Source of the DNA: Gammaproteobacteria bacterium
GTDB lineage: Bacteria; Pseudomonadota; Gammaproteobacteria; Pseudomonadales; Azotimanducaceae
Reading direction: 5' to 3'
Length of the DNA: 55,150 bases
Assembly (NCBI GenBank): GCA_002728675.1
Contig: PBVL01000058.1
Span: forward strand, 2,232-57,381
Part shown: positions 1 through 55,150 of the stretch, piece by piece
How the letters are laid out: each line of letters begins with the position of its first letter
How positions within the stretch are numbered: position 1 is the first letter of the stretch
Made by a program: the position numbers and the translations under genes
The notes under the pieces: model-generated
Told to the model about the DNA's origin: nothing
Database searches by the model: none
What the model saw: the letters and a program-made list of their open reading frames with translations, nothing else

Positions 1-322
1 AAAAGACCCGTTCGTCCCGGGTCACCGCCTCGTGTGCGCCGCGCGCGATCGCCTCCTGGGCGAGGGCCAGCGCCAGCGGGTCCTGCGCAAAGGCCCGCGG
101 GTCGTCCCGGTAGATGTTGCGCGAGAACTGATCGAGGACGATAACCTCGGCCAGTCTGCCGCGCGGCTCCGACCGCCACGCGAAGAGCTCCGCGGCACAC
201 GCCGCGGCATGGACGTCGCCGAACCGAACGCAGAGCGCCCTGTCGAACGCCGGGTCTTTCCTGAACCACGCTTTTCGCTCGATCTCGTCGAACCAGAATG
301 TCAGTACTTCGCAATAGTCCAT
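1..322 (-). CDS. DUF924 family protein (N-terminal part; gene runs off the left edge)
   Basis: Absent from the ORF track because it has no stop in the window. Reverse-strand translation from ATG (complement of 320-322) reads MDYCEVLTFWFDEIERKAWFRKDPAFDRALCVRFGDVHAAACAAELFAWRSEPRGRLAEVIVLDQFSRNIYRDDPRAFAQDPLALALAQEAI... The WF.KD..FD and LDQFSRN motifs are typical of DUF924. Confidence 0.6.
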   Translation of the reverse strand, partial: MDYCEVLTFWFDEIERKAWFRKDPAFDRALCVRFGDVHAAACAAELFAWRSEPRGRLAEVIVLDQFSRNIYRDDPRAFAQDPLALALAQEAIARGAHEAVTRDERVF

Positions 323-398
323 CGTCAGAACCGGGGCGGAATAGGCCTGCCACTTTAGCCGTGACGACCGTCCTGCAGAAGCCCGGCCGGAGACAGAT

Positions 399-836
399 TC
401 AGATCGGCGTCATCAGGAAGTGCCCGTGGGTCGCGGCGATGGGCTTGCCGCGTTCTTCCTGCCATACCTCGGCACGAACGTTGGCCACGCGGCGACCCTG
501 GCGGGTGACGAAGGCGCGCCCATAACAATCGACGGGGCGGCCTGAGCGCAGATAGTCGACCGAGATGTCGATCGTCTTCGGCAGCGCCTCGCAATTCGTG
601 TTGTAGAGCAGCTGCATCGCGCTCGTCATTTCGAGGAACGCGCCGAGCGCGCCGCCGTGCAGCGCGGGCAACGTCGTGTTGCCGATGAGCGTCTCCCTGA
701 ACGGCAGAATGGTCGTCAGCTCGTTGCCTTCAATATCGACCTGTACGCCCAGAAACCGAGCATACGGTATCTCGTCGACCACCGCCTGCATGTCGCGGCC
801 GCGCCCCGCCTCACGGAGTCTTTGCAGTGACTTCAT
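399..836 (-). CDS. PaaI-type hotdog-fold thioesterase
   Basis: ORF 399-971. The protein-like part starts at the internal ATG (MKSLQRLREAG...). LPALHGGALGAFLE and the ISVDYLR/..VANVRAEV pattern fit PaaI/4HBT thioesterases. The start overlaps the upstream gene stop by 4 nt (ATGA). Confidence 0.7.
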   Translation of the reverse strand: MKSLQRLREAGRGRDMQAVVDEIPYARFLGVQVDIEGNELTTILPFRETLIGNTTLPALHGGALGAFLEMTSAMQLLYNTNCEALPKTIDISVDYLRSGRPVDCYGRAFVTRQGRRVANVRAEVWQEERGKPIAATHGHFLMTPI

Positions 837-1267
837 CGACTGCCCGCCTCGCGTGGTGTCGATCGGGTGCCCAGCATGAACGTGCCAACGGATGTCGCGA
901 CAGGATCGTCGGCGCTGTCGTGGAACGCGACCCCCCGCACGAACGCGACGTTCCGAGTGATCTTGTAACACTCCGCCTCGACCACCAGTTCCGCGTGCGG
1001 CGTGGCTGGCTTTATGTAGTCGATCCGCAGATCGAGGGTCGCCATCATCTGCTCGGTGTCCCAGGACGGGTGTTTGCGCACCGCCTGGCCACTGGCGTTG
1101 TCGAGCGCTGCCGTAATCACGCCACCGTGCAGCACGCCGCTGTCCGGGTCACCGACGAGGTGCTCGGCGTACGGGACGGTCAGACGCGCCCTCGGCGTCG
1201 GATTGTCGTGCGTCACGATGCCGAGCGCTTCGCCGTGGGGTGACTGCATCTGAACGGGTTCGGTCAT
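833..1267 (-). CDS. PaaI-type hotdog-fold thioesterase (tandem paralogue)
   Basis: 144-aa ORF. GVLHGGVITAALDNASG and the RIDYIKPA...RNVAFVRGVAF pattern fit the hotdog thioesterase fold. Translationally coupled to the next gene. Confidence 0.75.
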   Translation of the reverse strand: MTEPVQMQSPHGEALGIVTHDNPTPRARLTVPYAEHLVGDPDSGVLHGGVITAALDNASGQAVRKHPSWDTEQMMATLDLRIDYIKPATPHAELVVEAECYKITRNVAFVRGVAFHDSADDPVATSVGTFMLGTRSTPREAGSR

Positions 1268-1303
1268 CTTTGCCCTTTTGCCGGCTGGGCCGGTGAAGCA
1301 CGT

Positions 1304-2065
1304 ATGATACCGGCCAACAGATCGTCAGAGCAGCAGCGACGTATGGCCACAACTCACGACCGTGTTCCGGAGGACGCACCCGAACTCCGCCAGGACCTTG
1401 CCGCGGCCCTGCGCCTTGCGGTCCGCCACAACATGCACGAAGGGATCTGCAACCACTTCAGCGTGGCGCTCGACGACCATCGATTTCTACTCAACCCTTT
1501 CGGCATCCACTGGTCACGTATCTGCGCGTCGGACATCATCACGGTTGACGAGCGAGCGCCGGACGACGCGGCGGAACTGACGGCGCTCTGCATTCACCGC
1601 GCGGTCCACAAACAACACCCGCGCGGGACGTGCGTTCTCCACACGCATATGCCGTATGCCACGGCGTTGACCTGCACCGTCGACCCCGAACTGAAACCGA
1701 TCCACCAGAACAGCCTGCGGTTTTACGACGACGTCGCCTACGACAACGACTACAACGGCCTCGCCGAAACGTTCGAGGAGGGCGGCCGTATCGCTGCCGC
1801 CATGGGCGACAAATCCGTGCTGTTCATGGCCAACCACGGCGTCATGGTGGCGGCCCCGACCATCGCCGAAGCGTTCGACAAGCTGTACTACCTGGAGCGC
1901 GCCTGCGAAGTTCAGGTGCTGGCGTTGTCGACGGGCCAGCCATTGGCAGAACTCGACGCGTCGATCGCCCGCCGCACGAAGGCGGATTTCGATCAGGGCA
2001 GCGCCTACTACCAGGCGCACTTCGACGCCGTCAAACCATTGCTCGACCGCAACTACCTGCGGTGA
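1304..2065 (+). CDS. class II aldolase/adducin-domain protein
   Basis: 253-aa ORF. NHFSVAL..., VLHTHMPYATAL and ANHGVMVAAPTIAEAF are hallmark class II aldolase/adducin N-domain motifs. Alternative ATG at 1343. Confidence 0.8.
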   Translation: MIPANRSSEQQRRMATTHDRVPEDAPELRQDLAAALRLAVRHNMHEGICNHFSVALDDHRFLLNPFGIHWSRICASDIITVDERAPDDAAELTALCIHRAVHKQHPRGTCVLHTHMPYATALTCTVDPELKPIHQNSLRFYDDVAYDNDYNGLAETFEEGGRIAAAMGDKSVLFMANHGVMVAAPTIAEAFDKLYYLERACEVQVLALSTGQPLAELDASIARRTKADFDQGSAYYQAHFDAVKPLLDRNYLR

Positions 2066-2156
2066 CGACTGTACCGCTGACGAGGTCAGCGCCCCCGGAT
2101 CCCATGGCTGCGGGTTGTTACAATCCGCAGCAAACAAACCGAGCGAGGAAGCCGCC

Positions 2157-2855
2157 TTGAGTAAACCCGTATGTCTCGTGACCGGCGTTGGCCCCGGGAC
2201 CGGCAGCGCCATCGTGCGTCGTTTTGCCGGTGACTACAAGGTAGCCATGCTCGCGCGCAGCGCCGACCGCCTTGCGGATCTCGCCGGGGAACTCGACGAC
2301 GCACATGCCTTTGCATGCGACGTGACGGACAACGCAGCGCTCGATGCCGTTCTGGACCAGGTTCGTGCCGAACTCGGCACCCCATCGGTGCTGGTCCACA
2401 ACGCCGTGGGCGGCGCGTTCGGCGACTTCCTGTCGATTGACGAGGAGACCCTGCGGCGCAACTTCGAAGTCAACACCATGGCGCTGCTGCACCTGGGTCA
2501 GGCGCTCGTGCCGGCCATGGTCGAAGCCGGCGGCGGCGCGGTGATCTGCACGGGCAACACCTCTGCCTACCGGGGCAAGGCGGGTTTCTCGGGCTTCGCG
2601 CCAACCAAGGCCGCACAGCGGATCCTGGCCGAATCGATGGCCCGACACGCGGGTCCCCTCGGCGTGCACGTCGCGTATGTCGCGATCGATGCCGTCATCG
2701 ACCTCGAATGGACACGCAAACGGAACCCCGACAAGCCGGACGACTACTACTGCCGGCCCGTCGACATTGCGGACCACGTCTGGCACGTCGCCCACCAGCC
2801 GAAATCGGCCTGGACGTTCGACACCGTGATTCGACCATTCGGTGAGGTCTGGTAG
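2157..2855 (+). CDS. short-chain dehydrogenase/reductase (SDR)
   Basis: ORF 2115-2855. Rossmann motif VTGVGPGTGSAIV near the N-terminus and NAVGG mid-motif. GAGGAA Shine-Dalgarno at 2145-2150 sits 6 nt before the in-frame TTG at 2157. The longest ORF starts at TTG 2115. Confidence 0.8.
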   Translation: MSKPVCLVTGVGPGTGSAIVRRFAGDYKVAMLARSADRLADLAGELDDAHAFACDVTDNAALDAVLDQVRAELGTPSVLVHNAVGGAFGDFLSIDEETLRRNFEVNTMALLHLGQALVPAMVEAGGGAVICTGNTSAYRGKAGFSGFAPTKAAQRILAESMARHAGPLGVHVAYVAIDAVIDLEWTRKRNPDKPDDYYCRPVDIADHVWHVAHQPKSAWTFDTVIRPFGEVW

Positions 2856-2906
2856 ACAGTCCGCCACGCGGGCGCCGTGCGATGTTGCCGACCGGACGTC
2901 CTGCGC

Positions 2907-4085
2907 TCAGCTATCCTCGCGGCGAAAAGGCGTGTGCTCGTTGATGTAGTCGATTTCTTCGTCGACGTAGCCGCGTTCCTGCTCGAGGAAGTGGTCAACC
3001 GCCTCGCGAAACGACTCGTTCACGATCCAGTGCGCGCTGTAGGTGTGGCTCGGCAGGTAGCCGCGCGCCAGCTTGTGCGGGCCCTGCGCACCGGCCTCGA
3101 CGCGCTGCAGACCGCGGCTGATCGCAAACTCGATCGCCTGGTAGTAGCAGACTTCGAAGTGCAGAAACGGGTGATCCTCGATGCAACCCCAGTTGCGTCC
3201 AAAGAGGCACTCGCTCCCAATGAAGTTGATGGCCCCCGCAATGTAACGTCCGGCACGTTTGCACAGAATCAGCAATAGGTCGTCGAGCATGGTCTCGCCG
3301 ATAATGCTGAAGAACGCGCGCTTCAGATACGGTGAACCCCACTTGCGATGGCCGGTATCGACGTAGAACTGATAGAACGCGTCCCAGTGTTCTTCCCTCA
3401 GATCGGACCCGGTCAACAGTTCGATCTCTACACCGTTGGCAACGGAGTCCCGGCGTTCCCGGCGGATGTTCTTGCGCTTCTTGCTCGACAACGCAGCCAG
3501 GAAGTCATCGAACGTTGCATAGCCGTCGTTCTGCCAGTGGAACTGCTTGTGGGTGCGCTGCAGGAAACCCAGCTTGCCCATGCGTTCCCACTCCGCTTCT
3601 TCCGGAAATGTGATGTGCACGGAGGAGACTTTCATCTGCTCGGCAACCTGCATGCACCCGGAGAGCAGGTAGGACTCCAGTTCCTCGACATCCTCGTGCT
3701 GACGGGTCAGCAGACGCCTTCCCGTTGCCGGCGTGAACGGTACGGAGACCTGAAGCTTGGGATAGTAGTTACCGCCCGCGCGCTCGAACGCGTCGGCCCA
3801 CGAATAGTCGAACACGTACTCGCCCTGCGAGTGGTTCTTCAGATACATAGGCATGACCGCTAGCGTGCCCTCTTCCTCGCTCGTGAGCTCCAGATGGTAG
3901 GGCGCCCAGCCGGTACGCGCGCATGCGGACTCGCTCTCCTCCAGCGCGGAAAGAAACGCATAGCTCGTGAACGCATCGAACGGAATCCCGCAGTCCGGGT
4001 TTGCGCGCGCCGGATTGGCGCATGCGTCCCATGCCTCGCGACCAATGTCCGCAATACTGCCGTGCGCTTTGAGTGTGAAAGACAC
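2907..4085 (-). CDS. FemAB-like / DUF482 (COG3146) acyl- or aminoacyl-transferase-fold protein
   Basis: 392-aa ORF. The pattern FLSALEES......GW.P.HL......G.L....P.Y.K.HS.GEYVFD..WA.A.......YYPKL....PFTP..G.R matches the DUF482/FemAB_like family as I recall it. Last gene of the F420 operon, 18 nt after the LLM gene. Confidence 0.75.
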   Translation of the reverse strand: MSFTLKAHGSIADIGREAWDACANPARANPDCGIPFDAFTSYAFLSALEESESACARTGWAPYHLELTSEEEGTLAVMPMYLKNHSQGEYVFDYSWADAFERAGGNYYPKLQVSVPFTPATGRRLLTRQHEDVEELESYLLSGCMQVAEQMKVSSVHITFPEEAEWERMGKLGFLQRTHKQFHWQNDGYATFDDFLAALSSKKRKNIRRERRDSVANGVEIELLTGSDLREEHWDAFYQFYVDTGHRKWGSPYLKRAFFSIIGETMLDDLLLILCKRAGRYIAGAINFIGSECLFGRNWGCIEDHPFLHFEVCYYQAIEFAISRGLQRVEAGAQGPHKLARGYLPSHTYSAHWIVNESFREAVDHFLEQERGYVDEEIDYINEHTPFRREDS

Positions 4086-4103
4086 CAGTACCGCCGCTTT
4101 GCC

Positions 4104-5114
4104 TCAGGCCCGCAATCGCGCCAGCAACTCTTTGCCGTGCTCGGCGTCGGCGACCGGGAGCGACAGCGTCGTTCGATCGGCCAGATCGCCGTACCTGGAC
4201 CTGAAGATGTCGACCACCGCGTCCACGTCTTCGGACACCACCGCAAACGCATCCAGAATCTCGTCGGTAATGAGCGTCCCCATCTGATCCCACTCGCCTT
4301 GTTTCGAGAGCCGGTTGAGTTCCGGCTGCAGATCACCCCACCCATGGAGCCCCAGCACCGGAGCGTAAGCAGGCGTCGAGCCATAGAACGCAATCTGTTT
4401 ACACACGGCCGTCTTGCTCGCCGCAAATGCCTCCTCGGTCTGCCCCGTCACGACAAATCCGGGATACGACACCTCAAAATCGTCCCGGGATCTTCCGTGG
4501 ACGGCGAGGCCTTTCCCGATCGCCGGCAACGTGACCTCGCGCAGATACTTCTCAGTCGTGAACGAGTGAATGATCACGCCGTCTGACACTTCACCCGCAA
4601 CTTCGGTCATCAGCGGCCCAACGGCTGCCAGAAACACCTTCGGCGCGCCGTAGTCGACATCAGTCGGCGTGAACATCGGCGTCATGAGCTTGTGCGTGTA
4701 GTAGTCGCCTTCGAACGCGAGACGCTCCCCCTTGTGCCAACTGTCCCAGATGGCCCGCATCGCGGTGATAAACTCGCGCATCCGCTTCGCCGGACTGGAC
4801 CAGGGCATCGAGAAGCGTTTCGTGATGTGGGCCTGAATCTGCGAGCCAAGCCCCAACACAAAACGCCCTTTGGAGAAGCTGTTCAGGTCGTGGCCGATGT
4901 TGGCAAGGTTCATGGGTGTCCGCGAGAACGCCACCGCGATGGACGTGATGAGTTCTATCCGCTCGGTTTCCTGGGCAGCGAGCAGCAACGGAAAGAACGG
5001 ATCGTGCGCCGTTTCCGCGGTGATGGCGCCGTCATACCCCATGGCCTCGAGTCGTTTGCCGGATGCCCCCGCCTGCGCGAGGTCTCCCATCAGACCGCTG
5101 TCAACTTTCATCAA
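4104..5114 (-). CDS. luciferase-like monooxygenase (LLM) class, probable F420-dependent oxidoreductase
   Basis: 336-aa ORF. LEAMGYDGAITAETAHDPFFPL, GRFVLGLGSQ and the TIM-barrel LLM pattern. Lies inside the F420 operon. Confidence 0.8.
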   Translation of the reverse strand: MMKVDSGLMGDLAQAGASGKRLEAMGYDGAITAETAHDPFFPLLLAAQETERIELITSIAVAFSRTPMNLANIGHDLNSFSKGRFVLGLGSQIQAHITKRFSMPWSSPAKRMREFITAMRAIWDSWHKGERLAFEGDYYTHKLMTPMFTPTDVDYGAPKVFLAAVGPLMTEVAGEVSDGVIIHSFTTEKYLREVTLPAIGKGLAVHGRSRDDFEVSYPGFVVTGQTEEAFAASKTAVCKQIAFYGSTPAYAPVLGLHGWGDLQPELNRLSKQGEWDQMGTLITDEILDAFAVVSEDVDAVVDIFRSRYGDLADRTTLSLPVADAEHGKELLARLRA

Positions 5115-5132
5115 CTGACCCCGCTCGCACGT

Positions 5133-6131
5133 CTAGAATTTGAAGTTCGCAGCCGAAAACGCTTCGGCCGTGGCCTCGTAGGCCTCCGGCACGACACACG
5201 CGATGATGTGCGTGTTCACTCCGGCATTGGCAAGGTCGCGAATGTCGTCCTGCACCTTCTCGCGGGACCCCACATGGGTGATCGAGTCCAGCAGTTCATC
5301 GTGCAACGCGCCCGTGGTTTTTGCCCTGTCCCGCGCGGCCCAACCTTCGGCAATCGCGTCTGCGGCGGCTTCCTGCCCGGCCCAGCGCAGGAACTTGTTG
5401 TAGACGGGGGTGGCATAGTACGGCGCAAAGTGTGACCGCAGTTTGTCCCGCGCCGCGTCGACGTCGTCAGTAACGGCACACTGATGTCGGCAGACAATCT
5501 CGATGTCCTCGAGTGTCTTGCCAGCCCGTTCGGCGCCGATGCGAACGTGCTCCAGCAACTTGGGCAACGCGTCACGCGGAAACAGATTGATGATCACGCC
5601 ATCTCCAACCTCGGCGGCCATCTCGAGCATCTTCGCGCGCAGACCCGCGATGTAGATCGGGGGCACTCCGGGCACGTCGGAGCCTGGCTGCGAATAGCCT
5701 TTGGAGCGGAGCGTCTCGCCCGCGAAGTCAGTTTTGCCACCCGCGAGGACGTGGCGCACGATTTCGACGGTTTCCTTCACGCGCGTCAACGGCTTCTCGA
5801 AGGTCACGCCATTCATGTTTTCCATCATGAACTGGCTCGACGATCCCAACCCCAGGATGAACCGGCCTTTCGAAACGTCGTGCAATACCTGGGCAGTCGC
5901 CGCGAGGACCGCGGGGGTGCGGGTGAACACGGGAATGATCGCGGTACCGATCCGAACGCGCTCGGTGAGCATTGCGACAGCGGACGCGGTGGTCAGTGAG
6001 TCGACGCCGGGTGTGTCGGCAAACCAGAGATCGTCGAACCCTTCATCCTCAGCCCACTTGGCATATTGGAACGTCTCGGGGATACCGTCCAGATTCGGCA
6101 TCGTCAGTGCGATTCTGTTTGGAATGGACAT
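5133..6131 (-). CDS. LLM class, probable F420-dependent oxidoreductase
   Basis: ORF 5133-6215. The homologous part starts at the internal ATG (MSIPNRIALTMPN...). AEDEGFDDLWFADT, GRFILGLGSS. AAGAGGAAG Shine-Dalgarno lies upstream of 6131. Confidence 0.8.
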   Translation of the reverse strand: MSIPNRIALTMPNLDGIPETFQYAKWAEDEGFDDLWFADTPGVDSLTTASAVAMLTERVRIGTAIIPVFTRTPAVLAATAQVLHDVSKGRFILGLGSSSQFMMENMNGVTFEKPLTRVKETVEIVRHVLAGGKTDFAGETLRSKGYSQPGSDVPGVPPIYIAGLRAKMLEMAAEVGDGVIINLFPRDALPKLLEHVRIGAERAGKTLEDIEIVCRHQCAVTDDVDAARDKLRSHFAPYYATPVYNKFLRWAGQEAAADAIAEGWAARDRAKTTGALHDELLDSITHVGSREKVQDDIRDLANAGVNTHIIACVVPEAYEATAEAFSAANFKF

Positions 6132-6159
6132 CAGCGCTACTCTTCCTCTTTGTGCTTGC

Positions 6160-6675
6160 TTACTGTTTTTGTTCTTTTTCCGCGTTCCGCAGATCCTGGT
6201 CCGCCTGTGGCGCATGCCAGATCTGTGGCTGAGTCTGGCCCATCAGGTCAGTCAGCGCCGACAGTTCGATCCGCCAGGGTTTGAGCTTCAGCAGGCCGTA
6301 GGTCGGGTCAGTCTTCCCGCCCTGCCAGATCATGCCAGGGTCGTAGCCAAGCGGCGGCGGTGTTGCTTTGAACAACTCCCAGATCCGCTCTTTCTCAGCC
6401 TGGTCATCTTCCCATGACGCCTCGCAGTCGGCGTAGATTTGCTGGTGGTCCTGATCCCAGTACGACAGCGTGAGGAACGGATTGGCTTCGAGGTGTTTGG
6501 CCTTCAGCGACTGCCGCCCTGTAGCGATCCAGCCGACGGTCCCTTCCCAGACAGGATGCAGCATGCGCGATCGCGGCCGTCCCTTGCGGTCGACCGTGGC
6601 AACCGACGCCCAGACGACTTTGGCAACCCGTTCGAGGAACGCCGCTTGAATTTCTGCAAAGTCTTCAACGACCAT
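6160..6675 (-). CDS. pyridoxamine-5'-phosphate-oxidase (PPOX) fold protein, possible F420/FMN-binding
   Basis: ORF 6160-6708. VATVDRKGRPRSRMLHPVW...ANP.LTLSYW is the split-barrel PPOX pattern. GGAG sits 7 nt before ATG 6675. Alternative starts: GTG 6708, ATG 6681. Confidence 0.7.
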   Translation of the reverse strand: MVVEDFAEIQAAFLERVAKVVWASVATVDRKGRPRSRMLHPVWEGTVGWIATGRQSLKAKHLEANPFLTLSYWDQDHQQIYADCEASWEDDQAEKERIWELFKATPPPLGYDPGMIWQGGKTDPTYGLLKLKPWRIELSALTDLMGQTQPQIWHAPQADQDLRNAEKEQKQ

Positions 6676-6723
6676 GGACATCTCCAATGGCGAGGTCCCG
6701 CGCTCCACGATCGGCTGCGCACA

Positions 6724-9252
6724 TCAGATGATGTCGGCGCTCGTGATCTTCTCGCCGTCATCCAGCAGACCGGGACGTACAAGCTCAGCCTTGTCGCGCT
6801 TGTTCGCTCTGTCGTATTTGCGCGCCGAGGTATAGGTCGGCTCAATCAACGTCTTCGCGCCAAACGAACGCGCGGTCTGCACTTCGCTGACCTCGCCATA
6901 GGCGGTACTGCGTTGTTTGGGTGTCCGGCCAGCGCTGCGGATGATGGCTTCCATCTCCTCCGGAGACGTCTCCTGGCCGTGGCTCGCGCCTGCCGCACGG
7001 GTGATGGTCTCGTTCATCAGCGTTCCGCCGAGATCGTTCACGCCCGCCTGCAGGCATGCTCTGACGCCGTCGTGCCCCAACTTGGTCCAGGACGCCTGGA
7101 TGTTGCTGAAGACGGGATGCAGCGCCAACCGGGCAACGGCATGAATCAGTACACCTTCGCGGAAGGTTGGGCCTTTCCGCGCCGCTCCCTTGAGGTAAAT
7201 CGGCGATTCCATGTGGATGAAGGGCAACACGACGAACTCGGTGAACCCGCCCGTACGTTCCTGCAGCCCGCGCAGCCGCAACAGGTGCCGCGCAACGTGC
7301 TCGTACCCTTCGATGTGACCGAACATCAGCGTCGCGGTGGTGTTGAAACCCACCTTGTGCGCGGCTTCCATGACTTCGAGCCACTGCGCGGTGTTGATCT
7401 TGTCCGGGCACAGCGTCGCCCGCACCTCGTCGTCCAGCACTTCGGCCGCGGTGCCCGGCAACGTGCCGAGCCCGGCTTCCTTCAGGTCCGTGAGAAACGA
7501 CTCAAGCGAGACGCCCAGCGTCTCCGCACCCTGCCAGACTTCGAGCGGCGAGAAGGCGTGCACATGCATGTCAGGGATGACCTGCTTGATCGCGTGCACG
7601 ATGTCGATGTACGTCTTGCCGGTGTATTCGGGGTGAATGCCGCCTTGCAGGCAGACTTCAGTCGCTCCGCGCTCGTGGGCTTCACGGGTGCGGCGCATGA
7701 TCTCTTCATGGGAGAGATCGTACGGACGTCCGCGCAGGTTCTCGCTCATCTTGCCTTTGGAAAACGCGCAGAACTGACATTTGAAGTAGCAGACGTTCGT
7801 GTAGTTGATGTTGCGGTTGACGACGTAGGTGACCGTGTCACCGGAGACCTCGCGACGGAGTTTGTCCGCGGCCGCACAGACGTGGGTGAAATCGTCACCC
7901 CGCGCCTGCATGAGGCGCACGATGTCGGCCTCGTCGAGTTTCTTCCCGTCATCAACCTTCGCGAGAATCGCAGCGACATCAGGGCTCGGCGCGAGTTTGG
8001 GAATTGCCGTGACCCGCGCCAGATCCGCGGCGGGTGGGTCTTCGACCGCGCCGGCGGCCCAGTTCTCGGTTCGGGCGAATCCCTGTCCGTCGAGCGCCTG
8101 CCGGACGGCCGGCTGCAGTTGGGGATCGATCCAGCGTTCCACGTCGCGGGCCCAGGCGGGATACAGCGCGAGGCGTTCGTGCAGGTGTTTACCCGCGGCA
8201 GCCGTTTCGTTGGCGAGGTTCGTGAGGTGCGGCCAGGGCGCTTCCGGATTGACAAAATCCGGAGTCACCGGCGACACGCCGCCCCAGTCGTTGATGCCCG
8301 CGTCCACGATCTGGGGCAACACGCCGGGTGACAGGTTCGGGGGTGCCTGCACGTTCATGTCCTGGCCAAAGATGATCCGCGCGACGGCAATGGTCCAGAG
8401 CAGTTCGTTCAGGTCCGGCTCCGGGGCGTCGACCATCAGCGTGTCGGGCTTCGCTCGGAAGTTCTGAATGATGATTTCCTGCAGGTTGCCGTAGTCAGCC
8501 TGCACGGCGCGCAAGTCCAGCAGGGACTGCACCCGTTCGAGGCGCGTCTCGCCAATGCCGATCAGAATCCCGGACGTGAACGGCACCGCGGCCTCGCCGG
8601 CAAGACGCATGGTCTCGATGCGCCGCGCAGGCACTTTGTCAGGTGAGCCGTAATGCGGCATCCCCTTCTCTCCCAGGCGCTCCGACGAACTCTCGAGCAT
8701 GATGCCCATCGAGATCGAAACCTTGCGCAACACCTCGAAGTCCGCGGCATCCATCAATCCCGGGTTGAGGTGCGGGAAGAGGCCCGTCTCTCTGTAAACA
8801 AGTTCAGCCATGTCGCGCAGGTAGGTCAGCGTCGACTCCTGGCCCATCGCCTCGAGCGCTTCGCGCGCCGCGCGGTAGCGCAACTCGGGCTTGTCGCCCA
8901 GCGTGAACAGCGCCTCCTTGCAGCCCGCCTTCGCGCCGTCCCGCGCAATCCTGAGCACCTCATCCGGAGTGAGATAGGGCGCCTTCACCTTGCGCGGCAC
9001 CTGCGCAAACGTGCAGTAGTGGCAAACATCCCGACACAGGTGCGTCAGGGGAATGAAGACTTTCCGCGAGTAGGACACGGTATTGCCGTGTCCGGCATCG
9101 CGAATCCTGCCAGCGGCCGCGACCAGGGCGGCGGTGTCGGTGTAGTCCGCCAGCGCAAGCGCCTGCGCATCAGTTGGCACATGGCCCGCGATCGCCGCCT
9201 CAAGTATTTCCGAAATGCCTTGCATGCTTCCCGTCTGGATTGACTCGGTCAC
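6724..9252 (-). CDS. fbiC: bifunctional FO synthase (7,8-didemethyl-8-hydroxy-5-deazariboflavin synthase, CofG+CofH fusion)
   Basis: 842-aa ORF with two radical-SAM CxxxCxxC motifs (CRDVCHYCTF in the N-terminal half, CYFKCQFCAF in the C-terminal half). Collinear with FbiC. 4-nt overlap with cofC. Confidence 0.95.
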   Translation of the reverse strand: MTESIQTGSMQGISEILEAAIAGHVPTDAQALALADYTDTAALVAAAGRIRDAGHGNTVSYSRKVFIPLTHLCRDVCHYCTFAQVPRKVKAPYLTPDEVLRIARDGAKAGCKEALFTLGDKPELRYRAAREALEAMGQESTLTYLRDMAELVYRETGLFPHLNPGLMDAADFEVLRKVSISMGIMLESSSERLGEKGMPHYGSPDKVPARRIETMRLAGEAAVPFTSGILIGIGETRLERVQSLLDLRAVQADYGNLQEIIIQNFRAKPDTLMVDAPEPDLNELLWTIAVARIIFGQDMNVQAPPNLSPGVLPQIVDAGINDWGGVSPVTPDFVNPEAPWPHLTNLANETAAAGKHLHERLALYPAWARDVERWIDPQLQPAVRQALDGQGFARTENWAAGAVEDPPAADLARVTAIPKLAPSPDVAAILAKVDDGKKLDEADIVRLMQARGDDFTHVCAAADKLRREVSGDTVTYVVNRNINYTNVCYFKCQFCAFSKGKMSENLRGRPYDLSHEEIMRRTREAHERGATEVCLQGGIHPEYTGKTYIDIVHAIKQVIPDMHVHAFSPLEVWQGAETLGVSLESFLTDLKEAGLGTLPGTAAEVLDDEVRATLCPDKINTAQWLEVMEAAHKVGFNTTATLMFGHIEGYEHVARHLLRLRGLQERTGGFTEFVVLPFIHMESPIYLKGAARKGPTFREGVLIHAVARLALHPVFSNIQASWTKLGHDGVRACLQAGVNDLGGTLMNETITRAAGASHGQETSPEEMEAIIRSAGRTPKQRSTAYGEVSEVQTARSFGAKTLIEPTYTSARKYDRANKRDKAELVRPGLLDDGEKITSADII

Positions 9253-10043
9253 GTCGCCCCCAGGCCCACAGTGTTGTCGTTGTCTTCCGCACCCGAAGAA
9301 GCGGCGCGTTCAAGCTGGTCGATGGTACCACTTGAGTCAAGAAAACTGCGGGTTCTGGGCGCCCCGCCCCCACGCGCCACCAGCGCATGCAGGTCCCGGG
9401 GAAAGTCCACGTCCAGCCCCACGCCTTCCAGCATCAGCGTCACTGGCGTGATACCTGCCTCGCGGGCAATTGTCATGTGTTTACGGTAACTGTCGAGGCC
9501 GAACGCGAACCGCATGCACCCGGGCGGCGCGGTCAGAAGCAGATTGGTGCCCCCGAGATCCTCCGCAGGAGCAACGATCATCCGGGAGCCTTCCTGAGCG
9601 CGCCGGTAGGCATCAATGGCGGCCGCGAGTTCGGCGGTGGTCGCAAGCGGAATGTCGGCAGGGAGAAACACCATCGCCGCAGCCTTCGAGGCCCGCAGCC
9701 ACGCCCCGGTTTCGGTAACCGCCGGTATGAGACCCCGTGTCTCCGGTTCCGGGCGGATCAATGCCCCGAAGCGAGCCGCCAGTTCGCGTACTTCAGCGTC
9801 GTCGGTGAGGACCACGCAGCCGTCGAGCGCATCGCACGACGTCGCAACCTCGAGCACGTCCCCAACCATCGCGCGAAACAACCCTGAGCGTTGCGAGGAC
9901 GACAGCAGCCCGGCGAGGCGCTGCTTTGCATCCGCAATCTGCTTGATGGGGATCACGGCATAGATGCCGCCGGCGCGGACTCCCGCCTGCGTGGCGGCGC
10001 CGTCGGGTTGCACGCAGTCCTGCTCTGGATCGGTTCCGGTCAT
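9249..10043 (-). CDS. cofC: phospho-acid guanylyltransferase of F420 biosynthesis (CofC/FbiD)
   Basis: ORF 9249-10151. Core IYAVIPIK....AKQRL...L...R..L..AM..DVL and GGTN are CofC-like. Start uncertain: ATG 10043, GTG 10082, or TTG 10151 (which overlaps cofD by 23 nt). Confidence 0.8.
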   Translation of the reverse strand: MTGTDPEQDCVQPDGAATQAGVRAGGIYAVIPIKQIADAKQRLAGLLSSSQRSGLFRAMVGDVLEVATSCDALDGCVVLTDDAEVRELAARFGALIRPEPETRGLIPAVTETGAWLRASKAAAMVFLPADIPLATTAELAAAIDAYRRAQEGSRMIVAPAEDLGGTNLLLTAPPGCMRFAFGLDSYRKHMTIAREAGITPVTLMLEGVGLDVDFPRDLHALVARGGGAPRTRSFLDSSGTIDQLERAASSGAEDNDNTVGLGAT

Positions 10044-10128
10044 GGGCTCGGGCCGCGGTGATTGCAGAAGAACCGGGGGCACGCGGCGTATTCCCGGGAA
10101 GGAGGTGAGCGCTTCAGGCTCGCAGCCC

Positions 10129-11085
10129 CTAAGCTCGTAGAGAGGCGGCAAACGCCAGGGTATCGCGCGCCAGTTGCTCTCGGTCGGCCAACGTTACCAT
10201 GACGGTCTGCGTCACAGTAGCGGCGGGCCCTGCTTCCCGCACCAAATCGGCACTGTCCAGATCAGCCTCATCAATCACCAGACCATCGATGCGACCTGCG
10301 TAGTGACGCGCCACCGAGACGGGGTCCCGGGGCATGCCCAATTCATCCATCATCTTCGCTGCGGGCCCCTTGAGCGCCTGGCCACCGACGATCGGCGACA
10401 CCGCGACGACCGGCGCGTCACTGCCGTCGAGAGCAGCCTGCACGCCGGGCAGCTTCAGCACGGGATCGACTGAAACGAACGGATTCGACGGACAGATCAC
10501 CACGCAATCGAGGTCGCTGCGCGCAAGCGCGTCGGCAAACCCCGCCGCCGGTGCCGCGCGCTCAATCCCTTCGAAGCGAAACCCCGCGACGACCGGCTCA
10601 CACTGATCGCGGACGAAGTAGTGCTGAAACGCGAGGTCGCCACCGTCCTTCAGTTCGACGATCGTCGGCACGGGATCGTCGCTCATGGGCACGATCGGAT
10701 GCGCCACGCCCAGCCGGCGGCAGAGATCTCCGGTCACCGTCGAGAGGCTGCGGCCCTCGGCGAGCCAGCGCGTGCGCGTGATGTGCGTTGCGAGATCCCG
10801 GTCGCCAAGCCGGAACCAATCCTCACCGCCCAGCGCGCTCAAGGCGTCAAGGAAATTCCAGCTCTCTCCGGCGAGGCCCCAACCGGCCTCTTTGTTGGAG
10901 AGGTCCGCAAGGGTGTACATCACCGTATCGAGGTCGGGGCAGATCGTGAGACCAAGGTGCGTGAAATCGTCGCCCGTGTTAGCGACGATCGTCAGCCTGT
11001 CGGGGGGCAGAATCCGCGACAGGCCAAGCGCGAGCTTGGCCCCGCCAACTCCGCCAGACAGGGCCACCACGTGTCCATCAGCCAT
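10129..11085 (-). CDS. cofD: 2-phospho-L-lactate (or analogue) transferase, F420-0 synthase
   Basis: 318-aa ORF. N-terminal VVALSGGVGGAKLALGL and the ICPSNPFVSVDPVL motif are typical of CofD/FbiA. Confidence 0.9.
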   Translation of the reverse strand: MADGHVVALSGGVGGAKLALGLSRILPPDRLTIVANTGDDFTHLGLTICPDLDTVMYTLADLSNKEAGWGLAGESWNFLDALSALGGEDWFRLGDRDLATHITRTRWLAEGRSLSTVTGDLCRRLGVAHPIVPMSDDPVPTIVELKDGGDLAFQHYFVRDQCEPVVAGFRFEGIERAAPAAGFADALARSDLDCVVICPSNPFVSVDPVLKLPGVQAALDGSDAPVVAVSPIVGGQALKGPAAKMMDELGMPRDPVSVARHYAGRIDGLVIDEADLDSADLVREAGPAATVTQTVMVTLADREQLARDTLAFAASLRA

Positions 11086-11100
11086 GACGATGAGCGCCGC

Positions 11101-11880
11101 TCACCTGAAGAGATCCATGTCACGCGGCCGGATGAGCGGCTGTACACCGCGCTGATCCATGGCTTCCGGCTCGCGGGGTGCATACCCGCGTACGAGCACG
11201 ACCGGGGTTTTCTCGTCGGTCTGGCCCATGACCAGAGACGCGCCCGCCGCCATTTCATCCGCGGCACCCACCTGCGTGACGACCAGTTCCCGGCCGAAGA
11301 TGTCCTGTCCGCCGATGTGGTCTTCGAGCGCGGTGAACCCGGCAACGCCGATGGCAAGTCCGAGCGATCCGTTGCGCCAGGCGCGCCCGATGCTGTCGTT
11401 GATGATCACCCCAACCCGGACACCGAGCCGGGTTGCAACCGCTTCGCGCAAGGCTCTTGCGCTCGCATCCGGATCTTCCGGGAGGAGCAGACAGATCGCT
11501 TCGGGATCGTCGGCATCACCCTCGATGTTCGACTGATCGATGCCAGCGTTCGCCTGCACGAAGCCGAGTCTGTGTTCGACGATCAGCACGCCGGGTCGCT
11601 TGCGGACAACCTCGACGGATTCGTCGAGGATCGCCTGCACCTTGCGAGGCTCTTTGTCGACCTCTGCACCGAGCGCAACCGCCTCCGCAGACGGTTCGAC
11701 CGTCCGCAGATCGAGGTAGCGGTCTTCCGCCTTGGACACGATCTTCTGGGCGAGGACCAGGACGTCACCATCCTGAATCGTCTCGCCGATCGTGGCGAGC
11801 CCGGCGTTGATCAGTTCGAGCAGGTCGTCACCGGGTTCCACCATCGGAATCCCGGGTATACCGATGAAGGCGAGTTGCAT
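11101..11880 (-). CDS. cofE: coenzyme F420-0:L-glutamate ligase (stand-alone CofE, no FbiB nitroreductase domain)
   Basis: 259-aa ORF. PGDDL...I......DGDVLV.AQKIVSKAE, ANAGID.SN and NDS.GRAWR.G motifs of CofE. Confidence 0.9.
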   Translation of the reverse strand: MQLAFIGIPGIPMVEPGDDLLELINAGLATIGETIQDGDVLVLAQKIVSKAEDRYLDLRTVEPSAEAVALGAEVDKEPRKVQAILDESVEVVRKRPGVLIVEHRLGFVQANAGIDQSNIEGDADDPEAICLLLPEDPDASARALREAVATRLGVRVGVIINDSIGRAWRNGSLGLAIGVAGFTALEDHIGGQDIFGRELVVTQVGAADEMAAGASLVMGQTDEKTPVVLVRGYAPREPEAMDQRGVQPLIRPRDMDLFR

Positions 11881-11884
11881 CGCG

Positions 11885-12559
11885 CTATTCTCCGGACACG
11901 GGCTCGCCGGTGATCGTGATGCCGGACCCTTCGATTTTGTGATGACGGTTGATGGTGATCAGGACCGACGTGAGCGCCTCCGCCGCCGACGCGTTGGCAA
12001 GCGGCCCGGCGTGCCAGCCCTTCAGGCCCGCCGCCTCGACCAGTTCGATCACCTTGTCCCGTGCGGCCCGTTTGTTGCCCGTGACCAGCACGTCGCAAGC
12101 AATGGCATGATCTTCGCGGAGATGCTGTGCGCCGACGTTCTGGAAGGCGGAAACCACCTGCACGTCCTCACCAAGGCAATCCTGGGCCATTTCGGCCGCG
12201 GAACCGCGTTCGGGCATCTGTACGGTCCCCACTTTTGGCGGAACCAGCGGTACGGTGACATCCACGAGGACCTTGCCGACGAGACCGGGTTTCACGACTT
12301 CGAGCGTGCTGACCTGGTGCGCAAACGGTACGGTCAGCACGACGATGTCAGCCTGAGTCGCCGCATCGAGGTTCTCCATGCCGGTGACGTTGAGGTCTGC
12401 AAACTCGGCAAGCAGGTCCGCCGCCGCCTGCTGGCCCTTCTCCAGCGTCCTCGAGCCGATGATGATCGTATAGCCCGCCCGCGACCAGCGACGCGCAAGA
12501 CCGCCTCCTAGATCGCCAGTTCCGCCCAGAATAGCGATGGTTTCTTTCGCGTCCGACAT
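11885..12559 (-). CDS. npdG: NADPH-dependent F420 reductase (Fno/NpdG)
   Basis: ORF 11885-12712. The homologous part begins at the internal ATG (MSDAKETIAILGGTGDLGGGLA...), which has the Fno-type dinucleotide fold motif. 4-nt gap to cofE. Confidence 0.85.
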   Translation of the reverse strand: MSDAKETIAILGGTGDLGGGLARRWSRAGYTIIIGSRTLEKGQQAAADLLAEFADLNVTGMENLDAATQADIVVLTVPFAHQVSTLEVVKPGLVGKVLVDVTVPLVPPKVGTVQMPERGSAAEMAQDCLGEDVQVVSAFQNVGAQHLREDHAIACDVLVTGNKRAARDKVIELVEAAGLKGWHAGPLANASAAEALTSVLITINRHHKIEGSGITITGEPVSGE

Positions 12560-12600
12560 TGTGTTGCACCGTATGACAGGGGCCGCGGAGTATACAGTCG

Positions 12601-13206
12601 TCAGAAGCCGGCCGCGCGGTCCAACCGGCTGTGAAGCAACGTCACGCACTGTGAGGCAAAGAGTGTTGTCGGCCCAAGCGCGAGCGGCTGCGCCCCCAGG
12701 CGCCGGAGCCAACGGGCCGTATTACGCGGCAGCGGCGTGTGATCCGTCAGGACGAACGTGGGGTCCGGGACATCGGTGAGGCCCTCGATGTCGTCTCCGC
12801 GTCGATCCAGAAGGTAGAGCGGACCGGCCCCGGCAAGCTCCTTCACGAAGTGCTCGAAACTCGTCGCACGCACTTCGACCCCCGCATCGGTCCGCAGCGA
12901 GCCGTCCTTGGGAAGCGCCCGCGCGGCATCCAGGGGGCCTGCAACCGCTTCCACCAGCGCGGCCTCGGTGAGTCCGGGCAGCGTCCCGATGACGCCACCG
13001 TCGAACGTCACCACGCGCGAAAAGTCCTGCGAGCGCTCGAGCACCAGGTGCACCACGGTGTCGGAGCGGTGTCCCTGTGCCACGAACAGGGCGTCGACAA
13101 GGATGCGCACCAGAAACTCGACTCGCGGGCCCTGGCCCACCGCCGCGCGGAACGCGGCGGCCTCGGTTGGCGCGGAGCGCGCCTTGATGACGAATCGCCT
13201 TGTCAC
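12601..13206 (-). CDS. TrmY-like (DUF358) SPOUT-superfamily protein, function unknown in bacteria
   Basis: ORF 12601-13362. The N-terminal 52 aa of the long ORF are low-complexity G/P/R. The in-frame GTG at 13206 gives a 201-aa product (V)TRRFVIKARSAPT...FLVRILVDALFVAQGHRSDTVVHLVL...PTFVLTDHTPL...LFASQCVTLLHSRLDR. This follows the block order I recall for archaeal TrmY (Mj1640). First gene of the F420 operon. Confidence 0.6.
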   Translation of the reverse strand: MTRRFVIKARSAPTEAAAFRAAVGQGPRVEFLVRILVDALFVAQGHRSDTVVHLVLERSQDFSRVVTFDGGVIGTLPGLTEAALVEAVAGPLDAARALPKDGSLRTDAGVEVRATSFEHFVKELAGAGPLYLLDRRGDDIEGLTDVPDPTFVLTDHTPLPRNTARWLRRLGAQPLALGPTTLFASQCVTLLHSRLDRAAGF

Positions 13207-13456
13207 TGCCCCACCCCCCAGGCGCCAGGATTGTCGGCTTGTCTTCCAACCCGGGCCAGGCCCCGTGCCCCTGCATGCCTCAGGCCCCCGTTCGCGTGCA
13301 GGGGCGCCCCGTCCGGGAGGGCCTGACGCCTGCTGATCCGGCGCCTGAGCCACTGTCCGCATCGGGTCGATCTCGCACAGGTTTCCGGTTCTGCGGCCGG
13401 GTTACGGGCCTGCCGGCGGTTCCCTGGCGCGGTCGGCAGACGTTTTCCACATTTTC

Positions 13457-13465
13457 TGTGGATAA
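13457..13465 (-). promoter_or_regulatory. perfect DnaA box (TTATCCACA on the minus strand)
   Basis: The plus strand reads TGTGGATAA at 13457-13465. A second, same-orientation 8/9 box TGTGCATAA lies at 13646-13654. Both sit in the AT-richer 0.9 kb intergenic island. Confidence 0.35.
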
Positions 13466-13738
13466 CTCTGGTGATAAGCCTCTCCAAAGTGCCCGAAACC
13501 CCCGCTACACGGGCTTTGAGCAAGTTTGTACATTTTTTACACAGATGGAACATTGTCTTATAAATCAGCCACCTATCGATTAAGCATATGGAGAAGCGGC
13601 AAAGATCGCCGGGCGAACCGTTCGTCTGTCGGTTTTTTCGACGCGTGTGCATAAGTACTTGGACAAATCGGCGCAAAAACCCTGATTTTGCAGTGGAAAC
13701 GGGCTTAATGGTGTCAAAATCTCGACATCTGACCCTAC

Positions 13739-13771
13739 TTGACAACTTTCCGCGTCCTGTAAAACAGGGGG
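13739..13771 (+). promoter_or_regulatory. possible sigma70-type promoter (TTGACA -35) facing the acyl-CoA synthetase gene
   Basis: TTGACA at 13739-13744, followed after 15 nt by TAAAAC. The -10 match is weak. Purely sequence-based. Confidence 0.2.
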
Positions 13772-14147
13772 CCAAACCGCCGTCGCTTGTACGCGTTCTC
13801 TTACACACCACCTTGCGCGTCCTCGCCGCGCGTTCGATCCGCGCAGAGCGCGGTCCGTACCGTCGTACTCAACAACCCGACGCCCCCAGCGGGGCCACAT
13901 TGTGCATCCACCGGCTTACGATTCCGCCAGAGGACTCTGCCGTCGTTGCCCAAACGGTGAGGACCGGCAGGTGCCCGGGCGGACAGTACGCGCTCATTCT
14001 TCGAAAAAAACCCGGGATATCGCCACCGAATGGCCACACTACCGGCACAATGATGTCACTTGAACCATCAGCGCTGCACCGGAGCCGCGACCTGACCCCA
14101 AGTCAAAAACGGTACACTTGCCCACGATTGAACGGGACCGACACACG

Positions 14148-15938
14148 ATGAGCATTGCCGACATTCTGGGTGACCTCAAAGTTCTCTACACCGCTGCCAC
14201 ACGCAAAGCACCTGACGGCAACTCCGCCGAGTCGTTTGGCCTGATGATCGCGCAGAACGCGTCGCGGTGGCCGAACGAGACGGCGCTCATCTGTGAGGAC
14301 GAGTCGGTGACCTGGCAGGAACTGAACTCGCGCGCCAACCATGTCGCAAGTGAACTGCGCGCAAAGGGCATTGGCGCGGGCGACTGCGTCGCACTGTTCA
14401 TGCAGAACCGGATCGACTTCGTCGCGACGCTGGGCGGGATCGTCAAGCTCGGCGCGGTCGCGGGATTGATCAACACCAACCTGACCCGTGCGCCGCTCGC
14501 CCACTGCATCAAGCTCATCGAGTCCAAGGCGTGTATCTTCGGTGAAGAACTGACGGAAGCGCTGAATGAGATTCGCGATGAACTGAGTCTCAGGGGCGGC
14601 GAGGACTACCTGTACGTCGCCGACGAAGGCAACACCCCACCGCCCAACTGGGCGACAGGCCTCGACACGCACGGGTCCAGTCCCTCGAGCCCGACCGAGA
14701 CGGCGAGCGTTCGGTTGAAAGACACCGCGTTCTACATCTTCACATCCGGTACGACCGGGCTGCCGAAAGCCGCGGTCGTCTCCCACAAGCGGGTGATGCC
14801 GGCTGCGATGATGTCCGCGACAATGTTGCAGCGGATCGATCAGAAAGACCGCATGTACAACTGTCTGCCCCTGTATCACGGGACCGGACTCATCATCGGT
14901 ATGGCGTCCGCGTTCGCTGTTGGCGCATCAACGGTCATCAAACGCAGGCTGTCCGTGAGCGCGTTCTGGGACGACATCCGTCAGCACAACTGCACCTCAT
15001 TCGTATACATCGGCGAGTTCATCCGCTATCTGCTCTCACGGCCAGAGCATCCCTCCGATGCTGACAACCCCGTCCGCACAATCGTTGGGAACGGCCTCCG
15101 GCCGGACATCTGGCAGGACTTCAAGGAGCGTTTTGCGATTGACCGGATTGGCGAGTTCTATGCCGCAAGCGAAGGCAACGGCGGCTTTGCGAACCTGTTC
15201 AACAAGGACGCCACCGTCGGTTTGCCCATCGCCCCCTGTGCGCTGATCGCCTACGACGTTGCACAAGACGAGATCGTTCGGGGATTGGACGGCCTTTGCC
15301 AACGAGTTCCCGAAGGGGCGGCGGGACTGCTGCTGATCGAGGTGACCGGAAAGTCAGAGTTCGAGGGCTACACCAGCGCGGAGGCGAGCGAGAAGAAACT
15401 GTTGCGCAACGTGTTCGAGCAGGGCGACGTCTGGTTCAACAGCGGCGACCTGATGAAGATCGTCGACGTCGGTTTCGCGTACGGACAGAAGCACTACCAG
15501 TTTGTCGACCGGGTCGGCGACACCTTTCGCTGGAAGAGCGAGAACGTGTCGACCAACGAGGTGGGCGAGATCGTTAACCAGCATCCCGATATCATTTTCA
15601 CCAACGTCTATGGCGTAACGATTCCGGGCACCGACGGTCGCGCCGGCATGGCAGCCATAGTGTTTCGCGACGACCTCGGAAAACCGGATCTCGAGGCCAT
15701 CTCAGCCCATGTGCGCGACAACCTGCCCAGCTATGCGCAACCGATATTCCTGCGCATACTGAAGGAACTGCCGACGACGTCCACACACAAGCTGCAGAAG
15801 AACGATCTGCGGGATCAGGCGTTTCATCTCGACAAGACGGGCGATGACCTCTACGTGATGCGCCCCCGCGAGACCGTCTATACGCGTCTCGACAGTGACT
15901 ACTACGATCAGATCATGCGTCGTGAAGTGGCTTTCTGA
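14148..15938 (+). CDS. FATP/FadD6-type long-chain acyl-CoA synthetase
   Basis: ORF 14118-15938 (TTG). The ATG at 14148 gives MSIADILGDLK... AMP-binding motif YIFTSGTTGLPKAAVVSH plus the FATP-like C-terminal GDTFRWKSENVST motif. Confidence 0.85.
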   Translation: MSIADILGDLKVLYTAATRKAPDGNSAESFGLMIAQNASRWPNETALICEDESVTWQELNSRANHVASELRAKGIGAGDCVALFMQNRIDFVATLGGIVKLGAVAGLINTNLTRAPLAHCIKLIESKACIFGEELTEALNEIRDELSLRGGEDYLYVADEGNTPPPNWATGLDTHGSSPSSPTETASVRLKDTAFYIFTSGTTGLPKAAVVSHKRVMPAAMMSATMLQRIDQKDRMYNCLPLYHGTGLIIGMASAFAVGASTVIKRRLSVSAFWDDIRQHNCTSFVYIGEFIRYLLSRPEHPSDADNPVRTIVGNGLRPDIWQDFKERFAIDRIGEFYAASEGNGGFANLFNKDATVGLPIAPCALIAYDVAQDEIVRGLDGLCQRVPEGAAGLLLIEVTGKSEFEGYTSAEASEKKLLRNVFEQGDVWFNSGDLMKIVDVGFAYGQKHYQFVDRVGDTFRWKSENVSTNEVGEIVNQHPDIIFTNVYGVTIPGTDGRAGMAAIVFRDDLGKPDLEAISAHVRDNLPSYAQPIFLRILKELPTTSTHKLQKNDLRDQAFHLDKTGDDLYVMRPRETVYTRLDSDYYDQIMRREVAF

Positions 15939-15941
15939 ACC

Positions 15942-16826
15942 TTGAGCATCACAGCGGACAAGCGTCCAACCTCACACTCCTACTTCTCGCAACGCCTGCG
16001 CCTGCACTACCTGGACTGGGGCAACCCTGATGCGCCGCACGTGCTGCTCATTCACGGCGTGCAGGACCATTGCCACAGCTGGGACTGGGTCGCGCGGGAG
16101 TTGGCGACCGACTACCACGTCGTTGCACCGGACCTGCGCGGGCACGGCGACTCCGAGTGGGCCATGGGCGGCAGCTACGCCTACGTCGATTTCGTCTTCG
16201 ATCTCATTCAACTCGTTGACCAGGAGCAACTGCATCCGGTCCACGTGGTTGGTCATTCGTTCGGAGGCGCGCTCGCGTGCCTGTTCGCGGGACTGTTTCC
16301 CGACAAGACCGCAAGCCTCGTGTCGGTCGAAGGCATTGGCGGGCACCCCGCATTCGACTCCCGCGGTGAACCACGCAAGCGCATCCTCGACTGGATCGAC
16401 CACACCCGCAGTCTCGCCGGCCGCCAGCCGCGCCGCTACGAGTCAATGCGTGACGCACAGGCTCGAATGCAGGCCACCAACACCCACCTTTCGGAAGAAC
16501 AGGCCCACCATCTCACCGCGCACGGCAGTAACCGGAACGAGGACGGCACGTTTACCTGGAAATTCGACAACTACACGCACTCGCACGCGCCCTATCACAT
16601 CCCTCTCAGCGACACCTTGAAACTGTGGGAGCAGATCGCCTGTCCCACGTTGCTGCTGAACTCCGACAACGGCTACAGCCACCGAACGGGTCAGAACGAC
16701 TCGCTCAAGCATTTCCATCATGCGGAACTGGCAGTTGTCGAGGGCGCCGGGCACTGGCTGCATCACGACCAGCTCCGCATCTTCATGGAACGGGTGCAGG
16801 CTTTCCTGGTGCGAGTCTCCGGCTGA
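15942..16826 (+). CDS. alpha/beta-fold hydrolase
   Basis: 294-aa ORF (TTG start 3 nt after the upstream stop). HGVQDH..SW...A..L, nucleophile elbow GHSFGG, C-terminal GAGHWLHHD. Confidence 0.85.
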   Translation: MSITADKRPTSHSYFSQRLRLHYLDWGNPDAPHVLLIHGVQDHCHSWDWVARELATDYHVVAPDLRGHGDSEWAMGGSYAYVDFVFDLIQLVDQEQLHPVHVVGHSFGGALACLFAGLFPDKTASLVSVEGIGGHPAFDSRGEPRKRILDWIDHTRSLAGRQPRRYESMRDAQARMQATNTHLSEEQAHHLTAHGSNRNEDGTFTWKFDNYTHSHAPYHIPLSDTLKLWEQIACPTLLLNSDNGYSHRTGQNDSLKHFHHAELAVVEGAGHWLHHDQLRIFMERVQAFLVRVSG

Positions 16827-17025
16827 CTCCACCCCTGCCGAGCCGGATGCCCTGAGGACAGGCGTTTCGCGACTTCGTCCGGACGTTCGTGACCGCCGCC
16901 GCGTTGGCAGTGGTCATGATGGATCCGGGGAACGCGGTGTGGTGGCAGATGCCGGTGGCTTCGAAACTCACGCCGGCGACGTACAATTTTCATCGCGCGA
17001 CACGTCATGGGTGCGCTGCTGAAAG

Positions 17026-17080
17026 CAGCCGGAGGCCGGCTGACCAGGGGGGCGGCGGCGCTCCGGGCCGGGCGCCGCCC
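17026..17080. terminator. two GC-rich hairpins in the convergent spacer (possible bidirectional terminator)
   Basis: CAGCCGG-AGG-CCGGCTG (17026-17042, perfect 7 bp) and GGGCGGCG...CGCCGCCC (17050-17080) lie between two convergent stop codons. No clear U-tract. Confidence 0.3.
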
Positions 17081-17086
17081 GCTCCG

Positions 17087-17989
17087 TCAGAAGATGCTGA
17101 GGAGTTCCTCGAAGGCCACCATCTGACCGCCATTTGCCGAACTGGGCACAAGGATTGGCGTCTTGATGCCGGCATCGAACCAGGCTTCGATCTGCTCGCG
17201 CACGTGGCTTGCCGGTCCGAACAGCGTCGTGTCCGCAAGCCACTTGTCGGTGAGGAAGTGCGGAATCCTGTCGCGCTCACCGTTGGCCAGCGCCTTCTCG
17301 ATTCCCTCCATCTCCTCGACGTAGCCCGCCTCTTTCCAGTAGTTCCGGTAATTTGGCAGCATGGCGTAGCTCGTGAGCGTCTTGCGATTCACCGCGGCCG
17401 CCGCTTCGATGTCGTCGTTGATGCAGGTCGGAATCATGTCACCGATAAAGAAGTTGTCATCGTTGCGCGTGGCATCCGAAACGACGGACAGCGATTCGGC
17501 CATGTGGGAACGGGCACCGTTCGCGAAGACCATACCGTCACCAATCTCCTCGGAGAGCGCAATCATCTTCTTGCGCAGTGTTGCGAGTACGATCGGCGCC
17601 AATTCCCCGACCCGCGGCACAGCCTTCAGGTCTTCGACAAACTGGCGCGTGTCCGCGAGCGGCTTGCCCGCCGAGATACCGCGGGCCTGAAGTGCCGGCG
17701 CATGACTGACGCCGACGCCGAAGCGGAATCGTCCATCCGATACCTCATGGATGAAACTTGCGGTCGCCGCGAAGTCCTCCACCGAGCGGAAATACATGGG
17801 CACTATGCTCGTTCCGAACGTGATCTCATTCGTGGCAAATGCAAGCGCTTCACACAGCGCGAGCGAGTCCCCGAGGCTCGGCCCGAAGATTCCGGTGAAT
17901 CCGCGGCGTTCGATCTCCCGCGCGAGTTCGATGGTCGCCTTGCGACGACCCGGTACAGCCGCGAGGCTGAGTGCTGGCATACGCGTCAT
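17087..17989 (-). CDS. LLM class oxidoreductase, probably F420- or flavin-dependent
   Basis: ORF 17087-18001 (TTG). ATG 17989 is preceded by GGAG at 6 nt. GRFRFGVGVSH and the TIM-barrel LLM pattern. Confidence 0.8.
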   Translation of the reverse strand: MTRMPALSLAAVPGRRKATIELAREIERRGFTGIFGPSLGDSLALCEALAFATNEITFGTSIVPMYFRSVEDFAATASFIHEVSDGRFRFGVGVSHAPALQARGISAGKPLADTRQFVEDLKAVPRVGELAPIVLATLRKKMIALSEEIGDGMVFANGARSHMAESLSVVSDATRNDDNFFIGDMIPTCINDDIEAAAAVNRKTLTSYAMLPNYRNYWKEAGYVEEMEGIEKALANGERDRIPHFLTDKWLADTTLFGPASHVREQIEAWFDAGIKTPILVPSSANGGQMVAFEELLSIF

Positions 17990-18139
17990 GTCTGTCTCCA
18001 AATCCGGCCAATTTGCGAATGCCGCGAGTCTAGCGCGAAACGCGCTGCTCGATTCCCCCCGCCCCCGCTGTCGGTTCGTGCCGATGCAGCGGCGCGTCCG
18101 GTGCTACTATCCCGGCACCGAAACGACCAAGGAATACCG

Positions 18140-18832
18140 GTGGCACGGCGTAGAGACAAGGCCCTCCGCACACAGAAAATTGCAGTCGGCGCTTTTGGCG
18201 TTCTCGTTCTCGGACTCGTCGGCTATCTGTTCTGGCTCGTCCTCTCCGAGGCCCCCTCGGGCGAGTTTGTCGAAGGCGAGCACTACTTCCTGATCGAGAA
18301 CCCGGCCAGGACGTCCGGCGAGCGCGTCGAGGTGACCGAGTTCTTTTCCTATGCGTGTATCCACTGTTTCAACTTCGACCCGATTCTCGAGGATTGGGTC
18401 GAGGACAACGCCGCACAGATCGCATTCCGCCGGTCGCCGGTGTTCACCAACGAACCCTGGCGGGTGTTGGCTACCCACTTCTACACCACACTCGAACTCG
18501 GCAATTTCGAAGAGGTGCACACAGCGTTCTTCCGCGAACTGCACGTTGCGAGCCGACAACTCCTGACCCGGGACGCCATCGCCCGATGGATCGACGGACG
18601 CGACGTGACCGAGGAGCGCTACATCGAAATGTACGGTTCCCAGCGGGTTCGCGCGCGGATGACGGCCGCCGACCGGCTTCAGCGCCAGCTTCAGGTAGCG
18701 ACCGTTCCGACCGTGGTGATCGCCGGTAAGTACCGCGTCCGGACCACCTCCGAAATCGGCCCGAAACGGATGCTCGAAATCATGAAGCACCTTGTCGACA
18801 AAGAACTGGCCGAGCGGCAACCAGCGGGCTGA
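18140..18832 (+). CDS. DsbA-family thiol:disulfide oxidoreductase with N-terminal membrane anchor or signal
   Basis: C-terminal third of track ORF 16889-18832; the rest is antisense to the LLM gene. GTG 18140 is preceded by AAGGA at 6 nt. Hydrophobic segment IAVGAFGVLVLGLVGYLFWLVL, redox motif FFSYACIHCFNF (CxxC), and VPTVVIAGKY cis-Pro region. Confidence 0.8.
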   Translation: MARRRDKALRTQKIAVGAFGVLVLGLVGYLFWLVLSEAPSGEFVEGEHYFLIENPARTSGERVEVTEFFSYACIHCFNFDPILEDWVEDNAAQIAFRRSPVFTNEPWRVLATHFYTTLELGNFEEVHTAFFRELHVASRQLLTRDAIARWIDGRDVTEERYIEMYGSQRVRARMTAADRLQRQLQVATVPTVVIAGKYRVRTTSEIGPKRMLEIMKHLVDKELAERQPAG

Positions 18833-19008
18833 CGCACCAAAGACATGACCTAACGGCTCCGGGATGTCGCCCGCGCCACTCCGGAGTCACGCAGATCGAG
18901 CGCAAGGCCCACATCGACGCCCTCGCGGCCAGCATCCTCATCGGCTTCAACATCCTGCTCGGGCTCAATCAGGCCCTGGTCAAGATCGTCAACGACGGGT
19001 TTGCGCCC

Positions 19009-19818
19009 GTGTTCCAGGCGGGCCTGCGCTCTGCGTGCGCCATCGTCCCGGTCCTCGCGTTTGCGCTGTATGCGAAGCGGCGCCTGTCTGTCACTGACGG
19101 TTCACTCGCCCCCGGCCTGATGAACGGCCTCCTGTTCTCGGCCGAGTTTTGCCTGCTCTTTCTCGCGCTGGACTACACGACGGTTGCGCGTGCTTCGCTC
19201 TTCTTCTACACAATGCCGGTCTGGCTCGCGATTGCCGCCCACTTTCTGCTGCCGGGCGAGCGGCTAACGCCGACAAAGGCATTGGGCCTTGGGCTCGCGG
19301 TCACGGGTGTCGCGCTGGCGCTGCTGGGCAACGACGATGACCCCGCGGCAACCCTGACCGGTGACCTGCTCGCCATCGCGGCGGCGCTCTGTTGGGGATC
19401 CATCGCGCTCTGGACGCGCGTCTCGCGCCTGCAGCACTGCAGCCATGAGATGAACCTCCTTTACCAACTCGCGGTCTCCGCCGTCCTGCTGATCGCTGTC
19501 GCACCGCTCTTCGACGACCTGGTACGGGAACCAACGGGCCTGATCGTCGGCATCTTCACATTCCAGGTTGTCGTGATCGTCGCGATCGGCTTCGTGGTCT
19601 GGTTCTGGCTGCTCTCGATCTACCCGGCATCAAACATCGCCTCGTTCAGCCTGCTTGCGCCGCTCGCCGGCGTGTTTTCCGGCTGGCTGATCTTCGACGA
19701 CCCCCTGACCCTCGGGTTCATGGCTTCGCTCGGCCTGGTCCTGGCGGGACTCGTGCTCGCGAACCGGCCGGCGGGCGCCGCCGCCCAGGCCAGGGCGACG
19801 GGTCAGCGGGATGCCTGA
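19009..19818 (+). CDS. EamA/DMT-family transporter (5' end unresolved)
   Basis: 269-aa ORF from GTG 19009 with multiple TM helices and two EamA-like halves. The same frame upstream (about 18895-19008) still encodes a convincing first TM helix but has no ATG/GTG/TTG. See findings. Confidence 0.75.
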   Translation: MFQAGLRSACAIVPVLAFALYAKRRLSVTDGSLAPGLMNGLLFSAEFCLLFLALDYTTVARASLFFYTMPVWLAIAAHFLLPGERLTPTKALGLGLAVTGVALALLGNDDDPAATLTGDLLAIAAALCWGSIALWTRVSRLQHCSHEMNLLYQLAVSAVLLIAVAPLFDDLVREPTGLIVGIFTFQVVVIVAIGFVVWFWLLSIYPASNIASFSLLAPLAGVFSGWLIFDDPLTLGFMASLGLVLAGLVLANRPAGAAAQARATGQRDA

Positions 19819-21031
19819 CACTGCCAGGGCGGAGGGCCGTGGATTCCTCGCGGCATTCGGGTCCCGCAGCTATCGCTTTCAATGGCCCGCCGATCTGCTT
19901 TCCTCCTGGGCGTTCGAGATGGAGACGCTCATCCTCAACTGGTTTGTGCTCGTCGCGACGGACTCCGTGCTGATGACGGCGGCCTTCTCCGCACTGGCCT
20001 TTGGCGGGACGCTGCTCAGTCCGTTTTTCGGCGTTCTGGCCGATCGGATCGACCGCAAGACGATGCTGATCACGATGCGCCTGACGTATCTCGCGCTTGC
20101 CGCGACCGTCATGACGCTCGGCCTGACCGGGAACGTCGAGCCCTGGCAACTCTTTGCCATCGCCGCGGTATCGGGTCTCTTGCGGCCCTCGGATCTGGTT
20201 GTCCGCCATTCACTGATCGCGGACACGTTCACCGCAGCCGCGCTCCCGAATGCGATGGGACTATCCCGCATCACGATGGACAGCGCGCGCATCGCTGGCT
20301 CTCTGCTCGGTGCGGGGCTGCTGTCCACCGTCGGGATCGGTGTCGCCTACGGCGCCGTGGTGGGCTTCTATGTCGTGAGTATTGCGCTCGCGACCGGGAT
20401 CGCGGCGCCGCGCCCGGCTGTGCGCACCGATGCCCATCCGTGGCAGGACCTGCGCCTCGGGTTCCGCTATGTGTTCGAGACGCCGACGATTCTCGGGATC
20501 ATGAGCCTGGCGTTCCTCGTCAACCTGACAGCCTTCCCGATCACCCACGGCTTGCTCACGATCGTGGCGCGCAACGTGTTTGGCCTCGACGAGAATGGAC
20601 TTGCCCGGCTCGTCGCAAGCTACGCCGTCGGCGCGCTGATCGGCTCGCTCATCCTTGCCGCCTACAAAGGTTCGCGGCCGGGCCGGGCCACCGTCATCGC
20701 TACGCTCGCCTGGTATGTGCTGCTCATGGGGTTCGGTCTGACCCGGGACCCCAGCCTGGGCATGGGGCTGATCGTGTTCATCGGGGCGGCGCAGAGCTTT
20801 TCGATGATCTCAATGTCGGTGTTACTGCTCACAACCGCGCACGAGGCATTCCGGGGTCGCGTCTCCGGGGTCCGGATGCTGGCCGTTTATGGCCTGCCGC
20901 TCGGCCTCATCATCGGCGGCGCGCTGATCGAACTGCTCGGCACCCACGTCACCTTCACCCTCTTCACTCTGACGGGAATCGCCTGCACCGTACTGATCGC
21001 ATTCCGTTGGCGGGTGCTGATCGAGAGTTAG
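19811..21031 (+). CDS. MFS transporter (12-TM, EntS/MFS_3-like)
   Basis: 406-aa ORF. Motif GVLADRIDRK between TM2 and TM3. 8-nt overlap with the EamA gene. Confidence 0.85.
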   Translation: MPDTARAEGRGFLAAFGSRSYRFQWPADLLSSWAFEMETLILNWFVLVATDSVLMTAAFSALAFGGTLLSPFFGVLADRIDRKTMLITMRLTYLALAATVMTLGLTGNVEPWQLFAIAAVSGLLRPSDLVVRHSLIADTFTAAALPNAMGLSRITMDSARIAGSLLGAGLLSTVGIGVAYGAVVGFYVVSIALATGIAAPRPAVRTDAHPWQDLRLGFRYVFETPTILGIMSLAFLVNLTAFPITHGLLTIVARNVFGLDENGLARLVASYAVGALIGSLILAAYKGSRPGRATVIATLAWYVLLMGFGLTRDPSLGMGLIVFIGAAQSFSMISMSVLLLTTAHEAFRGRVSGVRMLAVYGLPLGLIIGGALIELLGTHVTFTLFTLTGIACTVLIAFRWRVLIES

Positions 21032-21043
21032 GCTGCAGGGCAG

Positions 21044-22402
21044 TCACCGCGCGAAGCTGAACCGTCCCTGGTCTCCCGTGCCCGAGCGCATGACGAAGCC
21101 GGAGTCAGCCTCCACGAACTCGAGATCCTCCCCGAACATGCCGTTCTGCGGCCCATCGTCGAACCGGAATCGTCCGTCGCCCAGATAGGCGAAGCGACCG
21201 ATTCCGTCGCCCGGCGGGAGCGAGAGATCCAGCGGAATCGACACCAGCTTGCCGCCCAGCCGCTCCATCGCCAGCACACCCCAGCGGCTGCCATAGAAAC
21301 CGGCAACGCGATCGTAGTACGCCGGCTCGTCTGACGCGTCGGCGGCAAGCTCCCCCGCATGCGCGCCGGCATACCGCAGCAGGCTCGCGATGCCGTTCAG
21401 AAACAGCTGCGGCCGCCCGTCCATCGCACTCGTCAGCACGACGATGGTCACGCCAGTTGCGGGGTTCATTGCGGACGCGGTCATGTAACCCGGGTACGCA
21501 CCACCGTGCCCAACTGTCGTTTCGGCGCCGCTGCGATCTACAGCAAACCCGAGGCCCCAGGCGTACGGGCCATCCTGAAACTGCACACGCTGCATCTCCC
21601 GCCTGGATCGCTCGCTCAGGAAGTCCCCTCCGCCCGGTTGGTGACGGGCGTAGAAGCGCAGCAGATCGGGCACGTTGCTGCTGAAGCCCGTCGCCGAATT
21701 CATGGCACGAGCGTGAACGTGCGCAAACTGCTCACGGTCGCGATCCGGATAGGCGATGCCGTAGCCAGTCGCATGGCGAGGCTCCGTCGACTCGTCGAAG
21801 TCCGGAGCCGTGTCGGTCAGCCCCATTGGCCGGACGACGAGTTCAATGACGGCATTTTCATAGCTGCTCCCCGTAACCGCCTCGATGACCTGCCCAAGGA
21901 TCGTGAAACCCATGTTCGAGTATTTCCAATGCTCGACCGACTCGAACACGGACAGCCCTGCGCGGGCCTGGTCCCTGATCGCTTCCGGCTGCGGAAACTC
22001 ATCATTGAGCCAGTGGCCCGTCACACCGTCACGGTTCATACCGGAGGAGTGCGTGAGCAGCTCGCGCACCGTCACTCCCACGAGGTTCGCATCGGCATCT
22101 GACTCGAACCACCCAAGGTGCTCGCTAATGGGATCATCAAGGCGCAACCGCCCCGCCTCGAGAAGCTTCATGATCGCCGTCGCGGTGAAGAGCTTCGAAT
22201 GTGACGCGATGCGGTACAGCGTCGACGGTGTCGCGGGCTTTCGAGTCGCAAGATCCTCGAAGCCGTATGCGCGCGCAAAGAAAGTCTCGCCATTCACCGC
22301 CACGCCAACGGACAGACTCGGGACACGCTCGGCCCAGGAGGTAAAGTCCAGCCAGCGATCGAGCGCCCGGCTCGCCAGTGTCACTGTTTCACGTTGGTCC
22401 AT
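21044..22402 (-). CDS. serine hydrolase of the beta-lactamase / PBP4* / EstB family
   Basis: 452-aa ORF. SxxK (ASHSK), YxN (YSN) and HGG (VGHGGAYPGY) motifs in the canonical order. Confidence 0.85.
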   Translation of the reverse strand: MDQRETVTLASRALDRWLDFTSWAERVPSLSVGVAVNGETFFARAYGFEDLATRKPATPSTLYRIASHSKLFTATAIMKLLEAGRLRLDDPISEHLGWFESDADANLVGVTVRELLTHSSGMNRDGVTGHWLNDEFPQPEAIRDQARAGLSVFESVEHWKYSNMGFTILGQVIEAVTGSSYENAVIELVVRPMGLTDTAPDFDESTEPRHATGYGIAYPDRDREQFAHVHARAMNSATGFSSNVPDLLRFYARHQPGGGDFLSERSRREMQRVQFQDGPYAWGLGFAVDRSGAETTVGHGGAYPGYMTASAMNPATGVTIVVLTSAMDGRPQLFLNGIASLLRYAGAHAGELAADASDEPAYYDRVAGFYGSRWGVLAMERLGGKLVSIPLDLSLPPGDGIGRFAYLGDGRFRFDDGPQNGMFGEDLEFVEADSGFVMRSGTGDQGRFSFAR

Positions 22403-22570
22403 CTGTCGTTCCTGATCAGCTCATCTGCACGCCGGCCGAGGCGCCACCTCGGCTATGATGGCAGAACGAAGCCCCACAGGCGGCGAGCAACGTGACAAAA
22501 AGGCCCCGAACGCACGCGACCCAACCGACGCGCGCAGCTTCGCCGATCCGGCTGCCGGGACCGTCCGGCC

Positions 22571-24058
22571 GTGTCTGACGCAGCAGAACCGGGCACGCAG
22601 CCCGGCGATCGGACCGTCGGACATCGTCTTTCGATTGGCGTCATGCTTGCCTACGGCGTCGGCGACATCGCGCAGGCGATCAAGAACCAGGGGTTCAACA
22701 TCCTGCTGCTGTTTTTCTATCAGCAACTGGTGGGATTGCCGGGCACGCTGACCGGTCTGGCACTGGGGATCGCCCTGATGTTCGATGCCGTCACTGACCC
22801 CGTGGCGGGCGGTCTGTCGGATCGAATCAAGGGACGGTTCGGACGGCGTCATCCGATGATCGCCATGGCTGCCCTGCCACTCGCAATCTCGTTCTATTTC
22901 CTGTTCTCGCCGCCCGAAGGACTGTCGGACCTGACCGCGTTCCTTTGGCTGACGACCTTCGCCGTGCTCGTGCGGGGTTCGCTGACCTTCTATCACATCC
23001 CGCATCTGGCCCTCGGCGCAGAGATGGCGCACGACTACAACCAGCGCTCCACGCTGTTCGGCTTCAACGCGCTGCTCGGTACGCTGTCGGGAGCCGTTGT
23101 GAGCATCGTGATCTACAACGTGTTCTTTCCGCCGTCCGATGAGTTCCGGCCAGGGCTGCTGAACCCGGAAGGCTATCCGGCGTTCGCACTGACCGCCGGT
23201 TTCGCGATGATCGCCGCGCTTGCGATCTGTGTGCTCGGCACTGCGAAGGAAATACCCCACCTGCGCAAACCCGAAGCGACGAGTCGCTTTACGATCGCCA
23301 ATCTCCTGCAGGACATGGTTGCCGTCTTCCAGGACCGCAACTTCGTGATGGTGTTCTTCGGTTCGATTCTGATTGCACTGATCGGCTCGATCGAAGCGGT
23401 GGGGCAACCGTTCATGGGCGTACATTTCTGGGGCCTGACAACGAGGGAACTCAGCTACGGCGCGGGCGCCGCAGCGATCGCATTCCTGCTGGGGTTCAGC
23501 CTCATTCCCTTTTTCACCAAGCGGTTCGACAAGAAACCGTCGCTGATTGGCCTCGGCATCGTCGCCATTTCGATTGGCAACGTACCGATCTGCCTGCGTC
23601 TGCTGGACGTCTCCTGGTTCCCTGCCAATGAATCACCGATGATTCTCGTGATCTACATCTCGGTGATCTTCATCGGCGCATCGACGCTGCCGATATTGGG
23701 GGCGACCTACAACTCCATCTACGCGGATCTGGCAGACGCCCACGAACTGCGCACCGGCAAGCGTCGCGAAGGCGCGATCTATTCCACGCGGGCGTTCGCC
23801 AACAAGGCCACCGGCGCCCTCGGCCTGTTCATCGGCGGCATCATTCTCGACATCGTCGCGTTCCCGGAAAACGCGGAGTACGGCACGGTTCATCCCGACA
23901 TCCTCTGGAACCTGGGCCTGTTCGTGGGCCCCGCGACGTCCTTCTTCTCGCTGCTCGGCGTGATCTTCTTTTTCCACTACCGCATCGACCGGGCGCGGCA
24001 TCGTGAGATCATGCAGGAACTGGAGACCCGGCGGGCAGCAGAGGGCGAGCGTGCCTGA
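22571..24058 (+). CDS. GPH/MFS_2-family cation symporter
   Basis: 495-aa ORF (GTG). YGVGD......GFNILLLFFY...LGL and DAVTDPVAGGLSDR motifs of glycoside-pentoside-hexuronide-type transporters. Confidence 0.85.
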   Translation: MSDAAEPGTQPGDRTVGHRLSIGVMLAYGVGDIAQAIKNQGFNILLLFFYQQLVGLPGTLTGLALGIALMFDAVTDPVAGGLSDRIKGRFGRRHPMIAMAALPLAISFYFLFSPPEGLSDLTAFLWLTTFAVLVRGSLTFYHIPHLALGAEMAHDYNQRSTLFGFNALLGTLSGAVVSIVIYNVFFPPSDEFRPGLLNPEGYPAFALTAGFAMIAALAICVLGTAKEIPHLRKPEATSRFTIANLLQDMVAVFQDRNFVMVFFGSILIALIGSIEAVGQPFMGVHFWGLTTRELSYGAGAAAIAFLLGFSLIPFFTKRFDKKPSLIGLGIVAISIGNVPICLRLLDVSWFPANESPMILVIYISVIFIGASTLPILGATYNSIYADLADAHELRTGKRREGAIYSTRAFANKATGALGLFIGGIILDIVAFPENAEYGTVHPDILWNLGLFVGPATSFFSLLGVIFFFHYRIDRARHREIMQELETRRAAEGERA

Positions 24059-24076
24059 TGCGGCGCACCGCGGGGC

Positions 24077-24874
24077 CTACATACCTGACTTGCCCGGCGC
24101 GTAGCCGAACGTGACGTCCCACTCGTGGGGCAGGTCACGGAGTTCGCCGGGTACCTCGCAGTCCACCACCATGTCGAGACAGCTCTGCAGTACCCCGCGC
24201 TGCATCGCGTTGTCGAACGGTTTACCGAACGCATTGCCCATGGGGAAATTAATAAAGAGGCTCCGTGGCGGTCGCACCAGTTCGGTGAGATCGCGGCCCG
24301 TCGACAGGCACACGGTCGGAATCCCGCTCTCCTCGACTACACGACAGACCAGACCAACGGTCTGGTGGTCGAGGGGTCAGGCAGGGACCGCTATGAGCAG
24401 GTCCACCTCGTCTTTGTGCAGTTCGGCCACAAAGGCCGGGGCCGACTCTTCCATGACCTTGGTGCGGTTGTAGATCCGCCCCATGAAACCGCTCCAGAAG
24501 CGTTCGGCAACCGATCCAATCGTTCCATCCGCAACCATCTCGCGCAGGCGATCGATCGGGAACTGACAGTTCAGGTCCGTATCAGCGGACCTGTGATCGT
24601 AATAGCTGTCGTGGATCTGGAAGTCCTGGGTCGAGGTATCCGACGGGATCGCATCAAGGCGATGGTCGTTGCGCGACATGGGATCCCAGGCGGGCATCGC
24701 GCAAAGCGACATACCGCCGGAAGTCAGCATCGTGACCCGCGCTTCCGAGACGGGTTTGCCAGGGCGCGTGAGGGGCGCGTCCTCGTTGATCGTCCATCGA
24801 TACGGCGGATGACCCATCGCACCGTAATACCTGGCCAGCGCGTCGACGTAGCGGACCGGTTCCTGTCGCGGCAT
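24077..24874 (-). CDS. GrdB/PrdB-family (glycine/betaine/sarcosine/D-proline reductase selenoprotein B-like) protein with in-frame UGA (probable selenocysteine)
   Basis: Track ORFs 24377-24925 and 24077-24313 are in the same frame, separated only by TGA at 24377-24379. The read-through product is ...DEVDLLIAVPA-U-PLDHQTVGLVCRVVEESGIPTVCLSTGRD... A hairpin follows the UGA. Start taken at ATG 24874 (MPRQEPVRYVD...). Confidence 0.7.
24343..24370 (-). promoter_or_regulatory. SECIS-like mRNA hairpin downstream of the in-frame UGA
   Basis: mRNA: UGA CCCCUC GAC C ACCAGACC GUU GGUCUGGU CU GUC. There is a perfect 8-bp helix with a GUU apical loop starting about 10 nt after the UGA. It is extended by GAC/GUC across a small internal loop. 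Confidence 0.5.
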
Positions 24875-24998
24875 GTCGGTTTCTCCGTTGAGTGGCCCAA
24901 GAGTACGTGACCCGGCCGCGGGCATCCAATTCGAGGGACCGGACAGAGTCCGCTGCCTGGAACCGCGACGGTCGCAACCGCAGGTCAGGCACGCCCAA

Positions 24999-25811
24999 TC
25001 AGTGCTCCATCACCACACCACCGTCCTGGTTGATCGATTGACCGTGAATCCACGACGCGGCCTGCGTGCAGAGATAGGCGCAGAACGCCCCAACCTCCTC
25101 GTCGCTGCCCCAGCGCTGCACCGGCGCACCAGGGGCGAGTGCGGTCGCCACGTCGCCGGGTCGAACATCATCCATCCGCGACGTGTCGACCGGCCCCGGG
25201 CAGAGACAGTTGACGTTAATACCGGAGGGACCGAGTTCCCGCGCGAGCGACTGGGTCATGCCCACCATGCCGAAGTTCGCCGCGTTGTAGGCCAGCGTGT
25301 TCGCGCTGCCCCGCTTGCCGGCAATGGATGCCACGTTGACGATCTTGCCGCCTTCCCCCTGCGCAAGCAGTTGGGCAACGACCGCCCGTGTACAGGCAAA
25401 CGTGCCACGCAGCTTGACGTCGATGACGCGCTGAAAGAGGTCCGCGTCGAGTTCCCCGAGGGGTACCCGATCTGCGCCACGCGCGATTGCGGCGTTGTTG
25501 ATCAGGATGTCCACGCGCCCGAACTCGGCAACCACCTTCGCAACCGCATCCTCGGCGGCACCAACGTCCGTCACGTCAAACACGAGCGGGAGCGCGCGCG
25601 TCCCTTCAGCGCGGACTTGCTCGGCAGTGCTTTCGACGTCCCGCCAGCCGATCGCCTTCTCGTCTTCCGGGAACGTTGCGGGATCGCGCCCTGTCCCCGT
25701 GATCGCAACATCCGCGCCAAGACGCGCCAGTTCAACCGCGGCCGCGCGGCCGATCCCGCGCAATCTGCCTGCGCCCGTCACAATCGCCACTTTTCCGCTC
25801 AACTCTGCCAT
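24999..25811 (-). CDS. SDR-family oxidoreductase (FabG-like)
   Basis: ORF 24999-25961. The homologous part starts at the internal ATG (MAELSGKVAIVTGAGRLRGIGRA...). NNAAI and the catalytic YNAANFG (Y-x3-K-type region) are present. Confidence 0.85.
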   Translation of the reverse strand: MAELSGKVAIVTGAGRLRGIGRAAAVELARLGADVAITGTGRDPATFPEDEKAIGWRDVESTAEQVRAEGTRALPLVFDVTDVGAAEDAVAKVVAEFGRVDILINNAAIARGADRVPLGELDADLFQRVIDVKLRGTFACTRAVVAQLLAQGEGGKIVNVASIAGKRGSANTLAYNAANFGMVGMTQSLARELGPSGINVNCLCPGPVDTSRMDDVRPGDVATALAPGAPVQRWGSDEEVGAFCAYLCTQAASWIHGQSINQDGGVVMEH

Positions 25812-25936
25812 GTGGTACTCCCGGTCATCGACGCGTTCCATCCTACGCTCATTGCGCCACCGGTTTGCTTTTCGATCCGAACCCGGCATGGTGTGCCCCC
25901 CGCAGGCAATCACCTGACTTTCCACAGGTAACCCCC

Positions 25937-27514
25937 ATGGACACCCTCTCCCACCAGGCACTGAAAGACAGACTGCTCGGCGACGCGGAATTCGCGTTGC
26001 TCGACGTGCGCGAGCAGGGCACGTTCTCGGAGTCCCACCTGCTGTTCGCCGTCTGTACTCCGCTCAGTCAGTTGGAACTGCTCCTGGGCGATCTCGTCCC
26101 GCGACGGACGACGGAGGCGATCGTCGTCGACGAGGCGGGCGCGGCTGACGGGTTCGGCGCGCGTGCCGTCGACCGACTGGCCTCGCTCGGCTACGCGCGC
26201 GTCGCGCTCCTCGAAGGCGGCATCCAGGGTTGGGCGAACGCGGGGTTCGAACTGTTCTCGGGCGTGAACGTCCCCAGCAAGGCGTTTGGTGAGTTTGTGG
26301 AACATACCTACGAGACGCCCCGCCTTGCCGCTGAAGAGGTCAAAGCGATGCTCGATGCCGGCCGCGACATGGTCATCGTCGATTCCCGCCCCTACTCCGA
26401 ATACCACCGCATGAGCATCCCGACGGGGATCGACATGCCCGGCGCCGAGCTTGCGTACCGAATTCACGATGTGGCTCCCAACCCCGAAACGTTTGTCGTC
26501 GTGAACTGTGCGGGTCGCACGCGTTCGATCATCGGTACCCAGAGCCTCATCAACGCGGGGATTCCCAATCCGGTGGCCGCCCTGAAGGACGGCACGATGG
26601 GTTGGCATCTTGCCGGCTTCGAAGTTGACCGGGGCGCCACGCGGGCAGCGCCAGCACCGACCGATGCAGGTTGCGAGAAGGCTCTTGCCGCGGCCGCGCG
26701 CGTGGCGGCGCGGTTCGAAGTACCCACCGTCGATCTCGACACCGCGCTCCACTGGTCCCGCGATGAGGACCGCACCACGTACCTGCTGGACGTTCGCTCT
26801 CCCGCTGAATACGTCGACGGCCACATGCCGGGGTGGCGTCACGCGCCCGGCGGCCAGCTCGTGCAGGCGACCGACGAATACATCGCGGTGAAAAACGCCC
26901 GGATCGTGCTGTGCGATGACGTGGGCGTACGCGCGACCATGACGGCCTCCTGGCTCATCCAGATGGGCTGGCCGGAGGTCCATGTACTCGAGGGTGGCCT
27001 CCGGGACGCCGGACTCGTCCAGGGTGACCATCGCCCAGTTGCCCTCGGTGAGCCAGCCATATCGACGGTCACCACATCGGAGCTGAGCGATGCGCTGACC
27101 CGCTACGCCGTCATCGACGTCGGCCCCAGCAATGCTTTCGCTGAGGCGCACATTCCCGGTGGAGCGTGGTCCGTCCGCTCCCGACTGGGCGAAGCGCTCG
27201 CGACAATTGGATCAGATCGGACAGTGGTACTGACGTCGACGGACGGCGGGCTGGCGGCCATCGCCGCGGGCGATCCCGCCTGTGCCGGCCGCGAGGTGCT
27301 GGCGCTCGAAGGTGGCACCGCACGCTGGCTCGACGAGGGCCGACGTGTCGAGAGTGGCCTCGACAGAGCTATCGGTCCGATCGACGACGTCTGGTACAAG
27401 CCGTACGAGCATCGTGGCGCCCAGGAGCGGTTCATGCGTGACTATCTGACGTGGGAAGTTGCGCTGGTTGCACAACTCGAACGCGACGGCACAACGCGAT
27501 TCCGTCAGTTCTGA
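25937..27514 (+). CDS. four-domain rhodanese-like sulfurtransferase
   Basis: ORF 25865-27514; ATG 25937 (MDTLSHQALKD...). Four rhodanese repeats: domains 2 and 3 carry active-site loops (VVNCAGRTRS, VLCDDVGVRAT), domains 1 and 4 lack the Cys. Confidence 0.85.
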   Translation: MDTLSHQALKDRLLGDAEFALLDVREQGTFSESHLLFAVCTPLSQLELLLGDLVPRRTTEAIVVDEAGAADGFGARAVDRLASLGYARVALLEGGIQGWANAGFELFSGVNVPSKAFGEFVEHTYETPRLAAEEVKAMLDAGRDMVIVDSRPYSEYHRMSIPTGIDMPGAELAYRIHDVAPNPETFVVVNCAGRTRSIIGTQSLINAGIPNPVAALKDGTMGWHLAGFEVDRGATRAAPAPTDAGCEKALAAAARVAARFEVPTVDLDTALHWSRDEDRTTYLLDVRSPAEYVDGHMPGWRHAPGGQLVQATDEYIAVKNARIVLCDDVGVRATMTASWLIQMGWPEVHVLEGGLRDAGLVQGDHRPVALGEPAISTVTTSELSDALTRYAVIDVGPSNAFAEAHIPGGAWSVRSRLGEALATIGSDRTVVLTSTDGGLAAIAAGDPACAGREVLALEGGTARWLDEGRRVESGLDRAIGPIDDVWYKPYEHRGAQERFMRDYLTWEVALVAQLERDGTTRFRQF

Positions 27515-27531
27515 GCGCCGTGCGGTCGGCT

Positions 27532-28068
27532 CTAGCCTGACCGTGCGCTGCCGGCACCGACACTTTCGATTTCGCGCAGCGTGCCCGCTTCGGGATCGAA
27601 GACCCGGCGCGCCTCTCCGCTCATCTCGACGCCGGTGACCCGCACGAAGCGCGCGCCCGCACCGTACTCGATGGAGTGGATATCCCGGACGTCGAACAGC
27701 CCGGCATCGCCCGCGTTAAGGCGGAACTCGCGTTCCGGCTCGAGACCGCACCCCGTTTCCTTCCAGACGGTCATGTCGGTGTAACCCACGGCCTGCCCGT
27801 AAACCGCCCAGGACCTGCCGTGGTCGTGGGGCGGCGACTTGCGCGGTTCGGTCATGTTGTAGGCGAGCACGCAGAAGCCGGTTGCCTCGTCTTCGTAGAT
27901 CTGACGCATGCCCCGTGGCGCATCGTCGCTGACGTACTCCGCGCAGAATGCGTCGTCGGTCAGCAGTTGCTCGAGCCTGGCGCGAACTGCCTCGCGGCCC
28001 CGGGCCGAGTCGTCGGCACTCAGAATCTCACGTGCGTCGCTGCAGAAGTCAGCTAACAGATAGGCCAT
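27532..28068 (-). CDS. cupin, cysteine-dioxygenase type I-like (COG5553-type)
   Basis: 178-aa ORF. SPPHDHGRSWAVYGQAVG metal-binding HxH motif and a later IHSIE His, in the CDO-like arrangement. Confidence 0.7.
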   Translation of the reverse strand: MAYLLADFCSDAREILSADDSARGREAVRARLEQLLTDDAFCAEYVSDDAPRGMRQIYEDEATGFCVLAYNMTEPRKSPPHDHGRSWAVYGQAVGYTDMTVWKETGCGLEPEREFRLNAGDAGLFDVRDIHSIEYGAGARFVRVTGVEMSGEARRVFDPEAGTLREIESVGAGSARSG

Positions 28069-28124
28069 ATCGCCGCGTCCTCACCATCAGAGATGACTAT
28101 GCAGTCTCGCACCCCGTGCCGCAA

Positions 28125-29027
28125 TCAGTCTTTGCCAACCGCTTCGCGGTAGGGCCCCATGTCCATCCCGGGGAAACGCCCACCCACCCCGTCGAGCGTC
28201 TCATCGGTCCAGTAGTCGTGCCCCGGCTCGGGAAAGCCAATGGACGTCCGTTCTTCGACGGAAGCACGCTCAATCCACGCCCTGAACTCGCGTTTTCCCG
28301 CCGAGACCGGCCAACCGACGATGCCGGCCCAACGACACGCCTTTGGCGCGTAGGTGACGAACATTCCGAGTCTGCCGTGGTTCTCCCCAAGGATGGCGGT
28401 ACCACGGTGGAACGTGCGCATGCTGTAGATCAGCAGACTGCCGGCAGGCACGGTGACCTTGACTTCGTTGTCGTACAGTTCCGGGCGATCTTCTTTTGTC
28501 CAGTGCGACGGCACGAGAATGCGTTCCGGGTAATGCTTCCACGAGCAGACCGCGGTCGGCCCCGACTCGAGCGTCACGTCCGTAAAGTAATAGAGGTACG
28601 CCGTTTGCCAGTACTTCGGCACGTTGGGCGGATAAGCCAGCGTATGGTTCGAGTAGTCGAGGTGATGCGCCTGCTCGAAGTTGGCCTGGCCGCTCGCCTT
28701 GTAGGTCAGATGCGACTGCTCACAGTACATTTCCTCCCCCTCACCCATGAGCGTCGCAAAACGCCGCAGTTCCGGGTGGAAGGTCAGATCATTCAGCACG
28801 TCACCCTTGTACGGAAAATGCGGGATTCCACGCTGATCCGGGAACGGCTTGCCGTAGTACTCGGGCCTGGGCGCTGAGCCAGGGTCAGCCGCAAAGTCGA
28901 CCCAACCGGGCACCACTTCATCGAAGTTCGCAAGGGCCGCTTTGATCACGTCCGGATCACAGAACCGCTCCACGATCGCATAGCCGTGCTCGCGGTAGTG
29001 CGCCTCGTGTTCCGCAGTGATCTTCAT
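28125..29027 (-). CDS. phytanoyl-CoA dioxygenase (PhyH) family Fe(II)/2-oxoglutarate oxygenase
   Basis: 300-aa ORF. N-terminal Y.E.GY.IVE.F pattern, HLDY (HxD) and C-terminal TFHRGT (His/Arg) motifs. Confidence 0.8.
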   Translation of the reverse strand: MKITAEHEAHYREHGYAIVERFCDPDVIKAALANFDEVVPGWVDFAADPGSAPRPEYYGKPFPDQRGIPHFPYKGDVLNDLTFHPELRRFATLMGEGEEMYCEQSHLTYKASGQANFEQAHHLDYSNHTLAYPPNVPKYWQTAYLYYFTDVTLESGPTAVCSWKHYPERILVPSHWTKEDRPELYDNEVKVTVPAGSLLIYSMRTFHRGTAILGENHGRLGMFVTYAPKACRWAGIVGWPVSAGKREFRAWIERASVEERTSIGFPEPGHDYWTDETLDGVGGRFPGMDMGPYREAVGKD

Positions 29028-29082
29028 CCGGTGACTCTCTCAGGCAATGGGTTCAAGGACGGGACCTGCGCATTGGCCGCGC

Positions 29083-29877
29083 TCAGGTACCCGTGAAGTT
29101 GCCGACCCGACGCTCGGCGACCGCTTTCACACCTTCCTTGTGATCGTTGGTCTGCTGGCACATGAACTGGTCGCGCCCCTCCTGGTTCGTCGCGAGCCGC
29201 ACCTGCTCGGCGATGTCGCCACGCATTGCCGCACGCAATGTCTTGAGCGCGATCGGCGCGTTCTCGGCAATCTCCTGCGCGAACGCAATTGCGGCCTCAC
29301 GGACCTGTTCCTGCGGGACGATACGGTCGAGGATGCCCATCGACTTCGCTTCTTCACCGCCGACCCGGCGCCCGGTGTAGAAGAGATCCAGCGCATTCTG
29401 CTGACCGATGATGCGCGCCAGCGTGTAGGTCAGACCGAAACCGGGCGTGAACCCGAGCTTCACGAAGTTGGCGGTGAACCGCGACTCAGGGCAGCCCACG
29501 CGGAAGTCCGGGAACATCGCGAGACCGAAGCCACCACCCACCGCGGCGCCCTGCACGGCAGCCACGACCTGTTTCTTGCTGCTGAACAGCCGCACGGCCT
29601 CGACATAGAGCGGGTTCGGCTCATCCGGGTTGCGATCCGCGCGCGCAGCGTTGTCCCGCCCGGAACCGCCGAAGTTGGCGCCCGCACAGAAATGTTTGCC
29701 TTGCGAGGCGAGCACGATCACACGCACAGAAGGATCGTCGTCCATCTCGTGGAACAGATCCGCCAGATCACAAATCAGGTCCTGGTCGAAGAAGTTGTTC
29801 GGCCCGCGCTGGATTTCAACAAGCGCAACGTGCCCGCCCGCGTCCGTGACCTGAACGTCACCTACTTTCTTTTCCAT
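29083..29877 (-). CDS. enoyl-CoA hydratase/isomerase (crotonase) family
   Basis: 264-aa ORF. HFCAGANF oxyanion-hole region and AAVQGAAVGGGFGLA motif. Confidence 0.85.
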   Translation of the reverse strand: MEKKVGDVQVTDAGGHVALVEIQRGPNNFFDQDLICDLADLFHEMDDDPSVRVIVLASQGKHFCAGANFGGSGRDNAARADRNPDEPNPLYVEAVRLFSSKKQVVAAVQGAAVGGGFGLAMFPDFRVGCPESRFTANFVKLGFTPGFGLTYTLARIIGQQNALDLFYTGRRVGGEEAKSMGILDRIVPQEQVREAAIAFAQEIAENAPIALKTLRAAMRGDIAEQVRLATNQEGRDQFMCQQTNDHKEGVKAVAERRVGNFTGT

Positions 29878-29970
29878 ACTGTCCTCGACTGTCCTTGCAG
29901 TGTGATTTGCGGCCGATCATGCGGCCCGCGCTGGCGCTGATAGTACACGCCGAACTGAACGCATATCTGG

Positions 29971-30711
29971 TTATTCCGGCTTCCTGAACCGGAACGTAAA
30001 CCGGTCGGTCTCGCCGATCGCCTTGTACCTGTCCTCATCACCCGACTGCATGAAGGGCGGCAGCGACCACACCCCGTCGGGGTGATCCGTGTCGTCCGCG
30101 GGATTCGCGTTGATCTCACTCGTCTCTTCGAGAACAAACCCGGCGCGTTCGCCAATCTCCTTGCAGTATGCCTCGGTGACGTAGCCCGTCTTGTGCATCG
30201 AGTCCATGTCGGCATCCGGCTTTGCGCGGTGCTCCACCACACCCAGCACGCCGCCCGGCTTCAGCGCCTTGAAGAAGGCCGCGAAGTACTCGTGCTCCTG
30301 GTCTGCCATGATCCAGTTGTGGACGTTTCTGAACGTCAGCGCGAGATCCACTGAAGCTTCCGGCGCAATGCTGACCTCATGCGGTGGATTGATGTGCCGG
30401 ACCGTGACCTTGCCGAAAATCTCCGGGCGCTTGTGGATCCGTTTTTCCCACATTTCGAGCACCGCCGGCATGTAGGGCAGGATGCCGTCGGGGGAAAAGT
30501 GCGCGACATAAAGGCGCCCCTGCTCCGCCAGGTACGGCGCAAGAATCTCCGTATACCAGCCGAGCGCAGGAAGGATCTCGAGCACCGTCATGTCCGGCTT
30601 CAGGCCGAAGAACTCCAGCGTCTCGACGGGATGCCGCGCAGCGTTGCGCTCTGCATTCCCACGACCACGGTGCTCCGCGGTGATCAGCGCTTCGAGGTTT
30701 GGATCGGCCAT
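29971..30711 (-). CDS. class I SAM-dependent methyltransferase (COG4798-like)
   Basis: 246-aa ORF. R.P.ETLEFFGLKPDMTVLEILPALGWYTEILAPYL matches the predicted-methyltransferase family pattern. Confidence 0.7.
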   Translation of the reverse strand: MADPNLEALITAEHRGRGNAERNAARHPVETLEFFGLKPDMTVLEILPALGWYTEILAPYLAEQGRLYVAHFSPDGILPYMPAVLEMWEKRIHKRPEIFGKVTVRHINPPHEVSIAPEASVDLALTFRNVHNWIMADQEHEYFAAFFKALKPGGVLGVVEHRAKPDADMDSMHKTGYVTEAYCKEIGERAGFVLEETSEINANPADDTDHPDGVWSLPPFMQSGDEDRYKAIGETDRFTFRFRKPE

Positions 30712-30948
30712 GGTCGGTTCTCTTTCGGAGGAAAGCAGCGATCCTACCGGTTTTGCTGCCGGTACGCGTCAAGCTTCAGTAAGACTGCTCCATTGCGGAT
30801 TTGCCCCTCTTCACGACCCCGGCGGGATCTCGCCGAACATCGCCAGGGCGCCCGAGCCCGAAACGCAAGCCTGTTCCCGCGCGGCCCGGCCGGGATCGCG
30901 GTTCGCCGCAGGCACACCCGCCTGGATGAGCAGATGCAATCGCGGCGC

Positions 30949-32277
30949 TCACGCGTCCCCGTTCGCAGATGCGGCGAGAACTGCCGCTTCGACATCCTGG
31001 CGCGGTTCTCCGGCCTCGTCGTCACACAGCATCTTCACGACGTCCCTCAACTCACGCGGCGTGAGAGCAGCATGCACCCGGCTTGCGCCAGCAAACGCAT
31101 CCGCCGACTCGACTTTGTCGTCTCTCGCCCGCAGGTCCCGCACGAACGACGGGACGATGCAGGTCAGCATCGCCCAGCGCTCTGCACCGGATACGTTCAG
31201 CTCGGGTGGCGCCCGGTGGTAGGTGCGCGAGTCGTAGAGGATCCCCGAACCCGCGGGGAACGACACCTGCACCACGTCCTTGAACGGGCCCTCGCCGGCA
31301 ACGGTCGGCACGGCGTTCAGTTCGGTCGGCGGCGGCCCGTCAAACTCGTGTGAACCGAGCACGAACTGCGTGGCGCCCGTCTCGGGAGTGAAGTCCGTCA
31401 GGGCAATGTTGAACTGCATGCCGAGCCGGGAGGTGCGCTGTTTCCAGTCCGGATACCTCGCCGAGATGGAGGCGTCGAGCTTCTCGAACTCTTCAGGGCC
31501 GAGCGCGCTGGTGTGGGCCTCGACCTCGCTCGTGAGCGGATACGGATAATCGGAGTGCCAGCCGCCCGGCATGACCTCAGCGAACTCACCGGTCTTCTCG
31601 GCGGGCCTCAGGATCGAGAACCCCGGGCACTGGCAGTAGTGAATCGAATCGACACCCAGGTAACTTTCAATCAGCCAGAGCGAAATCGGGTGCATCAGCG
31701 CCTGGGCGACCGCCGGGGTCATGCCGAGGAAACTTTCACCTTCACGCATCAGCGCGCGGGGCCGGATGACATTGTCGTTGGACCGGTAGGGGCGCTCGTC
31801 CTGGAGCGCCTTCACCCGGGCTTCCTTCTCGGCGTTGTCCTCGCGCACCTTTGTGATGTTCGCGACGAGGTTCGACACCATGGCCTCACTCATCACGTTC
31901 TCCACGACTGTCCAGCCCTGGGACTCGAGTTCGGCAAGGTACGCAGACGGCAGCCGCAGTGGTGCCTCCCGCGCAAAGAAGACGCGCTCTCCCGGCAGCT
32001 CAGCCGCGTCGGATCCTACCTCGTATTTCCTGGGAACCATCCGGCTCGCACCCGGGCCGAACGCTGCGTCGATCTTGTCCGCTTCGCTGGCGCTCATCGG
32101 CGCTCCGGAAGGCTCCGCGGCCACCTCGCGGCCCGTCGATGCATTCCTAAGGAGCGCGTCCCCCGCCCACTCCCACACGCAGCTGTCGTCGCATCGCGGA
32201 CGGAGCACCAACGTCTGCCCCGCATCGGACAGGTGGAGTCCGGTGGACTCGCCCACCAGTAGAATGTAGCCGTGCAT
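30949..32277 (-). CDS. PhyH-like Fe(II)/2OG dioxygenase with an extra N-terminal region of about 190 aa
   Basis: 442-aa ORF. GGWHSDYPY (HxD), TGATQFVLGSH and YDSRTYHRAP motifs in the C-terminal two-thirds. The N-terminal part is unassigned. Confidence 0.65.
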   Translation of the reverse strand: MHGYILLVGESTGLHLSDAGQTLVLRPRCDDSCVWEWAGDALLRNASTGREVAAEPSGAPMSASEADKIDAAFGPGASRMVPRKYEVGSDAAELPGERVFFAREAPLRLPSAYLAELESQGWTVVENVMSEAMVSNLVANITKVREDNAEKEARVKALQDERPYRSNDNVIRPRALMREGESFLGMTPAVAQALMHPISLWLIESYLGVDSIHYCQCPGFSILRPAEKTGEFAEVMPGGWHSDYPYPLTSEVEAHTSALGPEEFEKLDASISARYPDWKQRTSRLGMQFNIALTDFTPETGATQFVLGSHEFDGPPPTELNAVPTVAGEGPFKDVVQVSFPAGSGILYDSRTYHRAPPELNVSGAERWAMLTCIVPSFVRDLRARDDKVESADAFAGASRVHAALTPRELRDVVKMLCDDEAGEPRQDVEAAVLAASANGDA

Positions 32278-32341
32278 GGGGACCTCACTTGGATGCGATG
32301 CACAAGCTTACCGGGTCGGCGCCGCCCGCGCTGCGATGGGG

Positions 32342-32910
32342 TCAGGTGACCGTAAACTGACCCATCATGCCCATGTCCTCATGTTCGAGGATGTGGCAGT
32401 GAACCATGTACGGAAAGTCGCGGTCGCCGGGTGATCGAAACGGACCATGAATGTCGTACGCCCCCTGTCGCTGACCCGGACCGTGTCTTTCCAGCCGCAA
32501 TCCGCCTCAGTCACGGGCTGGCCGTCCCTCGACACGACCAGAAACGAGCACCCGTGGACGTGGAACGGGTGAATGCGCCGGTCTGCGTCGACTTCCCACA
32601 GCTCCCACTCACCGAGTGGCACCCGCTCGTTGATGACTCGCATGTTCATGGGCTGGCCGTTGATCCCCATCGACCTGTGCAGGGAGTGTCCCCCTGCAGA
32701 ACCGGTATTGTGCCTGCGCCGATCCCGTTCGCCGCGATCCCTGCGCCCGCTGCGGCCAGCCTGCATGTTGAGTGTGAACGTGCGGCGGTGCCAGGCTGCG
32801 GTAGGGTTCGGGCGCGCGACCTCCCCCAGTTGCCGGGGCAGTTCACGGACCGACGGCAGTTGCGGGTCCGCGCGCAGGGTGAGGACCTCGAATGCATCGC
32901 CAAGCCCGTT
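32342..32910 (-). pseudogene. multicopper oxidase (CueO-like) remnant: 5'-truncated and frameshifted
   Basis: Track ORF 32365-33084 encodes GDAFEVLTL...INGQPMNM...HPFHVHGCSF...GWKDTV...VRFDHPA. The type-1/type-3 copper motif PYMVHCHILEHEDMGMMGQFTVT* continues in another frame (stop at 32342-32344). About 280 N-terminal residues expected for CueO are absent. Confidence 0.6.
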
Positions 32911-32923
32911 CGCCGAGCGGTCA

Positions 32924-33241
32924 TCACTGCGATCGCGATCGCCTCCGTGAAGGTCTCGGGTCGTCAGAGACAGCCCCGCGGACCACCCGCATTGGCCCGC
33001 GAAAGAGCACGACGCGCGAGCCCGCGCCCAGCGTACCGGACATGAGAGCCTGGCCCCGGGCAAAGAGCTGTGCGACATATGCACGATGGGCTTCGGCGCC
33101 CTGCTGCGTGTCGAACAGGCGCCCTTCCACCCAATTCGGACCGGGCTCGAAGTCGACGAGGTACTAGGTCTCTTGCGCTATCGCGGTCGGCCCGGCCAGC
33201 GCAACCACCAGGACCACGAGGGCGGTGAGGCAGCCGCGCAC
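32924..33241 (-). pseudogene. YciI-like (DGPF-domain) ORF interrupted by an in-frame TAG after a signal-peptide-like segment
   Basis: A GTG at 33241 (2 nt after the upstream stop) gives VRGCLTALVVLVVALAGPTAIAQET-TAG(33164-33166)-YLVDFEPGPNWVEGRLFDTQQGAEAHRAYVAQLFARGQALMSGTLGAG.RVVLF..., the YciI-like pattern. The C-terminus runs into the oxidase remnant. Confidence 0.45.
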
Positions 33242-33243
33242 GA

Positions 33244-34791
33244 TCAGACGGCCGCCGGGCCGGGAAACTGCTCGCGCAGTACCCGTTTCAGCACCTTCCC
33301 GCTCGGGTTCCGCGGAATGGTCTCGATGAACGTCGCGCCTTTCGGCAGCTTGAAGCGTGCCAGCTTGCCGTCACAGTGTTTCAGGATGTCACCTTCGGCG
33401 AGGTCCGGGTTCTTGCTCACGACGATGGCAAACGGCGACTCGCCCCAACGCTCGCTCGGCTGACCGATGACCGCCACTTCGGCCACATCCGGGTGCGCGA
33501 GGATCACGTTCTCGATCTCCGCCGGGTAGACGTTCTCGCCGCCGGAGATGATCATGTCCTTGATGCGGTCCTGGATGTAGATGAAGCCGTCTTCGTCCTC
33601 GCTCGCTACATCCCCGGTGCGCAGCCAACCGTCGACAATTGTCTCGGCGGTTGCGTCCGGTCGATTCCAGTACTCCAGCATGATGTGCGGACCCTTGACC
33701 CACACCTCACCCTGTTCCCCCGGATCACAGCGCGTCTCGTCCTCCCGGACAACCTGGACTTCCGTGTGGAAGAATGCGCGCCCCGTGGATCCGATCTTCC
33801 TGAGCGCGTTCTCCGCGTCGATCACGCACGCCGGGCCGCAGGTTTCGGTGAGCCCATAGATCTGGTGAACCTCGATCCCGATCCTGTCGTACGCCTCGAT
33901 CAGATTCACCGGCAATGGCGACGCCCCAGACTGAATCCACCGCAGCAAGGAAAAGTCGAAGCGATCGAGTTCGGGTACCTGGATCATGAAATTCAACATG
34001 GCGGGCACGAGGAGGGCCGCCGTGATCTTCTCTTCCCCCATCAGCTCCCACGCCCGCACCGGATCGAACTCGCGCATGACGATACTGGTCACGCCCCGGT
34101 AAACATTGAGCGTGATCGGCGTGAGCGAACCGACGTGGAACATCGGCAGCGCGCCAAGGTATCGGTCGCCGTCGCGAAGGTCCGACGTGATTGCAAACGT
34201 CAGAAGCGCCCAGAGCGTCGTGTTGTGTGAATGCACCACACCTTTCGGCAATCCGGTCGTCCCGGACGTGTACATGATGTAAAGCAGGTCGTCGTCACAG
34301 GCAACAATCTCAGGTTCCGCGTCCGACGCGGCATCGCGGAGTGCCTCGTAGTCGGACGAAAAGTGTGTCTCGCCCTTGCCGCCCTCCGCCATCTGAATGA
34401 ACGTCCCGAGATCGGTCTTGTCGCCGCGCCCGTGCAGGTCGATCACGACGTCGATGAACTCTTTGCCGAAGATCAGCGTCTGCGCGCCGCTGTCCCTGAG
34501 GATGAATTCCAGTTCATCGGCCACCAGGCGCCAGTTCAGAGGCACCACCACGCCGCCAAGCTTGGCGATCGCAAAGTAGGACTCGATGAACTCGGCGCTG
34601 TTCATCATCAGCAGGGCAACCCGGTCCCCTTGCTTCACGCTGGACGCGGCAAGCGCGTTGGCCACGCGGTTGGACCGATCGTTCAGCTCAGTGAACGTCA
34701 GGCGCAACCCCGACTTGCTGTCTACATACGCCTCCCGTGTCGGCGACAGGACAGCACGTTTGGTGAGAAACAGCCCAATATTGGTTTTCAT
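33244..34791 (-). CDS. AMP-dependent acyl-CoA synthetase (medium/long-chain fatty acid-CoA ligase)
   Basis: 515-aa ORF. MYTSGTTGLPKGVVHSH, GYGLTE-like IYGLTET, and the C-terminal GKVLKR motif. Confidence 0.9.
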   Translation of the reverse strand: MKTNIGLFLTKRAVLSPTREAYVDSKSGLRLTFTELNDRSNRVANALAASSVKQGDRVALLMMNSAEFIESYFAIAKLGGVVVPLNWRLVADELEFILRDSGAQTLIFGKEFIDVVIDLHGRGDKTDLGTFIQMAEGGKGETHFSSDYEALRDAASDAEPEIVACDDDLLYIMYTSGTTGLPKGVVHSHNTTLWALLTFAITSDLRDGDRYLGALPMFHVGSLTPITLNVYRGVTSIVMREFDPVRAWELMGEEKITAALLVPAMLNFMIQVPELDRFDFSLLRWIQSGASPLPVNLIEAYDRIGIEVHQIYGLTETCGPACVIDAENALRKIGSTGRAFFHTEVQVVREDETRCDPGEQGEVWVKGPHIMLEYWNRPDATAETIVDGWLRTGDVASEDEDGFIYIQDRIKDMIISGGENVYPAEIENVILAHPDVAEVAVIGQPSERWGESPFAIVVSKNPDLAEGDILKHCDGKLARFKLPKGATFIETIPRNPSGKVLKRVLREQFPGPAAV

Positions 34792-34845
34792 GTCCTTGCT
34801 CCTTCGCGCACTCGGTCACTCTGTCTGGACAAGACGGGTGCGAAC

Positions 34846-35649
34846 CTAATTGCCTGTAAAGGTCGGCTTGCGCTTCTCGAGGAACGCTTCCCGCTGTTCT
34901 TTCATGTCGTGCGGCGCACGAGTGGCGTGAGACAGGCCGACCGTCTCGTTGCGCAGCGCCCGATGGAAATCCAGATCCTGATTTTGCTGCAGCGTTCGCT
35001 TGCCTGATCGGATCGCCATTGGCGGCAGGGCGCAGATCATCGCTGCCGTTTCCCTTGCCGCGGTCATCACCTCGTCCGGCTCAACGAGCCTGTCGAGCAG
35101 GCCAAGCCGATACGCTTCTTCGCCATAGACGTCGCGGCTCGTGAAAATCAGATCCGCGGCGCGGCCGTAGCCAATGAGGCGCGGCAAAAAGTATGACATC
35201 CCGGTATCGGGCGACAGGCCGCGCTCGGCAAACACCGTCTTGAAGCGGGAGTTCGTGGAACCCACACGAATGTCGCACGCAAGCGAGACGCTCATTCCCG
35301 CACCCGCGGCAACGCCGTTCATGGCGGCAATGGTCGGGACACCAACTTCGTAGACCGCGGTGGCCAGCTTGCCAACCCAGCCATACTGATCGAGTCGATT
35401 GTTCTGAGACGGCACTTCGGGTTCCACAGCGGGCTCGGGCCTCGCACCGACGTCGGCGCCGGAACAGAAGCCGCGCCCGGCTCCGGTGATGATGACGGCG
35501 CGGATGTCGTCGTTGGAATGGATGTGGTCGGTGACTGCGTAGAGATCCTCGCGCAACCCCGCGGACAGCGCGTTCAGGCGGTCAGGCCGATTGAGCGTGA
35601 CGGTCGCGACATGCGCGTCCGTCTCGAAAAGGAGGTTCTCGAAATTCAT
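34846..35649 (-). CDS. enoyl-CoA hydratase/isomerase family
   Basis: 267-aa ORF. GFCSGADV and AAMNGVAAGAGMSVSLACD crotonase motifs. Confidence 0.9.
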   Translation of the reverse strand: MNFENLLFETDAHVATVTLNRPDRLNALSAGLREDLYAVTDHIHSNDDIRAVIITGAGRGFCSGADVGARPEPAVEPEVPSQNNRLDQYGWVGKLATAVYEVGVPTIAAMNGVAAGAGMSVSLACDIRVGSTNSRFKTVFAERGLSPDTGMSYFLPRLIGYGRAADLIFTSRDVYGEEAYRLGLLDRLVEPDEVMTAARETAAMICALPPMAIRSGKRTLQQNQDLDFHRALRNETVGLSHATRAPHDMKEQREAFLEKRKPTFTGN

Positions 35650-35743
35650 GGGCGGTGTTCCAGGCTCTGCTCAGAGCCGGGATAGTCACACAAAATGCCG
35701 GAGCGACCAACGCTCGAACGCAGTGAGGTGACGGCGGCGCGGT

Positions 35744-36898
35744 TCAGCGCCCGACGAGGCTCCGCGAGATGAGTTCCTTCATGATCTCCGAGGTCCCGCC
35801 ATAGATTCGCTGCACACGTGAATCGAGGTACATGCGCGAGATGCGGTACTCGCTCATGTAGCCGTAGCCACCGAAAAGCTGCACACACTCGTCCGCAACC
35901 CGTCCCTGCATCTCGCTTGCGGCAAGCTTGCACATAGAGGCCTCTTCGGTGGTCAGATCGCCGCTGATGTAACGCCGGATGTATTTCTCCGCCATCGCGC
36001 GGTTCAGTTCGATCTCGGTCTTGATTTCCGCCAGCCTGTAACGCGTGTTCTGGAACTTGGAAACGGACTGACCGAATGCCTGACGCTCCATGACGTAGTC
36101 GACAGTGAGATCCAGCATGCCGTCGGCTGCGCCGACGCAGCCAACACCGAGAATCAGTCTCTCGCGGGGCAGTTCGTTCATCAGGTTGGCGAAACCTTTG
36201 CCTTCGCCGCCGAGAACGTCGCCCGAGGTGACGCGGACATCCTCAAAAAACAGCTCACTGGTGTCGCCGGAGTGGAGTCCCATCTTGTCGAGATTGCGCC
36301 CCCGCTGAAAACCGAGAAGGTGACAGTCGACAGTAAACAGCGACATGCCCCGCGCACCCTGTGTCGGGTCGGTCTTGGTCGATAGCACAATGACATCAGC
36401 GTGCTGTCCGTTCGTGATGAACGTCTTCTGTCCGTTGATCAGGAAATCGTCACCGTCACGCAGGGCGGTCGTCCGCATCGACTGCAGGTCCGAACCCGCC
36501 ACCGGCTCACTCATGCCGATTGCACCAACACACTCCCCGGATGCCATCTTCGGGAGCCAGCGCTGCTTCTGCTCTTCGCTGCCGAGGTGCAGGATGTAAG
36601 GCGCAACAATGTCGGAGTGGACGGAAACGCCCGATGCCAGGGCACCGTAACCGGCCCGACTCAATTCCTCGACGACGACGGCGGACAGTTCGAACGTCGT
36701 GTCATAGCCTCCGTACGCGGAGGGCATGTCGACACACAGAAAGCCGTTTTCACCAAACTGGTTCCACACTTCGCGCGGCCAGATTCCGGCTTTCTCCCAG
36801 GACTCGTAATGAGGCTCGATCTCTTTCTCGAGAAACTTGCGCAGGCTGTCACGAAACAGCTCTTTTTCGGTCGAATCCAACTGCACGGCATCACTCAT
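35744..36898 (-). CDS. acyl-CoA dehydrogenase
   Basis: ORF 35744-36982. The ATG at 36898 gives MSDAVQLDSTEKELFRD... GMSEP.AGSD, ITNG and the C-terminal QIYGGTSEIM motifs. Confidence 0.9.
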   Translation of the reverse strand: MSDAVQLDSTEKELFRDSLRKFLEKEIEPHYESWEKAGIWPREVWNQFGENGFLCVDMPSAYGGYDTTFELSAVVVEELSRAGYGALASGVSVHSDIVAPYILHLGSEEQKQRWLPKMASGECVGAIGMSEPVAGSDLQSMRTTALRDGDDFLINGQKTFITNGQHADVIVLSTKTDPTQGARGMSLFTVDCHLLGFQRGRNLDKMGLHSGDTSELFFEDVRVTSGDVLGGEGKGFANLMNELPRERLILGVGCVGAADGMLDLTVDYVMERQAFGQSVSKFQNTRYRLAEIKTEIELNRAMAEKYIRRYISGDLTTEEASMCKLAASEMQGRVADECVQLFGGYGYMSEYRISRMYLDSRVQRIYGGTSEIMKELISRSLVGR

Positions 36899-37096
36899 TG
36901 CGCACCTCACTTGCCACACGTTCCAGACCGACGAGCATAGCAGATCACGGCATTCCCACCGCCGCTGACAGGCACACGACACTCAGCAAATTGCCAACAT
37001 TTGTAAGCCCCGCAAAGACAACTATTTGACCGGTGGGTTAGGTTGTGGGTCCTGCGCGCGCTACACTAAGTTGTCCAAAGGATCTGGAACGCATTG

Positions 37097-39262
37097 ATGG
37101 CGGAGGCCGTAGTCAGTCGCCCAGCAACCGGCGCTCGCGTTGTGACAGCCGGCGATGAGGTAGTCTTGTTCGGTCAGCCACCCGAAGTGCTGAAGGGGCT
37201 GATGTTAACCAGAACATCACCGTTCACCGCGGTCGTGTTGAGCGATGTCAGGGAACGTGACGGCAAGCTGACGAACAACCTCGAGTTTCCACTCTACTTC
37301 TTCCTGTTCGTCACCGGAGCGTTCTTCCGGGGCGAGCGCCTTGCGCTTGTCGGTGATGAAATCTCCATCTCTCACGCGCTGCGCCTTCTGCGCCTGACCC
37401 TGCTGGGTCCCACTGCTGCCGAACTCGACTGCTGGGACACTGACGAGGCGCTGAAAAAAGAGTGGCTCCGCGTAGCCGAGGAACTTGCCCTGAAGAACGA
37501 CGAAGGCAAAATCGTCGACATCGAAGGTTTTTTCGACATCCGCCCCTTCACGGACGGTGCAGCAACGGTTGGCGGCCTGACCATCGAACACAGCGGTACG
37601 GACCATTACACCGTCCGCGGCAGCGACAACACCGTGACGGTTGACCTCAATGAGGACGAGGTACTCGATCCCGCGTATCCGGTCCAGGCCGACTACACAC
37701 CAGGCGGCCTGGTGAAGATGGGACTCGAAGTGCTGGGCGGCGCCTCAGGCTTCACACCCAACGAACCCTGCACCGGCCTCGCGCTCTGCTTCAACGGCGA
37801 CTACATCCTGATCGACTCGATACCGTTCCTCGACGAGCACCTGTTCGCACGTGGAATATCGAAGAACCAGATCTCGGCCTGTTTCCTGACGCATCTGCAC
37901 GACGATCACTGCACGATGTTCCCACTCATGTTGATGCCGCACGTCGTGGAAGTCATTACGACCCGGGAAATCTACAACATGGCGATGGAGAAGCTCGCCT
38001 GCTCGCTCGGCTGGACCAACGAGACGGTTCGTGAGTTCTTCAAACTGGTTGAGGTCGTGCCGAACGAGACGCGCAACTACTACGGTCTGCGCATCCAGCC
38101 GCATCTGACCGTGCACAGTATCCCGACCATCGGTGCGAGCTTCAGTGCCACGCACCGCGGTTACGAGCGGCAGATCTGTGTCGTTGGGGACAACCATAAA
38201 ATGACCGCGATCCGGGACATGAACGAGTCGGGCATCGTCCGGCACTCGACGTATGCCCGACTCGAAGCCCTCTATACCGACCGTTTCAGCCTGCTGGTTG
38301 CGGACGGCGGCGCGGGAGCAATCCACGGCGACCCTGCTGACGCGCTCCGCTCCGAATCCGATCGGGTTGTCTATGTCCACGTCGAGGAACTCTCGAACGA
38401 GTTCGATACGACATTCTCGCTCGCCAGTGCCGGCAAACGCTATACGGTAATCGACGGCGATCAGAGCCTGTATACCAGTCAGGTGAACCACTACCTCAAC
38501 CAGTGGCTTGGGGCACCCTTCCCGAACCGATGGATGCGCTCGCTGCTCGCGGAAGAGGAAATCCGTCGCTACAACACCGACGACGTCATCCTCGTGCAGG
38601 ATGCTGTAACCCGCGGGTACGTCTACCTCATCCTCACCGGCTACTGCGAGGTCATGCAGCACGACGGCTCCGGTCTCACGTCACTCGCGAAGCTCCAGGC
38701 AGGCGACGTCATCGGCGAAATGGCGATCGTGACCGGTACGGGGCTGCGCAACGCCAGCGTGGTCGCACGGACGCCTGTGACAGTCTGTGTCTTCTCAGAA
38801 GACACATTTGCCGCGTTCCTCGACGCCCTCGGCTTCGACGATGCGCTGCTCGAACGCTGGCGACTGCGCCCCATCCTGCGCTCGCTGCCGCTGTTCCAGG
38901 ATCTGACGTCAACCGTCCTGGAGAAGCTCGCAAGCATCGGCGAGTACATCCAGCTGTCGGACGGCACCCGCTACACTGCCGATCCCGGCGGGTGGTATGT
39001 GCTGGGGGAAGGTGACGTGCAGTCTTCCGACTCGGATACCAGGCACGCACCGCTCCGGGAATTCGGCTGGATGCCGCTGGCCGGGGAGCGACCGGCCGCG
39101 CTGACGGCGCGGGGACCCGCCGTACTCGTTCGTTTTGACAGAACGCGGCTCGAAGGGTTGCGGCGCACCGTGCCCCAGTTCAACTATTTCCTCCGCAAGT
39201 TCAGGGACACCCACAGTGAGCGGCAAACGGTGTGGCAACTCGGCACCGTGAACACACGCTGA
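37097..39262 (+). CDS. multidomain protein: unknown N-domain + metallo-beta-lactamase fold (class II cNMP phosphodiesterase-like) + cyclic-nucleotide-binding domain(s)
   Basis: 722-aa ORF (TTG 37094/ATG 37097). LEVLGGASGF...ILIDS... and the FLTHLHDDHC (HxHxDH) metal motif. The C-terminal cNMP-binding signature is DVIGEMAIVTGTGLRNASVVA, followed by a second, degenerate CNB-like repeat. Confidence 0.8.
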   Translation: MAEAVVSRPATGARVVTAGDEVVLFGQPPEVLKGLMLTRTSPFTAVVLSDVRERDGKLTNNLEFPLYFFLFVTGAFFRGERLALVGDEISISHALRLLRLTLLGPTAAELDCWDTDEALKKEWLRVAEELALKNDEGKIVDIEGFFDIRPFTDGAATVGGLTIEHSGTDHYTVRGSDNTVTVDLNEDEVLDPAYPVQADYTPGGLVKMGLEVLGGASGFTPNEPCTGLALCFNGDYILIDSIPFLDEHLFARGISKNQISACFLTHLHDDHCTMFPLMLMPHVVEVITTREIYNMAMEKLACSLGWTNETVREFFKLVEVVPNETRNYYGLRIQPHLTVHSIPTIGASFSATHRGYERQICVVGDNHKMTAIRDMNESGIVRHSTYARLEALYTDRFSLLVADGGAGAIHGDPADALRSESDRVVYVHVEELSNEFDTTFSLASAGKRYTVIDGDQSLYTSQVNHYLNQWLGAPFPNRWMRSLLAEEEIRRYNTDDVILVQDAVTRGYVYLILTGYCEVMQHDGSGLTSLAKLQAGDVIGEMAIVTGTGLRNASVVARTPVTVCVFSEDTFAAFLDALGFDDALLERWRLRPILRSLPLFQDLTSTVLEKLASIGEYIQLSDGTRYTADPGGWYVLGEGDVQSSDSDTRHAPLREFGWMPLAGERPAALTARGPAVLVRFDRTRLEGLRRTVPQFNYFLRKFRDTHSERQTVWQLGTVNTR

Positions 39263-39362
39263 CCCGACCGGGATCAGACGTTGGCATTCAGCAGACTCAC
39301 CGGTCCCGAGCAGGATCGATGAGTGACTCCCCGCCGGCCGAGCGGCGAACAGACGCGTCATT

Positions 39363-40940
39363 TCAGATGATGTTCGACGGACCTGGCGCAACCGTGTGCG
39401 CGAGCTCGGCTTCGATCAGCCGCGGGCCGCGCTGATTCATCGCGGACTCGAACTGCGCGTTGAACTCTTCAGCGGTCGTCGCGAGAGAAGACTCGACTCC
39501 CATGCCACGCCCCATCGCGACAAAGCTCAGATCCGGGTTGGTGAGATCCAGCATGTCGAGCGTTTTCTTGTTCATGGTCTGGGCGCCTACCCGGGCCAGT
39601 TCAACCTGCAGGATCTGATACTTCCGGTTGGACAGGATGACGACCGTCACGTCCAGATTCTCGCGAGCCATCGTCCAGAGGGCCTGGATCGTGTACATCG
39701 CGCCGCCATCCCCGTGGACGCAGACGACCTTGCGATCCGGGCAGGCAACTGCCACGCCAACCGCGCAGGGCAGTCCGTAGCCAATCGAGCCTCCGGTCAG
39801 CGAGAGCCAGTCGTGGGGCTGCGCTACCGCGCACATGCCGGAGGTGGGGCCACCGGCGGTCGCGCCTTCATCGACCACAACCGCGTTTTCGGGCAGCAGC
39901 GTACTGACGGCCTGGCCAATGGATTTCGGTGAGAGCTCACCCTTGCCAAGTCCCGGCGTCGCGAGCTCAACGAGGCGCGGCGCATCGGTTGCGCCAACTT
40001 CGTCCGCAACGGCCGCGAGCGCCTTTTCGGCGTCTTCACCCACATCCGCGAGCGTATGCAGCGCTGCTTCCTCCGGGTAGAACTTGCTGGGCTTGCCGGG
40101 GTAGGCAAAGAAGCCAACCGGCGCCTTGGTGCCAACCATGATGAGCTGTTCGATGTCCTTGATCTGTTCGGTTGCCTGCTCGGCGAAGTACCCGAGGCGT
40201 TCCAACTGGGCCCGGCCGGCGCCGCGCGCCAGACGTTTGGTGAAGGTGTCACAGAACACCCGCGCACCCGTCTTCTGCGCAATACGGTCGGCAAGTGCGA
40301 CGCCTTCGGCACTCAGCGCGAGGTGCGACATGAGGAGTACCGTCGGCTTCCCATTGGTCAGCATTTCCGCAGCGCGTCGAATCGACGCCGGGTCCGCCTC
40401 GGGAGTCTCGGGGCGTCCGAGGTCCGGATGCGGATCCACCGACTCGTTCCAGGCGCAATCGGCGGGCACGATCAGTGTGGAGACCCGGCCCGGTTGATGG
40501 CTCGCTTCGTAGACGGCCTGCGCAGCGTCTTTGGGCAGATCCTCCGCTGTCGCAACCGAGTGCACCCAGTGCGAGACCGGTTCGGCAAGCGTAATGATGT
40601 CGGACGTGAGCGGCGCGTCGTACTGCTTGTGATAGGTCGCGTGATCGCCGATCAGGTTCAGCACCGGCGAATTGGCCTTGCGCGCGTTGTGCAGATTTGC
40701 CGAACCATTCGACAGTCCCGGTCCTAGATGCAGGAGCGTGCACGCCGGTTTGTCAGCCATGCGGCCGTAGCCGTCCGCCGCTCCCGTACAGACACCCTCG
40801 AACAGGGCAAGCACCGAGCGCATGCCGGTGGTCTTACCGATTGCGGCCACCATGTGCATTTCGGACGTGCCGGGGTTCGTGAAGCACGCCTCCACGCCGT
40901 TGTTGATGAGGGTCTGTAGCAGGCTCTCTGCACCGTTCAT
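39363..40940 (-). CDS. thiamine-diphosphate-dependent enzyme (acetolactate synthase large-subunit-like)
   Basis: ORF 39363-41066. The ATG at 40940 gives MNGAESLLQTLINNGVEACFTNPGTSEMH... TPP motif GDGGAMYTIQALWT...N present. Confidence 0.85.
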   Translation of the reverse strand: MNGAESLLQTLINNGVEACFTNPGTSEMHMVAAIGKTTGMRSVLALFEGVCTGAADGYGRMADKPACTLLHLGPGLSNGSANLHNARKANSPVLNLIGDHATYHKQYDAPLTSDIITLAEPVSHWVHSVATAEDLPKDAAQAVYEASHQPGRVSTLIVPADCAWNESVDPHPDLGRPETPEADPASIRRAAEMLTNGKPTVLLMSHLALSAEGVALADRIAQKTGARVFCDTFTKRLARGAGRAQLERLGYFAEQATEQIKDIEQLIMVGTKAPVGFFAYPGKPSKFYPEEAALHTLADVGEDAEKALAAVADEVGATDAPRLVELATPGLGKGELSPKSIGQAVSTLLPENAVVVDEGATAGGPTSGMCAVAQPHDWLSLTGGSIGYGLPCAVGVAVACPDRKVVCVHGDGGAMYTIQALWTMARENLDVTVVILSNRKYQILQVELARVGAQTMNKKTLDMLDLTNPDLSFVAMGRGMGVESSLATTAEEFNAQFESAMNQRGPRLIEAELAHTVAPGPSNII

Positions 40941-41124
40941 CGTCGTCTCCGTACCAATCCGAGGGGGCGCGGAGTATACCGGCAACCTCCGTCTGTCGTC
41001 CCTACCCGACCACACGCGCCGTAATTCGGTGTGGTGAAAATCGCCATTAGTTCCGTTCCGTCTCAACGAATTGAGCCAATCAAGCCTCTTGGCGAGGCAC
41101 GCGGATCACAGACAAGTTCGATAT

Positions 41125-41137
41125 TTTCAATGCGTTA
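41125..41137 (+). promoter_or_regulatory. IHF-like site upstream of the sigma54-type promoter
   Basis: TTTCAATGCGTTA versus consensus WATCAANNNNTTR (one mismatch), 18 nt upstream of the TGGCAC element. Confidence 0.25.
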
Positions 41138-41154
41138 GGGAAACCCACCCAACT

Positions 41155-41169
41155 TGGCACGGCATTTGA
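41155..41169 (+). promoter_or_regulatory. sigma54 (-24/-12) type promoter
   Basis: TGGCAC-GGCAT-TTGA with correct 5-nt spacing. It resembles the E. coli pspA promoter TGGCACGCAAATTGT as I recall it. Oriented toward pspA. Confidence 0.45.
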
Positions 41170-41214
41170 AACATGTTGACCAACATCGCTTGCTACAGAT
41201 ACGGAACGCCACCC

Positions 41215-41445
41215 ATGACTACGGAACTGCTCAGGCATCGTCAGCACTCAAACGTCGTGACCGCGATCGCGCTGACGGCTTTCGTGTTCGTACTGGCCCT
41301 CTTCCCCCAACTGCGTGTGGGGCCGGAGGCATCGACCGCCGGGACCGCTTGCGCAGTCGATGCGGCAATGGTCTGCGCGACCACCTCCGATGAATCTTCG
41401 CCTCGCTCGAGTCTCCCGAGCTTCGCAACCACTTTCATCCACTGA
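41215..41445 (+). CDS. hypothetical small single-pass membrane protein (76 aa) in the pspA leader
   Basis: ATG 41215 lies about 35 nt downstream of the predicted sigma54 start. It encodes one TM helix (VVTAIALTAFVFVLALF). Third-position GC is 72% by my own codon count. GC content rises at the ORF start. No homology recognised. Confidence 0.3.
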   Translation: MTTELLRHRQHSNVVTAIALTAFVFVLALFPQLRVGPEASTAGTACAVDAAMVCATTSDESSPRSSLPSFATTFIH

Positions 41446-41494
41446 ACCGATCGACGCACGACCGCGTCAATCGGGCCAGCACAAGGAAACTGCC

Positions 41495-42262
41495 ATGAGC
41501 ACCTTCAGCCGCTTCACCGACATCATCAATTCGAACATCAACGCTATCCTCGAGAAGGCCGACGATCCCGAGAAGATGATCAAACTGCTGCTCGCCGAGA
41601 TGCAGGAAACCCTCGTCGAGGTGCGGGCAGCCTCTGCGCGGAGCATTGCCGAGCAGAAACAGGCTCGACACCGTGCCGCGGCGGCCAGGCGTGAGACGGT
41701 GGAATGGGAGTCCCGCGCGGAACTCGCCATTGAACGGAGTCGGGACGACCTTGCACGTGCGGCGATCGCCGAACGGGGTCGCGCGGAGGAGCGGGCGATC
41801 GAGGTAGAGGGTGACGTCGCAGCGCTCGACGACGCGATCGCCCGTCAGCAGGAGGATACGAAGGCGCTCGAGGAGAAACTCGCCGCGGCAAGATCGCGCG
41901 AACAGTCGCTCATGCTGCGCGGCCGGACGGCCAGTTCGCGGCTCAAGGTGCGGCGCCAACTCGATGGCGGCAGCTACAACGACGCGTTCGACAAGTTCGC
42001 GGAATACGAGCGCCGCCTGGACGAAATGGAAGGCGCGGTTGAAGCGTACGATCTCACGGGCCGCTCGCTCGTCGAGGAGATCGAGTCGATGGAGGCGAAC
42101 GACGCCATCGAGGACGAACTCAACCGGCTCAAGGCCAAAGTCAAAGGATTCACGGTCGTGCAGGGCAGCAGGCTGCCTGGGCCCCCGACTTCGGGGACCA
42201 CCTCACCCACCAGCCCGAAGCCCGACGTCAAAGGCGTGGAACACGAGCCTGACGAACGCTGA
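41495..42262 (+). CDS. pspA: phage shock protein A (PspA/IM30)
   Basis: ORF 41315-42262. ATG 41495 is preceded by AAGGAA at 6 nt. MSTFSRFTDIINSNINAILEKADDPEKMIKLLLAEMQETLVEVR is near-canonical PspA, and the rest is coiled-coil. Confidence 0.9.
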   Translation: MSTFSRFTDIINSNINAILEKADDPEKMIKLLLAEMQETLVEVRAASARSIAEQKQARHRAAAARRETVEWESRAELAIERSRDDLARAAIAERGRAEERAIEVEGDVAALDDAIARQQEDTKALEEKLAAARSREQSLMLRGRTASSRLKVRRQLDGGSYNDAFDKFAEYERRLDEMEGAVEAYDLTGRSLVEEIESMEANDAIEDELNRLKAKVKGFTVVQGSRLPGPPTSGTTSPTSPKPDVKGVEHEPDER

Positions 42263-42320
42263 GGCCCGTCGCCACGACGTCCCAGCTTTTTTCCCCAATC
42301 GCAGGAACAAGGAGCCTCAC

Positions 42321-42560
42321 ATCCGCCACTCAGATCACGAGAGTTGTCTGCCACGTCGCCGTCGCCTCGCAACGGACCCGGCGCGCGGCAAAGTGGGCGG
42401 CGTGTGTGCGGGGCTGGCACGGTACATGGGTGGCCAGGCGGTGTTCTTCCGGATTGCCGCGGTGCTGGGCCTCTTCACTATGCCAGGCGTCACCGTGACC
42501 GCATACCTCGCGGCTTGTCTGCTCCTCGACAAGATCCCCTCACGGCGCCGCTACTGGTAA
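42321..42560 (+). CDS. pspC: PspC-domain envelope stress protein (non-canonical start)
   Basis: The frame of track ORF 41811-42560 encodes ...RRLATDPARGKVGGVCAGLARYMGGQAVFFRIAAVLGLFTMPGVTVTAYLAACLLLD, the PspC domain. There is no ATG/GTG/TTG upstream of the domain. AAGGAG (42309-42314) sits 6 nt before the in-frame ATC 42321. CTG 42348 is an alternative. Confidence 0.65.
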   Translation: MRHSDHESCLPRRRRLATDPARGKVGGVCAGLARYMGGQAVFFRIAAVLGLFTMPGVTVTAYLAACLLLDKIPSRRRYW

Positions 42561-42585
42561 CAGCTGCGATGCGGATTCCATGACC

Positions 42586-42603
42586 GGGATTGGTGGCAAT
42601 CCC
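42586..42603. terminator. perfect hairpin between convergent genes
   Basis: GGGATTG-GTGG-CAATCCC (7 bp) lies between the pspC stop and the stop of the convergent gene. No U-tract. Confidence 0.3.
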
Positions 42604-42664
42604 CTGCACCGGCTCGGCAACATCTGCCATGGCGCGCAGTTCAATCCCACGACGCCGCTGTCGG

Positions 42665-43252
42665 TCAGGCCGCTGCCCTGCCCTGGCGACGCAATTTGAG
42701 CTCGGCCAGTTTCTTCCGCTCGGCAAGATAGTGAGCAAGAACCTGGCCGCGGTGGAGAGTGATCCTGAACGCGTGCCCGCGCAGCGGCTCATGACCGCGC
42801 ATGACCTGGCGCAGATGTGCAATCTGATCCGCAATCACCGCAACGTTGCTGCGGGTTTCCTTGTTGTATCGATCGAGGTCCGGTAGCTGGGGCGGCACCT
42901 GGTTGCGGATGTCACGGGCAATCAGTTGGTAGGCCTGATCCGCCTCGGATCGGGACCGAACGCAGAACTCCTGAAGCTGCGTCAGCCAGTCTGCAACCGC
43001 GGTCTTGACGGCTTCGCCGATGACCGAGTGCCGCGCATCACCCTGCAGCGTCTCAAAGTCGATGGCGAGTTGCTGCCACACCAGCGCCGCATCGGTCAGC
43101 GCAGCCGCCGGGTCCGGTGCCTCCTCGGGCGGTGCCTCGGGTGTTGGCGACGCGGGCCACCGCATGCGGGCCGCCGTCCAGACCGACAGACCCAACGCTG
43201 CACTCGCTACGATCAGCGCGCCACCGGCCATCCAAACCGCAATCCCATCCAT
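42665..43252 (-). CDS. hypothetical membrane-anchored protein
   Basis: 195-aa ORF. N-terminal TM (IAVWMAGGALIVASAALGLSVW), a Pro/Glu/Ala linker, then a helical soluble domain. No family recognised. Confidence 0.55.
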   Translation of the reverse strand: MDGIAVWMAGGALIVASAALGLSVWTAARMRWPASPTPEAPPEEAPDPAAALTDAALVWQQLAIDFETLQGDARHSVIGEAVKTAVADWLTQLQEFCVRSRSEADQAYQLIARDIRNQVPPQLPDLDRYNKETRSNVAVIADQIAHLRQVMRGHEPLRGHAFRITLHRGQVLAHYLAERKKLAELKLRRQGRAAA

Positions 43253-43343
43253 GCTGCAGACTTCCCCTCGTTCCGTGGCCCTGCGGTTGCAACGCCGACA
43301 CGATGCTCCCTTTCACCATAGACCAGGAATCAGGGTTCCGCCG

Positions 43344-44069
43344 CTAACGGGCAAACAGAAAGTTCAGTATCCAGCGCGCAACGAGGTCGCGGTCGTTCTC
43401 GAGCTCGAGCGAAGCCATCCCGTTTGCCCATGTCGACTCGCCGAGGACCTCCCGCCGCATGCCCATGAGCGCCGCCGAATAGCCGGCAACAAACTCCGGG
43501 TGGCCCTGCAGCGCGAGAATGTGATTGCCGATCGAAAACATGGACGCAGGGCAGAATCCGCTACCGGCATGGAGCGTCGCCTGTTCGGGCAACGTGGTGA
43601 CCTGATCCCGGTGCGAAACGATCAGATTGAACCGGGATCTTGCCGGCCGCATGAAGTCGGCGGCATGCTGCACGACGCTTTCAGCGATACCGACGCCCCA
43701 GCCGACATCGGCGCCCCGGGTCTCTCCGCCAAGCGCCCTCGCGACCATCTGATGGCCGAAGCAGATCCCCACGAGTTTGATCTGCCCCGCGTGCAACACG
43801 CGGACATAGTCCTCGAGGGTTCGGATCCAGTCTTCGTCGTCGTACACGCTCGCCCGACTGCCGGTAATGACGTAGGCATCACACTCATCGGGTTGCGCGG
43901 GGTATTGGCCCTGACTGACGTCATAGACCACCCATTCGAACGTCTCATCCGCGGTCGCCGCGCGTTCCAGCACTTCGCGCAGCATCAGGGGATAGTCACC
44001 AAACTCGTCCTGGAACTGCGGCAGGACGGTGTCCGGCTGGAGCACCCCAACCTTGCAGCGCGCGATCAT
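43344..44069 (-). CDS. class I glutamine amidotransferase-like protein (possible gamma-glutamyl hydrolase)
   Basis: 241-aa ORF. Nucleophile elbow VGICFGHQMVA and HPE (QGHPEF) motifs. ATGA overlap with the upstream gene. Confidence 0.85.
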   Translation of the reverse strand: MIARCKVGVLQPDTVLPQFQDEFGDYPLMLREVLERAATADETFEWVVYDVSQGQYPAQPDECDAYVITGSRASVYDDEDWIRTLEDYVRVLHAGQIKLVGICFGHQMVARALGGETRGADVGWGVGIAESVVQHAADFMRPARSRFNLIVSHRDQVTTLPEQATLHAGSGFCPASMFSIGNHILALQGHPEFVAGYSAALMGMRREVLGESTWANGMASLELENDRDLVARWILNFLFAR

Positions 44070-45436
44070 ATGATTTCGAAGTAGCGCGACAGCTGCCAGT
44101 CATTCACGTGACGCTCGTACTCACGCACTTCCCAGTCTCTGCTCGCGGCGTAGTGATCGACGAAGACGTCACCGAAAATCTCGCGCGCCACGTCAGAAGC
44201 GGCAAAGTCCCGCGCAGCTTCCTTCAGTGAGCCCGGCAGTTGGCGCGCGGCAGGAAGATTGTCCTGCTGCTCGTAGGCGTTGCCGACCAGCGGCGGCGGC
44301 AGCTCGAGTTCCTCACGGATTCCCTTCAACCCTGCGCCGATGGTGGCGGCTGCCACCAGGTACGGATTCGCGTCCGCAGACCCGATGCGAAATTCCATGC
44401 GCTGAGCCTTCTCGCCGCGAATGACCCGGAGCGCACACGTCCGGTTTTCGACGCCCCAGGTCGCGGCAGTCGGTGCCCACGCACCTTTCACCAGACGCGT
44501 ATAGCTGTTGATCGTCGGCGCGTAGACGGCGAGGAGTTCCCGGAGGTACGTGACGACGCCCGCAACGTAGTGCCGCATCGTCTTCGACATGGAGTGCTCG
44601 TCCGCATCATCGAAGAACAGATTGCTGCCGTCTGGCGCAACGAGGGATTGATGGCAGTGCCCGCTCTGACCCGGGTAGGCCATCGACCACTTCGCCATGA
44701 ACGTCGCGAGCATCTCGCGCCGCTGAAAGAACGTCTTGGCGAAGGTCTTGAACAACACCGCCTGGTCAGCGCCCGCGGCCGCCGCATCCGCACTGATTGC
44801 CGCTTCCCACACGCCCGGGCCGGTCTCGCAATGCAGCCCTTCAAGGGGCATGCCAAGCTCAATGCAGTAGTCCATGAACTCGTTGAAGAGTTCGCCGTAG
44901 GTATTCGCTCGCAGCACTGAATAGCCGAAGTTGCCCGGCGAGAGCGGCACAAGGTCACGATAATGTTTGTCCCGGGCAGTCTGGGCAGTTTCTCGAAAGA
45001 CGAAAAACTCGTACTCGAACCCGAGTTTCGCCGAGAACCCGAGCGATTCCGCATCCTGCAGTACATGCGCAAGGCGTGAGCGTGGGCATACCGGATGCAG
45101 GTCGTCATCTCCGGCCCCCACGAACTGACCTATGAAGAAAGGCACGCCGGCTTCGTCCGCGAGTCTGCGCTCGCTTGCAAGGTCAAGGCGGTATGGCGCG
45201 TCCGGGAACGCCGTATGCCAGCCGGTGACGGTCGCGTTGTCGTACAGTTGGTCGTCGACGTCCCAACCGAGCACACAGTCACAGAATCCCGACGTGCCGC
45301 CCGCAATGGAGGCAAACTTGTCGAGGCTGATGTACTTGCCACGCAACACGCCGTCGACGTCGCAGATTCCGAGCTTGACCCGCCTGACACCCTCCTCGCG
45401 GTATCGGGCGATCAGCGCGTCGCCGCTCGTCTCCAT
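44066..45436 (-). CDS. glutamine synthetase family protein (gamma-glutamyl-amine synthetase-like, PuuA/IpuC type)
   Basis: 456-aa ORF. GS catalytic-domain motifs (FEYEFF, HCETGPGVWE, NPYL) with a short N-terminal beta-grasp. Confidence 0.9.
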   Translation of the reverse strand: METSGDALIARYREEGVRRVKLGICDVDGVLRGKYISLDKFASIAGGTSGFCDCVLGWDVDDQLYDNATVTGWHTAFPDAPYRLDLASERRLADEAGVPFFIGQFVGAGDDDLHPVCPRSRLAHVLQDAESLGFSAKLGFEYEFFVFRETAQTARDKHYRDLVPLSPGNFGYSVLRANTYGELFNEFMDYCIELGMPLEGLHCETGPGVWEAAISADAAAAGADQAVLFKTFAKTFFQRREMLATFMAKWSMAYPGQSGHCHQSLVAPDGSNLFFDDADEHSMSKTMRHYVAGVVTYLRELLAVYAPTINSYTRLVKGAWAPTAATWGVENRTCALRVIRGEKAQRMEFRIGSADANPYLVAAATIGAGLKGIREELELPPPLVGNAYEQQDNLPAARQLPGSLKEAARDFAASDVAREIFGDVFVDHYAASRDWEVREYERHVNDWQLSRYFEII

Positions 45437-47253
45437 CAGCTTGCTCCTGTCGGTGTATCAGACCCCGTAGCGGCCCCCGACCGCGCGGCGTCATCCACCG
45501 CGGCGCCAATGCCACGACGCGTGGGTATCCGGATGCTCTCGACCATCGCCTGCACTTCGGCGGGTGGGGGCGGTGTCACGCGCATCACGAGGGCAGATAC
45601 CGCGAAGTTCAGCAGCATGCCGAGCGTGCCGATACCCTCCGGCGAAATGCCGAAGAGCCAGTATTCGGCGTTGTTCTGTTCGGGCGCGACAAACTTGAAG
45701 TAGACGATGTAGCAGAACGTGAAGGCGAGTCCCGTCACCATGCCGGCAATCGCCGCCTCTTTGTTCATGCGCTTCGAGAAGATGCCGAGCAGAATCACCG
45801 GGAAGAAACTCGCTGCCGCGAGCCCAAACGCAAAAGCAACCACCTGGGCAACGAAGCCCGGCGGATAGATGCCGAACAGACCGGCGACTTCCACCGCAAC
45901 CGCCGCGGCGATCCGCGCAAACATCAGTTCCTGGCGTTCGCTGATTTGCGGCATCAGCGTCATTTTGAGCAGATCGTGGGATACCGCCGTCGATATGACC
46001 AGCAGCAAGCCGGCCGCCGTGGACAGCGCGGCCGCCAGTCCACCCGCCGCGACCAGCGCGATCACCCAGTTCGGCAGGCGCGCAATCTCCGGATGCGCCA
46101 ACACGATGATATCGCGATCCACGTACAACTCGTTGGCGTTGGGATTGGCCTGGTTGGCGAGCAGGCGTTCACCCGTCTCTCCGCGCTCGCCCGTGAAGGA
46201 GGGCGCGCCGGAAAATGCCGTGCCGCCACGATACTGCACCACCCCGTCGGCGTTCTTGTCCAGCCAGGCGATCAGATTGCTGTCCTCCCATTTGATGAAC
46301 CACTCCGGAGCATCCGTGTATGAGAGACCGTCGACGTTGTCGATGATGTTGATCCGGGCGAACGCGGCTACCGCCGGCGCGGTCGTATAGAGCAAAGCGA
46401 TGAAGACCAGCGCGTAACCCGCCGAGATGCGCGCGTCGCGCACCTTGGGCACCGTGAAGAAACGCACGATCACGTGGGGCAGTCCGGCCGTGCCCGCCAT
46501 CAATGCCGCCGTGATGAAGAACATGTCGACGGTGCTCTTGCTGCCTTCGGTAAAGGCGTCCATCCCGAGTTCAGTCGTCAGGCCGTCGAGCTTGTCGAGC
46601 AGGTAAACGCCGGAGCCATCCGCAACCGTGCTGCCAAACCCGAACATTGGCAGCGGATTACCCGTAAGCTGGATGGAAATGAAGATCGCCGGGACGAGGT
46701 AGGCAAAAATCAGCACGCAGTACTGCGCCACCTGGGTATAGGTGATGCCCTTCATGCCGCCCATGACGGCGTAGAAGAAAACGATCGCCATGCCGATGAC
46801 CACACCCGTGTTGATGTCGACCTCGAGGAAGCGGGAAAAGACGACCCCCACGCCCCGCATCTGGCCCGCGACGTAGGTGAAGCTGATGAAGATGACGCAC
46901 AGCACCGCAACCAGGCGTGCCGTATGTGAGTAGTATCGGTCACCCACAAAGTCCGGCACTGTGAACTTCGCAAACTTGCGCAGGTAGGGCGCTAGCAGCA
47001 GCGCGAGAAGCACGTACCCACCCGTCCAGCCCATGAGATACCGGGCGCCGTCAGCCCCTTCGAACGCAATGATGCCCGCCATTGACAGGAACGAGGCGGC
47101 CGACATCCAGTCCGCCGCAGTCGCGGCACCATTGGCGAGGGGGTGGACGTGCGCACCCGCGACGTAGAACTCGTTCGTGGACGCAGAACGGCTCCAGATC
47201 GCGATGCCGATGTAGAGCGCGAAGGACAGACCCACGAATACGTAGGTCATCAT
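45436..47253 (-). CDS. sodium:solute symporter (SSS) family, ActP-like cation/carboxylate symporter
   Basis: ORF 45436-47277 (TTG); ATG 47253 gives MMTYVFVGLSFALYIGIAIW... AADWMSAASFLSMAG and RYTVPDF-like FTVPDFVGDRY motifs. The stop overlaps the GS-like start by 1 nt (TGATG). Confidence 0.9.
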   Translation of the reverse strand: MMTYVFVGLSFALYIGIAIWSRSASTNEFYVAGAHVHPLANGAATAADWMSAASFLSMAGIIAFEGADGARYLMGWTGGYVLLALLLAPYLRKFAKFTVPDFVGDRYYSHTARLVAVLCVIFISFTYVAGQMRGVGVVFSRFLEVDINTGVVIGMAIVFFYAVMGGMKGITYTQVAQYCVLIFAYLVPAIFISIQLTGNPLPMFGFGSTVADGSGVYLLDKLDGLTTELGMDAFTEGSKSTVDMFFITAALMAGTAGLPHVIVRFFTVPKVRDARISAGYALVFIALLYTTAPAVAAFARINIIDNVDGLSYTDAPEWFIKWEDSNLIAWLDKNADGVVQYRGGTAFSGAPSFTGERGETGERLLANQANPNANELYVDRDIIVLAHPEIARLPNWVIALVAAGGLAAALSTAAGLLLVISTAVSHDLLKMTLMPQISERQELMFARIAAAVAVEVAGLFGIYPPGFVAQVVAFAFGLAAASFFPVILLGIFSKRMNKEAAIAGMVTGLAFTFCYIVYFKFVAPEQNNAEYWLFGISPEGIGTLGMLLNFAVSALVMRVTPPPPAEVQAMVESIRIPTRRGIGAAVDDAARSGAATGSDTPTGAS

Positions 47254-47310
47254 TTGGACTGACACGGTTCCCCCCAATTCACATCATTACCCGCGGGCGC
47301 GCCAAAGACG

Positions 47311-47583
47311 TCACTCGTCGACGTCGAACTCGCGATCCAGGCGGTTCATCCGCCAGACGTAGATGAAGATCAGGGCAACGAAGACGAAGATTGACCCCTG
47401 CTCTGCAAACCAGAAGCCGAGCTTGAAGCCGAAGAAGCGGAACTGGTCAAGCCAGTCGACGAGCAGGATGCCGCAGACGAAAGACACGCTAAACCAGACA
47501 GCAAGCAGCGAGAGCATCAGGCGCAGATTTGCCCGCCAGTACGCCGCCGCCTTGTCCTGAGCGCTGTTTGTCTCGTCTGCCAT
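47311..47583 (-). CDS. DUF4212 small membrane subunit of the SSS symporter
   Basis: 90-aa ORF with two TM helices. YWRANLRL...FGFKLGFWFAEQGSI..FV.LIFIY is the DUF4212 pattern. Lies 33 nt upstream of the symporter gene. Confidence 0.85.
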   Translation of the reverse strand: MADETNSAQDKAAAYWRANLRLMLSLLAVWFSVSFVCGILLVDWLDQFRFFGFKLGFWFAEQGSIFVFVALIFIYVWRMNRLDREFDVDE

Positions 47584-47694
47584 GTTGTCCGGCCGTCACC
47601 CCGTGTTGCGGCTTCACTCTACCGGAAACACTGGTGCCCTGCGCGGACGCAAATGACCCGCCTCGCGGGAGGCACTACACCGACGCTGAACCTC

Positions 47695-49215
47695 TCAGTC
47701 GAACAGCGAGGACGCGGGGGGCGGTTCTTCCGGAGGCTTCGACTTCTTCGGCAGTTCGATCAGATTGCGTGGCAGGGACTTGCTCACAACAGCCCCCAGT
47801 TCCCGCATGGATTCGGCACGCCGCACGAGACTGCCTCTGCCCGAGGCCAGCTTGTTGTGGGCTTTATCGTAGGCATCCTGGACGGAACCAATGCGGCGCC
47901 CCACCTCTTCGAGATCCTTCACGAAGTTGACGAACTTGTCGTACAACGCGCCGGCACGACGGGCAATTTCCTGGGCGTTCCGATTCTGATGTTCGTAGCG
48001 CCAGATGTTCTGAATGGTGCGCAGCGTGGCGAGGAGCGTCGATGGAGATACGATCACGATGTTCTGCTCGAACGCGTCCGAAAAGATTCCGGAGTCTTCC
48101 TGCACCGCCAGAGTAAACGCCGCCTCAATCGGCACGAACATCAATACGAAGTCGAGGGATCTCAGGTTCGGAACCTGCTGGTATTCCTTCTCGGACAAGC
48201 GTCGAAGGTGGGTTCGCACTGCTGCGATGTGCGCCTTCAGCGCACTCGCCCGCACCTCGGGATCGTCTGACGAGCAGTAGCGCTCGTAGGAATCGAGCGA
48301 CACCTTGGCATCGACGATCACGTCTTTGCCTTCCGGCAGATGGACCAGCACGTCCGGCTGTCGTCTGCGTCCGTCTTCCGAACGGAGATTGACCTGCACC
48401 TCGTACTCTCCCCCCCGCGTGAGGCCGGATTTCTCGAGAATACGCTCGAGGATGACCTCGCCCCAGGTTCCCTGGGTCTTGTACTGACCCTTGAGGGCGT
48501 TGGTAAGGTTGATCGCATCTTTGCTGATACGGGCGTTCAGCCCCTGGAGGTTCTGTAGCTCCGTCATCAGGGAATGCCGTTCACGCCGCTCGGTGTTGTA
48601 GGTATCCTCCACGCGCTTCTCGAAGTCACGAATGCGCTCGCCGAGCGGCTTCAGCAGCGACTCCACCTGCTCGTGGTTCTCGCGTTTGAAGACCGTTTTC
48701 TTATCTTCGAATATTTCGTTGGCGAGATTCTTGAATTCGGTCTGCAGGGACTCGCGGGCGCCTTCGAGCACGGCCAGCTTTTCTTCCGCCCTGGAGCGCT
48801 CGCCCTCGAGGGCTGTCTGCAGTTGCACGACGCGCTGCCTGAGCGCGGTGTTCTGCGCAACCGCCTCGGACAGGTTGCCTTCGACCTTCTGCAGCCGAAC
48901 CTCGCTCGCCGCAAGGCGTTCACGCAGCTGTCCGTTCAGACTCCGCTGCTCCGCCTCCGCCGCAAGCAGTCTGGCTAGTTCTGCGTCTTTGGCCTCGGAG
49001 AGCCGAATGAGATCGGCCACTCGAGCCGAGGTCTCGGTGGCTTCATTTGTCTGCGCTTCGAGGCGGGTCTCGAGCACGGCCTCCCGGCCGTCGAATGCGA
49101 GGCGCTCCGCGGCGAGGCTTCTGCGCCAGGCAAGGACGAGCGACACGAGTCCGCACGCAAGGAGCAGACAGGTGACAACGAGACCAATTTCGAGCGGAGT
49201 AGCGGCGAGAGCCAC
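47695..49215 (-). CDS. rmuC: DNA recombination protein RmuC
   Basis: 506-aa ORF. N-terminal TM, long coiled coil, C-terminal nuclease-like domain with QGTWGEVILERILE and DVLV.LP..K.VIVDAK motifs. Confidence 0.9.
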   Translation of the reverse strand: MALAATPLEIGLVVTCLLLACGLVSLVLAWRRSLAAERLAFDGREAVLETRLEAQTNEATETSARVADLIRLSEAKDAELARLLAAEAEQRSLNGQLRERLAASEVRLQKVEGNLSEAVAQNTALRQRVVQLQTALEGERSRAEEKLAVLEGARESLQTEFKNLANEIFEDKKTVFKRENHEQVESLLKPLGERIRDFEKRVEDTYNTERRERHSLMTELQNLQGLNARISKDAINLTNALKGQYKTQGTWGEVILERILEKSGLTRGGEYEVQVNLRSEDGRRRQPDVLVHLPEGKDVIVDAKVSLDSYERYCSSDDPEVRASALKAHIAAVRTHLRRLSEKEYQQVPNLRSLDFVLMFVPIEAAFTLAVQEDSGIFSDAFEQNIVIVSPSTLLATLRTIQNIWRYEHQNRNAQEIARRAGALYDKFVNFVKDLEEVGRRIGSVQDAYDKAHNKLASGRGSLVRRAESMRELGAVVSKSLPRNLIELPKKSKPPEEPPPASSLFD

Positions 49216-49320
49216 GTGACGATCGCCTGAATTCTAGAACTGACCCCCACAGTCTAACGGAATTCATGGGGTCGGGATATGGCGACCATCCTCCATGTCC
49301 AATCTACGAAGCTCCAGCCG

Positions 49321-50175
49321 TCAGTGCATCAGGGTGAACATCCGACGACGATACGCTGTCGCGACCGGATTCCCTTTGCCAAGCAGGTCGAACACCTTGA
49401 TCATCGTCGTGCGCGCGGCTTCTTCGCTCCACTCCTTGTCGCGCGACATGATCTCCAGTAACTGATCGAGTGCGGGCTCGATCTGATCGTTCACGATCAG
49501 CGCAATCGCAAGATCAAAGCGTGCCTGGAGGTTCCCTGAGTCCTCCGCAACCGCCGCCTGCAGTACGTCAGGCGCACCCAGCTCGCCGGCAAGCTCGATG
49601 AACTCCAGGCGGCTCCTGGGCTTCGCAATCCCCTCGGCGTCAGCGGGAATCGCCTCGAGGATCTGCTTCGCCTCGTCCGCCCGGCCGGCCATGATGAGCA
49701 GGTCACACAGTTCTGTGTGCAGACCGTAGTTCTTCGGTTCTTCGCCAATGGCCTGCTGCAGCATCGCCATCGCGCCTTCCCTGTCGCCAATGCCCAGCAG
49801 CCGGTCAATCTCCTCGCGGATCCGCTCCATCGGGCTCATCGTGACCTGATCGAGCAATTCCCGGAGCGTTGCCTCTTCGATCGGTCCTTCGAGACTCTGC
49901 GCGAGTTGGCCCTGGAAGACGAGCTTCAGCGTCGGCAGCGTGCGAACCTGAAGCTGCTGGACGAGTTGCTGGTTCTCCTGAATGTCGACGCGGCCGAGGA
50001 TGAACTTGCCCGCGTAGTGCTCGGCCAGCTTCACCAGCACCGGAGTCAGCGCCGCTGACTGCTCGGCGCCCTCGGCGTAGAACTCCAGGAGCACGGGCGT
50101 GGTGCGGGACTTCTCCCCGACCTCCGTCTGGAAGTTCTGCATCGTGACGTCGATGACATGGGGCAAGGCGCTCAT
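49321..50175 (-). CDS. cnoX: thioredoxin-domain/TPR co-chaperone YbbN (CnoX)
   Basis: 284-aa ORF. N-terminal thioredoxin fold without CxxC (LLEFYAEGAEQS) and C-terminal TPR-like helices. Confidence 0.8.
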   Translation of the reverse strand: MSALPHVIDVTMQNFQTEVGEKSRTTPVLLEFYAEGAEQSAALTPVLVKLAEHYAGKFILGRVDIQENQQLVQQLQVRTLPTLKLVFQGQLAQSLEGPIEEATLRELLDQVTMSPMERIREEIDRLLGIGDREGAMAMLQQAIGEEPKNYGLHTELCDLLIMAGRADEAKQILEAIPADAEGIAKPRSRLEFIELAGELGAPDVLQAAVAEDSGNLQARFDLAIALIVNDQIEPALDQLLEIMSRDKEWSEEAARTTMIKVFDLLGKGNPVATAYRRRMFTLMH

Positions 50176-50253
50176 GATCGGTTCCGGAGGCTCGTGGGCA
50201 AGGGCGCCACGTTACCGACCCAGCGTCCCGGTCGCAAGAACGCAGGGGACGAT

Positions 50254-51087
50254 TCAGATCAGACCCGCTGCCTGGGACGCCTGATCCTCTGCTGCGGACC
50301 CTGTACGCGCGTCCGCACCCACCTCCGAACGAAGGTCAATCCAGCCAAGCCCTGCCTCCTGCTCGGCAATCAGCAGCGAGCCCGCCCAGTCCCCCAGCGC
50401 GCCCGACACGACCCGCCGCGCAATGTCCGGCAGGTTGTTCTGCTCGCTGATATGCGAGATGACGAGATGGCGCAGGCGGGACCTGTCGACCTTGCTCAGC
50501 AGGAATGCAGCCTGCTCGTTGTTGAGGTGCCCCATGAGGCCGCCGACGCGCTGTTTGAGAGTATACGGATACGGCCCCCGGGTCAGCATGCCGACGTCGT
50601 GATTGCACTCGAGCATGAGCGCGTCGCAATCCGCGTAGCGCTCGGCCACGTGTGGAGTGATGTGCCCGAGGTCGGTCAGTATGCCGACGCGAAACGCCTC
50701 ATTACTCAGCACATACTGGAGCGGTTCACGCGCGTCGTGGGGCACTGTGACCGGCTCAATCCGGAACGCGCCCACCTGACAGGCGTCGTGACCGCTGACG
50801 ATGTTCACGCTCGGCATCAGACCAAAGGCGCAGGCATCCAGCGTGCCGTGACTGAGATAGACGGGAACATCGTACTTGCGGGCAAAGGGTGCAACGCCGT
50901 GAACGTGATCCGCGTGTTCGTGAGTCACGAACACAGCTGCGATCTGGCTTGGGTCGAGTGACAGGCGCCGCAACCGGCGTTCGGTTTCCTTCAGGGTGAA
51001 GCCAAGGTCCACGAGCAACGTCGTGGCGCCAGCCTGAACGATCGTTCCGTTGCCGTTGCTGCCGCTACCGAGAGACCCTACACGCAT
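50254..51087 (-). CDS. MBL-fold metallo-hydrolase
   Basis: 277-aa ORF. LGSGSNGN...LVDLG and THEHADHVHG motifs. Confidence 0.85.
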   Translation of the reverse strand: MRVGSLGSGSNGNGTIVQAGATTLLVDLGFTLKETERRLRRLSLDPSQIAAVFVTHEHADHVHGVAPFARKYDVPVYLSHGTLDACAFGLMPSVNIVSGHDACQVGAFRIEPVTVPHDAREPLQYVLSNEAFRVGILTDLGHITPHVAERYADCDALMLECNHDVGMLTRGPYPYTLKQRVGGLMGHLNNEQAAFLLSKVDRSRLRHLVISHISEQNNLPDIARRVVSGALGDWAGSLLIAEQEAGLGWIDLRSEVGADARTGSAAEDQASQAAGLI

Positions 51088-51172
51088 GCCGCGACCGTAC
51101 CAGAAAACCGGCTTCGAGACGATCGCGAACGCGCTTGTGCGGACCAGAATTCAAGACCTGGCCCCACGGTCA

Positions 51173-52315
51173 TCAGCTCGAGAACTGCTTGATGATCTTG
51201 AGCAGTTTCTCGGCGATCAGCGGATCGGCAAGCTCGGTGTCACGCCCGTGCACACTGACGTGGACTTCCTCGCCGCTGGTCGCGAGATGCAGGCGATATT
51301 TCTTGCTCTCGTCGATCTTCGGCCCACCGCCGAACAGGCGCCGAAGAAAACCGGGCGCCTCGATGAACGTGTCATCGTAGTAGACGTAGAAGACGCGCGA
51401 ACTGCGATCGAGATCTTCGATGGGAATCCTTGCGTTCTGCAATGCACCGTTGACGGTTGCCCACGCGCGATCAAAGTCCAGTTGGTACTTCAGCACGGGT
51501 TTCTCCCGATCCGGCACAACCTGCGCCCGGTCCGCCCGAAGCTCCGCCGCCATCCGCGAGAACACAACCGTTTCGTTGATCGTTGCGCCAAGCTGGAACG
51601 CGAGCGAGTTCAGGAACTGATGCTCGACACGCACGTTGTCCGAGGGCACGTGCCATACCGCACTGCGCGACGGCTGGTACTCGGCGAGCGGAACTTCCTG
51701 CTGGCGAACATGCAGCTCGGTGCTTTGTGGCCTGATTCCGGGCTCGAGCCGGATCAGGAAGCGGTTGCGCACCGATGCCCCCGGGTCGGCCCAGCTCGTG
51801 CCGGACACGATGCTGTCCACAACCTGCTCCGCATCGCCCTCGGCACTGATGATCCAGGCGGTCTCGATCAACCCGCGGCGGGGGTTCGCCGATATGACCG
51901 GCACGTTGCTCGCCTCGCACCACGCCATGATCTTCGGCCACACGATGGCCGGCGGTGCATCGACGAACAGCCAGTGATCGTCGCCCAGCTTCTTGATGAC
52001 GACCTGATCGACGCCCGCGCTCGACAGCGGTTCGGGGAGCTCGAGTTCGAACGTCTGGCCAGCAATGCCGCGCGAGTCCCGGACTTCCGGAATCTCCATG
52101 AGCGCGATGAACGTCGGTTGGTCCAGATGTCCCGGGATCGACGACTCCGGTTCAGACCGCGCTTGGAGATACTCGTCCTTCTTGTTCGTGATGCCGAGAT
52201 AGCTGCAACCGCCGAGGCTCGCCATCAGCAGCGCTCCCGTCAGCAGGCGCGGCAACAAAGAGCGGCAGTGACCCCGGCTCGAATGCGGGCTGGGTTGGGC
52301 GTGTAGCGCGCTCAT
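51173..52315 (-). CDS. bamC: outer-membrane protein assembly factor BamC (lipoprotein)
   Basis: 380-aa ORF. Lipobox LGGC, BamC-like helix-grip region (PPAIVWPKIMAWCEASNVPV), and the conserved position downstream of dapA. Confidence 0.75.
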   Translation of the reverse strand: MSALHAQPSPHSSRGHCRSLLPRLLTGALLMASLGGCSYLGITNKKDEYLQARSEPESSIPGHLDQPTFIALMEIPEVRDSRGIAGQTFELELPEPLSSAGVDQVVIKKLGDDHWLFVDAPPAIVWPKIMAWCEASNVPVISANPRRGLIETAWIISAEGDAEQVVDSIVSGTSWADPGASVRNRFLIRLEPGIRPQSTELHVRQQEVPLAEYQPSRSAVWHVPSDNVRVEHQFLNSLAFQLGATINETVVFSRMAAELRADRAQVVPDREKPVLKYQLDFDRAWATVNGALQNARIPIEDLDRSSRVFYVYYDDTFIEAPGFLRRLFGGGPKIDESKKYRLHLATSGEEVHVSVHGRDTELADPLIAEKLLKIIKQFSS

Positions 52316-52333
52316 GCAATCCTCTTTTTTCGG

Positions 52334-52357
52334 GCAATCACGGTTCGTGCAATCACG
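52334..52357. repeat. tandem 9-nt direct repeat GCAATCACG x2 (15-nt period) just upstream of bamC
   Basis: 52334-52342 and 52349-52357 are identical. They lie 19-42 nt upstream of the bamC ATG in the 213-nt dapA-bamC spacer. Confidence 0.4.
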
Positions 52358-52528
52358 TGCGGCGGCGGGCGAACGCCTGTTTGGACCGCCCGGGGTGTGC
52401 TTTGGTTCCGAAACGACTCACTCCGGGACCCGTCCCCGACGCCCCCGTCCGCGAGCGCAGCGACGAGGTTCCATCGCACAATGCGGCCATCGAGACACCT
52501 GTACTCCAGCGACAAGATACGGACAGCG

Positions 52529-53407
52529 CTAGTTGAGTGCGCCGGCCTGACGCAGCGCATCCCTGACAGGCTCGTGATACTGCTCCGACAGTTCGGTCAG
52601 CGGCAGGCGGATGCCTGCGGGCACCTTGCCCATTTCCATCAGCGCCCACTTCACGGGGATCGGGTTCGCTTCGAGGAACAGGCGCTCGTGCAGCGCCATC
52701 AGAGGCGCATTAAGCCTGTTCGCCGTAGCTGCATCCCCCGCGACCGCCGCATCGACCACTTCGGACATCTGCTTTGGCACCACGTTCGCCGTCACGCTGA
52801 TCGTACCGAGCGCGCCGTTCAGCATGAGATCGACGGACGTCGCATCGTCACCCGACAGGACGATCACGTCCCCGTCACACTGATCCAGAATGTCCTTTGA
52901 GCGCTGAATGTCACCGGTCGCTTCCTTGATCCCGATGATGTTCGGCAGCTTGCAGAGCCGCGCGACCGTTTCGGGCAACATGTCGCAGGCGGTCCGCCCC
53001 GGCACGTTGTAGAGGACCTGTGGAATGTCGACCGTCTCGGCGATCAGCTTGTAGTGCTGGTATAGGCCTTCCTGCGTCGGCTTGTTGTAATAGGGCGTGA
53101 CCAGCAGGCATGCGTCGGCCCCCGCCTGTTTTGCCTCACTTGTCAGGTGGACCGCTTCGGCAGTCGCGTTCGCACCGGTGCCCGCGATGACGGGCACGCG
53201 GCCCGCAACCCTGCTCACCACCCGTTTGATGACGTCAAGGTGTTCCTCAGGATTGAGCGTGGCGGACTCTCCGGTCGTACCCACTGGCACGATGCCGTGC
53301 GTCCCGCTCTCGATGTGCCAATCCACCAGTGCGTCAAGGACTTCCCAGTCAACGCTGCCGTCCGCTTGCATGGGTGTGATCAGCGCAACAATGCTGCCTC
53401 TAATCAT
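52529..53407 (-). CDS. dapA: 4-hydroxy-tetrahydrodipicolinate synthase
   Basis: 292-aa ORF. GSIVALITPM, GTTGESATL and the catalytic-Lys region IIGIKEATG. Confidence 0.95.
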   Translation of the reverse strand: MIRGSIVALITPMQADGSVDWEVLDALVDWHIESGTHGIVPVGTTGESATLNPEEHLDVIKRVVSRVAGRVPVIAGTGANATAEAVHLTSEAKQAGADACLLVTPYYNKPTQEGLYQHYKLIAETVDIPQVLYNVPGRTACDMLPETVARLCKLPNIIGIKEATGDIQRSKDILDQCDGDVIVLSGDDATSVDLMLNGALGTISVTANVVPKQMSEVVDAAVAGDAATANRLNAPLMALHERLFLEANPIPVKWALMEMGKVPAGIRLPLTELSEQYHEPVRDALRQAGALN

Positions 53408-53439
53408 CGAATGGACCCCGGGCCGTAGAAAACGCGCGA

Positions 53440-54525
53440 TTATACACCCGGTGTGTCAGGCAGGCTCCTGCTCCCGTCCACGGCAGGCGGCCAGGCGTGA
53501 ATAATCGCCTTGATCAGCGTGGCGAGCGGGATGGCGAAGAACACACCCCACAGTCCCCAGAGACTCCCGAATACCAGAATGGCCGCAATGATTGCGACCG
53601 GGTGCAGATTCACCGCCTCGGAGAAGAGCACGGGGACGAGTACGAACCCGTCGAGCCCCTGCACGAGCGTGTACCAGAACAGAATCCACACAAAGGTCGC
53701 GCCCAGTCCGAACTGCAGGTAGGCAATGAACACCACCGGCACCGTCACGACCGCGATCCCGACATAGGGAACAATGACCGAAAGGCCGACCAGCAGCCCC
53801 AGCAGCGCCGCGTAGTCGAGCCCGAAAACCACGAAGACGAGGTACGTCGCGCCTCCGGCGATGATCACCTCGAGAAACTTGCCGCGCACGTAGTTCGCCA
53901 TCTGCACGTTCATCTCGAGGCCGATCCGGTTGAGCAACGGCCGTTCGCTGGGCAGGAACGAGACCACCCAACTGAGCAGCTCGTCTTTGTCCTTCAGGAA
54001 AAAGAACACGAGGATGGGAACGAGGATCAGGTAGACGACGATGGTCACCAGCAACGGCAGCTGCGATATAGACGCCGACAGGATCCACTGACCGATGTTG
54101 CCGGCCTCGCCCTGGAGCATCTCCGTCCAGCCGCGAATGAGGTCCTCGGACACGTAGCCGGGGTACTTCTCCGGCAGTTCGTTCAGGATCTCGCGCATCT
54201 GCGCCAGCATGTCCGGCGCTTCGTCGAACAGCGTGCGGAGCTGACGCAGCACACTCGGGATCACGAACACGAGCGACGCAACCATCACGCCGAGAAAGAG
54301 GAGATACGCCAGCGTCACGGCCAGCCATCCGGCGACATGACGCCGGGTCAGAAACTTGATGACGCCCTGCAGCACGAACGCGAAGACGATGCCCGTGAGC
54401 AGCGGCGCAATGATCGCTCCCATCGTCACGATGATGACGAGTCCCACGCCGAGCAGAATCGCCAGGAGCAGGGCCTCCTCGTCCGAGAAGTAGCGGTCGA
54501 CCCAACCCCGGAACACGTTCAGCAT
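53440..54525 (-). CDS. AI-2E family transporter (PerM/YhhT-like)
   Basis: 361-aa ORF with about 8 TM helices and the C-terminal GLWGVFFAIPLA motif. Confidence 0.9.
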   Translation of the reverse strand: MLNVFRGWVDRYFSDEEALLLAILLGVGLVIIVTMGAIIAPLLTGIVFAFVLQGVIKFLTRRHVAGWLAVTLAYLLFLGVMVASLVFVIPSVLRQLRTLFDEAPDMLAQMREILNELPEKYPGYVSEDLIRGWTEMLQGEAGNIGQWILSASISQLPLLVTIVVYLILVPILVFFFLKDKDELLSWVVSFLPSERPLLNRIGLEMNVQMANYVRGKFLEVIIAGGATYLVFVVFGLDYAALLGLLVGLSVIVPYVGIAVVTVPVVFIAYLQFGLGATFVWILFWYTLVQGLDGFVLVPVLFSEAVNLHPVAIIAAILVFGSLWGLWGVFFAIPLATLIKAIIHAWPPAVDGSRSLPDTPGV

Positions 54526-54661
54526 GGGGAGCGGGCGGCTCGTCCGGGAACGTCAGTGCGGGCGGACCACACCGGCACACTCGCGCGCGCTGATGCTCCG
54601 ATCGATCCCGCCAAGGACAGCCAGGCTTCCGGCGAGGGTGCCTTGTGATATGCGTGGCCCA

Positions 54662-54910
54662 CTAGCCTGCGTGTTTTCTCAGCCAGTAGGTATAGGTACC
54701 GCTGTCCTCTTCCGACCGCAAAAGCTCGTTGCCACTCTGCTTGGCGAACACTTCGAAATCGCGCACCGAACCGGGATCGGTGCACTGCACTTCGAGGACC
54801 AACCCCGCATCGAGGCCATTTAGCGCCTGTTTGGCCTTCAGCAGCGGGAGCGGACAGGTCAGCCCGCAGGCGTCGAGGCTCTGGTGAACTGTGACTTCGC
54901 TTGTGCTCAT
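54662..54910 (-). CDS. tusA: TusA-family sulfurtransferase
   Basis: ORF 54662-54982. The ATG at 54910 gives an 82-aa product with LDACGLTCPLPLLKAKQAL (the CPxP active site). Confidence 0.8.
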   Translation of the reverse strand: MSTSEVTVHQSLDACGLTCPLPLLKAKQALNGLDAGLVLEVQCTDPGSVRDFEVFAKQSGNELLRSEEDSGTYTYWLRKHAG

Positions 54911-55083
54911 GATGGCTCGACGGAAAGAGACAGCTCGGTAGTATAACGGACGCACCGCACGGGCCCGGAGGACTTTCGCCAATCGTCCAGCAGACGGTGC
55001 TCAGCGAACGGCCATGCGAACGAACGTACGGAATCCCGGTCTCACTCCATTACCGATGGTCAGCCGACCTGGCGCCCCCCATA

Positions 55084-55150
55084 ATGTCGACTGTGAAAAC
55101 GCTACTCACCTGTACCGCAATGCTCGTCGCGTTGGCGGCGAACGCATCGG
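55084..55150 (+). CDS. start of a secreted or membrane protein (runs off the right edge)
   Basis: The ATG at 55084 gives MSTVKTLLTCTAMLVALAANAS..., a signal-peptide-like start. Only 22 codons are visible. Confidence 0.3.
   Translation, partial: MSTVKTLLTCTAMLVALAANAS

Follow-up and report, generated by a model that had tools for sequence, protein, structure and literature searches.

A run of ten co-oriented genes on the minus strand of the window (the whole stretch of 55,150 nt analysed here) combines genes for the redox cofactor F420 with a TrmY-like gene at one border and a FemAB-like gene at the other. Does this block (2907-13206) make or use a modified F420, as the preliminary description proposed, or is it a common F420 cluster with two conserved neighbours? 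The block is an ordinary proteobacterial cluster to make, recharge and use F420. With a probability of about 0.68, we regard it as a standard F420 operon extended downstream, with the TrmY-like gene as a separate unit, the FemAB-like gene as the last cistron, and neither of the two tailoring F420.

Gene content of the block

The genes stand in the order TrmY-like, Fno, CofE, CofD, CofC, FbiC, PPOX, LLM, LLM, FemAB-like, and the derived spacers in this direction are 41, 4, 15, 85, -4, 15, 28, 18 and 18 nt. The content, order, strand and spacers first described are thus reproduced, but not the count of eleven: the list given with it has ten, and eleven is obtained only by counting the fused FbiC as CofG plus CofH. 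The features of the block and its upstream side are as follows.

17087-18001, minus strand: LLM_c, third LLM, F420-type by best matches (PF00296, E 2.5e-30)
15942-16826, plus strand: alpha/beta hydrolase, divergent (PF00561)
14118-15938, plus strand: long-chain acyl-CoA synthetase, divergent (NF006134, 705 bits vs 625)
13443-13477, plus strand: DARS1-like core in the 911-nt spacer, three DnaA-box-like 9-mers, TTTTCCACA-5-TGTGGATAA-3-TGGTGATAA
12601-13206, minus strand: TrmY-like SPOUT protein (DUF358/COG1901, bacterial branch; PF04013, E 4e-41)
12589-12594, minus strand: -10-like hexamer TATACT, window counterpart of the clade-conserved motif GGAATAATC / TTGTnn-17-AATAAT
11885-12559, minus strand: Fno/NpdG, NADPH:F420 oxidoreductase (TIGR01915, 196 bits vs cut-off 150)
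11101-11880, minus strand: CofE, stand-alone gamma-glutamyl ligase (TIGR01916, 262.7 vs 181)
10129-11085, minus strand: CofD (TIGR01819, 291.7 vs 257)
9249-10043, minus strand: CofC guanylyltransferase (TIGR03552, 138.7 vs 105)
6724-9252, minus strand: FbiC (fused CofG+CofH), FO synthase (NF006687, 1160 bits vs 1018)
6160-6708, minus strand: PPOX/PNPOx-fold protein, cofactor uncertain (PF01243, E 3.5e-10)
5133-6131, minus strand: LLM_a, F420-type luciferase-like oxidoreductase (PF00296, E 2.4e-75)
4104-5114, minus strand: LLM_b, F420-type luciferase-like oxidoreductase (TIGR03617, 466.6 bits vs cut-off 278)
2907-4085, minus strand: FemAB_like / DUF482 / COG3146 tandem-GNAT protein (PF04339, E 2.9e-158)

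Curated model cut-offs are passed by Fno, CofE, CofD, CofC, FbiC and LLM_b. The core npdG-cofE-cofD-cofC-fbiC is a standard proteobacterial F420 operon, in which FbiC would make FO, CofC and CofD would attach the phospho-linker, CofE would add the glutamate tail, and Fno would pass hydride from NADPH onto F420. Is the pathway complete, as was claimed? It is so for the four known core enzymes, but one step has no assigned enzyme, because CofE lacks the nitroreductase domain of FbiB (it matches the FbiB-type model NF009810 at positions 13-243 of 449 only, the C-terminal domain being absent) and we know of no 2-phospholactate source.

Which cofactor would be made? The start of CofC is backed by homologue lengths of 263-264 aa. 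In the alignment to 7P97 and 6BWG its 'FGLDS' stands opposite 'FSGPS' and 'FGPDS', and the residue at the 3PG-diagnostic position is Gly, while makers of 3PG-F420 have Ser or Thr there (PMC8764529). On the strength of this Gly, ordinary F420 is the predicted product, and use of 3-phosphoglycerate is not expected.

As to the likely users of the cofactor, the best PDB relatives of LLM_b are the F420-dependent Mer and Fgd. LLM_a obtains good scores from F420-LLM models only, every one under its cut-off, and its best PDB relative is Mer (E 5e-32). PPOX matches the F420-PPOX model TIGR03618 weakly (29.6 bits, cut-off 79), has PDB matches at E about 1e-3 only, and is found in about 5 of 14 related clusters. 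LLM_c confirms the earlier report of a third LLM some 4 kb from the block; its NCBIfam matches are F420-LLM models only, each below cut-off, and it is kept 4 kb upstream of the block in related loci with 74-90% identity. These gene identities support the view of a self-contained module in which F420 is made, recharged with NADPH and used by F420-type LLMs.

Bracket genes inside and outside one marine clade

Are DUF358 and DUF482 linked to F420 genes beyond this genome? They are. Fourteen fully covered loci of marine Pseudomonadales-type MAGs carry the block, with Fno at least 78% identical in all (78-93% over the clade), and more than 30 further partial loci show the linkage of the TrmY-like gene to F420 genes. 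Both bracket genes are found in 14 of the 14 loci, with the FemAB-like gene always terminal. The genes between fbiC and the FemAB-like gene turn over: some loci have PPOX and others lack it, three LLM types are combined in different ways, and none of the LLM or PPOX genes is retained as consistently as the bracket pair. Downstream of the FemAB-like gene, at least six changes of flank have occurred (SDR, Ppx, class II aldolase, PhzF, EF-G, ECH). The persistence of the FemAB-like gene amid this change of flank and cargo suggests that selection keeps it in the unit, a point against the preferred reading. Note that the linkage is limited to one marine gammaproteobacterial clade and is therefore effectively one evolutionary event. 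Both genes stay attached clade-wide; this does not indicate that they act on F420, and they appear to have no F420 role.

How do the two families occur elsewhere? For the TrmY-like protein, 71 of the best 80 genome loci with homologues are free of F420 genes to a distance of 10 kb, those of Vibrio, Photobacterium, Shewanella, Alcanivorax and Lysobacterales among them. Twenty-one residues, D155 and H156 among them, are invariant in the F420-linked and unlinked groups, and the protein probably catalyses an F420-independent methylation, the same one as its relatives in Vibrio and Shewanella. The F420-linked proteins form a separate long-branched group (mean pairwise identity 53%, vs 75% among the unlinked), and this divergence, which could come from an altered function and not from relaxed constraint, counts against the preferred reading.

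Homologues of the FemAB-like protein with 55-58% identity occur in Methylobacterium and in Sinorhizobium, where the neighbours are rpsB, clpA and HIT-family genes, and a 42% homologue occurs in P. aeruginosa; near these three no F420 genes were found. The Methylobacterium protein keeps 134 of 151 clade-invariant residues. The AF2 model (pLDDT 84) has FemX, Sba18/Sbb17, FemA and MprF as its best Foldseek matches (probability 1.0, TM 0.5-0.7, sequence identity 12-16%), and as modelled the protein would fold like the aminoacyl-tRNA-dependent Fem transferases. To our knowledge, no PF04339 member has a proven activity. The gene product is probably a Fem-type tandem-GNAT transferase whose chemistry is common to the close homologues kept among housekeeping genes; sharing that chemistry, it would not be an F420-tailoring enzyme.

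Transcript structure and explanations for the bracket

A single transcript of the whole block was proposed at first. Where does the F420 operon start? The sigma-70-like sequence GGAATAATC, part of TTGTnn-17-AATAAT, is located 37-64 nt before Fno and is exact in 9 of 16 loci, with a variant form in most of the others; the consensus scan of locus L009 gives TTGTTA-17-AATAAT. Between the TrmY-like gene and npdG lie 14-358 nt in the first 12 loci; in the motif-derived sample this distance is 41-973 nt, with a median of about 180 nt, compared with mostly -20 to +75 nt for spacers within the F420 core. The 973-nt gap belongs to L141, whose TrmY-like protein carries H156Q. L184 retains LLM_c, the AMP-binding gene, the DnaA-box core and the TrmY-like gene, which is followed by a convergent aldehyde dehydrogenase in place of npdG. 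Because of the conserved motif, the spacers up to 973 nt and L184, the idea of a single transcript is weakened, and the operon most likely starts at its own promoter just upstream of npdG, which is the probable first cistron of the operon proper. The TrmY-like gene is a conserved upstream neighbour and probably a separate unit; it would be an older neighbour that stays with the acyl-CoA-synthetase / DnaA-box spacer region and is read mainly on its own. In the window, read-through from upstream of it may matter, since the spacer before npdG is 41 nt and the -35 partner of TATACT is out of register. At the other end, the FemAB-like gene, which starts 18 nt past the preceding LLM, is probably co-transcribed as the last cistron. 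In L098 a terminator-like hairpin separates it from the last LLM, so its co-transcription is not uniform.

The AT-richer island described upstream of the block is indeed present, as the 911-nt spacer 13207-14117 has a GC of 0.556 vs about 0.64. Beyond it, the acyl-CoA synthetase and hydrolase (14118-16826) are conserved synteny partners, with AMP-binding orthologues 60-81% identical in most related loci. The DARS1-like pattern occurs once in the window and was not found in 100 shuffled sequences. Conservation of the core extends to 10 related loci and 115 metagenome stretches, and in some relatives it is amplified as tandem units of 410-760 nt.

What else could explain the bracket? It is possible, if rather doubtful, that the FemAB-like protein, and not the TrmY-like one, partners the F420-dependent LLMs by N-acylating or aminoacylating an LLM substrate or product, with npdG to the FemAB-like gene as one pathway. 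The block would then be a catabolic or biosynthetic pathway, more than a cofactor module, and the compound, in view of the adjacent acyl-CoA genes, possibly lipid-like or an amine. The FemAB-like gene is always last, on the same strand and 3-81 nt past an LLM in related loci; its conservation (67-88% identity) equals that of the F420 enzymes, it is kept while LLM types turn over, and the window is rich in acyl-CoA/lipid genes (FadD6-like ligase, hydrolase, ECH, ACAD, PhyH). However, there is no fixed LLM partner because no single LLM type is constant, the 55-58% homologues sit in housekeeping contexts without LLM or F420 genes, and the L098 hairpin precedes the FemAB-like gene.

Much less probable is that all ten genes are one operon in which the SPOUT and/or Fem-type transferase tailors the deazaflavin, for example by methylation of FO/F420 or, by analogy with CofF, by aminoacyl-tRNA-dependent capping of the glutamyl tail. 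Such tailoring would agree with the constant position of both genes at the borders in 14 of 14 loci, the short window spacers, the likeness of the FemAB-like fold to the peptide-bond formers FemX and Sba18/Sbb17 (TM up to 0.70), and the DF420-reduction or 2-PL step left without an enzyme by a CofE with no nitroreductase domain. But neither fold fits the missing reduction or kinase step, the promoter-like motif, the long spacers before npdG and L184 speak against one operon, and the bracket genes are absent from the other F420 clusters compared. The modified cofactor is further disfavoured by both families being mainly without F420 genes nearby, with invariant residues kept there, by the association in one clade only, and by the CofC Gly (PMC8764529).

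Least probable of all is neutral synteny in a slowly rearranging region, with bracket genes neither co-transcribed with nor related to the F420 genes: on the upstream side the synteny does take in LLM_c, the hydrolase, the AMP-binding gene and the DnaA-box core, on the downstream side the window and L089 share aldolase, SDR and 4HBT genes, and the association has a single-clade origin, but spacers of 18 nt (window) and 3-6 nt (L001, L101) give no room for a separate FemAB-like promoter, and the LLM/FemAB-like junction never changed while the flank beyond it changed many times. The standard operon extended downstream is thus preferred; within the one marine clade of Gammaproteobacteria, the core would have gained a variable set of F420-type LLMs, sometimes with a PPOX-fold protein, that consume F420H2.

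Comparison with known systems

Is the linkage of Fno to biosynthesis unusual, as first thought? It is not, since npdG adjoins cofE in all four plasmid clusters compared from Alpha- and Betaproteobacteria. Those of Paraburkholderia sp. PGU19 plasmid p3, Aromatoleum aromaticum EbN1 plasmid 2, Sinorhizobium meliloti pSymA and Leisingera plasmids have the five core genes in common with the window, including a stand-alone CofE, a fused FbiC and the linked Fno, with core proteins 42-62% identical to the window's. In PGU19 the five genes follow the order of the window (npdG, cofE, cofD, cofC, fbiC); in Aromatoleum fbiC lies upstream of npdG-cofE-cofD-cofC, in Leisingera the core genes are the same but ordered differently, and in S. 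meliloti, whose record is annotated in part, at least npdG-cofE is present. Some of the four also have PPOX or LLM, F420-type genes of these kinds being often nearby, and the Aromatoleum and Paraburkholderia clusters adjoin IS elements. Locus L102 has the window's gene order with an Fno only 58% identical. No TrmY-like or FemAB-like gene was found in these four clusters or in L102. The clade of the window differs in being chromosomal and gammaproteobacterial, with 2-3 LLMs in line, whereas the comparison clusters are on plasmids. A 2021 FEMS review names Alpha- and Betaproteobacteria and never Gammaproteobacteria.

PF04013 is common to the TrmY-like protein, archaeal TrmY (Mj1640, tRNA m1-pseudouridine-54 methyltransferase) and V. 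cholerae VC_A1059. The TrmY-like protein can be aligned over its full length with both, including the C-terminal LTDH-P-P/knot region, and VC_A1059 is the nearest structure (2QWV, E 3e-48; Mj1640, E 3e-15). Unlike archaeal TrmY, it falls below the equivalog cut-off (NF002560, 152 bits vs 183). The tRNA residue in bacteria is T54, and Pus10, which makes pseudouridine-54, belongs to archaea and eukaryotes (PMC6380271); the bacterial branch has been entered as 'unknown methylase' (PMC5041015). The FemAB-like protein shares the tandem-GNAT fold with FemX/FemA and the Sba18/Sbb17 peptide synthases, with aminoacyl-tRNA use putative; COG3146 was once predicted to be a 'pterin-dependent enzyme', a prediction since invalidated (PMC3223725).

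The DnaA-box core has the orientation and spacing of the three boxes of E. coli DARS1 (PMC6868365): box I, 5 bp, an inverted box II with full consensus, 3 bp, and box III in the sense of box II. This is a likeness of sequence, in another genomic neighbourhood and another bacterial order. The 3PG-F420 pathway of Mycetohabitans (Paraburkholderia) rhizoxinica, also Gram-negative, likewise has stand-alone CofC, CofD and CofE with FbiC, and its type of CofC is the nearest solved one by sequence (7P97, E 6.5e-21). However, the diagnostic Ser162 of Mycetohabitans is Gly in the window, as in M. tuberculosis FbiD (PMC8764529).

Gene content of the block and the F420 expected from it

At 2907-13206 of the window, ten minus-strand genes form one block, in which an F420 core (npdG-cofE-cofD-cofC-fbiC) is followed by a PPOX-fold gene and two genes for luciferase-like oxidoreductases (LLMs). 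Two genes bracket it, a TrmY-like gene (DUF358/COG1901, SPOUT) in first place and a FemAB-like gene (DUF482/COG3146) in last. Genes were called by ORF listing and profile searches (Pfam, and NCBIfam with curated cut-offs). The preliminary description was essentially right about content and order, but it counted eleven genes where ORF listing and profiles give ten. Its spacers agree with those derived here, which from the TrmY-like to the FemAB-like gene are 41, 4, 15, 85, -4, 15, 28, 18 and 18 nt.

Features of the block and its margins, with profile scores against cut-offs
2115-2855, convergent: SDR gene at the block end
2907-4085, minus strand: FemAB-like protein, PF04339 family
4104-5114, minus strand: LLM_b (TIGR03617, 466.6 against 278)
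5133-6131, minus strand: LLM_a (F420-type LLM models, all below cut-off)
6160-6708, minus strand: PPOX-fold protein (F420-PPOX model TIGR03618, 29.6 bits against 79.05)
6724-9252, minus strand: FbiC, the fused FO synthase (NF006687, 1160 against 1018)
9249-10043, minus strand: CofC (TIGR03552, 138.7 against 105)
10129-11085, minus strand: CofD (TIGR01819, 291.7 against 257)
11101-11880, minus strand: CofE, 259 aa (TIGR01916, 262.7 against 181)
11885-12559, minus strand: Fno/NpdG (TIGR01915, 196.1 against 149.8)
12601-13206, minus strand: TrmY-like protein, PF04013 member
13207-14117: spacer of 911 nt at the block start, GC 0.556, lower than its surroundings
17087-18001, minus strand: LLM_c, the third LLM (F420-type LLM models, all below cut-off)

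All four core biosynthesis enzymes (FbiC, CofC, CofD, CofE) are present above equivalog cut-offs; the five core proteins, Fno included, pass the curated NCBIfam cut-offs together with LLM_b, which belongs to an F420-specific LLM subfamily. LLM_a and LLM_c match only F420-type models, with all scores below cut-off, and for LLM_a and LLM_b, the two compared, the nearest solved structures are the F420-dependent Mer and Fgd. The PPOX-fold protein falls outside FDOR-B/TIGR03618, and its PDB matches are FMN-dependent PNPOx at E about 1e-3 only. Rfam and tRNA scans over the whole window gave no match. At NCBI the FemAB-like protein comes from a 'Gammaproteobacteria bacterium' MAG, and a marine metagenome contig of 5.4 kb (L159) is 99-100% identical to the window over the genes it covers.

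Which F420 is made? Of the 449 positions in the FbiB-type model CofE covers just 13-243 and so is without the nitroreductase domain, and a profile search of the block found no nitroreductase-family gene for the dehydro-F420-0 reduction of the actinobacterial PEP route. The best alignment of CofC is with the Mycetohabitans 3PG enzyme (7P97). Ser or Thr at the position of Mrhiz-CofC S162 marks 3-phosphoglycerate users (PMC8764529); here 'FGLDS' stands opposite 'FSGPS' of 7P97 and 'FGPDS' of M. tuberculosis FbiD, and the diagnostic residue is Gly, as in FbiD. A 3PG-F420 producer is therefore not predicted, and ordinary F420 would be expected from these sequences. No obligatory biosynthetic reductase is evident among the LLMs and the PPOX-fold protein, because none of them is universal in the clade. 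The cluster sharpens the question of 2-phospholactate supply or dehydro-F420 reduction in Gram-negatives with stand-alone CofE and Gly-type CofC; other Proteobacteria share this gap, with no enzyme assigned to the 2-PL source or the DF420 reduction step.

What might the LLMs act on? Lipid and acyl-CoA genes are abundant at 14118-18001 and 28125-36982: a FadD6-like synthetase, an alpha/beta hydrolase, two enoyl-CoA hydratases, an acyl-CoA dehydrogenase, another AMP-ligase and two PhyH-family dioxygenases. These acyl-CoA-rich surroundings hint at lipid-like substrates for F420-dependent LLMs. The window also holds four ORFs of high GC3 without Pfam match, all on the minus strand (18107-18820, 27532-28068, 29971-30711 and 42665-43252); the first is also without NCBIfam match and has the position of a weak DSBA-like gene in the related loci L001, L004 and L101.

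Conservation within one clade, the spacer and the probable transcript units

The preliminary description proposed checking whether DUF358 and DUF482 homologues are linked to F420 genes beyond this genome. They are, within one clade, which was sampled from four starting points: homologues of the TrmY-like protein, of the FemAB-like protein and of CofC, and a non-coding DNA motif unrelated to either bracket protein. The order TrmY-like, Fno, CofE, CofD, CofC, FbiC, (PPOX), two to three LLMs, FemAB-like recurs in 14 fully covered loci (the window, L001, L004, L009, L016, L021, L069, L082, L088, L089, L097, L098, L099 and L101), and TrmY-like followed by Fno in more than 30 further shorter contigs. 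Source records are MAGs of marine and other origin under the labels Gammaproteobacteria, Pseudomonadales or Ca. Azotimanducaceae. Identity within the clade is 78-93% for Fno, 72-90% for FbiC, 67-88% for FemAB-like, 43-69% for TrmY-like and 41-65% for CofC. The cargo from FbiC to FemAB-like turns over (PPOX in about 5 of the 14 loci; three LLM types in differing combinations), and the gene beyond FemAB-like varies by locus: SDR, Ppx-GppA, class II aldolase, PhzF, EF-G, ECH or Zn-ADH. Insertions of about 7.0 kb in L027 and 3.4 kb in L053 split the core between cofD and cofC.

The 911-nt spacer is common to the block and to a divergent long-chain acyl-CoA synthetase and alpha/beta hydrolase. Within it, at 13443-13477 (plus strand), lies TTTTCCACA-TTTTC-TGTGGATAA-CTC-TGGTGATAA, a triple DnaA-box pattern that matches the window once and none of 100 shuffles. 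The DnaA-reactivating sequence DARS1 of E. coli, in the bioD-uvrB spacer, reads TTATCCACT-ATTCC-TGTGGATAA-CCA-TGTGTATTA, with the same box orientations and the same 5-bp and 3-bp spacings; the two were compared directly (DARS1 as L100 808-842), since BLAST of so short an element against E. coli genomes was uninformative. Box II is a full-consensus box, opposite in direction to box I across a 5-bp gap and with the same sense as box III; DARS cores are described with such an architecture, the middle box at full consensus (PMC6868365). The core is 91-97% identical across loci whose TrmY-like proteins are just 43-69% identical. Scanning for the exact pattern gave 115 marine metagenome stretches, where its usual place is from the acyl-CoA synthetase gene to TrmY-like; 60 of the 80 fetched have it beside AMP-binding, TrmY-like or Fno genes. 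By this likeness the core may be a DnaA-reactivating or DnaA-regulatory site outside enterobacteria, and may bear more generally on replication control there. An oriC reading of the boxes was ruled out, GC skew being monotonic over the window, with no origin. In some relatives the core belongs to non-coding units repeated in tandem: L179 (3100-4064) has it within a 410-nt unit present in 2.3 copies, and L163 (953-1807) has three copies of it about 410 nt apart. In L140 (2500-5400) four units, each of 620-760 nt, occupy a region without an ORF of at least 120 aa.

Several relatives carry a beta-lactamase-family (PF00144) gene between the core and the TrmY-like gene (L004 8783-9949; L089 1-530, where it overlaps TrmY-like by 4 nt; L097; L099). 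The window's own PF00144 gene lies 8 kb off, at 21044-22402, and its spacer has none; a decayed copy there, suggested by the relatives, was ruled out by tblastn, which gave no signal. The TrmY-like gene of L097 is no pseudogene: its frame is intact over residues 5-197, and the 125 aa of the gene caller reflect a late start. In L184 (10389-12849), LLM_c, the AMP-binding gene, the DARS-like core and TrmY-like are kept, and a convergent aldehyde dehydrogenase replaces npdG after TrmY-like; the F420 block is absent or displaced at this locus.

Is the block a single transcript, as the preliminary description had it? In the window the spacers are short, and a consensus promoter and terminator scan of 2000-14300 gave nothing above chance. 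DNA alignment shows GGAATAATC conserved upstream of Fno, the AATAAT of a sigma-70-like pair TTGTnn-17-AATAAT that stands 37-64 nt before the Fno start; the element is exact at 9 of the 16 loci, and most of the rest have a variant of it. Sites are found in L001, L004, L008, L021, L027, L089, L097-L099 and L009; in L009 (10743-10771) the consensus scan picked the motif out independently, and in L088, L089 and L098 it overlaps the TrmY-like 3' end. In the window the counterpart is TATACT at 12589-12594 (minus strand), with a -35 partner 24 nt away, out of register. The TrmY-to-Fno spacer is 14-358 nt in the first 12 loci and 41-973 nt, median about 180, in the motif-derived sample. Its longest case, an ORF-free gap of 973 nt before npdG, is in L141 (6292-7865), whose TrmY-like protein has H156Q and P160S in the otherwise invariant LTDH-P-P motif, changes that may reflect relaxed constraint. 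The conserved motif, the long spacers, L141 and L184 together indicate that the F420 operon proper would start at npdG and that TrmY-like would belong to the upstream neighbourhood. Core-internal junctions are mostly -20 to +75 nt; L008 is an exception with one of 151 nt, as are L027 and L053 with their insertions. The last LLM and FemAB-like are 3-81 nt apart across loci (18 nt in the window), with a terminator-like hairpin between them in L098; judged by spacing, FemAB-like is probably co-transcribed with the preceding LLM.

The two bracket genes and a possible cofactor role

Why are the bracket genes kept with F420 genes? For TrmY-like, F420 genes within 10 kb are lacking at 71 of the 80 best genome loci, and the hosts of unlinked copies include Vibrio, Photobacterium, Shewanella, Alcanivorax, Dokdonella/Lysobacterales and Halioglobus; a search for conserved neighbours of these copies found genus-specific contexts only. 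The F420-linked proteins cluster on long branches, with a mean pairwise identity of 53% against 75% in the unlinked. Across both groups 21 residues are invariant, D155 and H156 among them, and a loss of RNA-binding basic residues in the linked group was ruled out, the substitutions being mostly conservative and net charge similar. Among solved structures the nearest is V. cholerae VC_A1059. The protein is a PF04013 member; identity as TrmY was rejected at equivalog level (NF002560, 152.3 bits against a cut-off of 183), and the bacterial TrmY branch is listed as an unknown methylase (PMC5041015). According to two papers (PMC6380271, PMC5682645), Bacteria lack Pus10, the maker of pseudouridine-54, and their tRNA carries T54. 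For TrmY-like, the evidence favours a retained neighbourhood as the explanation.

The FemAB-like protein has homologues of 53-58% identity in Methylobacterium, Shinella and Sinorhizobium and of 39-42% in Pseudomonas, Ralstonia and Halomonas. Among plasmid-collection matches it is closer to alphaproteobacterial proteins (Methylobacterium 58%, Sinorhizobium 55%, Sphingomonas 51%) than to gammaproteobacterial ones (Pseudomonas 42%, Halomonas 39%), a pattern of sequence identity that hints at paralogy or lateral transfer. Of the 151 residues invariant in the clade, the Methylobacterium homologue retains 134. In Sinorhizobium the gene is flanked by those for a glycerophosphodiester phosphodiesterase and a HIT protein, with rpsB and clpA close by and no F420 genes, and the P. 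aeruginosa copy likewise has no F420 genes among its neighbours. The AF2 model (pLDDT 84, pTM 0.84) has the tandem-GNAT Fem fold, and in Foldseek this predicted fold is most like FemX (E 7e-13), the aminoacyl-tRNA-dependent peptide synthases Sba18 (TM up to 0.70) and Sbb17, FemA and MprF. The acyl-CoA-using tandem GNATs VipF, Eis2 and the clavulanate GNAT also match. COG3146 is without proven activity; an earlier pterin-related prediction for it was invalidated (PMC3223725).

For FemAB-like, then, operon membership without F420-specific chemistry is favoured. One could suppose that FemAB-like, possibly with the SPOUT protein, would be dedicated to tailoring F420 or to its pathway, for example by capping the oligoglutamate tail in an aminoacyl-tRNA-dependent way; we consider this improbable, at roughly one chance in twelve. 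If it were true, the clade would make a deazaflavin variant not yet described. For both bracket families (bacterial COG1901 and COG3146/DUF482), this clade is the only cross-genus conserved gene context found, a lead to their function but no proof of a part in F420 metabolism.

Comparison with other proteobacterial F420 clusters

The bracket association does not reach beyond the one marine gammaproteobacterial clade sampled, and it amounts to one ancestral arrangement, maintained since. The next-nearest cluster by CofC (L102; Fno 58% and FbiC 65% identical) runs LLM-Fno-CofE-CofD-CofC-FbiC with neither bracket gene, and neither was found in four annotated alpha- and betaproteobacterial plasmid clusters (Aromatoleum EbN1, Paraburkholderia PGU19, S. 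meliloti pSymA and Leisingera). In the literature on DUF358 with F420, on DUF482/COG3146 and on F420 in Gammaproteobacteria, no description of such an arrangement was found, and Gammaproteobacteria go unmentioned in the text of a 2021 F420 review. The clade's retention of both bracket genes is real and, within the literature searched, undescribed. Well-supported clusters for F420 synthesis and use are extended to a widespread marine gammaproteobacterial clade, and the block offers a compact unit for heterologous F420 production, with Fno, four biosynthetic enzymes and LLM clients.

The preliminary description took the linkage of Fno and F420 oxidoreductases to biosynthesis to be unusual. L102 and the four plasmid clusters carry the same core, and this linkage is therefore common. 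The npdG-cofE-cofD-cofC-fbiC order of Paraburkholderia PGU19 is identical to the window's, while Aromatoleum, unlike the window, has fbiC upstream of npdG, and in some of the four clusters a PPOX or LLM gene lies alongside the core. The cluster is a clade-level addition to this known proteobacterial type.

Follow-up and report, generated by a model that had tools for sequence, protein, structure and literature searches.

The locus analysed here raises the question of why a homologue of the archaeal tRNA methyltransferase TrmY is encoded directly upstream of a bacterial gene cluster for the biosynthesis of the cofactor F420, and whether its product plays a role in the F420 pathway. The gene belongs to a stretch of 55,150 nucleotides (the window), in which a minus-strand open reading frame spans positions 12601..13362. 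The TrmY-like coding sequence occupies positions 12601..13206 of this frame, with a GTG start codon at 13206-13204 and a TGA stop codon at 12603-12601. Its translation yielded 201 amino acids plus stop, in agreement with the product of about 201 residues that the original prediction had deduced from the same GTG codon, and all four peptide blocks quoted in that prediction are present in the order given there. Some public annotations carry an in-frame 5' extension (13207..13362, minus strand) to an ATG at 13362, resulting in a protein of 253 amino acids, and the 90% cluster of the TrmY-like protein mixes versions of both lengths. The GTG at 13206 is better supported than the upstream ATG, since 20 out of the 21 homologues compared (alignment A1) begin here or no more than one residue away. 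The segment 13207..13362 probably represents the 5' untranslated region of the gene rather than coding sequence; one RNA contig (X27) covers positions 13201-13385. A protein that combines an epimerase-like N-terminus with TrmY-like residues from about position 50 (P0002) is encoded on a contig of 766 bp and was set aside as a presumed assembly chimera rather than a genuine fusion protein.

The genes downstream of the TrmY-like gene are located on the same strand and comprise npdG (11885..12559; TIGR01915 with 197 bits at a cut-off of 149.8, PF03807) encoding the NADPH-dependent F420 reductase, cofE (11101..11880; TIGR01916 with 262.7 bits, PF01996) encoding the F420-0:gamma-glutamyl ligase, cofD (10129..11085; TIGR01819 with 291.7 bits, PF01933) encoding the 2-phospho-L-lactate transferase, the guanylyltransferase gene cofC or fbiD (9249..10151; TIGR03552 with 138.7 bits, PF01983) and fbiC (6724..9252; NF006687 with 1160 bits), a fusion of cofG and cofH that specifies the FO synthase. 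Since the family match of CofC begins at residue 65, its true start is probably located downstream of 10151. The cluster continues with three oxidoreductase genes on the same strand (4104..6708), namely a PNPOx-like gene (6160-6708; PF01243) and two genes of the luciferase-like monooxygenase family (5133-6215 and 4104-5114; PF00296 each). Both families include F420-dependent enzymes, and by their sequences the proteins encoded here may be F420-dependent as well. The gene order npdG-cofE-cofD-cofC-fbiC with its tight or overlapping junctions is identical to that of other proteobacterial F420 operons and was found again in about 80 metagenome loci.

The assignment of the upstream gene to the DUF358/TrmY family of SPOUT proteins, as originally proposed, was confirmed by several lines of evidence. 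The protein matched the Pfam family PF04013 (Methyltrn_RNA_2, DUF358) with an E-value of 1.8e-41 and 142.5 bits at a cut-off of 25.5, whereby residues 3-198 were aligned with positions 2-196 of the 198 profile positions. A sequence search of the PDB returned VC_A1059 of V. cholerae (3e-48 over residues 3-198), MJ1640 (3e-15) and AF_1056 (1.5e-14). Structure prediction with AlphaFold (AF2) yielded a model with a pLDDT of 92.1 and a pTM of 0.90, and a Foldseek search with this model recovered DUF358 and other SPOUT proteins, with TM-scores by target length of 0.90 and 0.94 to the two chains of VC_A1059 (2QWV), 0.89 to 3AIA and 0.85 to 2QMM, and of 0.83-0.88 by query length for the same structures. 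The root mean square deviations to 2QWV, 3AIA, 3AI9 and 2QMM ranged from 1.8 to 2.5 A. Accordingly, the predicted structure has the alpha/beta trefoil-knot fold of the DUF358 type, the knot being deduced from the full-length superposition on knotted crystal structures. Further down the list of Foldseek matches followed the SPOUT enzymes Nep1, TrmL, RsmE and YibK. Nep1/Emg1, the N1-methyltransferase of 18S/16S rRNA pseudouridine, provided the next-best structures after DUF358 (E-values of 8e-8 to 1e-4, TM-scores of about 0.55-0.65) and catalyses the same chemistry as TrmY, but it shares only 10-13% identity with the window protein, carries extra insertions and acts in ribosome assembly in archaea and eukaryotes.

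The original prediction had described the protein as archaeal-type, a label that did not hold. Neighbour-joining trees placed the bacterial homologues in a monophyletic clade with a long stem, outside the archaeal TrmY clade and sister to DPANN-type sequences; the nearest archaeal relatives are the DPANN-type protein P0102, which is encoded beside ribosomal protein S17e, and proteins of Nanoarchaeia and Woesearchaeota. This bacterial subfamily is mainly gammaproteobacterial and covers at least 589 species-level genomes, a breadth that the present data add to earlier descriptions of the subgroup. In rooted trees, the members linked to F420 genes are basal in the bacterial clade in 97 of 100 bootstraps. 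VC_A1059, a structural-genomics entry named 'UPF0217 protein', belongs to the same clade and resembles the window model most closely (TM 0.88-0.94, rmsd 1.8 A); through this protein, the bacterial branch has been represented by a crystal structure since 2007. It is only about 40-45% identical to the window protein, which is one of the deeply branching and fast-evolving F420-linked members of the clade, and neither VC_A1059 nor its Vibrionaceae relatives have F420 genes nearby.

A comparison of 35 F420-linked with 68 unlinked homologues revealed 34 positions that are at least 90% conserved in both groups, and L/M98 as the single fixed difference between them. MJ1640 and AF_1056 have the same residue at 15 of the 34 positions, including R47, E81, G137, D155-H156, S176, P179, L182, C187 and D196, and most of them fall in the C-terminal half that holds the SPOUT knot. 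In this half, G137, D155-H156, S176, G178-P179, L182 and C187 form invariant motifs; G137, F151, D155-H156, S176, P179, L182 and C187 are identical between bacterial and archaeal members. In contrast, 19 residues that are invariant among the bacterial proteins and common to the window protein and VC_A1059 differ from archaeal TrmY (for example R10, H46, E57, R64, K100, T154, P158, P160 and R169), so that the chemistry could differ from N1-pseudouridine methylation. These data place the protein by its sequence in the bacterial COG1901 subgroup and not in archaeal TrmY proper. The subgroup has been listed before as a 'bacterial unknown methylase' (PMC1829167, PMC5041015) and was set apart as functionally distinct (PMC5041015). 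A search of the literature recovered no paper that mentions VC_A1059 or ties DUF358 to F420.

The TrmY-like gene had furthermore been regarded as the lead gene of the F420 operon, located 41 nt upstream of npdG with no obvious terminator in between. The distance and the lack of a terminator proved correct: the spacer between the stop codon and the npdG ATG at 12559 comprises the 41 nt at 12560..12600 (minus strand), and a terminator scan of these 41 nt detected nothing, so that some read-through into npdG may occur. The role as lead gene was not borne out. A consensus promoter scan of positions 11500-14300 at default stringency found nothing, and the npdG promoter was revealed only by aligning the upstream regions of relatives, which share a conserved sigma-70-like promoter, TTGTTT-N17-AATAAT, about 32 nt upstream of the npdG ATG; the -10-like hexamer was detected in 31 of 36 loci, 22 of which contain the -35 hexamer as well. 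In the window, the -10-like TATACT at 12594-12589 corresponds in position to the conserved AATAAT/TATAAT and is located 29 nt from the npdG ATG, the same distance as TATAAT in the related locus L161. Additionally, npdG RNA contigs from four independent metatranscriptomes end inside the spacer, at 12564, 12565, 12569 and 12578. Transcripts of npdG were present in ten RNA runs and those of the TrmY-like gene in one, in assembled contigs of low depth that show presence, not absence. Among relatives, the spacer is 122 nt long in the median, as compared with 4-15 nt or overlaps inside the operon, and in three, probably four, of them it holds inserted unrelated genes (L169, with the insertion on the opposite strand, L090 and L092). 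Accordingly, the TrmY-like gene lies outside the conserved promoter of the operon and appears to be transcribed separately from the F420 genes, with contig data that allow weak read-through.

The co-directional adjacency to F420 genes was observed in 12 genome loci, in about 20 loci from metagenomes and in six further protein look-ups. It is kept in about 45 loci, all of which belong to one lineage of marine Gammaproteobacteria. Among the best 80 genome loci, 12 are F420-linked, whereas 68 contain no F420 genes in the flanks examined (up to 10 kb per side). The latter derive from Vibrio, Photobacterium, Shewanella, Alcanivorax, Lysobacterales and others and have only genus-specific neighbours in common, and no gene was found that accompanies the bacterial homologues throughout the best 80 genome loci. 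Among metagenome loci anchored on npdG, only those whose npdG shares 74% or more identity with that of the window carry the TrmY-like gene; it was absent from about 30 loci with an npdG identity of 54-67%, in which the operon order is unchanged. Across the taxa covered by these loci and flanks, the gene thus shows no general co-occurrence with F420 genes. Within the linked lineage, the genes further upstream vary, and the adjacency to npdG has been kept even between relatives so diverged that their CofC proteins share only about 40-50% identity. Together with the basal position of the linked members, such persistence exceeds what is usual for chance neighbours, so that a functional tie is conceivable. 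In Vibrio, the homologue is flanked by genes for an ArsP permease, an ArsR-like small protein (named by sequence only) and DUF3087, and in Photobacterium by genes for a POT transporter and a DCC1-like protein.

With respect to these data, we regard it as moderately probable that the protein is an RNA pseudouridine methyltransferase of the SPOUT class that acts independently of F420 and whose gene, a transcription unit of its own, remained next to the F420 genes by inherited synteny. The protein is predicted to be a catalytically competent, SAM-dependent enzyme of the bacterial COG1901/DUF358 branch, with VC_A1059 (2QWV) as structural representative. By analogy to archaeal TrmY (Mj1640) and, more distantly, to Nep1, its most likely substrate would be N1 of a pseudouridine in a bacterial RNA, presumably at a site other than the archaeal tRNA position 54. 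The arrangement upstream of npdG-cofE-cofD-cofC-fbiC would then have been inherited within one marine lineage (GTDB Pseudomonadales, including Ca. Azotimanducaceae), and the gene of the bacterial branch might have occupied this F420-adjacent position from the outset. Transcription of the F420 genes would proceed mainly from their own promoter in the spacer, and the methyltransferase gene would be expressed separately and weakly. In vitro, every accessible pseudouridine is a substrate of Mj1640, with a preference for a psi-U or psi-psi context (PMC13171889), and position 54 is therefore no prerequisite for activity. A comprehensive map of tRNA modifications in V. cholerae mentions neither m1-pseudouridine nor the VC_A1059 gene (PMC12588516), which suggests that the target may not be a tRNA or that the enzyme may be conditionally expressed. 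The target of the bacterial COG1901 branch, once found, would add a new RNA modification to those of bacteria. We know of no report of N1-methylpseudouridine from bacterial RNA.

An enzyme coupled to F420 in this lineage would instead methylate a deazaflavin or a uracil-type precursor (FO, F420 or 5-amino-6-ribitylaminouracil), or serve the pathway otherwise, and be co-regulated with it. The conserved place directly upstream of npdG amid variable upstream genes, the basal linked members and the undetected terminator are consistent with this proposal, as is the likely chemical similarity of the pseudouridine base to the pyrimidinedione ring of deazaflavins. The original prediction had likewise listed a small molecule or deazaflavin as substrate. 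Such a substrate is unsupported because the conserved residues do not differ between linked and unlinked homologues, L/M98 alone being group-specific, and most of the sampled proteobacterial npdG-fbiC operons lack the TrmY-like gene. The separate npdG promoter, the RNA contigs halting at the gene boundary and the genes inserted between also argue against coupling, and the characterised SPOUT enzymes act nearly all on RNA and in one case on a protein, with small molecules unmentioned in the review of the class (PMC9508554). We therefore hold a coupling to F420 to be improbable. A more elaborate scenario, to which we give a very small chance, assumes that a TrmY gene of DPANN type was transferred once into an ancestor of the marine gammaproteobacterial lineage, beside its F420 island, and was retained there either for the methylation of a uracil-like ring in the deazaflavin pathway (FO, F420 or 5-amino-6-ribitylaminouracil) or for an F420-redox-dependent RNA modification, the unlinked Vibrionaceae copies being a later offshoot. 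If true, the enzyme would be the first SPOUT methyltransferase with a small-molecule substrate or a link to a cofactor.

The gene might also be a decaying or non-catalytic passenger, either left over from a horizontal transfer and kept by chance or, as had been suggested, a nucleotide-binding protein without methyltransferase activity. The TrmY-like protein has evolved much faster than the npdG product (78% versus 95% identity to the nearest relative) and its gene is weakly represented in the metatranscriptomes. The dN/dS ratio of 0.12 (cofD, 0.11; cofC, 0.19) nevertheless places the gene under purifying selection, its reading frame is intact in all loci compared, and the high-confidence model contains no disordered segments. 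Since the motifs of the knot loop are conserved at this dN/dS ratio, with invariant residues in the C-terminal half that contains the SPOUT knot and the predicted cofactor pocket, a decaying or non-catalytic passenger is very unlikely.

Archaeal TrmY (Mj1640, 3AIA/3AI9; AF_1056, 2QMM), the N1-methyltransferase of tRNA pseudouridine-54, shares its Pfam family and its fold (TM 0.85-0.89) with the window protein, which probably is also SAM-dependent and probably also acts on a uracil-type base. A true TrmY orthologue that forms m1-pseudouridine-54 in tRNA, as in Euryarchaeota, is nonetheless highly improbable, even though the NCBIfam TrmY model matches the protein over its full length (NF002560, E-value 4.7e-45) and a near-identical protein of a metagenome-assembled genome was already named TrmY by NCBI. 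The score of 153.5 bits remains below the curated equivalog cut-off of 183, and the identity to archaeal TrmY amounts to only 25-28%. Pus10, the maker of pseudouridine-54, is reported to be absent from Bacteria (PMC5682645), in line with the original statement that the canonical substrate is not to be expected in bacteria; the host is accordingly expected to lack both Pus10 and pseudouridine-54, and a pseudouridine synthase gene was not found within the 55-kb window. Bacterial tRNAs carry m5U54, which TrmA introduces into nearly all tRNAs of V. cholerae, the carrier of VC_A1059 (PMC12588516), and the functional separation of the bacterial subgroup in the literature likewise disfavours orthology. 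Annotation pipelines should therefore avoid the name 'tRNA pseudouridine(54) methyltransferase TrmY' for proteins of the bacterial branch.

Joint acquisition of the gene and the F420 pathway from Archaea as a single block, also envisaged originally, is hardly credible: TrmY and F420 are both typical of Euryarchaeota and the bacterial homologues with F420 linkage branch off basally, but the roughly 30 more distant operons with the same order and a fused fbiC lack the gene, so that the F420 operon predates the linkage, and the nearest archaeal relatives in the tree are of the DPANN type, a group that to our knowledge is not known to make F420. The deepest members of the bacterial branch adjoin the F420 biosynthesis cluster in marine Gammaproteobacteria, a neighbourhood that we infer to reflect descent rather than shared transcription, and the TrmY-like gene should be left out of inventories of F420 biosynthesis genes.

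The region upstream of the TrmY-like gene contains a conserved non-coding element at about 13435-13760. The comparison of relatives revealed within it a perfectly conserved 36-nt block, TTATCACCAGAGTTATCCACAGAAAATGTGGAAAAC (13442..13477, minus strand), with a DnaA-box-like inverted repeat. This block recurs in 25 distinct F420-linked loci, and the unlinked loci compared all lack it. An interpretation of the DnaA-box-rich element as oriC was rejected, since the GC skew stays negative over the whole window and shows no switch; 9-mers resembling TTATCCACA are not enriched across the window (five found versus 3.5 expected). A scan of the whole window against Rfam at the gathering threshold gave no match, and tblastn detected no remnants of the beta-lactamase-family and MFS genes, which are the upstream genes in relatives, in the 910-nt gap of the window. 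The element lies between the TrmY-like gene and a divergently transcribed gene for an acyl-CoA synthetase-like AMP-binding protein (acs, 14118..15938, plus strand; PF00501, PF13193), which is syntenic in most linked relatives, with tblastn identities of 53-67% in 11 of the 12 linked genome loci.

The TrmY-like gene occupies positions 12601-13206 on the minus strand, within an open reading frame that extends over positions 12601-13362. The coding sequence runs from a GTG at 13206-13204 through 201 codons to a TGA at 12603-12601. The upstream ATG at 13362, which has been chosen in several public gene calls and gives a 253-aa form, is probably not the true start, since 20 of the 21 homologues in an alignment begin within one residue of the GTG. 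All four peptide blocks quoted in the original prediction were recovered in the translation and in the same order, as was the DUF358/SPOUT assignment, for which profile and structure searches had been proposed as the check. The Pfam profile PF04013 (Methyltrn_RNA_2, DUF358) covered the protein over its full length (E 1.8e-41; 142.5 bits, cut-off 25.5). So did the NCBIfam TrmY equivalog model, although its 153.5 bits fall short of the curated cut-off of 183. The best sequence match among solved structures was VC_A1059 of Vibrio cholerae (2QWV; E 3e-48) and not an archaeal TrmY; MJ1640 (3e-15) and AF_1056 (1.5e-14) followed. AlphaFold2, run with 22 homologues, gave a model (mean pLDDT 92.1, pTM 0.90) that superposed on 2QWV, 3AIA/3AI9 and 2QMM with TM-scores by target length of 0.85-0.94 and an rmsd of 1.8-2.5 A, and the DUF358 entries in the structure match list were followed by Nep1/Emg1 and other SPOUT enzymes. 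COG1901 had been assigned to the SPOUT superfamily by Tkaczuk et al. 2007 (PMC1829167), its bacterial subgroup is already listed in the literature as a "bacterial unknown methylase" (PMC1829167, PMC5041015), and "TrmY" is NCBI's existing name for MBJ38623.1, a protein from a marine Gammaproteobacteria MAG that falls into the same 90% cluster. The protein extends a bacterial subfamily that is known but uncharacterised.

In comparison with the nearest relative, the gene yielded a dN/dS of 0.12, at a dS of about 1.4 that is near saturation; the corresponding values were 0.02 for npdG, 0.11 for cofD and 0.19 for cofC. With respect to individual residues, 34 positions were conserved to at least 90% both in the F420-linked group (n=35) and in the unlinked group (n=68), and the single fixed difference between the groups was L/M at position 98. 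At fifteen of the 34 positions, MJ1640 and AF_1056 carry the same residue, including R47, E81, G137, D155-H156, S176, P179, L182, C187 and D196, and most of the fifteen lie in the C-terminal half, the site of the SPOUT knot. Taken together, the dN/dS value and the shared conserved residues indicate purifying selection and point to a protein that probably binds SAM and probably has the same function whether or not F420 genes lie nearby in the genome. A non-catalytic relic is very improbable beside this pattern. Additionally, 19 positions are invariant in bacteria and different in the archaeal enzymes, and the specificity has probably shifted away from that of archaeal TrmY.

The explanation that we favour, and consider more likely than not, is that the gene product is a SAM-dependent SPOUT methyltransferase acting on RNA and a member of the bacterial COG1901 subgroup, which would most likely methylate N1 of a pseudouridine at some bacterial RNA site. 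The methyltransferase gene would be transcribed alone and at a low level, and the F420 operon would adjoin it through inherited synteny, not shared function. The original prediction had pointed out that the canonical substrate should be missing in bacteria. This paradox is real: Pus10 is described as absent from Bacteria (PMC5682645), and the V. cholerae tRNA modification map of 2025, in which TrmA-made m5U54 is recorded for nearly all tRNAs, contains no mention of TrmY or of m1-pseudouridine (PMC12588516). Beside these data a true pseudouridine-54 TrmY, as the name given to MBJ38623.1 would imply, appears highly unlikely. The paradox was, however, already published, and it is weaker than it seems because the family recognises pseudouridine and not position 54 as such: Mj1640 is intrinsically promiscuous and methylates pseudouridine in vitro in 8-mers and in cellular RNA, with a preference for the contexts psi-U or psi-psi (PMC13171889). 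The question of the bacterial DUF358 substrate is thus genuine and has already been posed, and the present locus makes it no more tractable than V. cholerae VC_A1059 does.

Downstream of the TrmY-like gene, npdG, cofE, cofD, cofC and a fused fbiC follow on the same strand; the internal junctions of this operon overlap or measure 4 and 15 nt. Upstream, a non-coding gap of 910 nt separates it from a divergent acyl-CoA-synthetase-like gene (acs). No other RNA-modification gene was found anywhere in the 55-kb window. Beyond fbiC, the F420 cluster extends over positions 2907-6708 on the minus strand, where it comprises genes for a PNPOx-like protein (6160-6708), two luciferase-like monooxygenases (5133-6215 and 4104-5114) and a FemAB-like protein (2907-4085). 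The PNPOx-like and luciferase-like genes belong to families rich in F420-dependent oxidoreductases, and luciferase-like genes also occur around the cluster in relatives (L161, L168 and L169). At 16889-18832 on the plus strand, the listed 647-aa ORF is probably over-extended; a weak DSBA-like match is confined to about the last 310 aa, and its syntenic gene in relatives encodes a DsbA-like protein of about 231 aa.

A scan with one genome per species detected at least 589 genomes with a TrmY-like relative, the best 80 of which, with few exceptions, carry the label Gammaproteobacteria or fall into gammaproteobacterial genera. The gene is located directly upstream of npdG-cofE-cofD-cofC-fbiC in 12 of these 80 loci, all from marine Pseudomonadales, Gammaproteobacteria or Proteobacteria MAGs, including Ca. 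Azotimanducaceae. No F420 genes were found within flanks of up to 10 kb a side in the other 68 loci, which come from Photobacterium, Vibrio, Shewanella, Alcanivorax, Lysobacterales and others and have neighbourhoods that are conserved at genus level only. In the opposite direction, metagenomes were scanned for npdG and its surroundings. Given adequate upstream DNA, nearly every locus with an npdG at least 74% identical to that of the window contained a TrmY-like gene (exceptions L104 and L106), usually 40-400 nt and twice 4-5 kb upstream, and the gene was absent from up to 6 kb searched in about 30 loci with the same operon order and an npdG 54-67% identical. Six further homologues checked singly (P0003, P0005, P0007, P0008, P0013 and P0049) are all F420-linked; the deep-branching homologue P0055 is not. 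From both scans and the single look-ups it is clear that the F420 linkage is real, old and confined to one lineage; this lineage-wide synteny is unreported as far as the searched literature shows. The evidence argues against a functional meaning of the synteny, and an F420-coupled small-molecule enzyme, for which the conserved neighbourhood would be the attraction, has very little probability.

The original prediction had placed the gene at the head of the F420 operon. Its 41-nt gap to npdG was confirmed, with the npdG ATG at 12559 and no terminator-like hairpin found within the gap, and some read-through into npdG is possible. The spacer length, the npdG promoter, the ends of RNA contigs and insertions at the junction speak against the role of lead gene. 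Among relatives the spacer measures 122 nt at the median and ranges over 40-400 nt, whereas genes inside the operon adjoin one another tightly. Aligned upstream regions revealed a sigma-70-like promoter, TTGTTT-N17-AATAAT, conserved ahead of npdG throughout the lineage; the -10 hexamer occurs in 31 of 36 distinct loci at a median distance of 32 nt from the ATG, and 22 of these 31 also have the -35. In the window, TATACT (12594-12589) lies 29 nt from the npdG ATG, exactly as TATAAT does in L161; the spacer (12560-12600) is compressed, so that the TrmY-like stop codon separates the -10 from the position of the -35, and no -35 can be recognised. The npdG contigs of four independent marine metatranscriptomes end at 12564, 12565, 12569 and 12578, all within the spacer and a short way downstream of the start that TATACT predicts, and none enters the methyltransferase ORF. 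Words of npdG were detected in 10 RNA runs versus one for the methyltransferase, which is covered only by a 168-nt contig (12797-12964) and a 5'-end contig (13201-13385), both of low depth; these data are assembled contigs with depths of 2-14 and cannot prove absence. At the junction itself, an opposite-strand luciferase-like gene is inserted in L169, an opposite-strand aldehyde dehydrogenase gene and a TIR-TPR gene in L090 (1508-5499), and a large outer-membrane beta-barrel gene with a carboxypeptidase-regulatory-like domain in L092 (2301-5450); the promoter remains with npdG in L169 and L090. TIR-TPR is a domain pair seen in defence-type genes. Moreover, at least eight relatives carry, closely upstream on the same strand, a gene of the beta-lactamase family whose serine-hydrolase product would have about 380-400 aa (L168:3783-4949, L169:3863-5008, L021:2907-4070 and five other loci), about 50 nt away in L168 and overlapping by 8 nt in L169. 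This gene, of which no trace was found in the window, may be the real operon partner of the methyltransferase.

In neighbour-joining trees rooted with archaeal sequences (two in some trees, dozens in another), the bacterial clade was monophyletic on a long stem. Its nearest neighbours were DPANN-type sequences, namely P0102, whose gene adjoins that of ribosomal protein S17e, and proteins named as Nanoarchaeia and Woesearchaeota. Co-transfer with the F420 pathway is given only a slight chance. Within the bacterial clade, the unlinked sequences grouped into a single nested clade in 84 of 100 bootstraps, and the state that parsimony reconstructed at the bacterial root was "F420-linked" in 97; this parsimony result was unchanged when the deep-branching P0055 (unlinked) and P0049 (linked) were added. 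As a lead and not a result, this suggests that the bacterial branch originally adjoined the F420 cluster and afterwards spread to other locations, in a root inference affected by sampling biased to linked loci, a distance method and the long branches of linked sequences.

The stretch from acs to the TrmY-like gene contains a strongly conserved non-coding element (13435-13760, minus strand). Its 36-nt core at 13442-13477, TTATCACCAGAGTTATCCACAGAAAATGTGGAAAAC, comprises a perfect DnaA box and, at a distance of 5 nt, an inverted near-copy; additional blocks are located at about 13710-13735, 13638-13655 (with TTATGCACA) and 13525-13538. The 24-mer core was found, with up to three mismatches, in 25 distinct F420-linked loci and in no unlinked ones, in constant orientation and always adjoining the divergent acs gene. 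An oriC was ruled out by flat GC skew, and neither an Rfam match to the element nor RNA contigs over it were found. The element may represent a cluster of DnaA boxes or serve as operator for a different regulator. A metagenome relative, L086, carries three tandem copies of the element about 410 nt apart (2945-3800). Finally, the homologue P0002, from a 766-bp ENA contig, is a 220-aa public protein in which the N-terminal 66 residues of an NAD-dependent epimerase-like protein are joined to a TrmY-like sequence that starts at about TrmY-like residue 50 and is 98% identical to the window. It is probably an assembly chimera, as the junction falls at the short motif D-x-V-V-H-L, which resembles a common SDR/epimerase motif.
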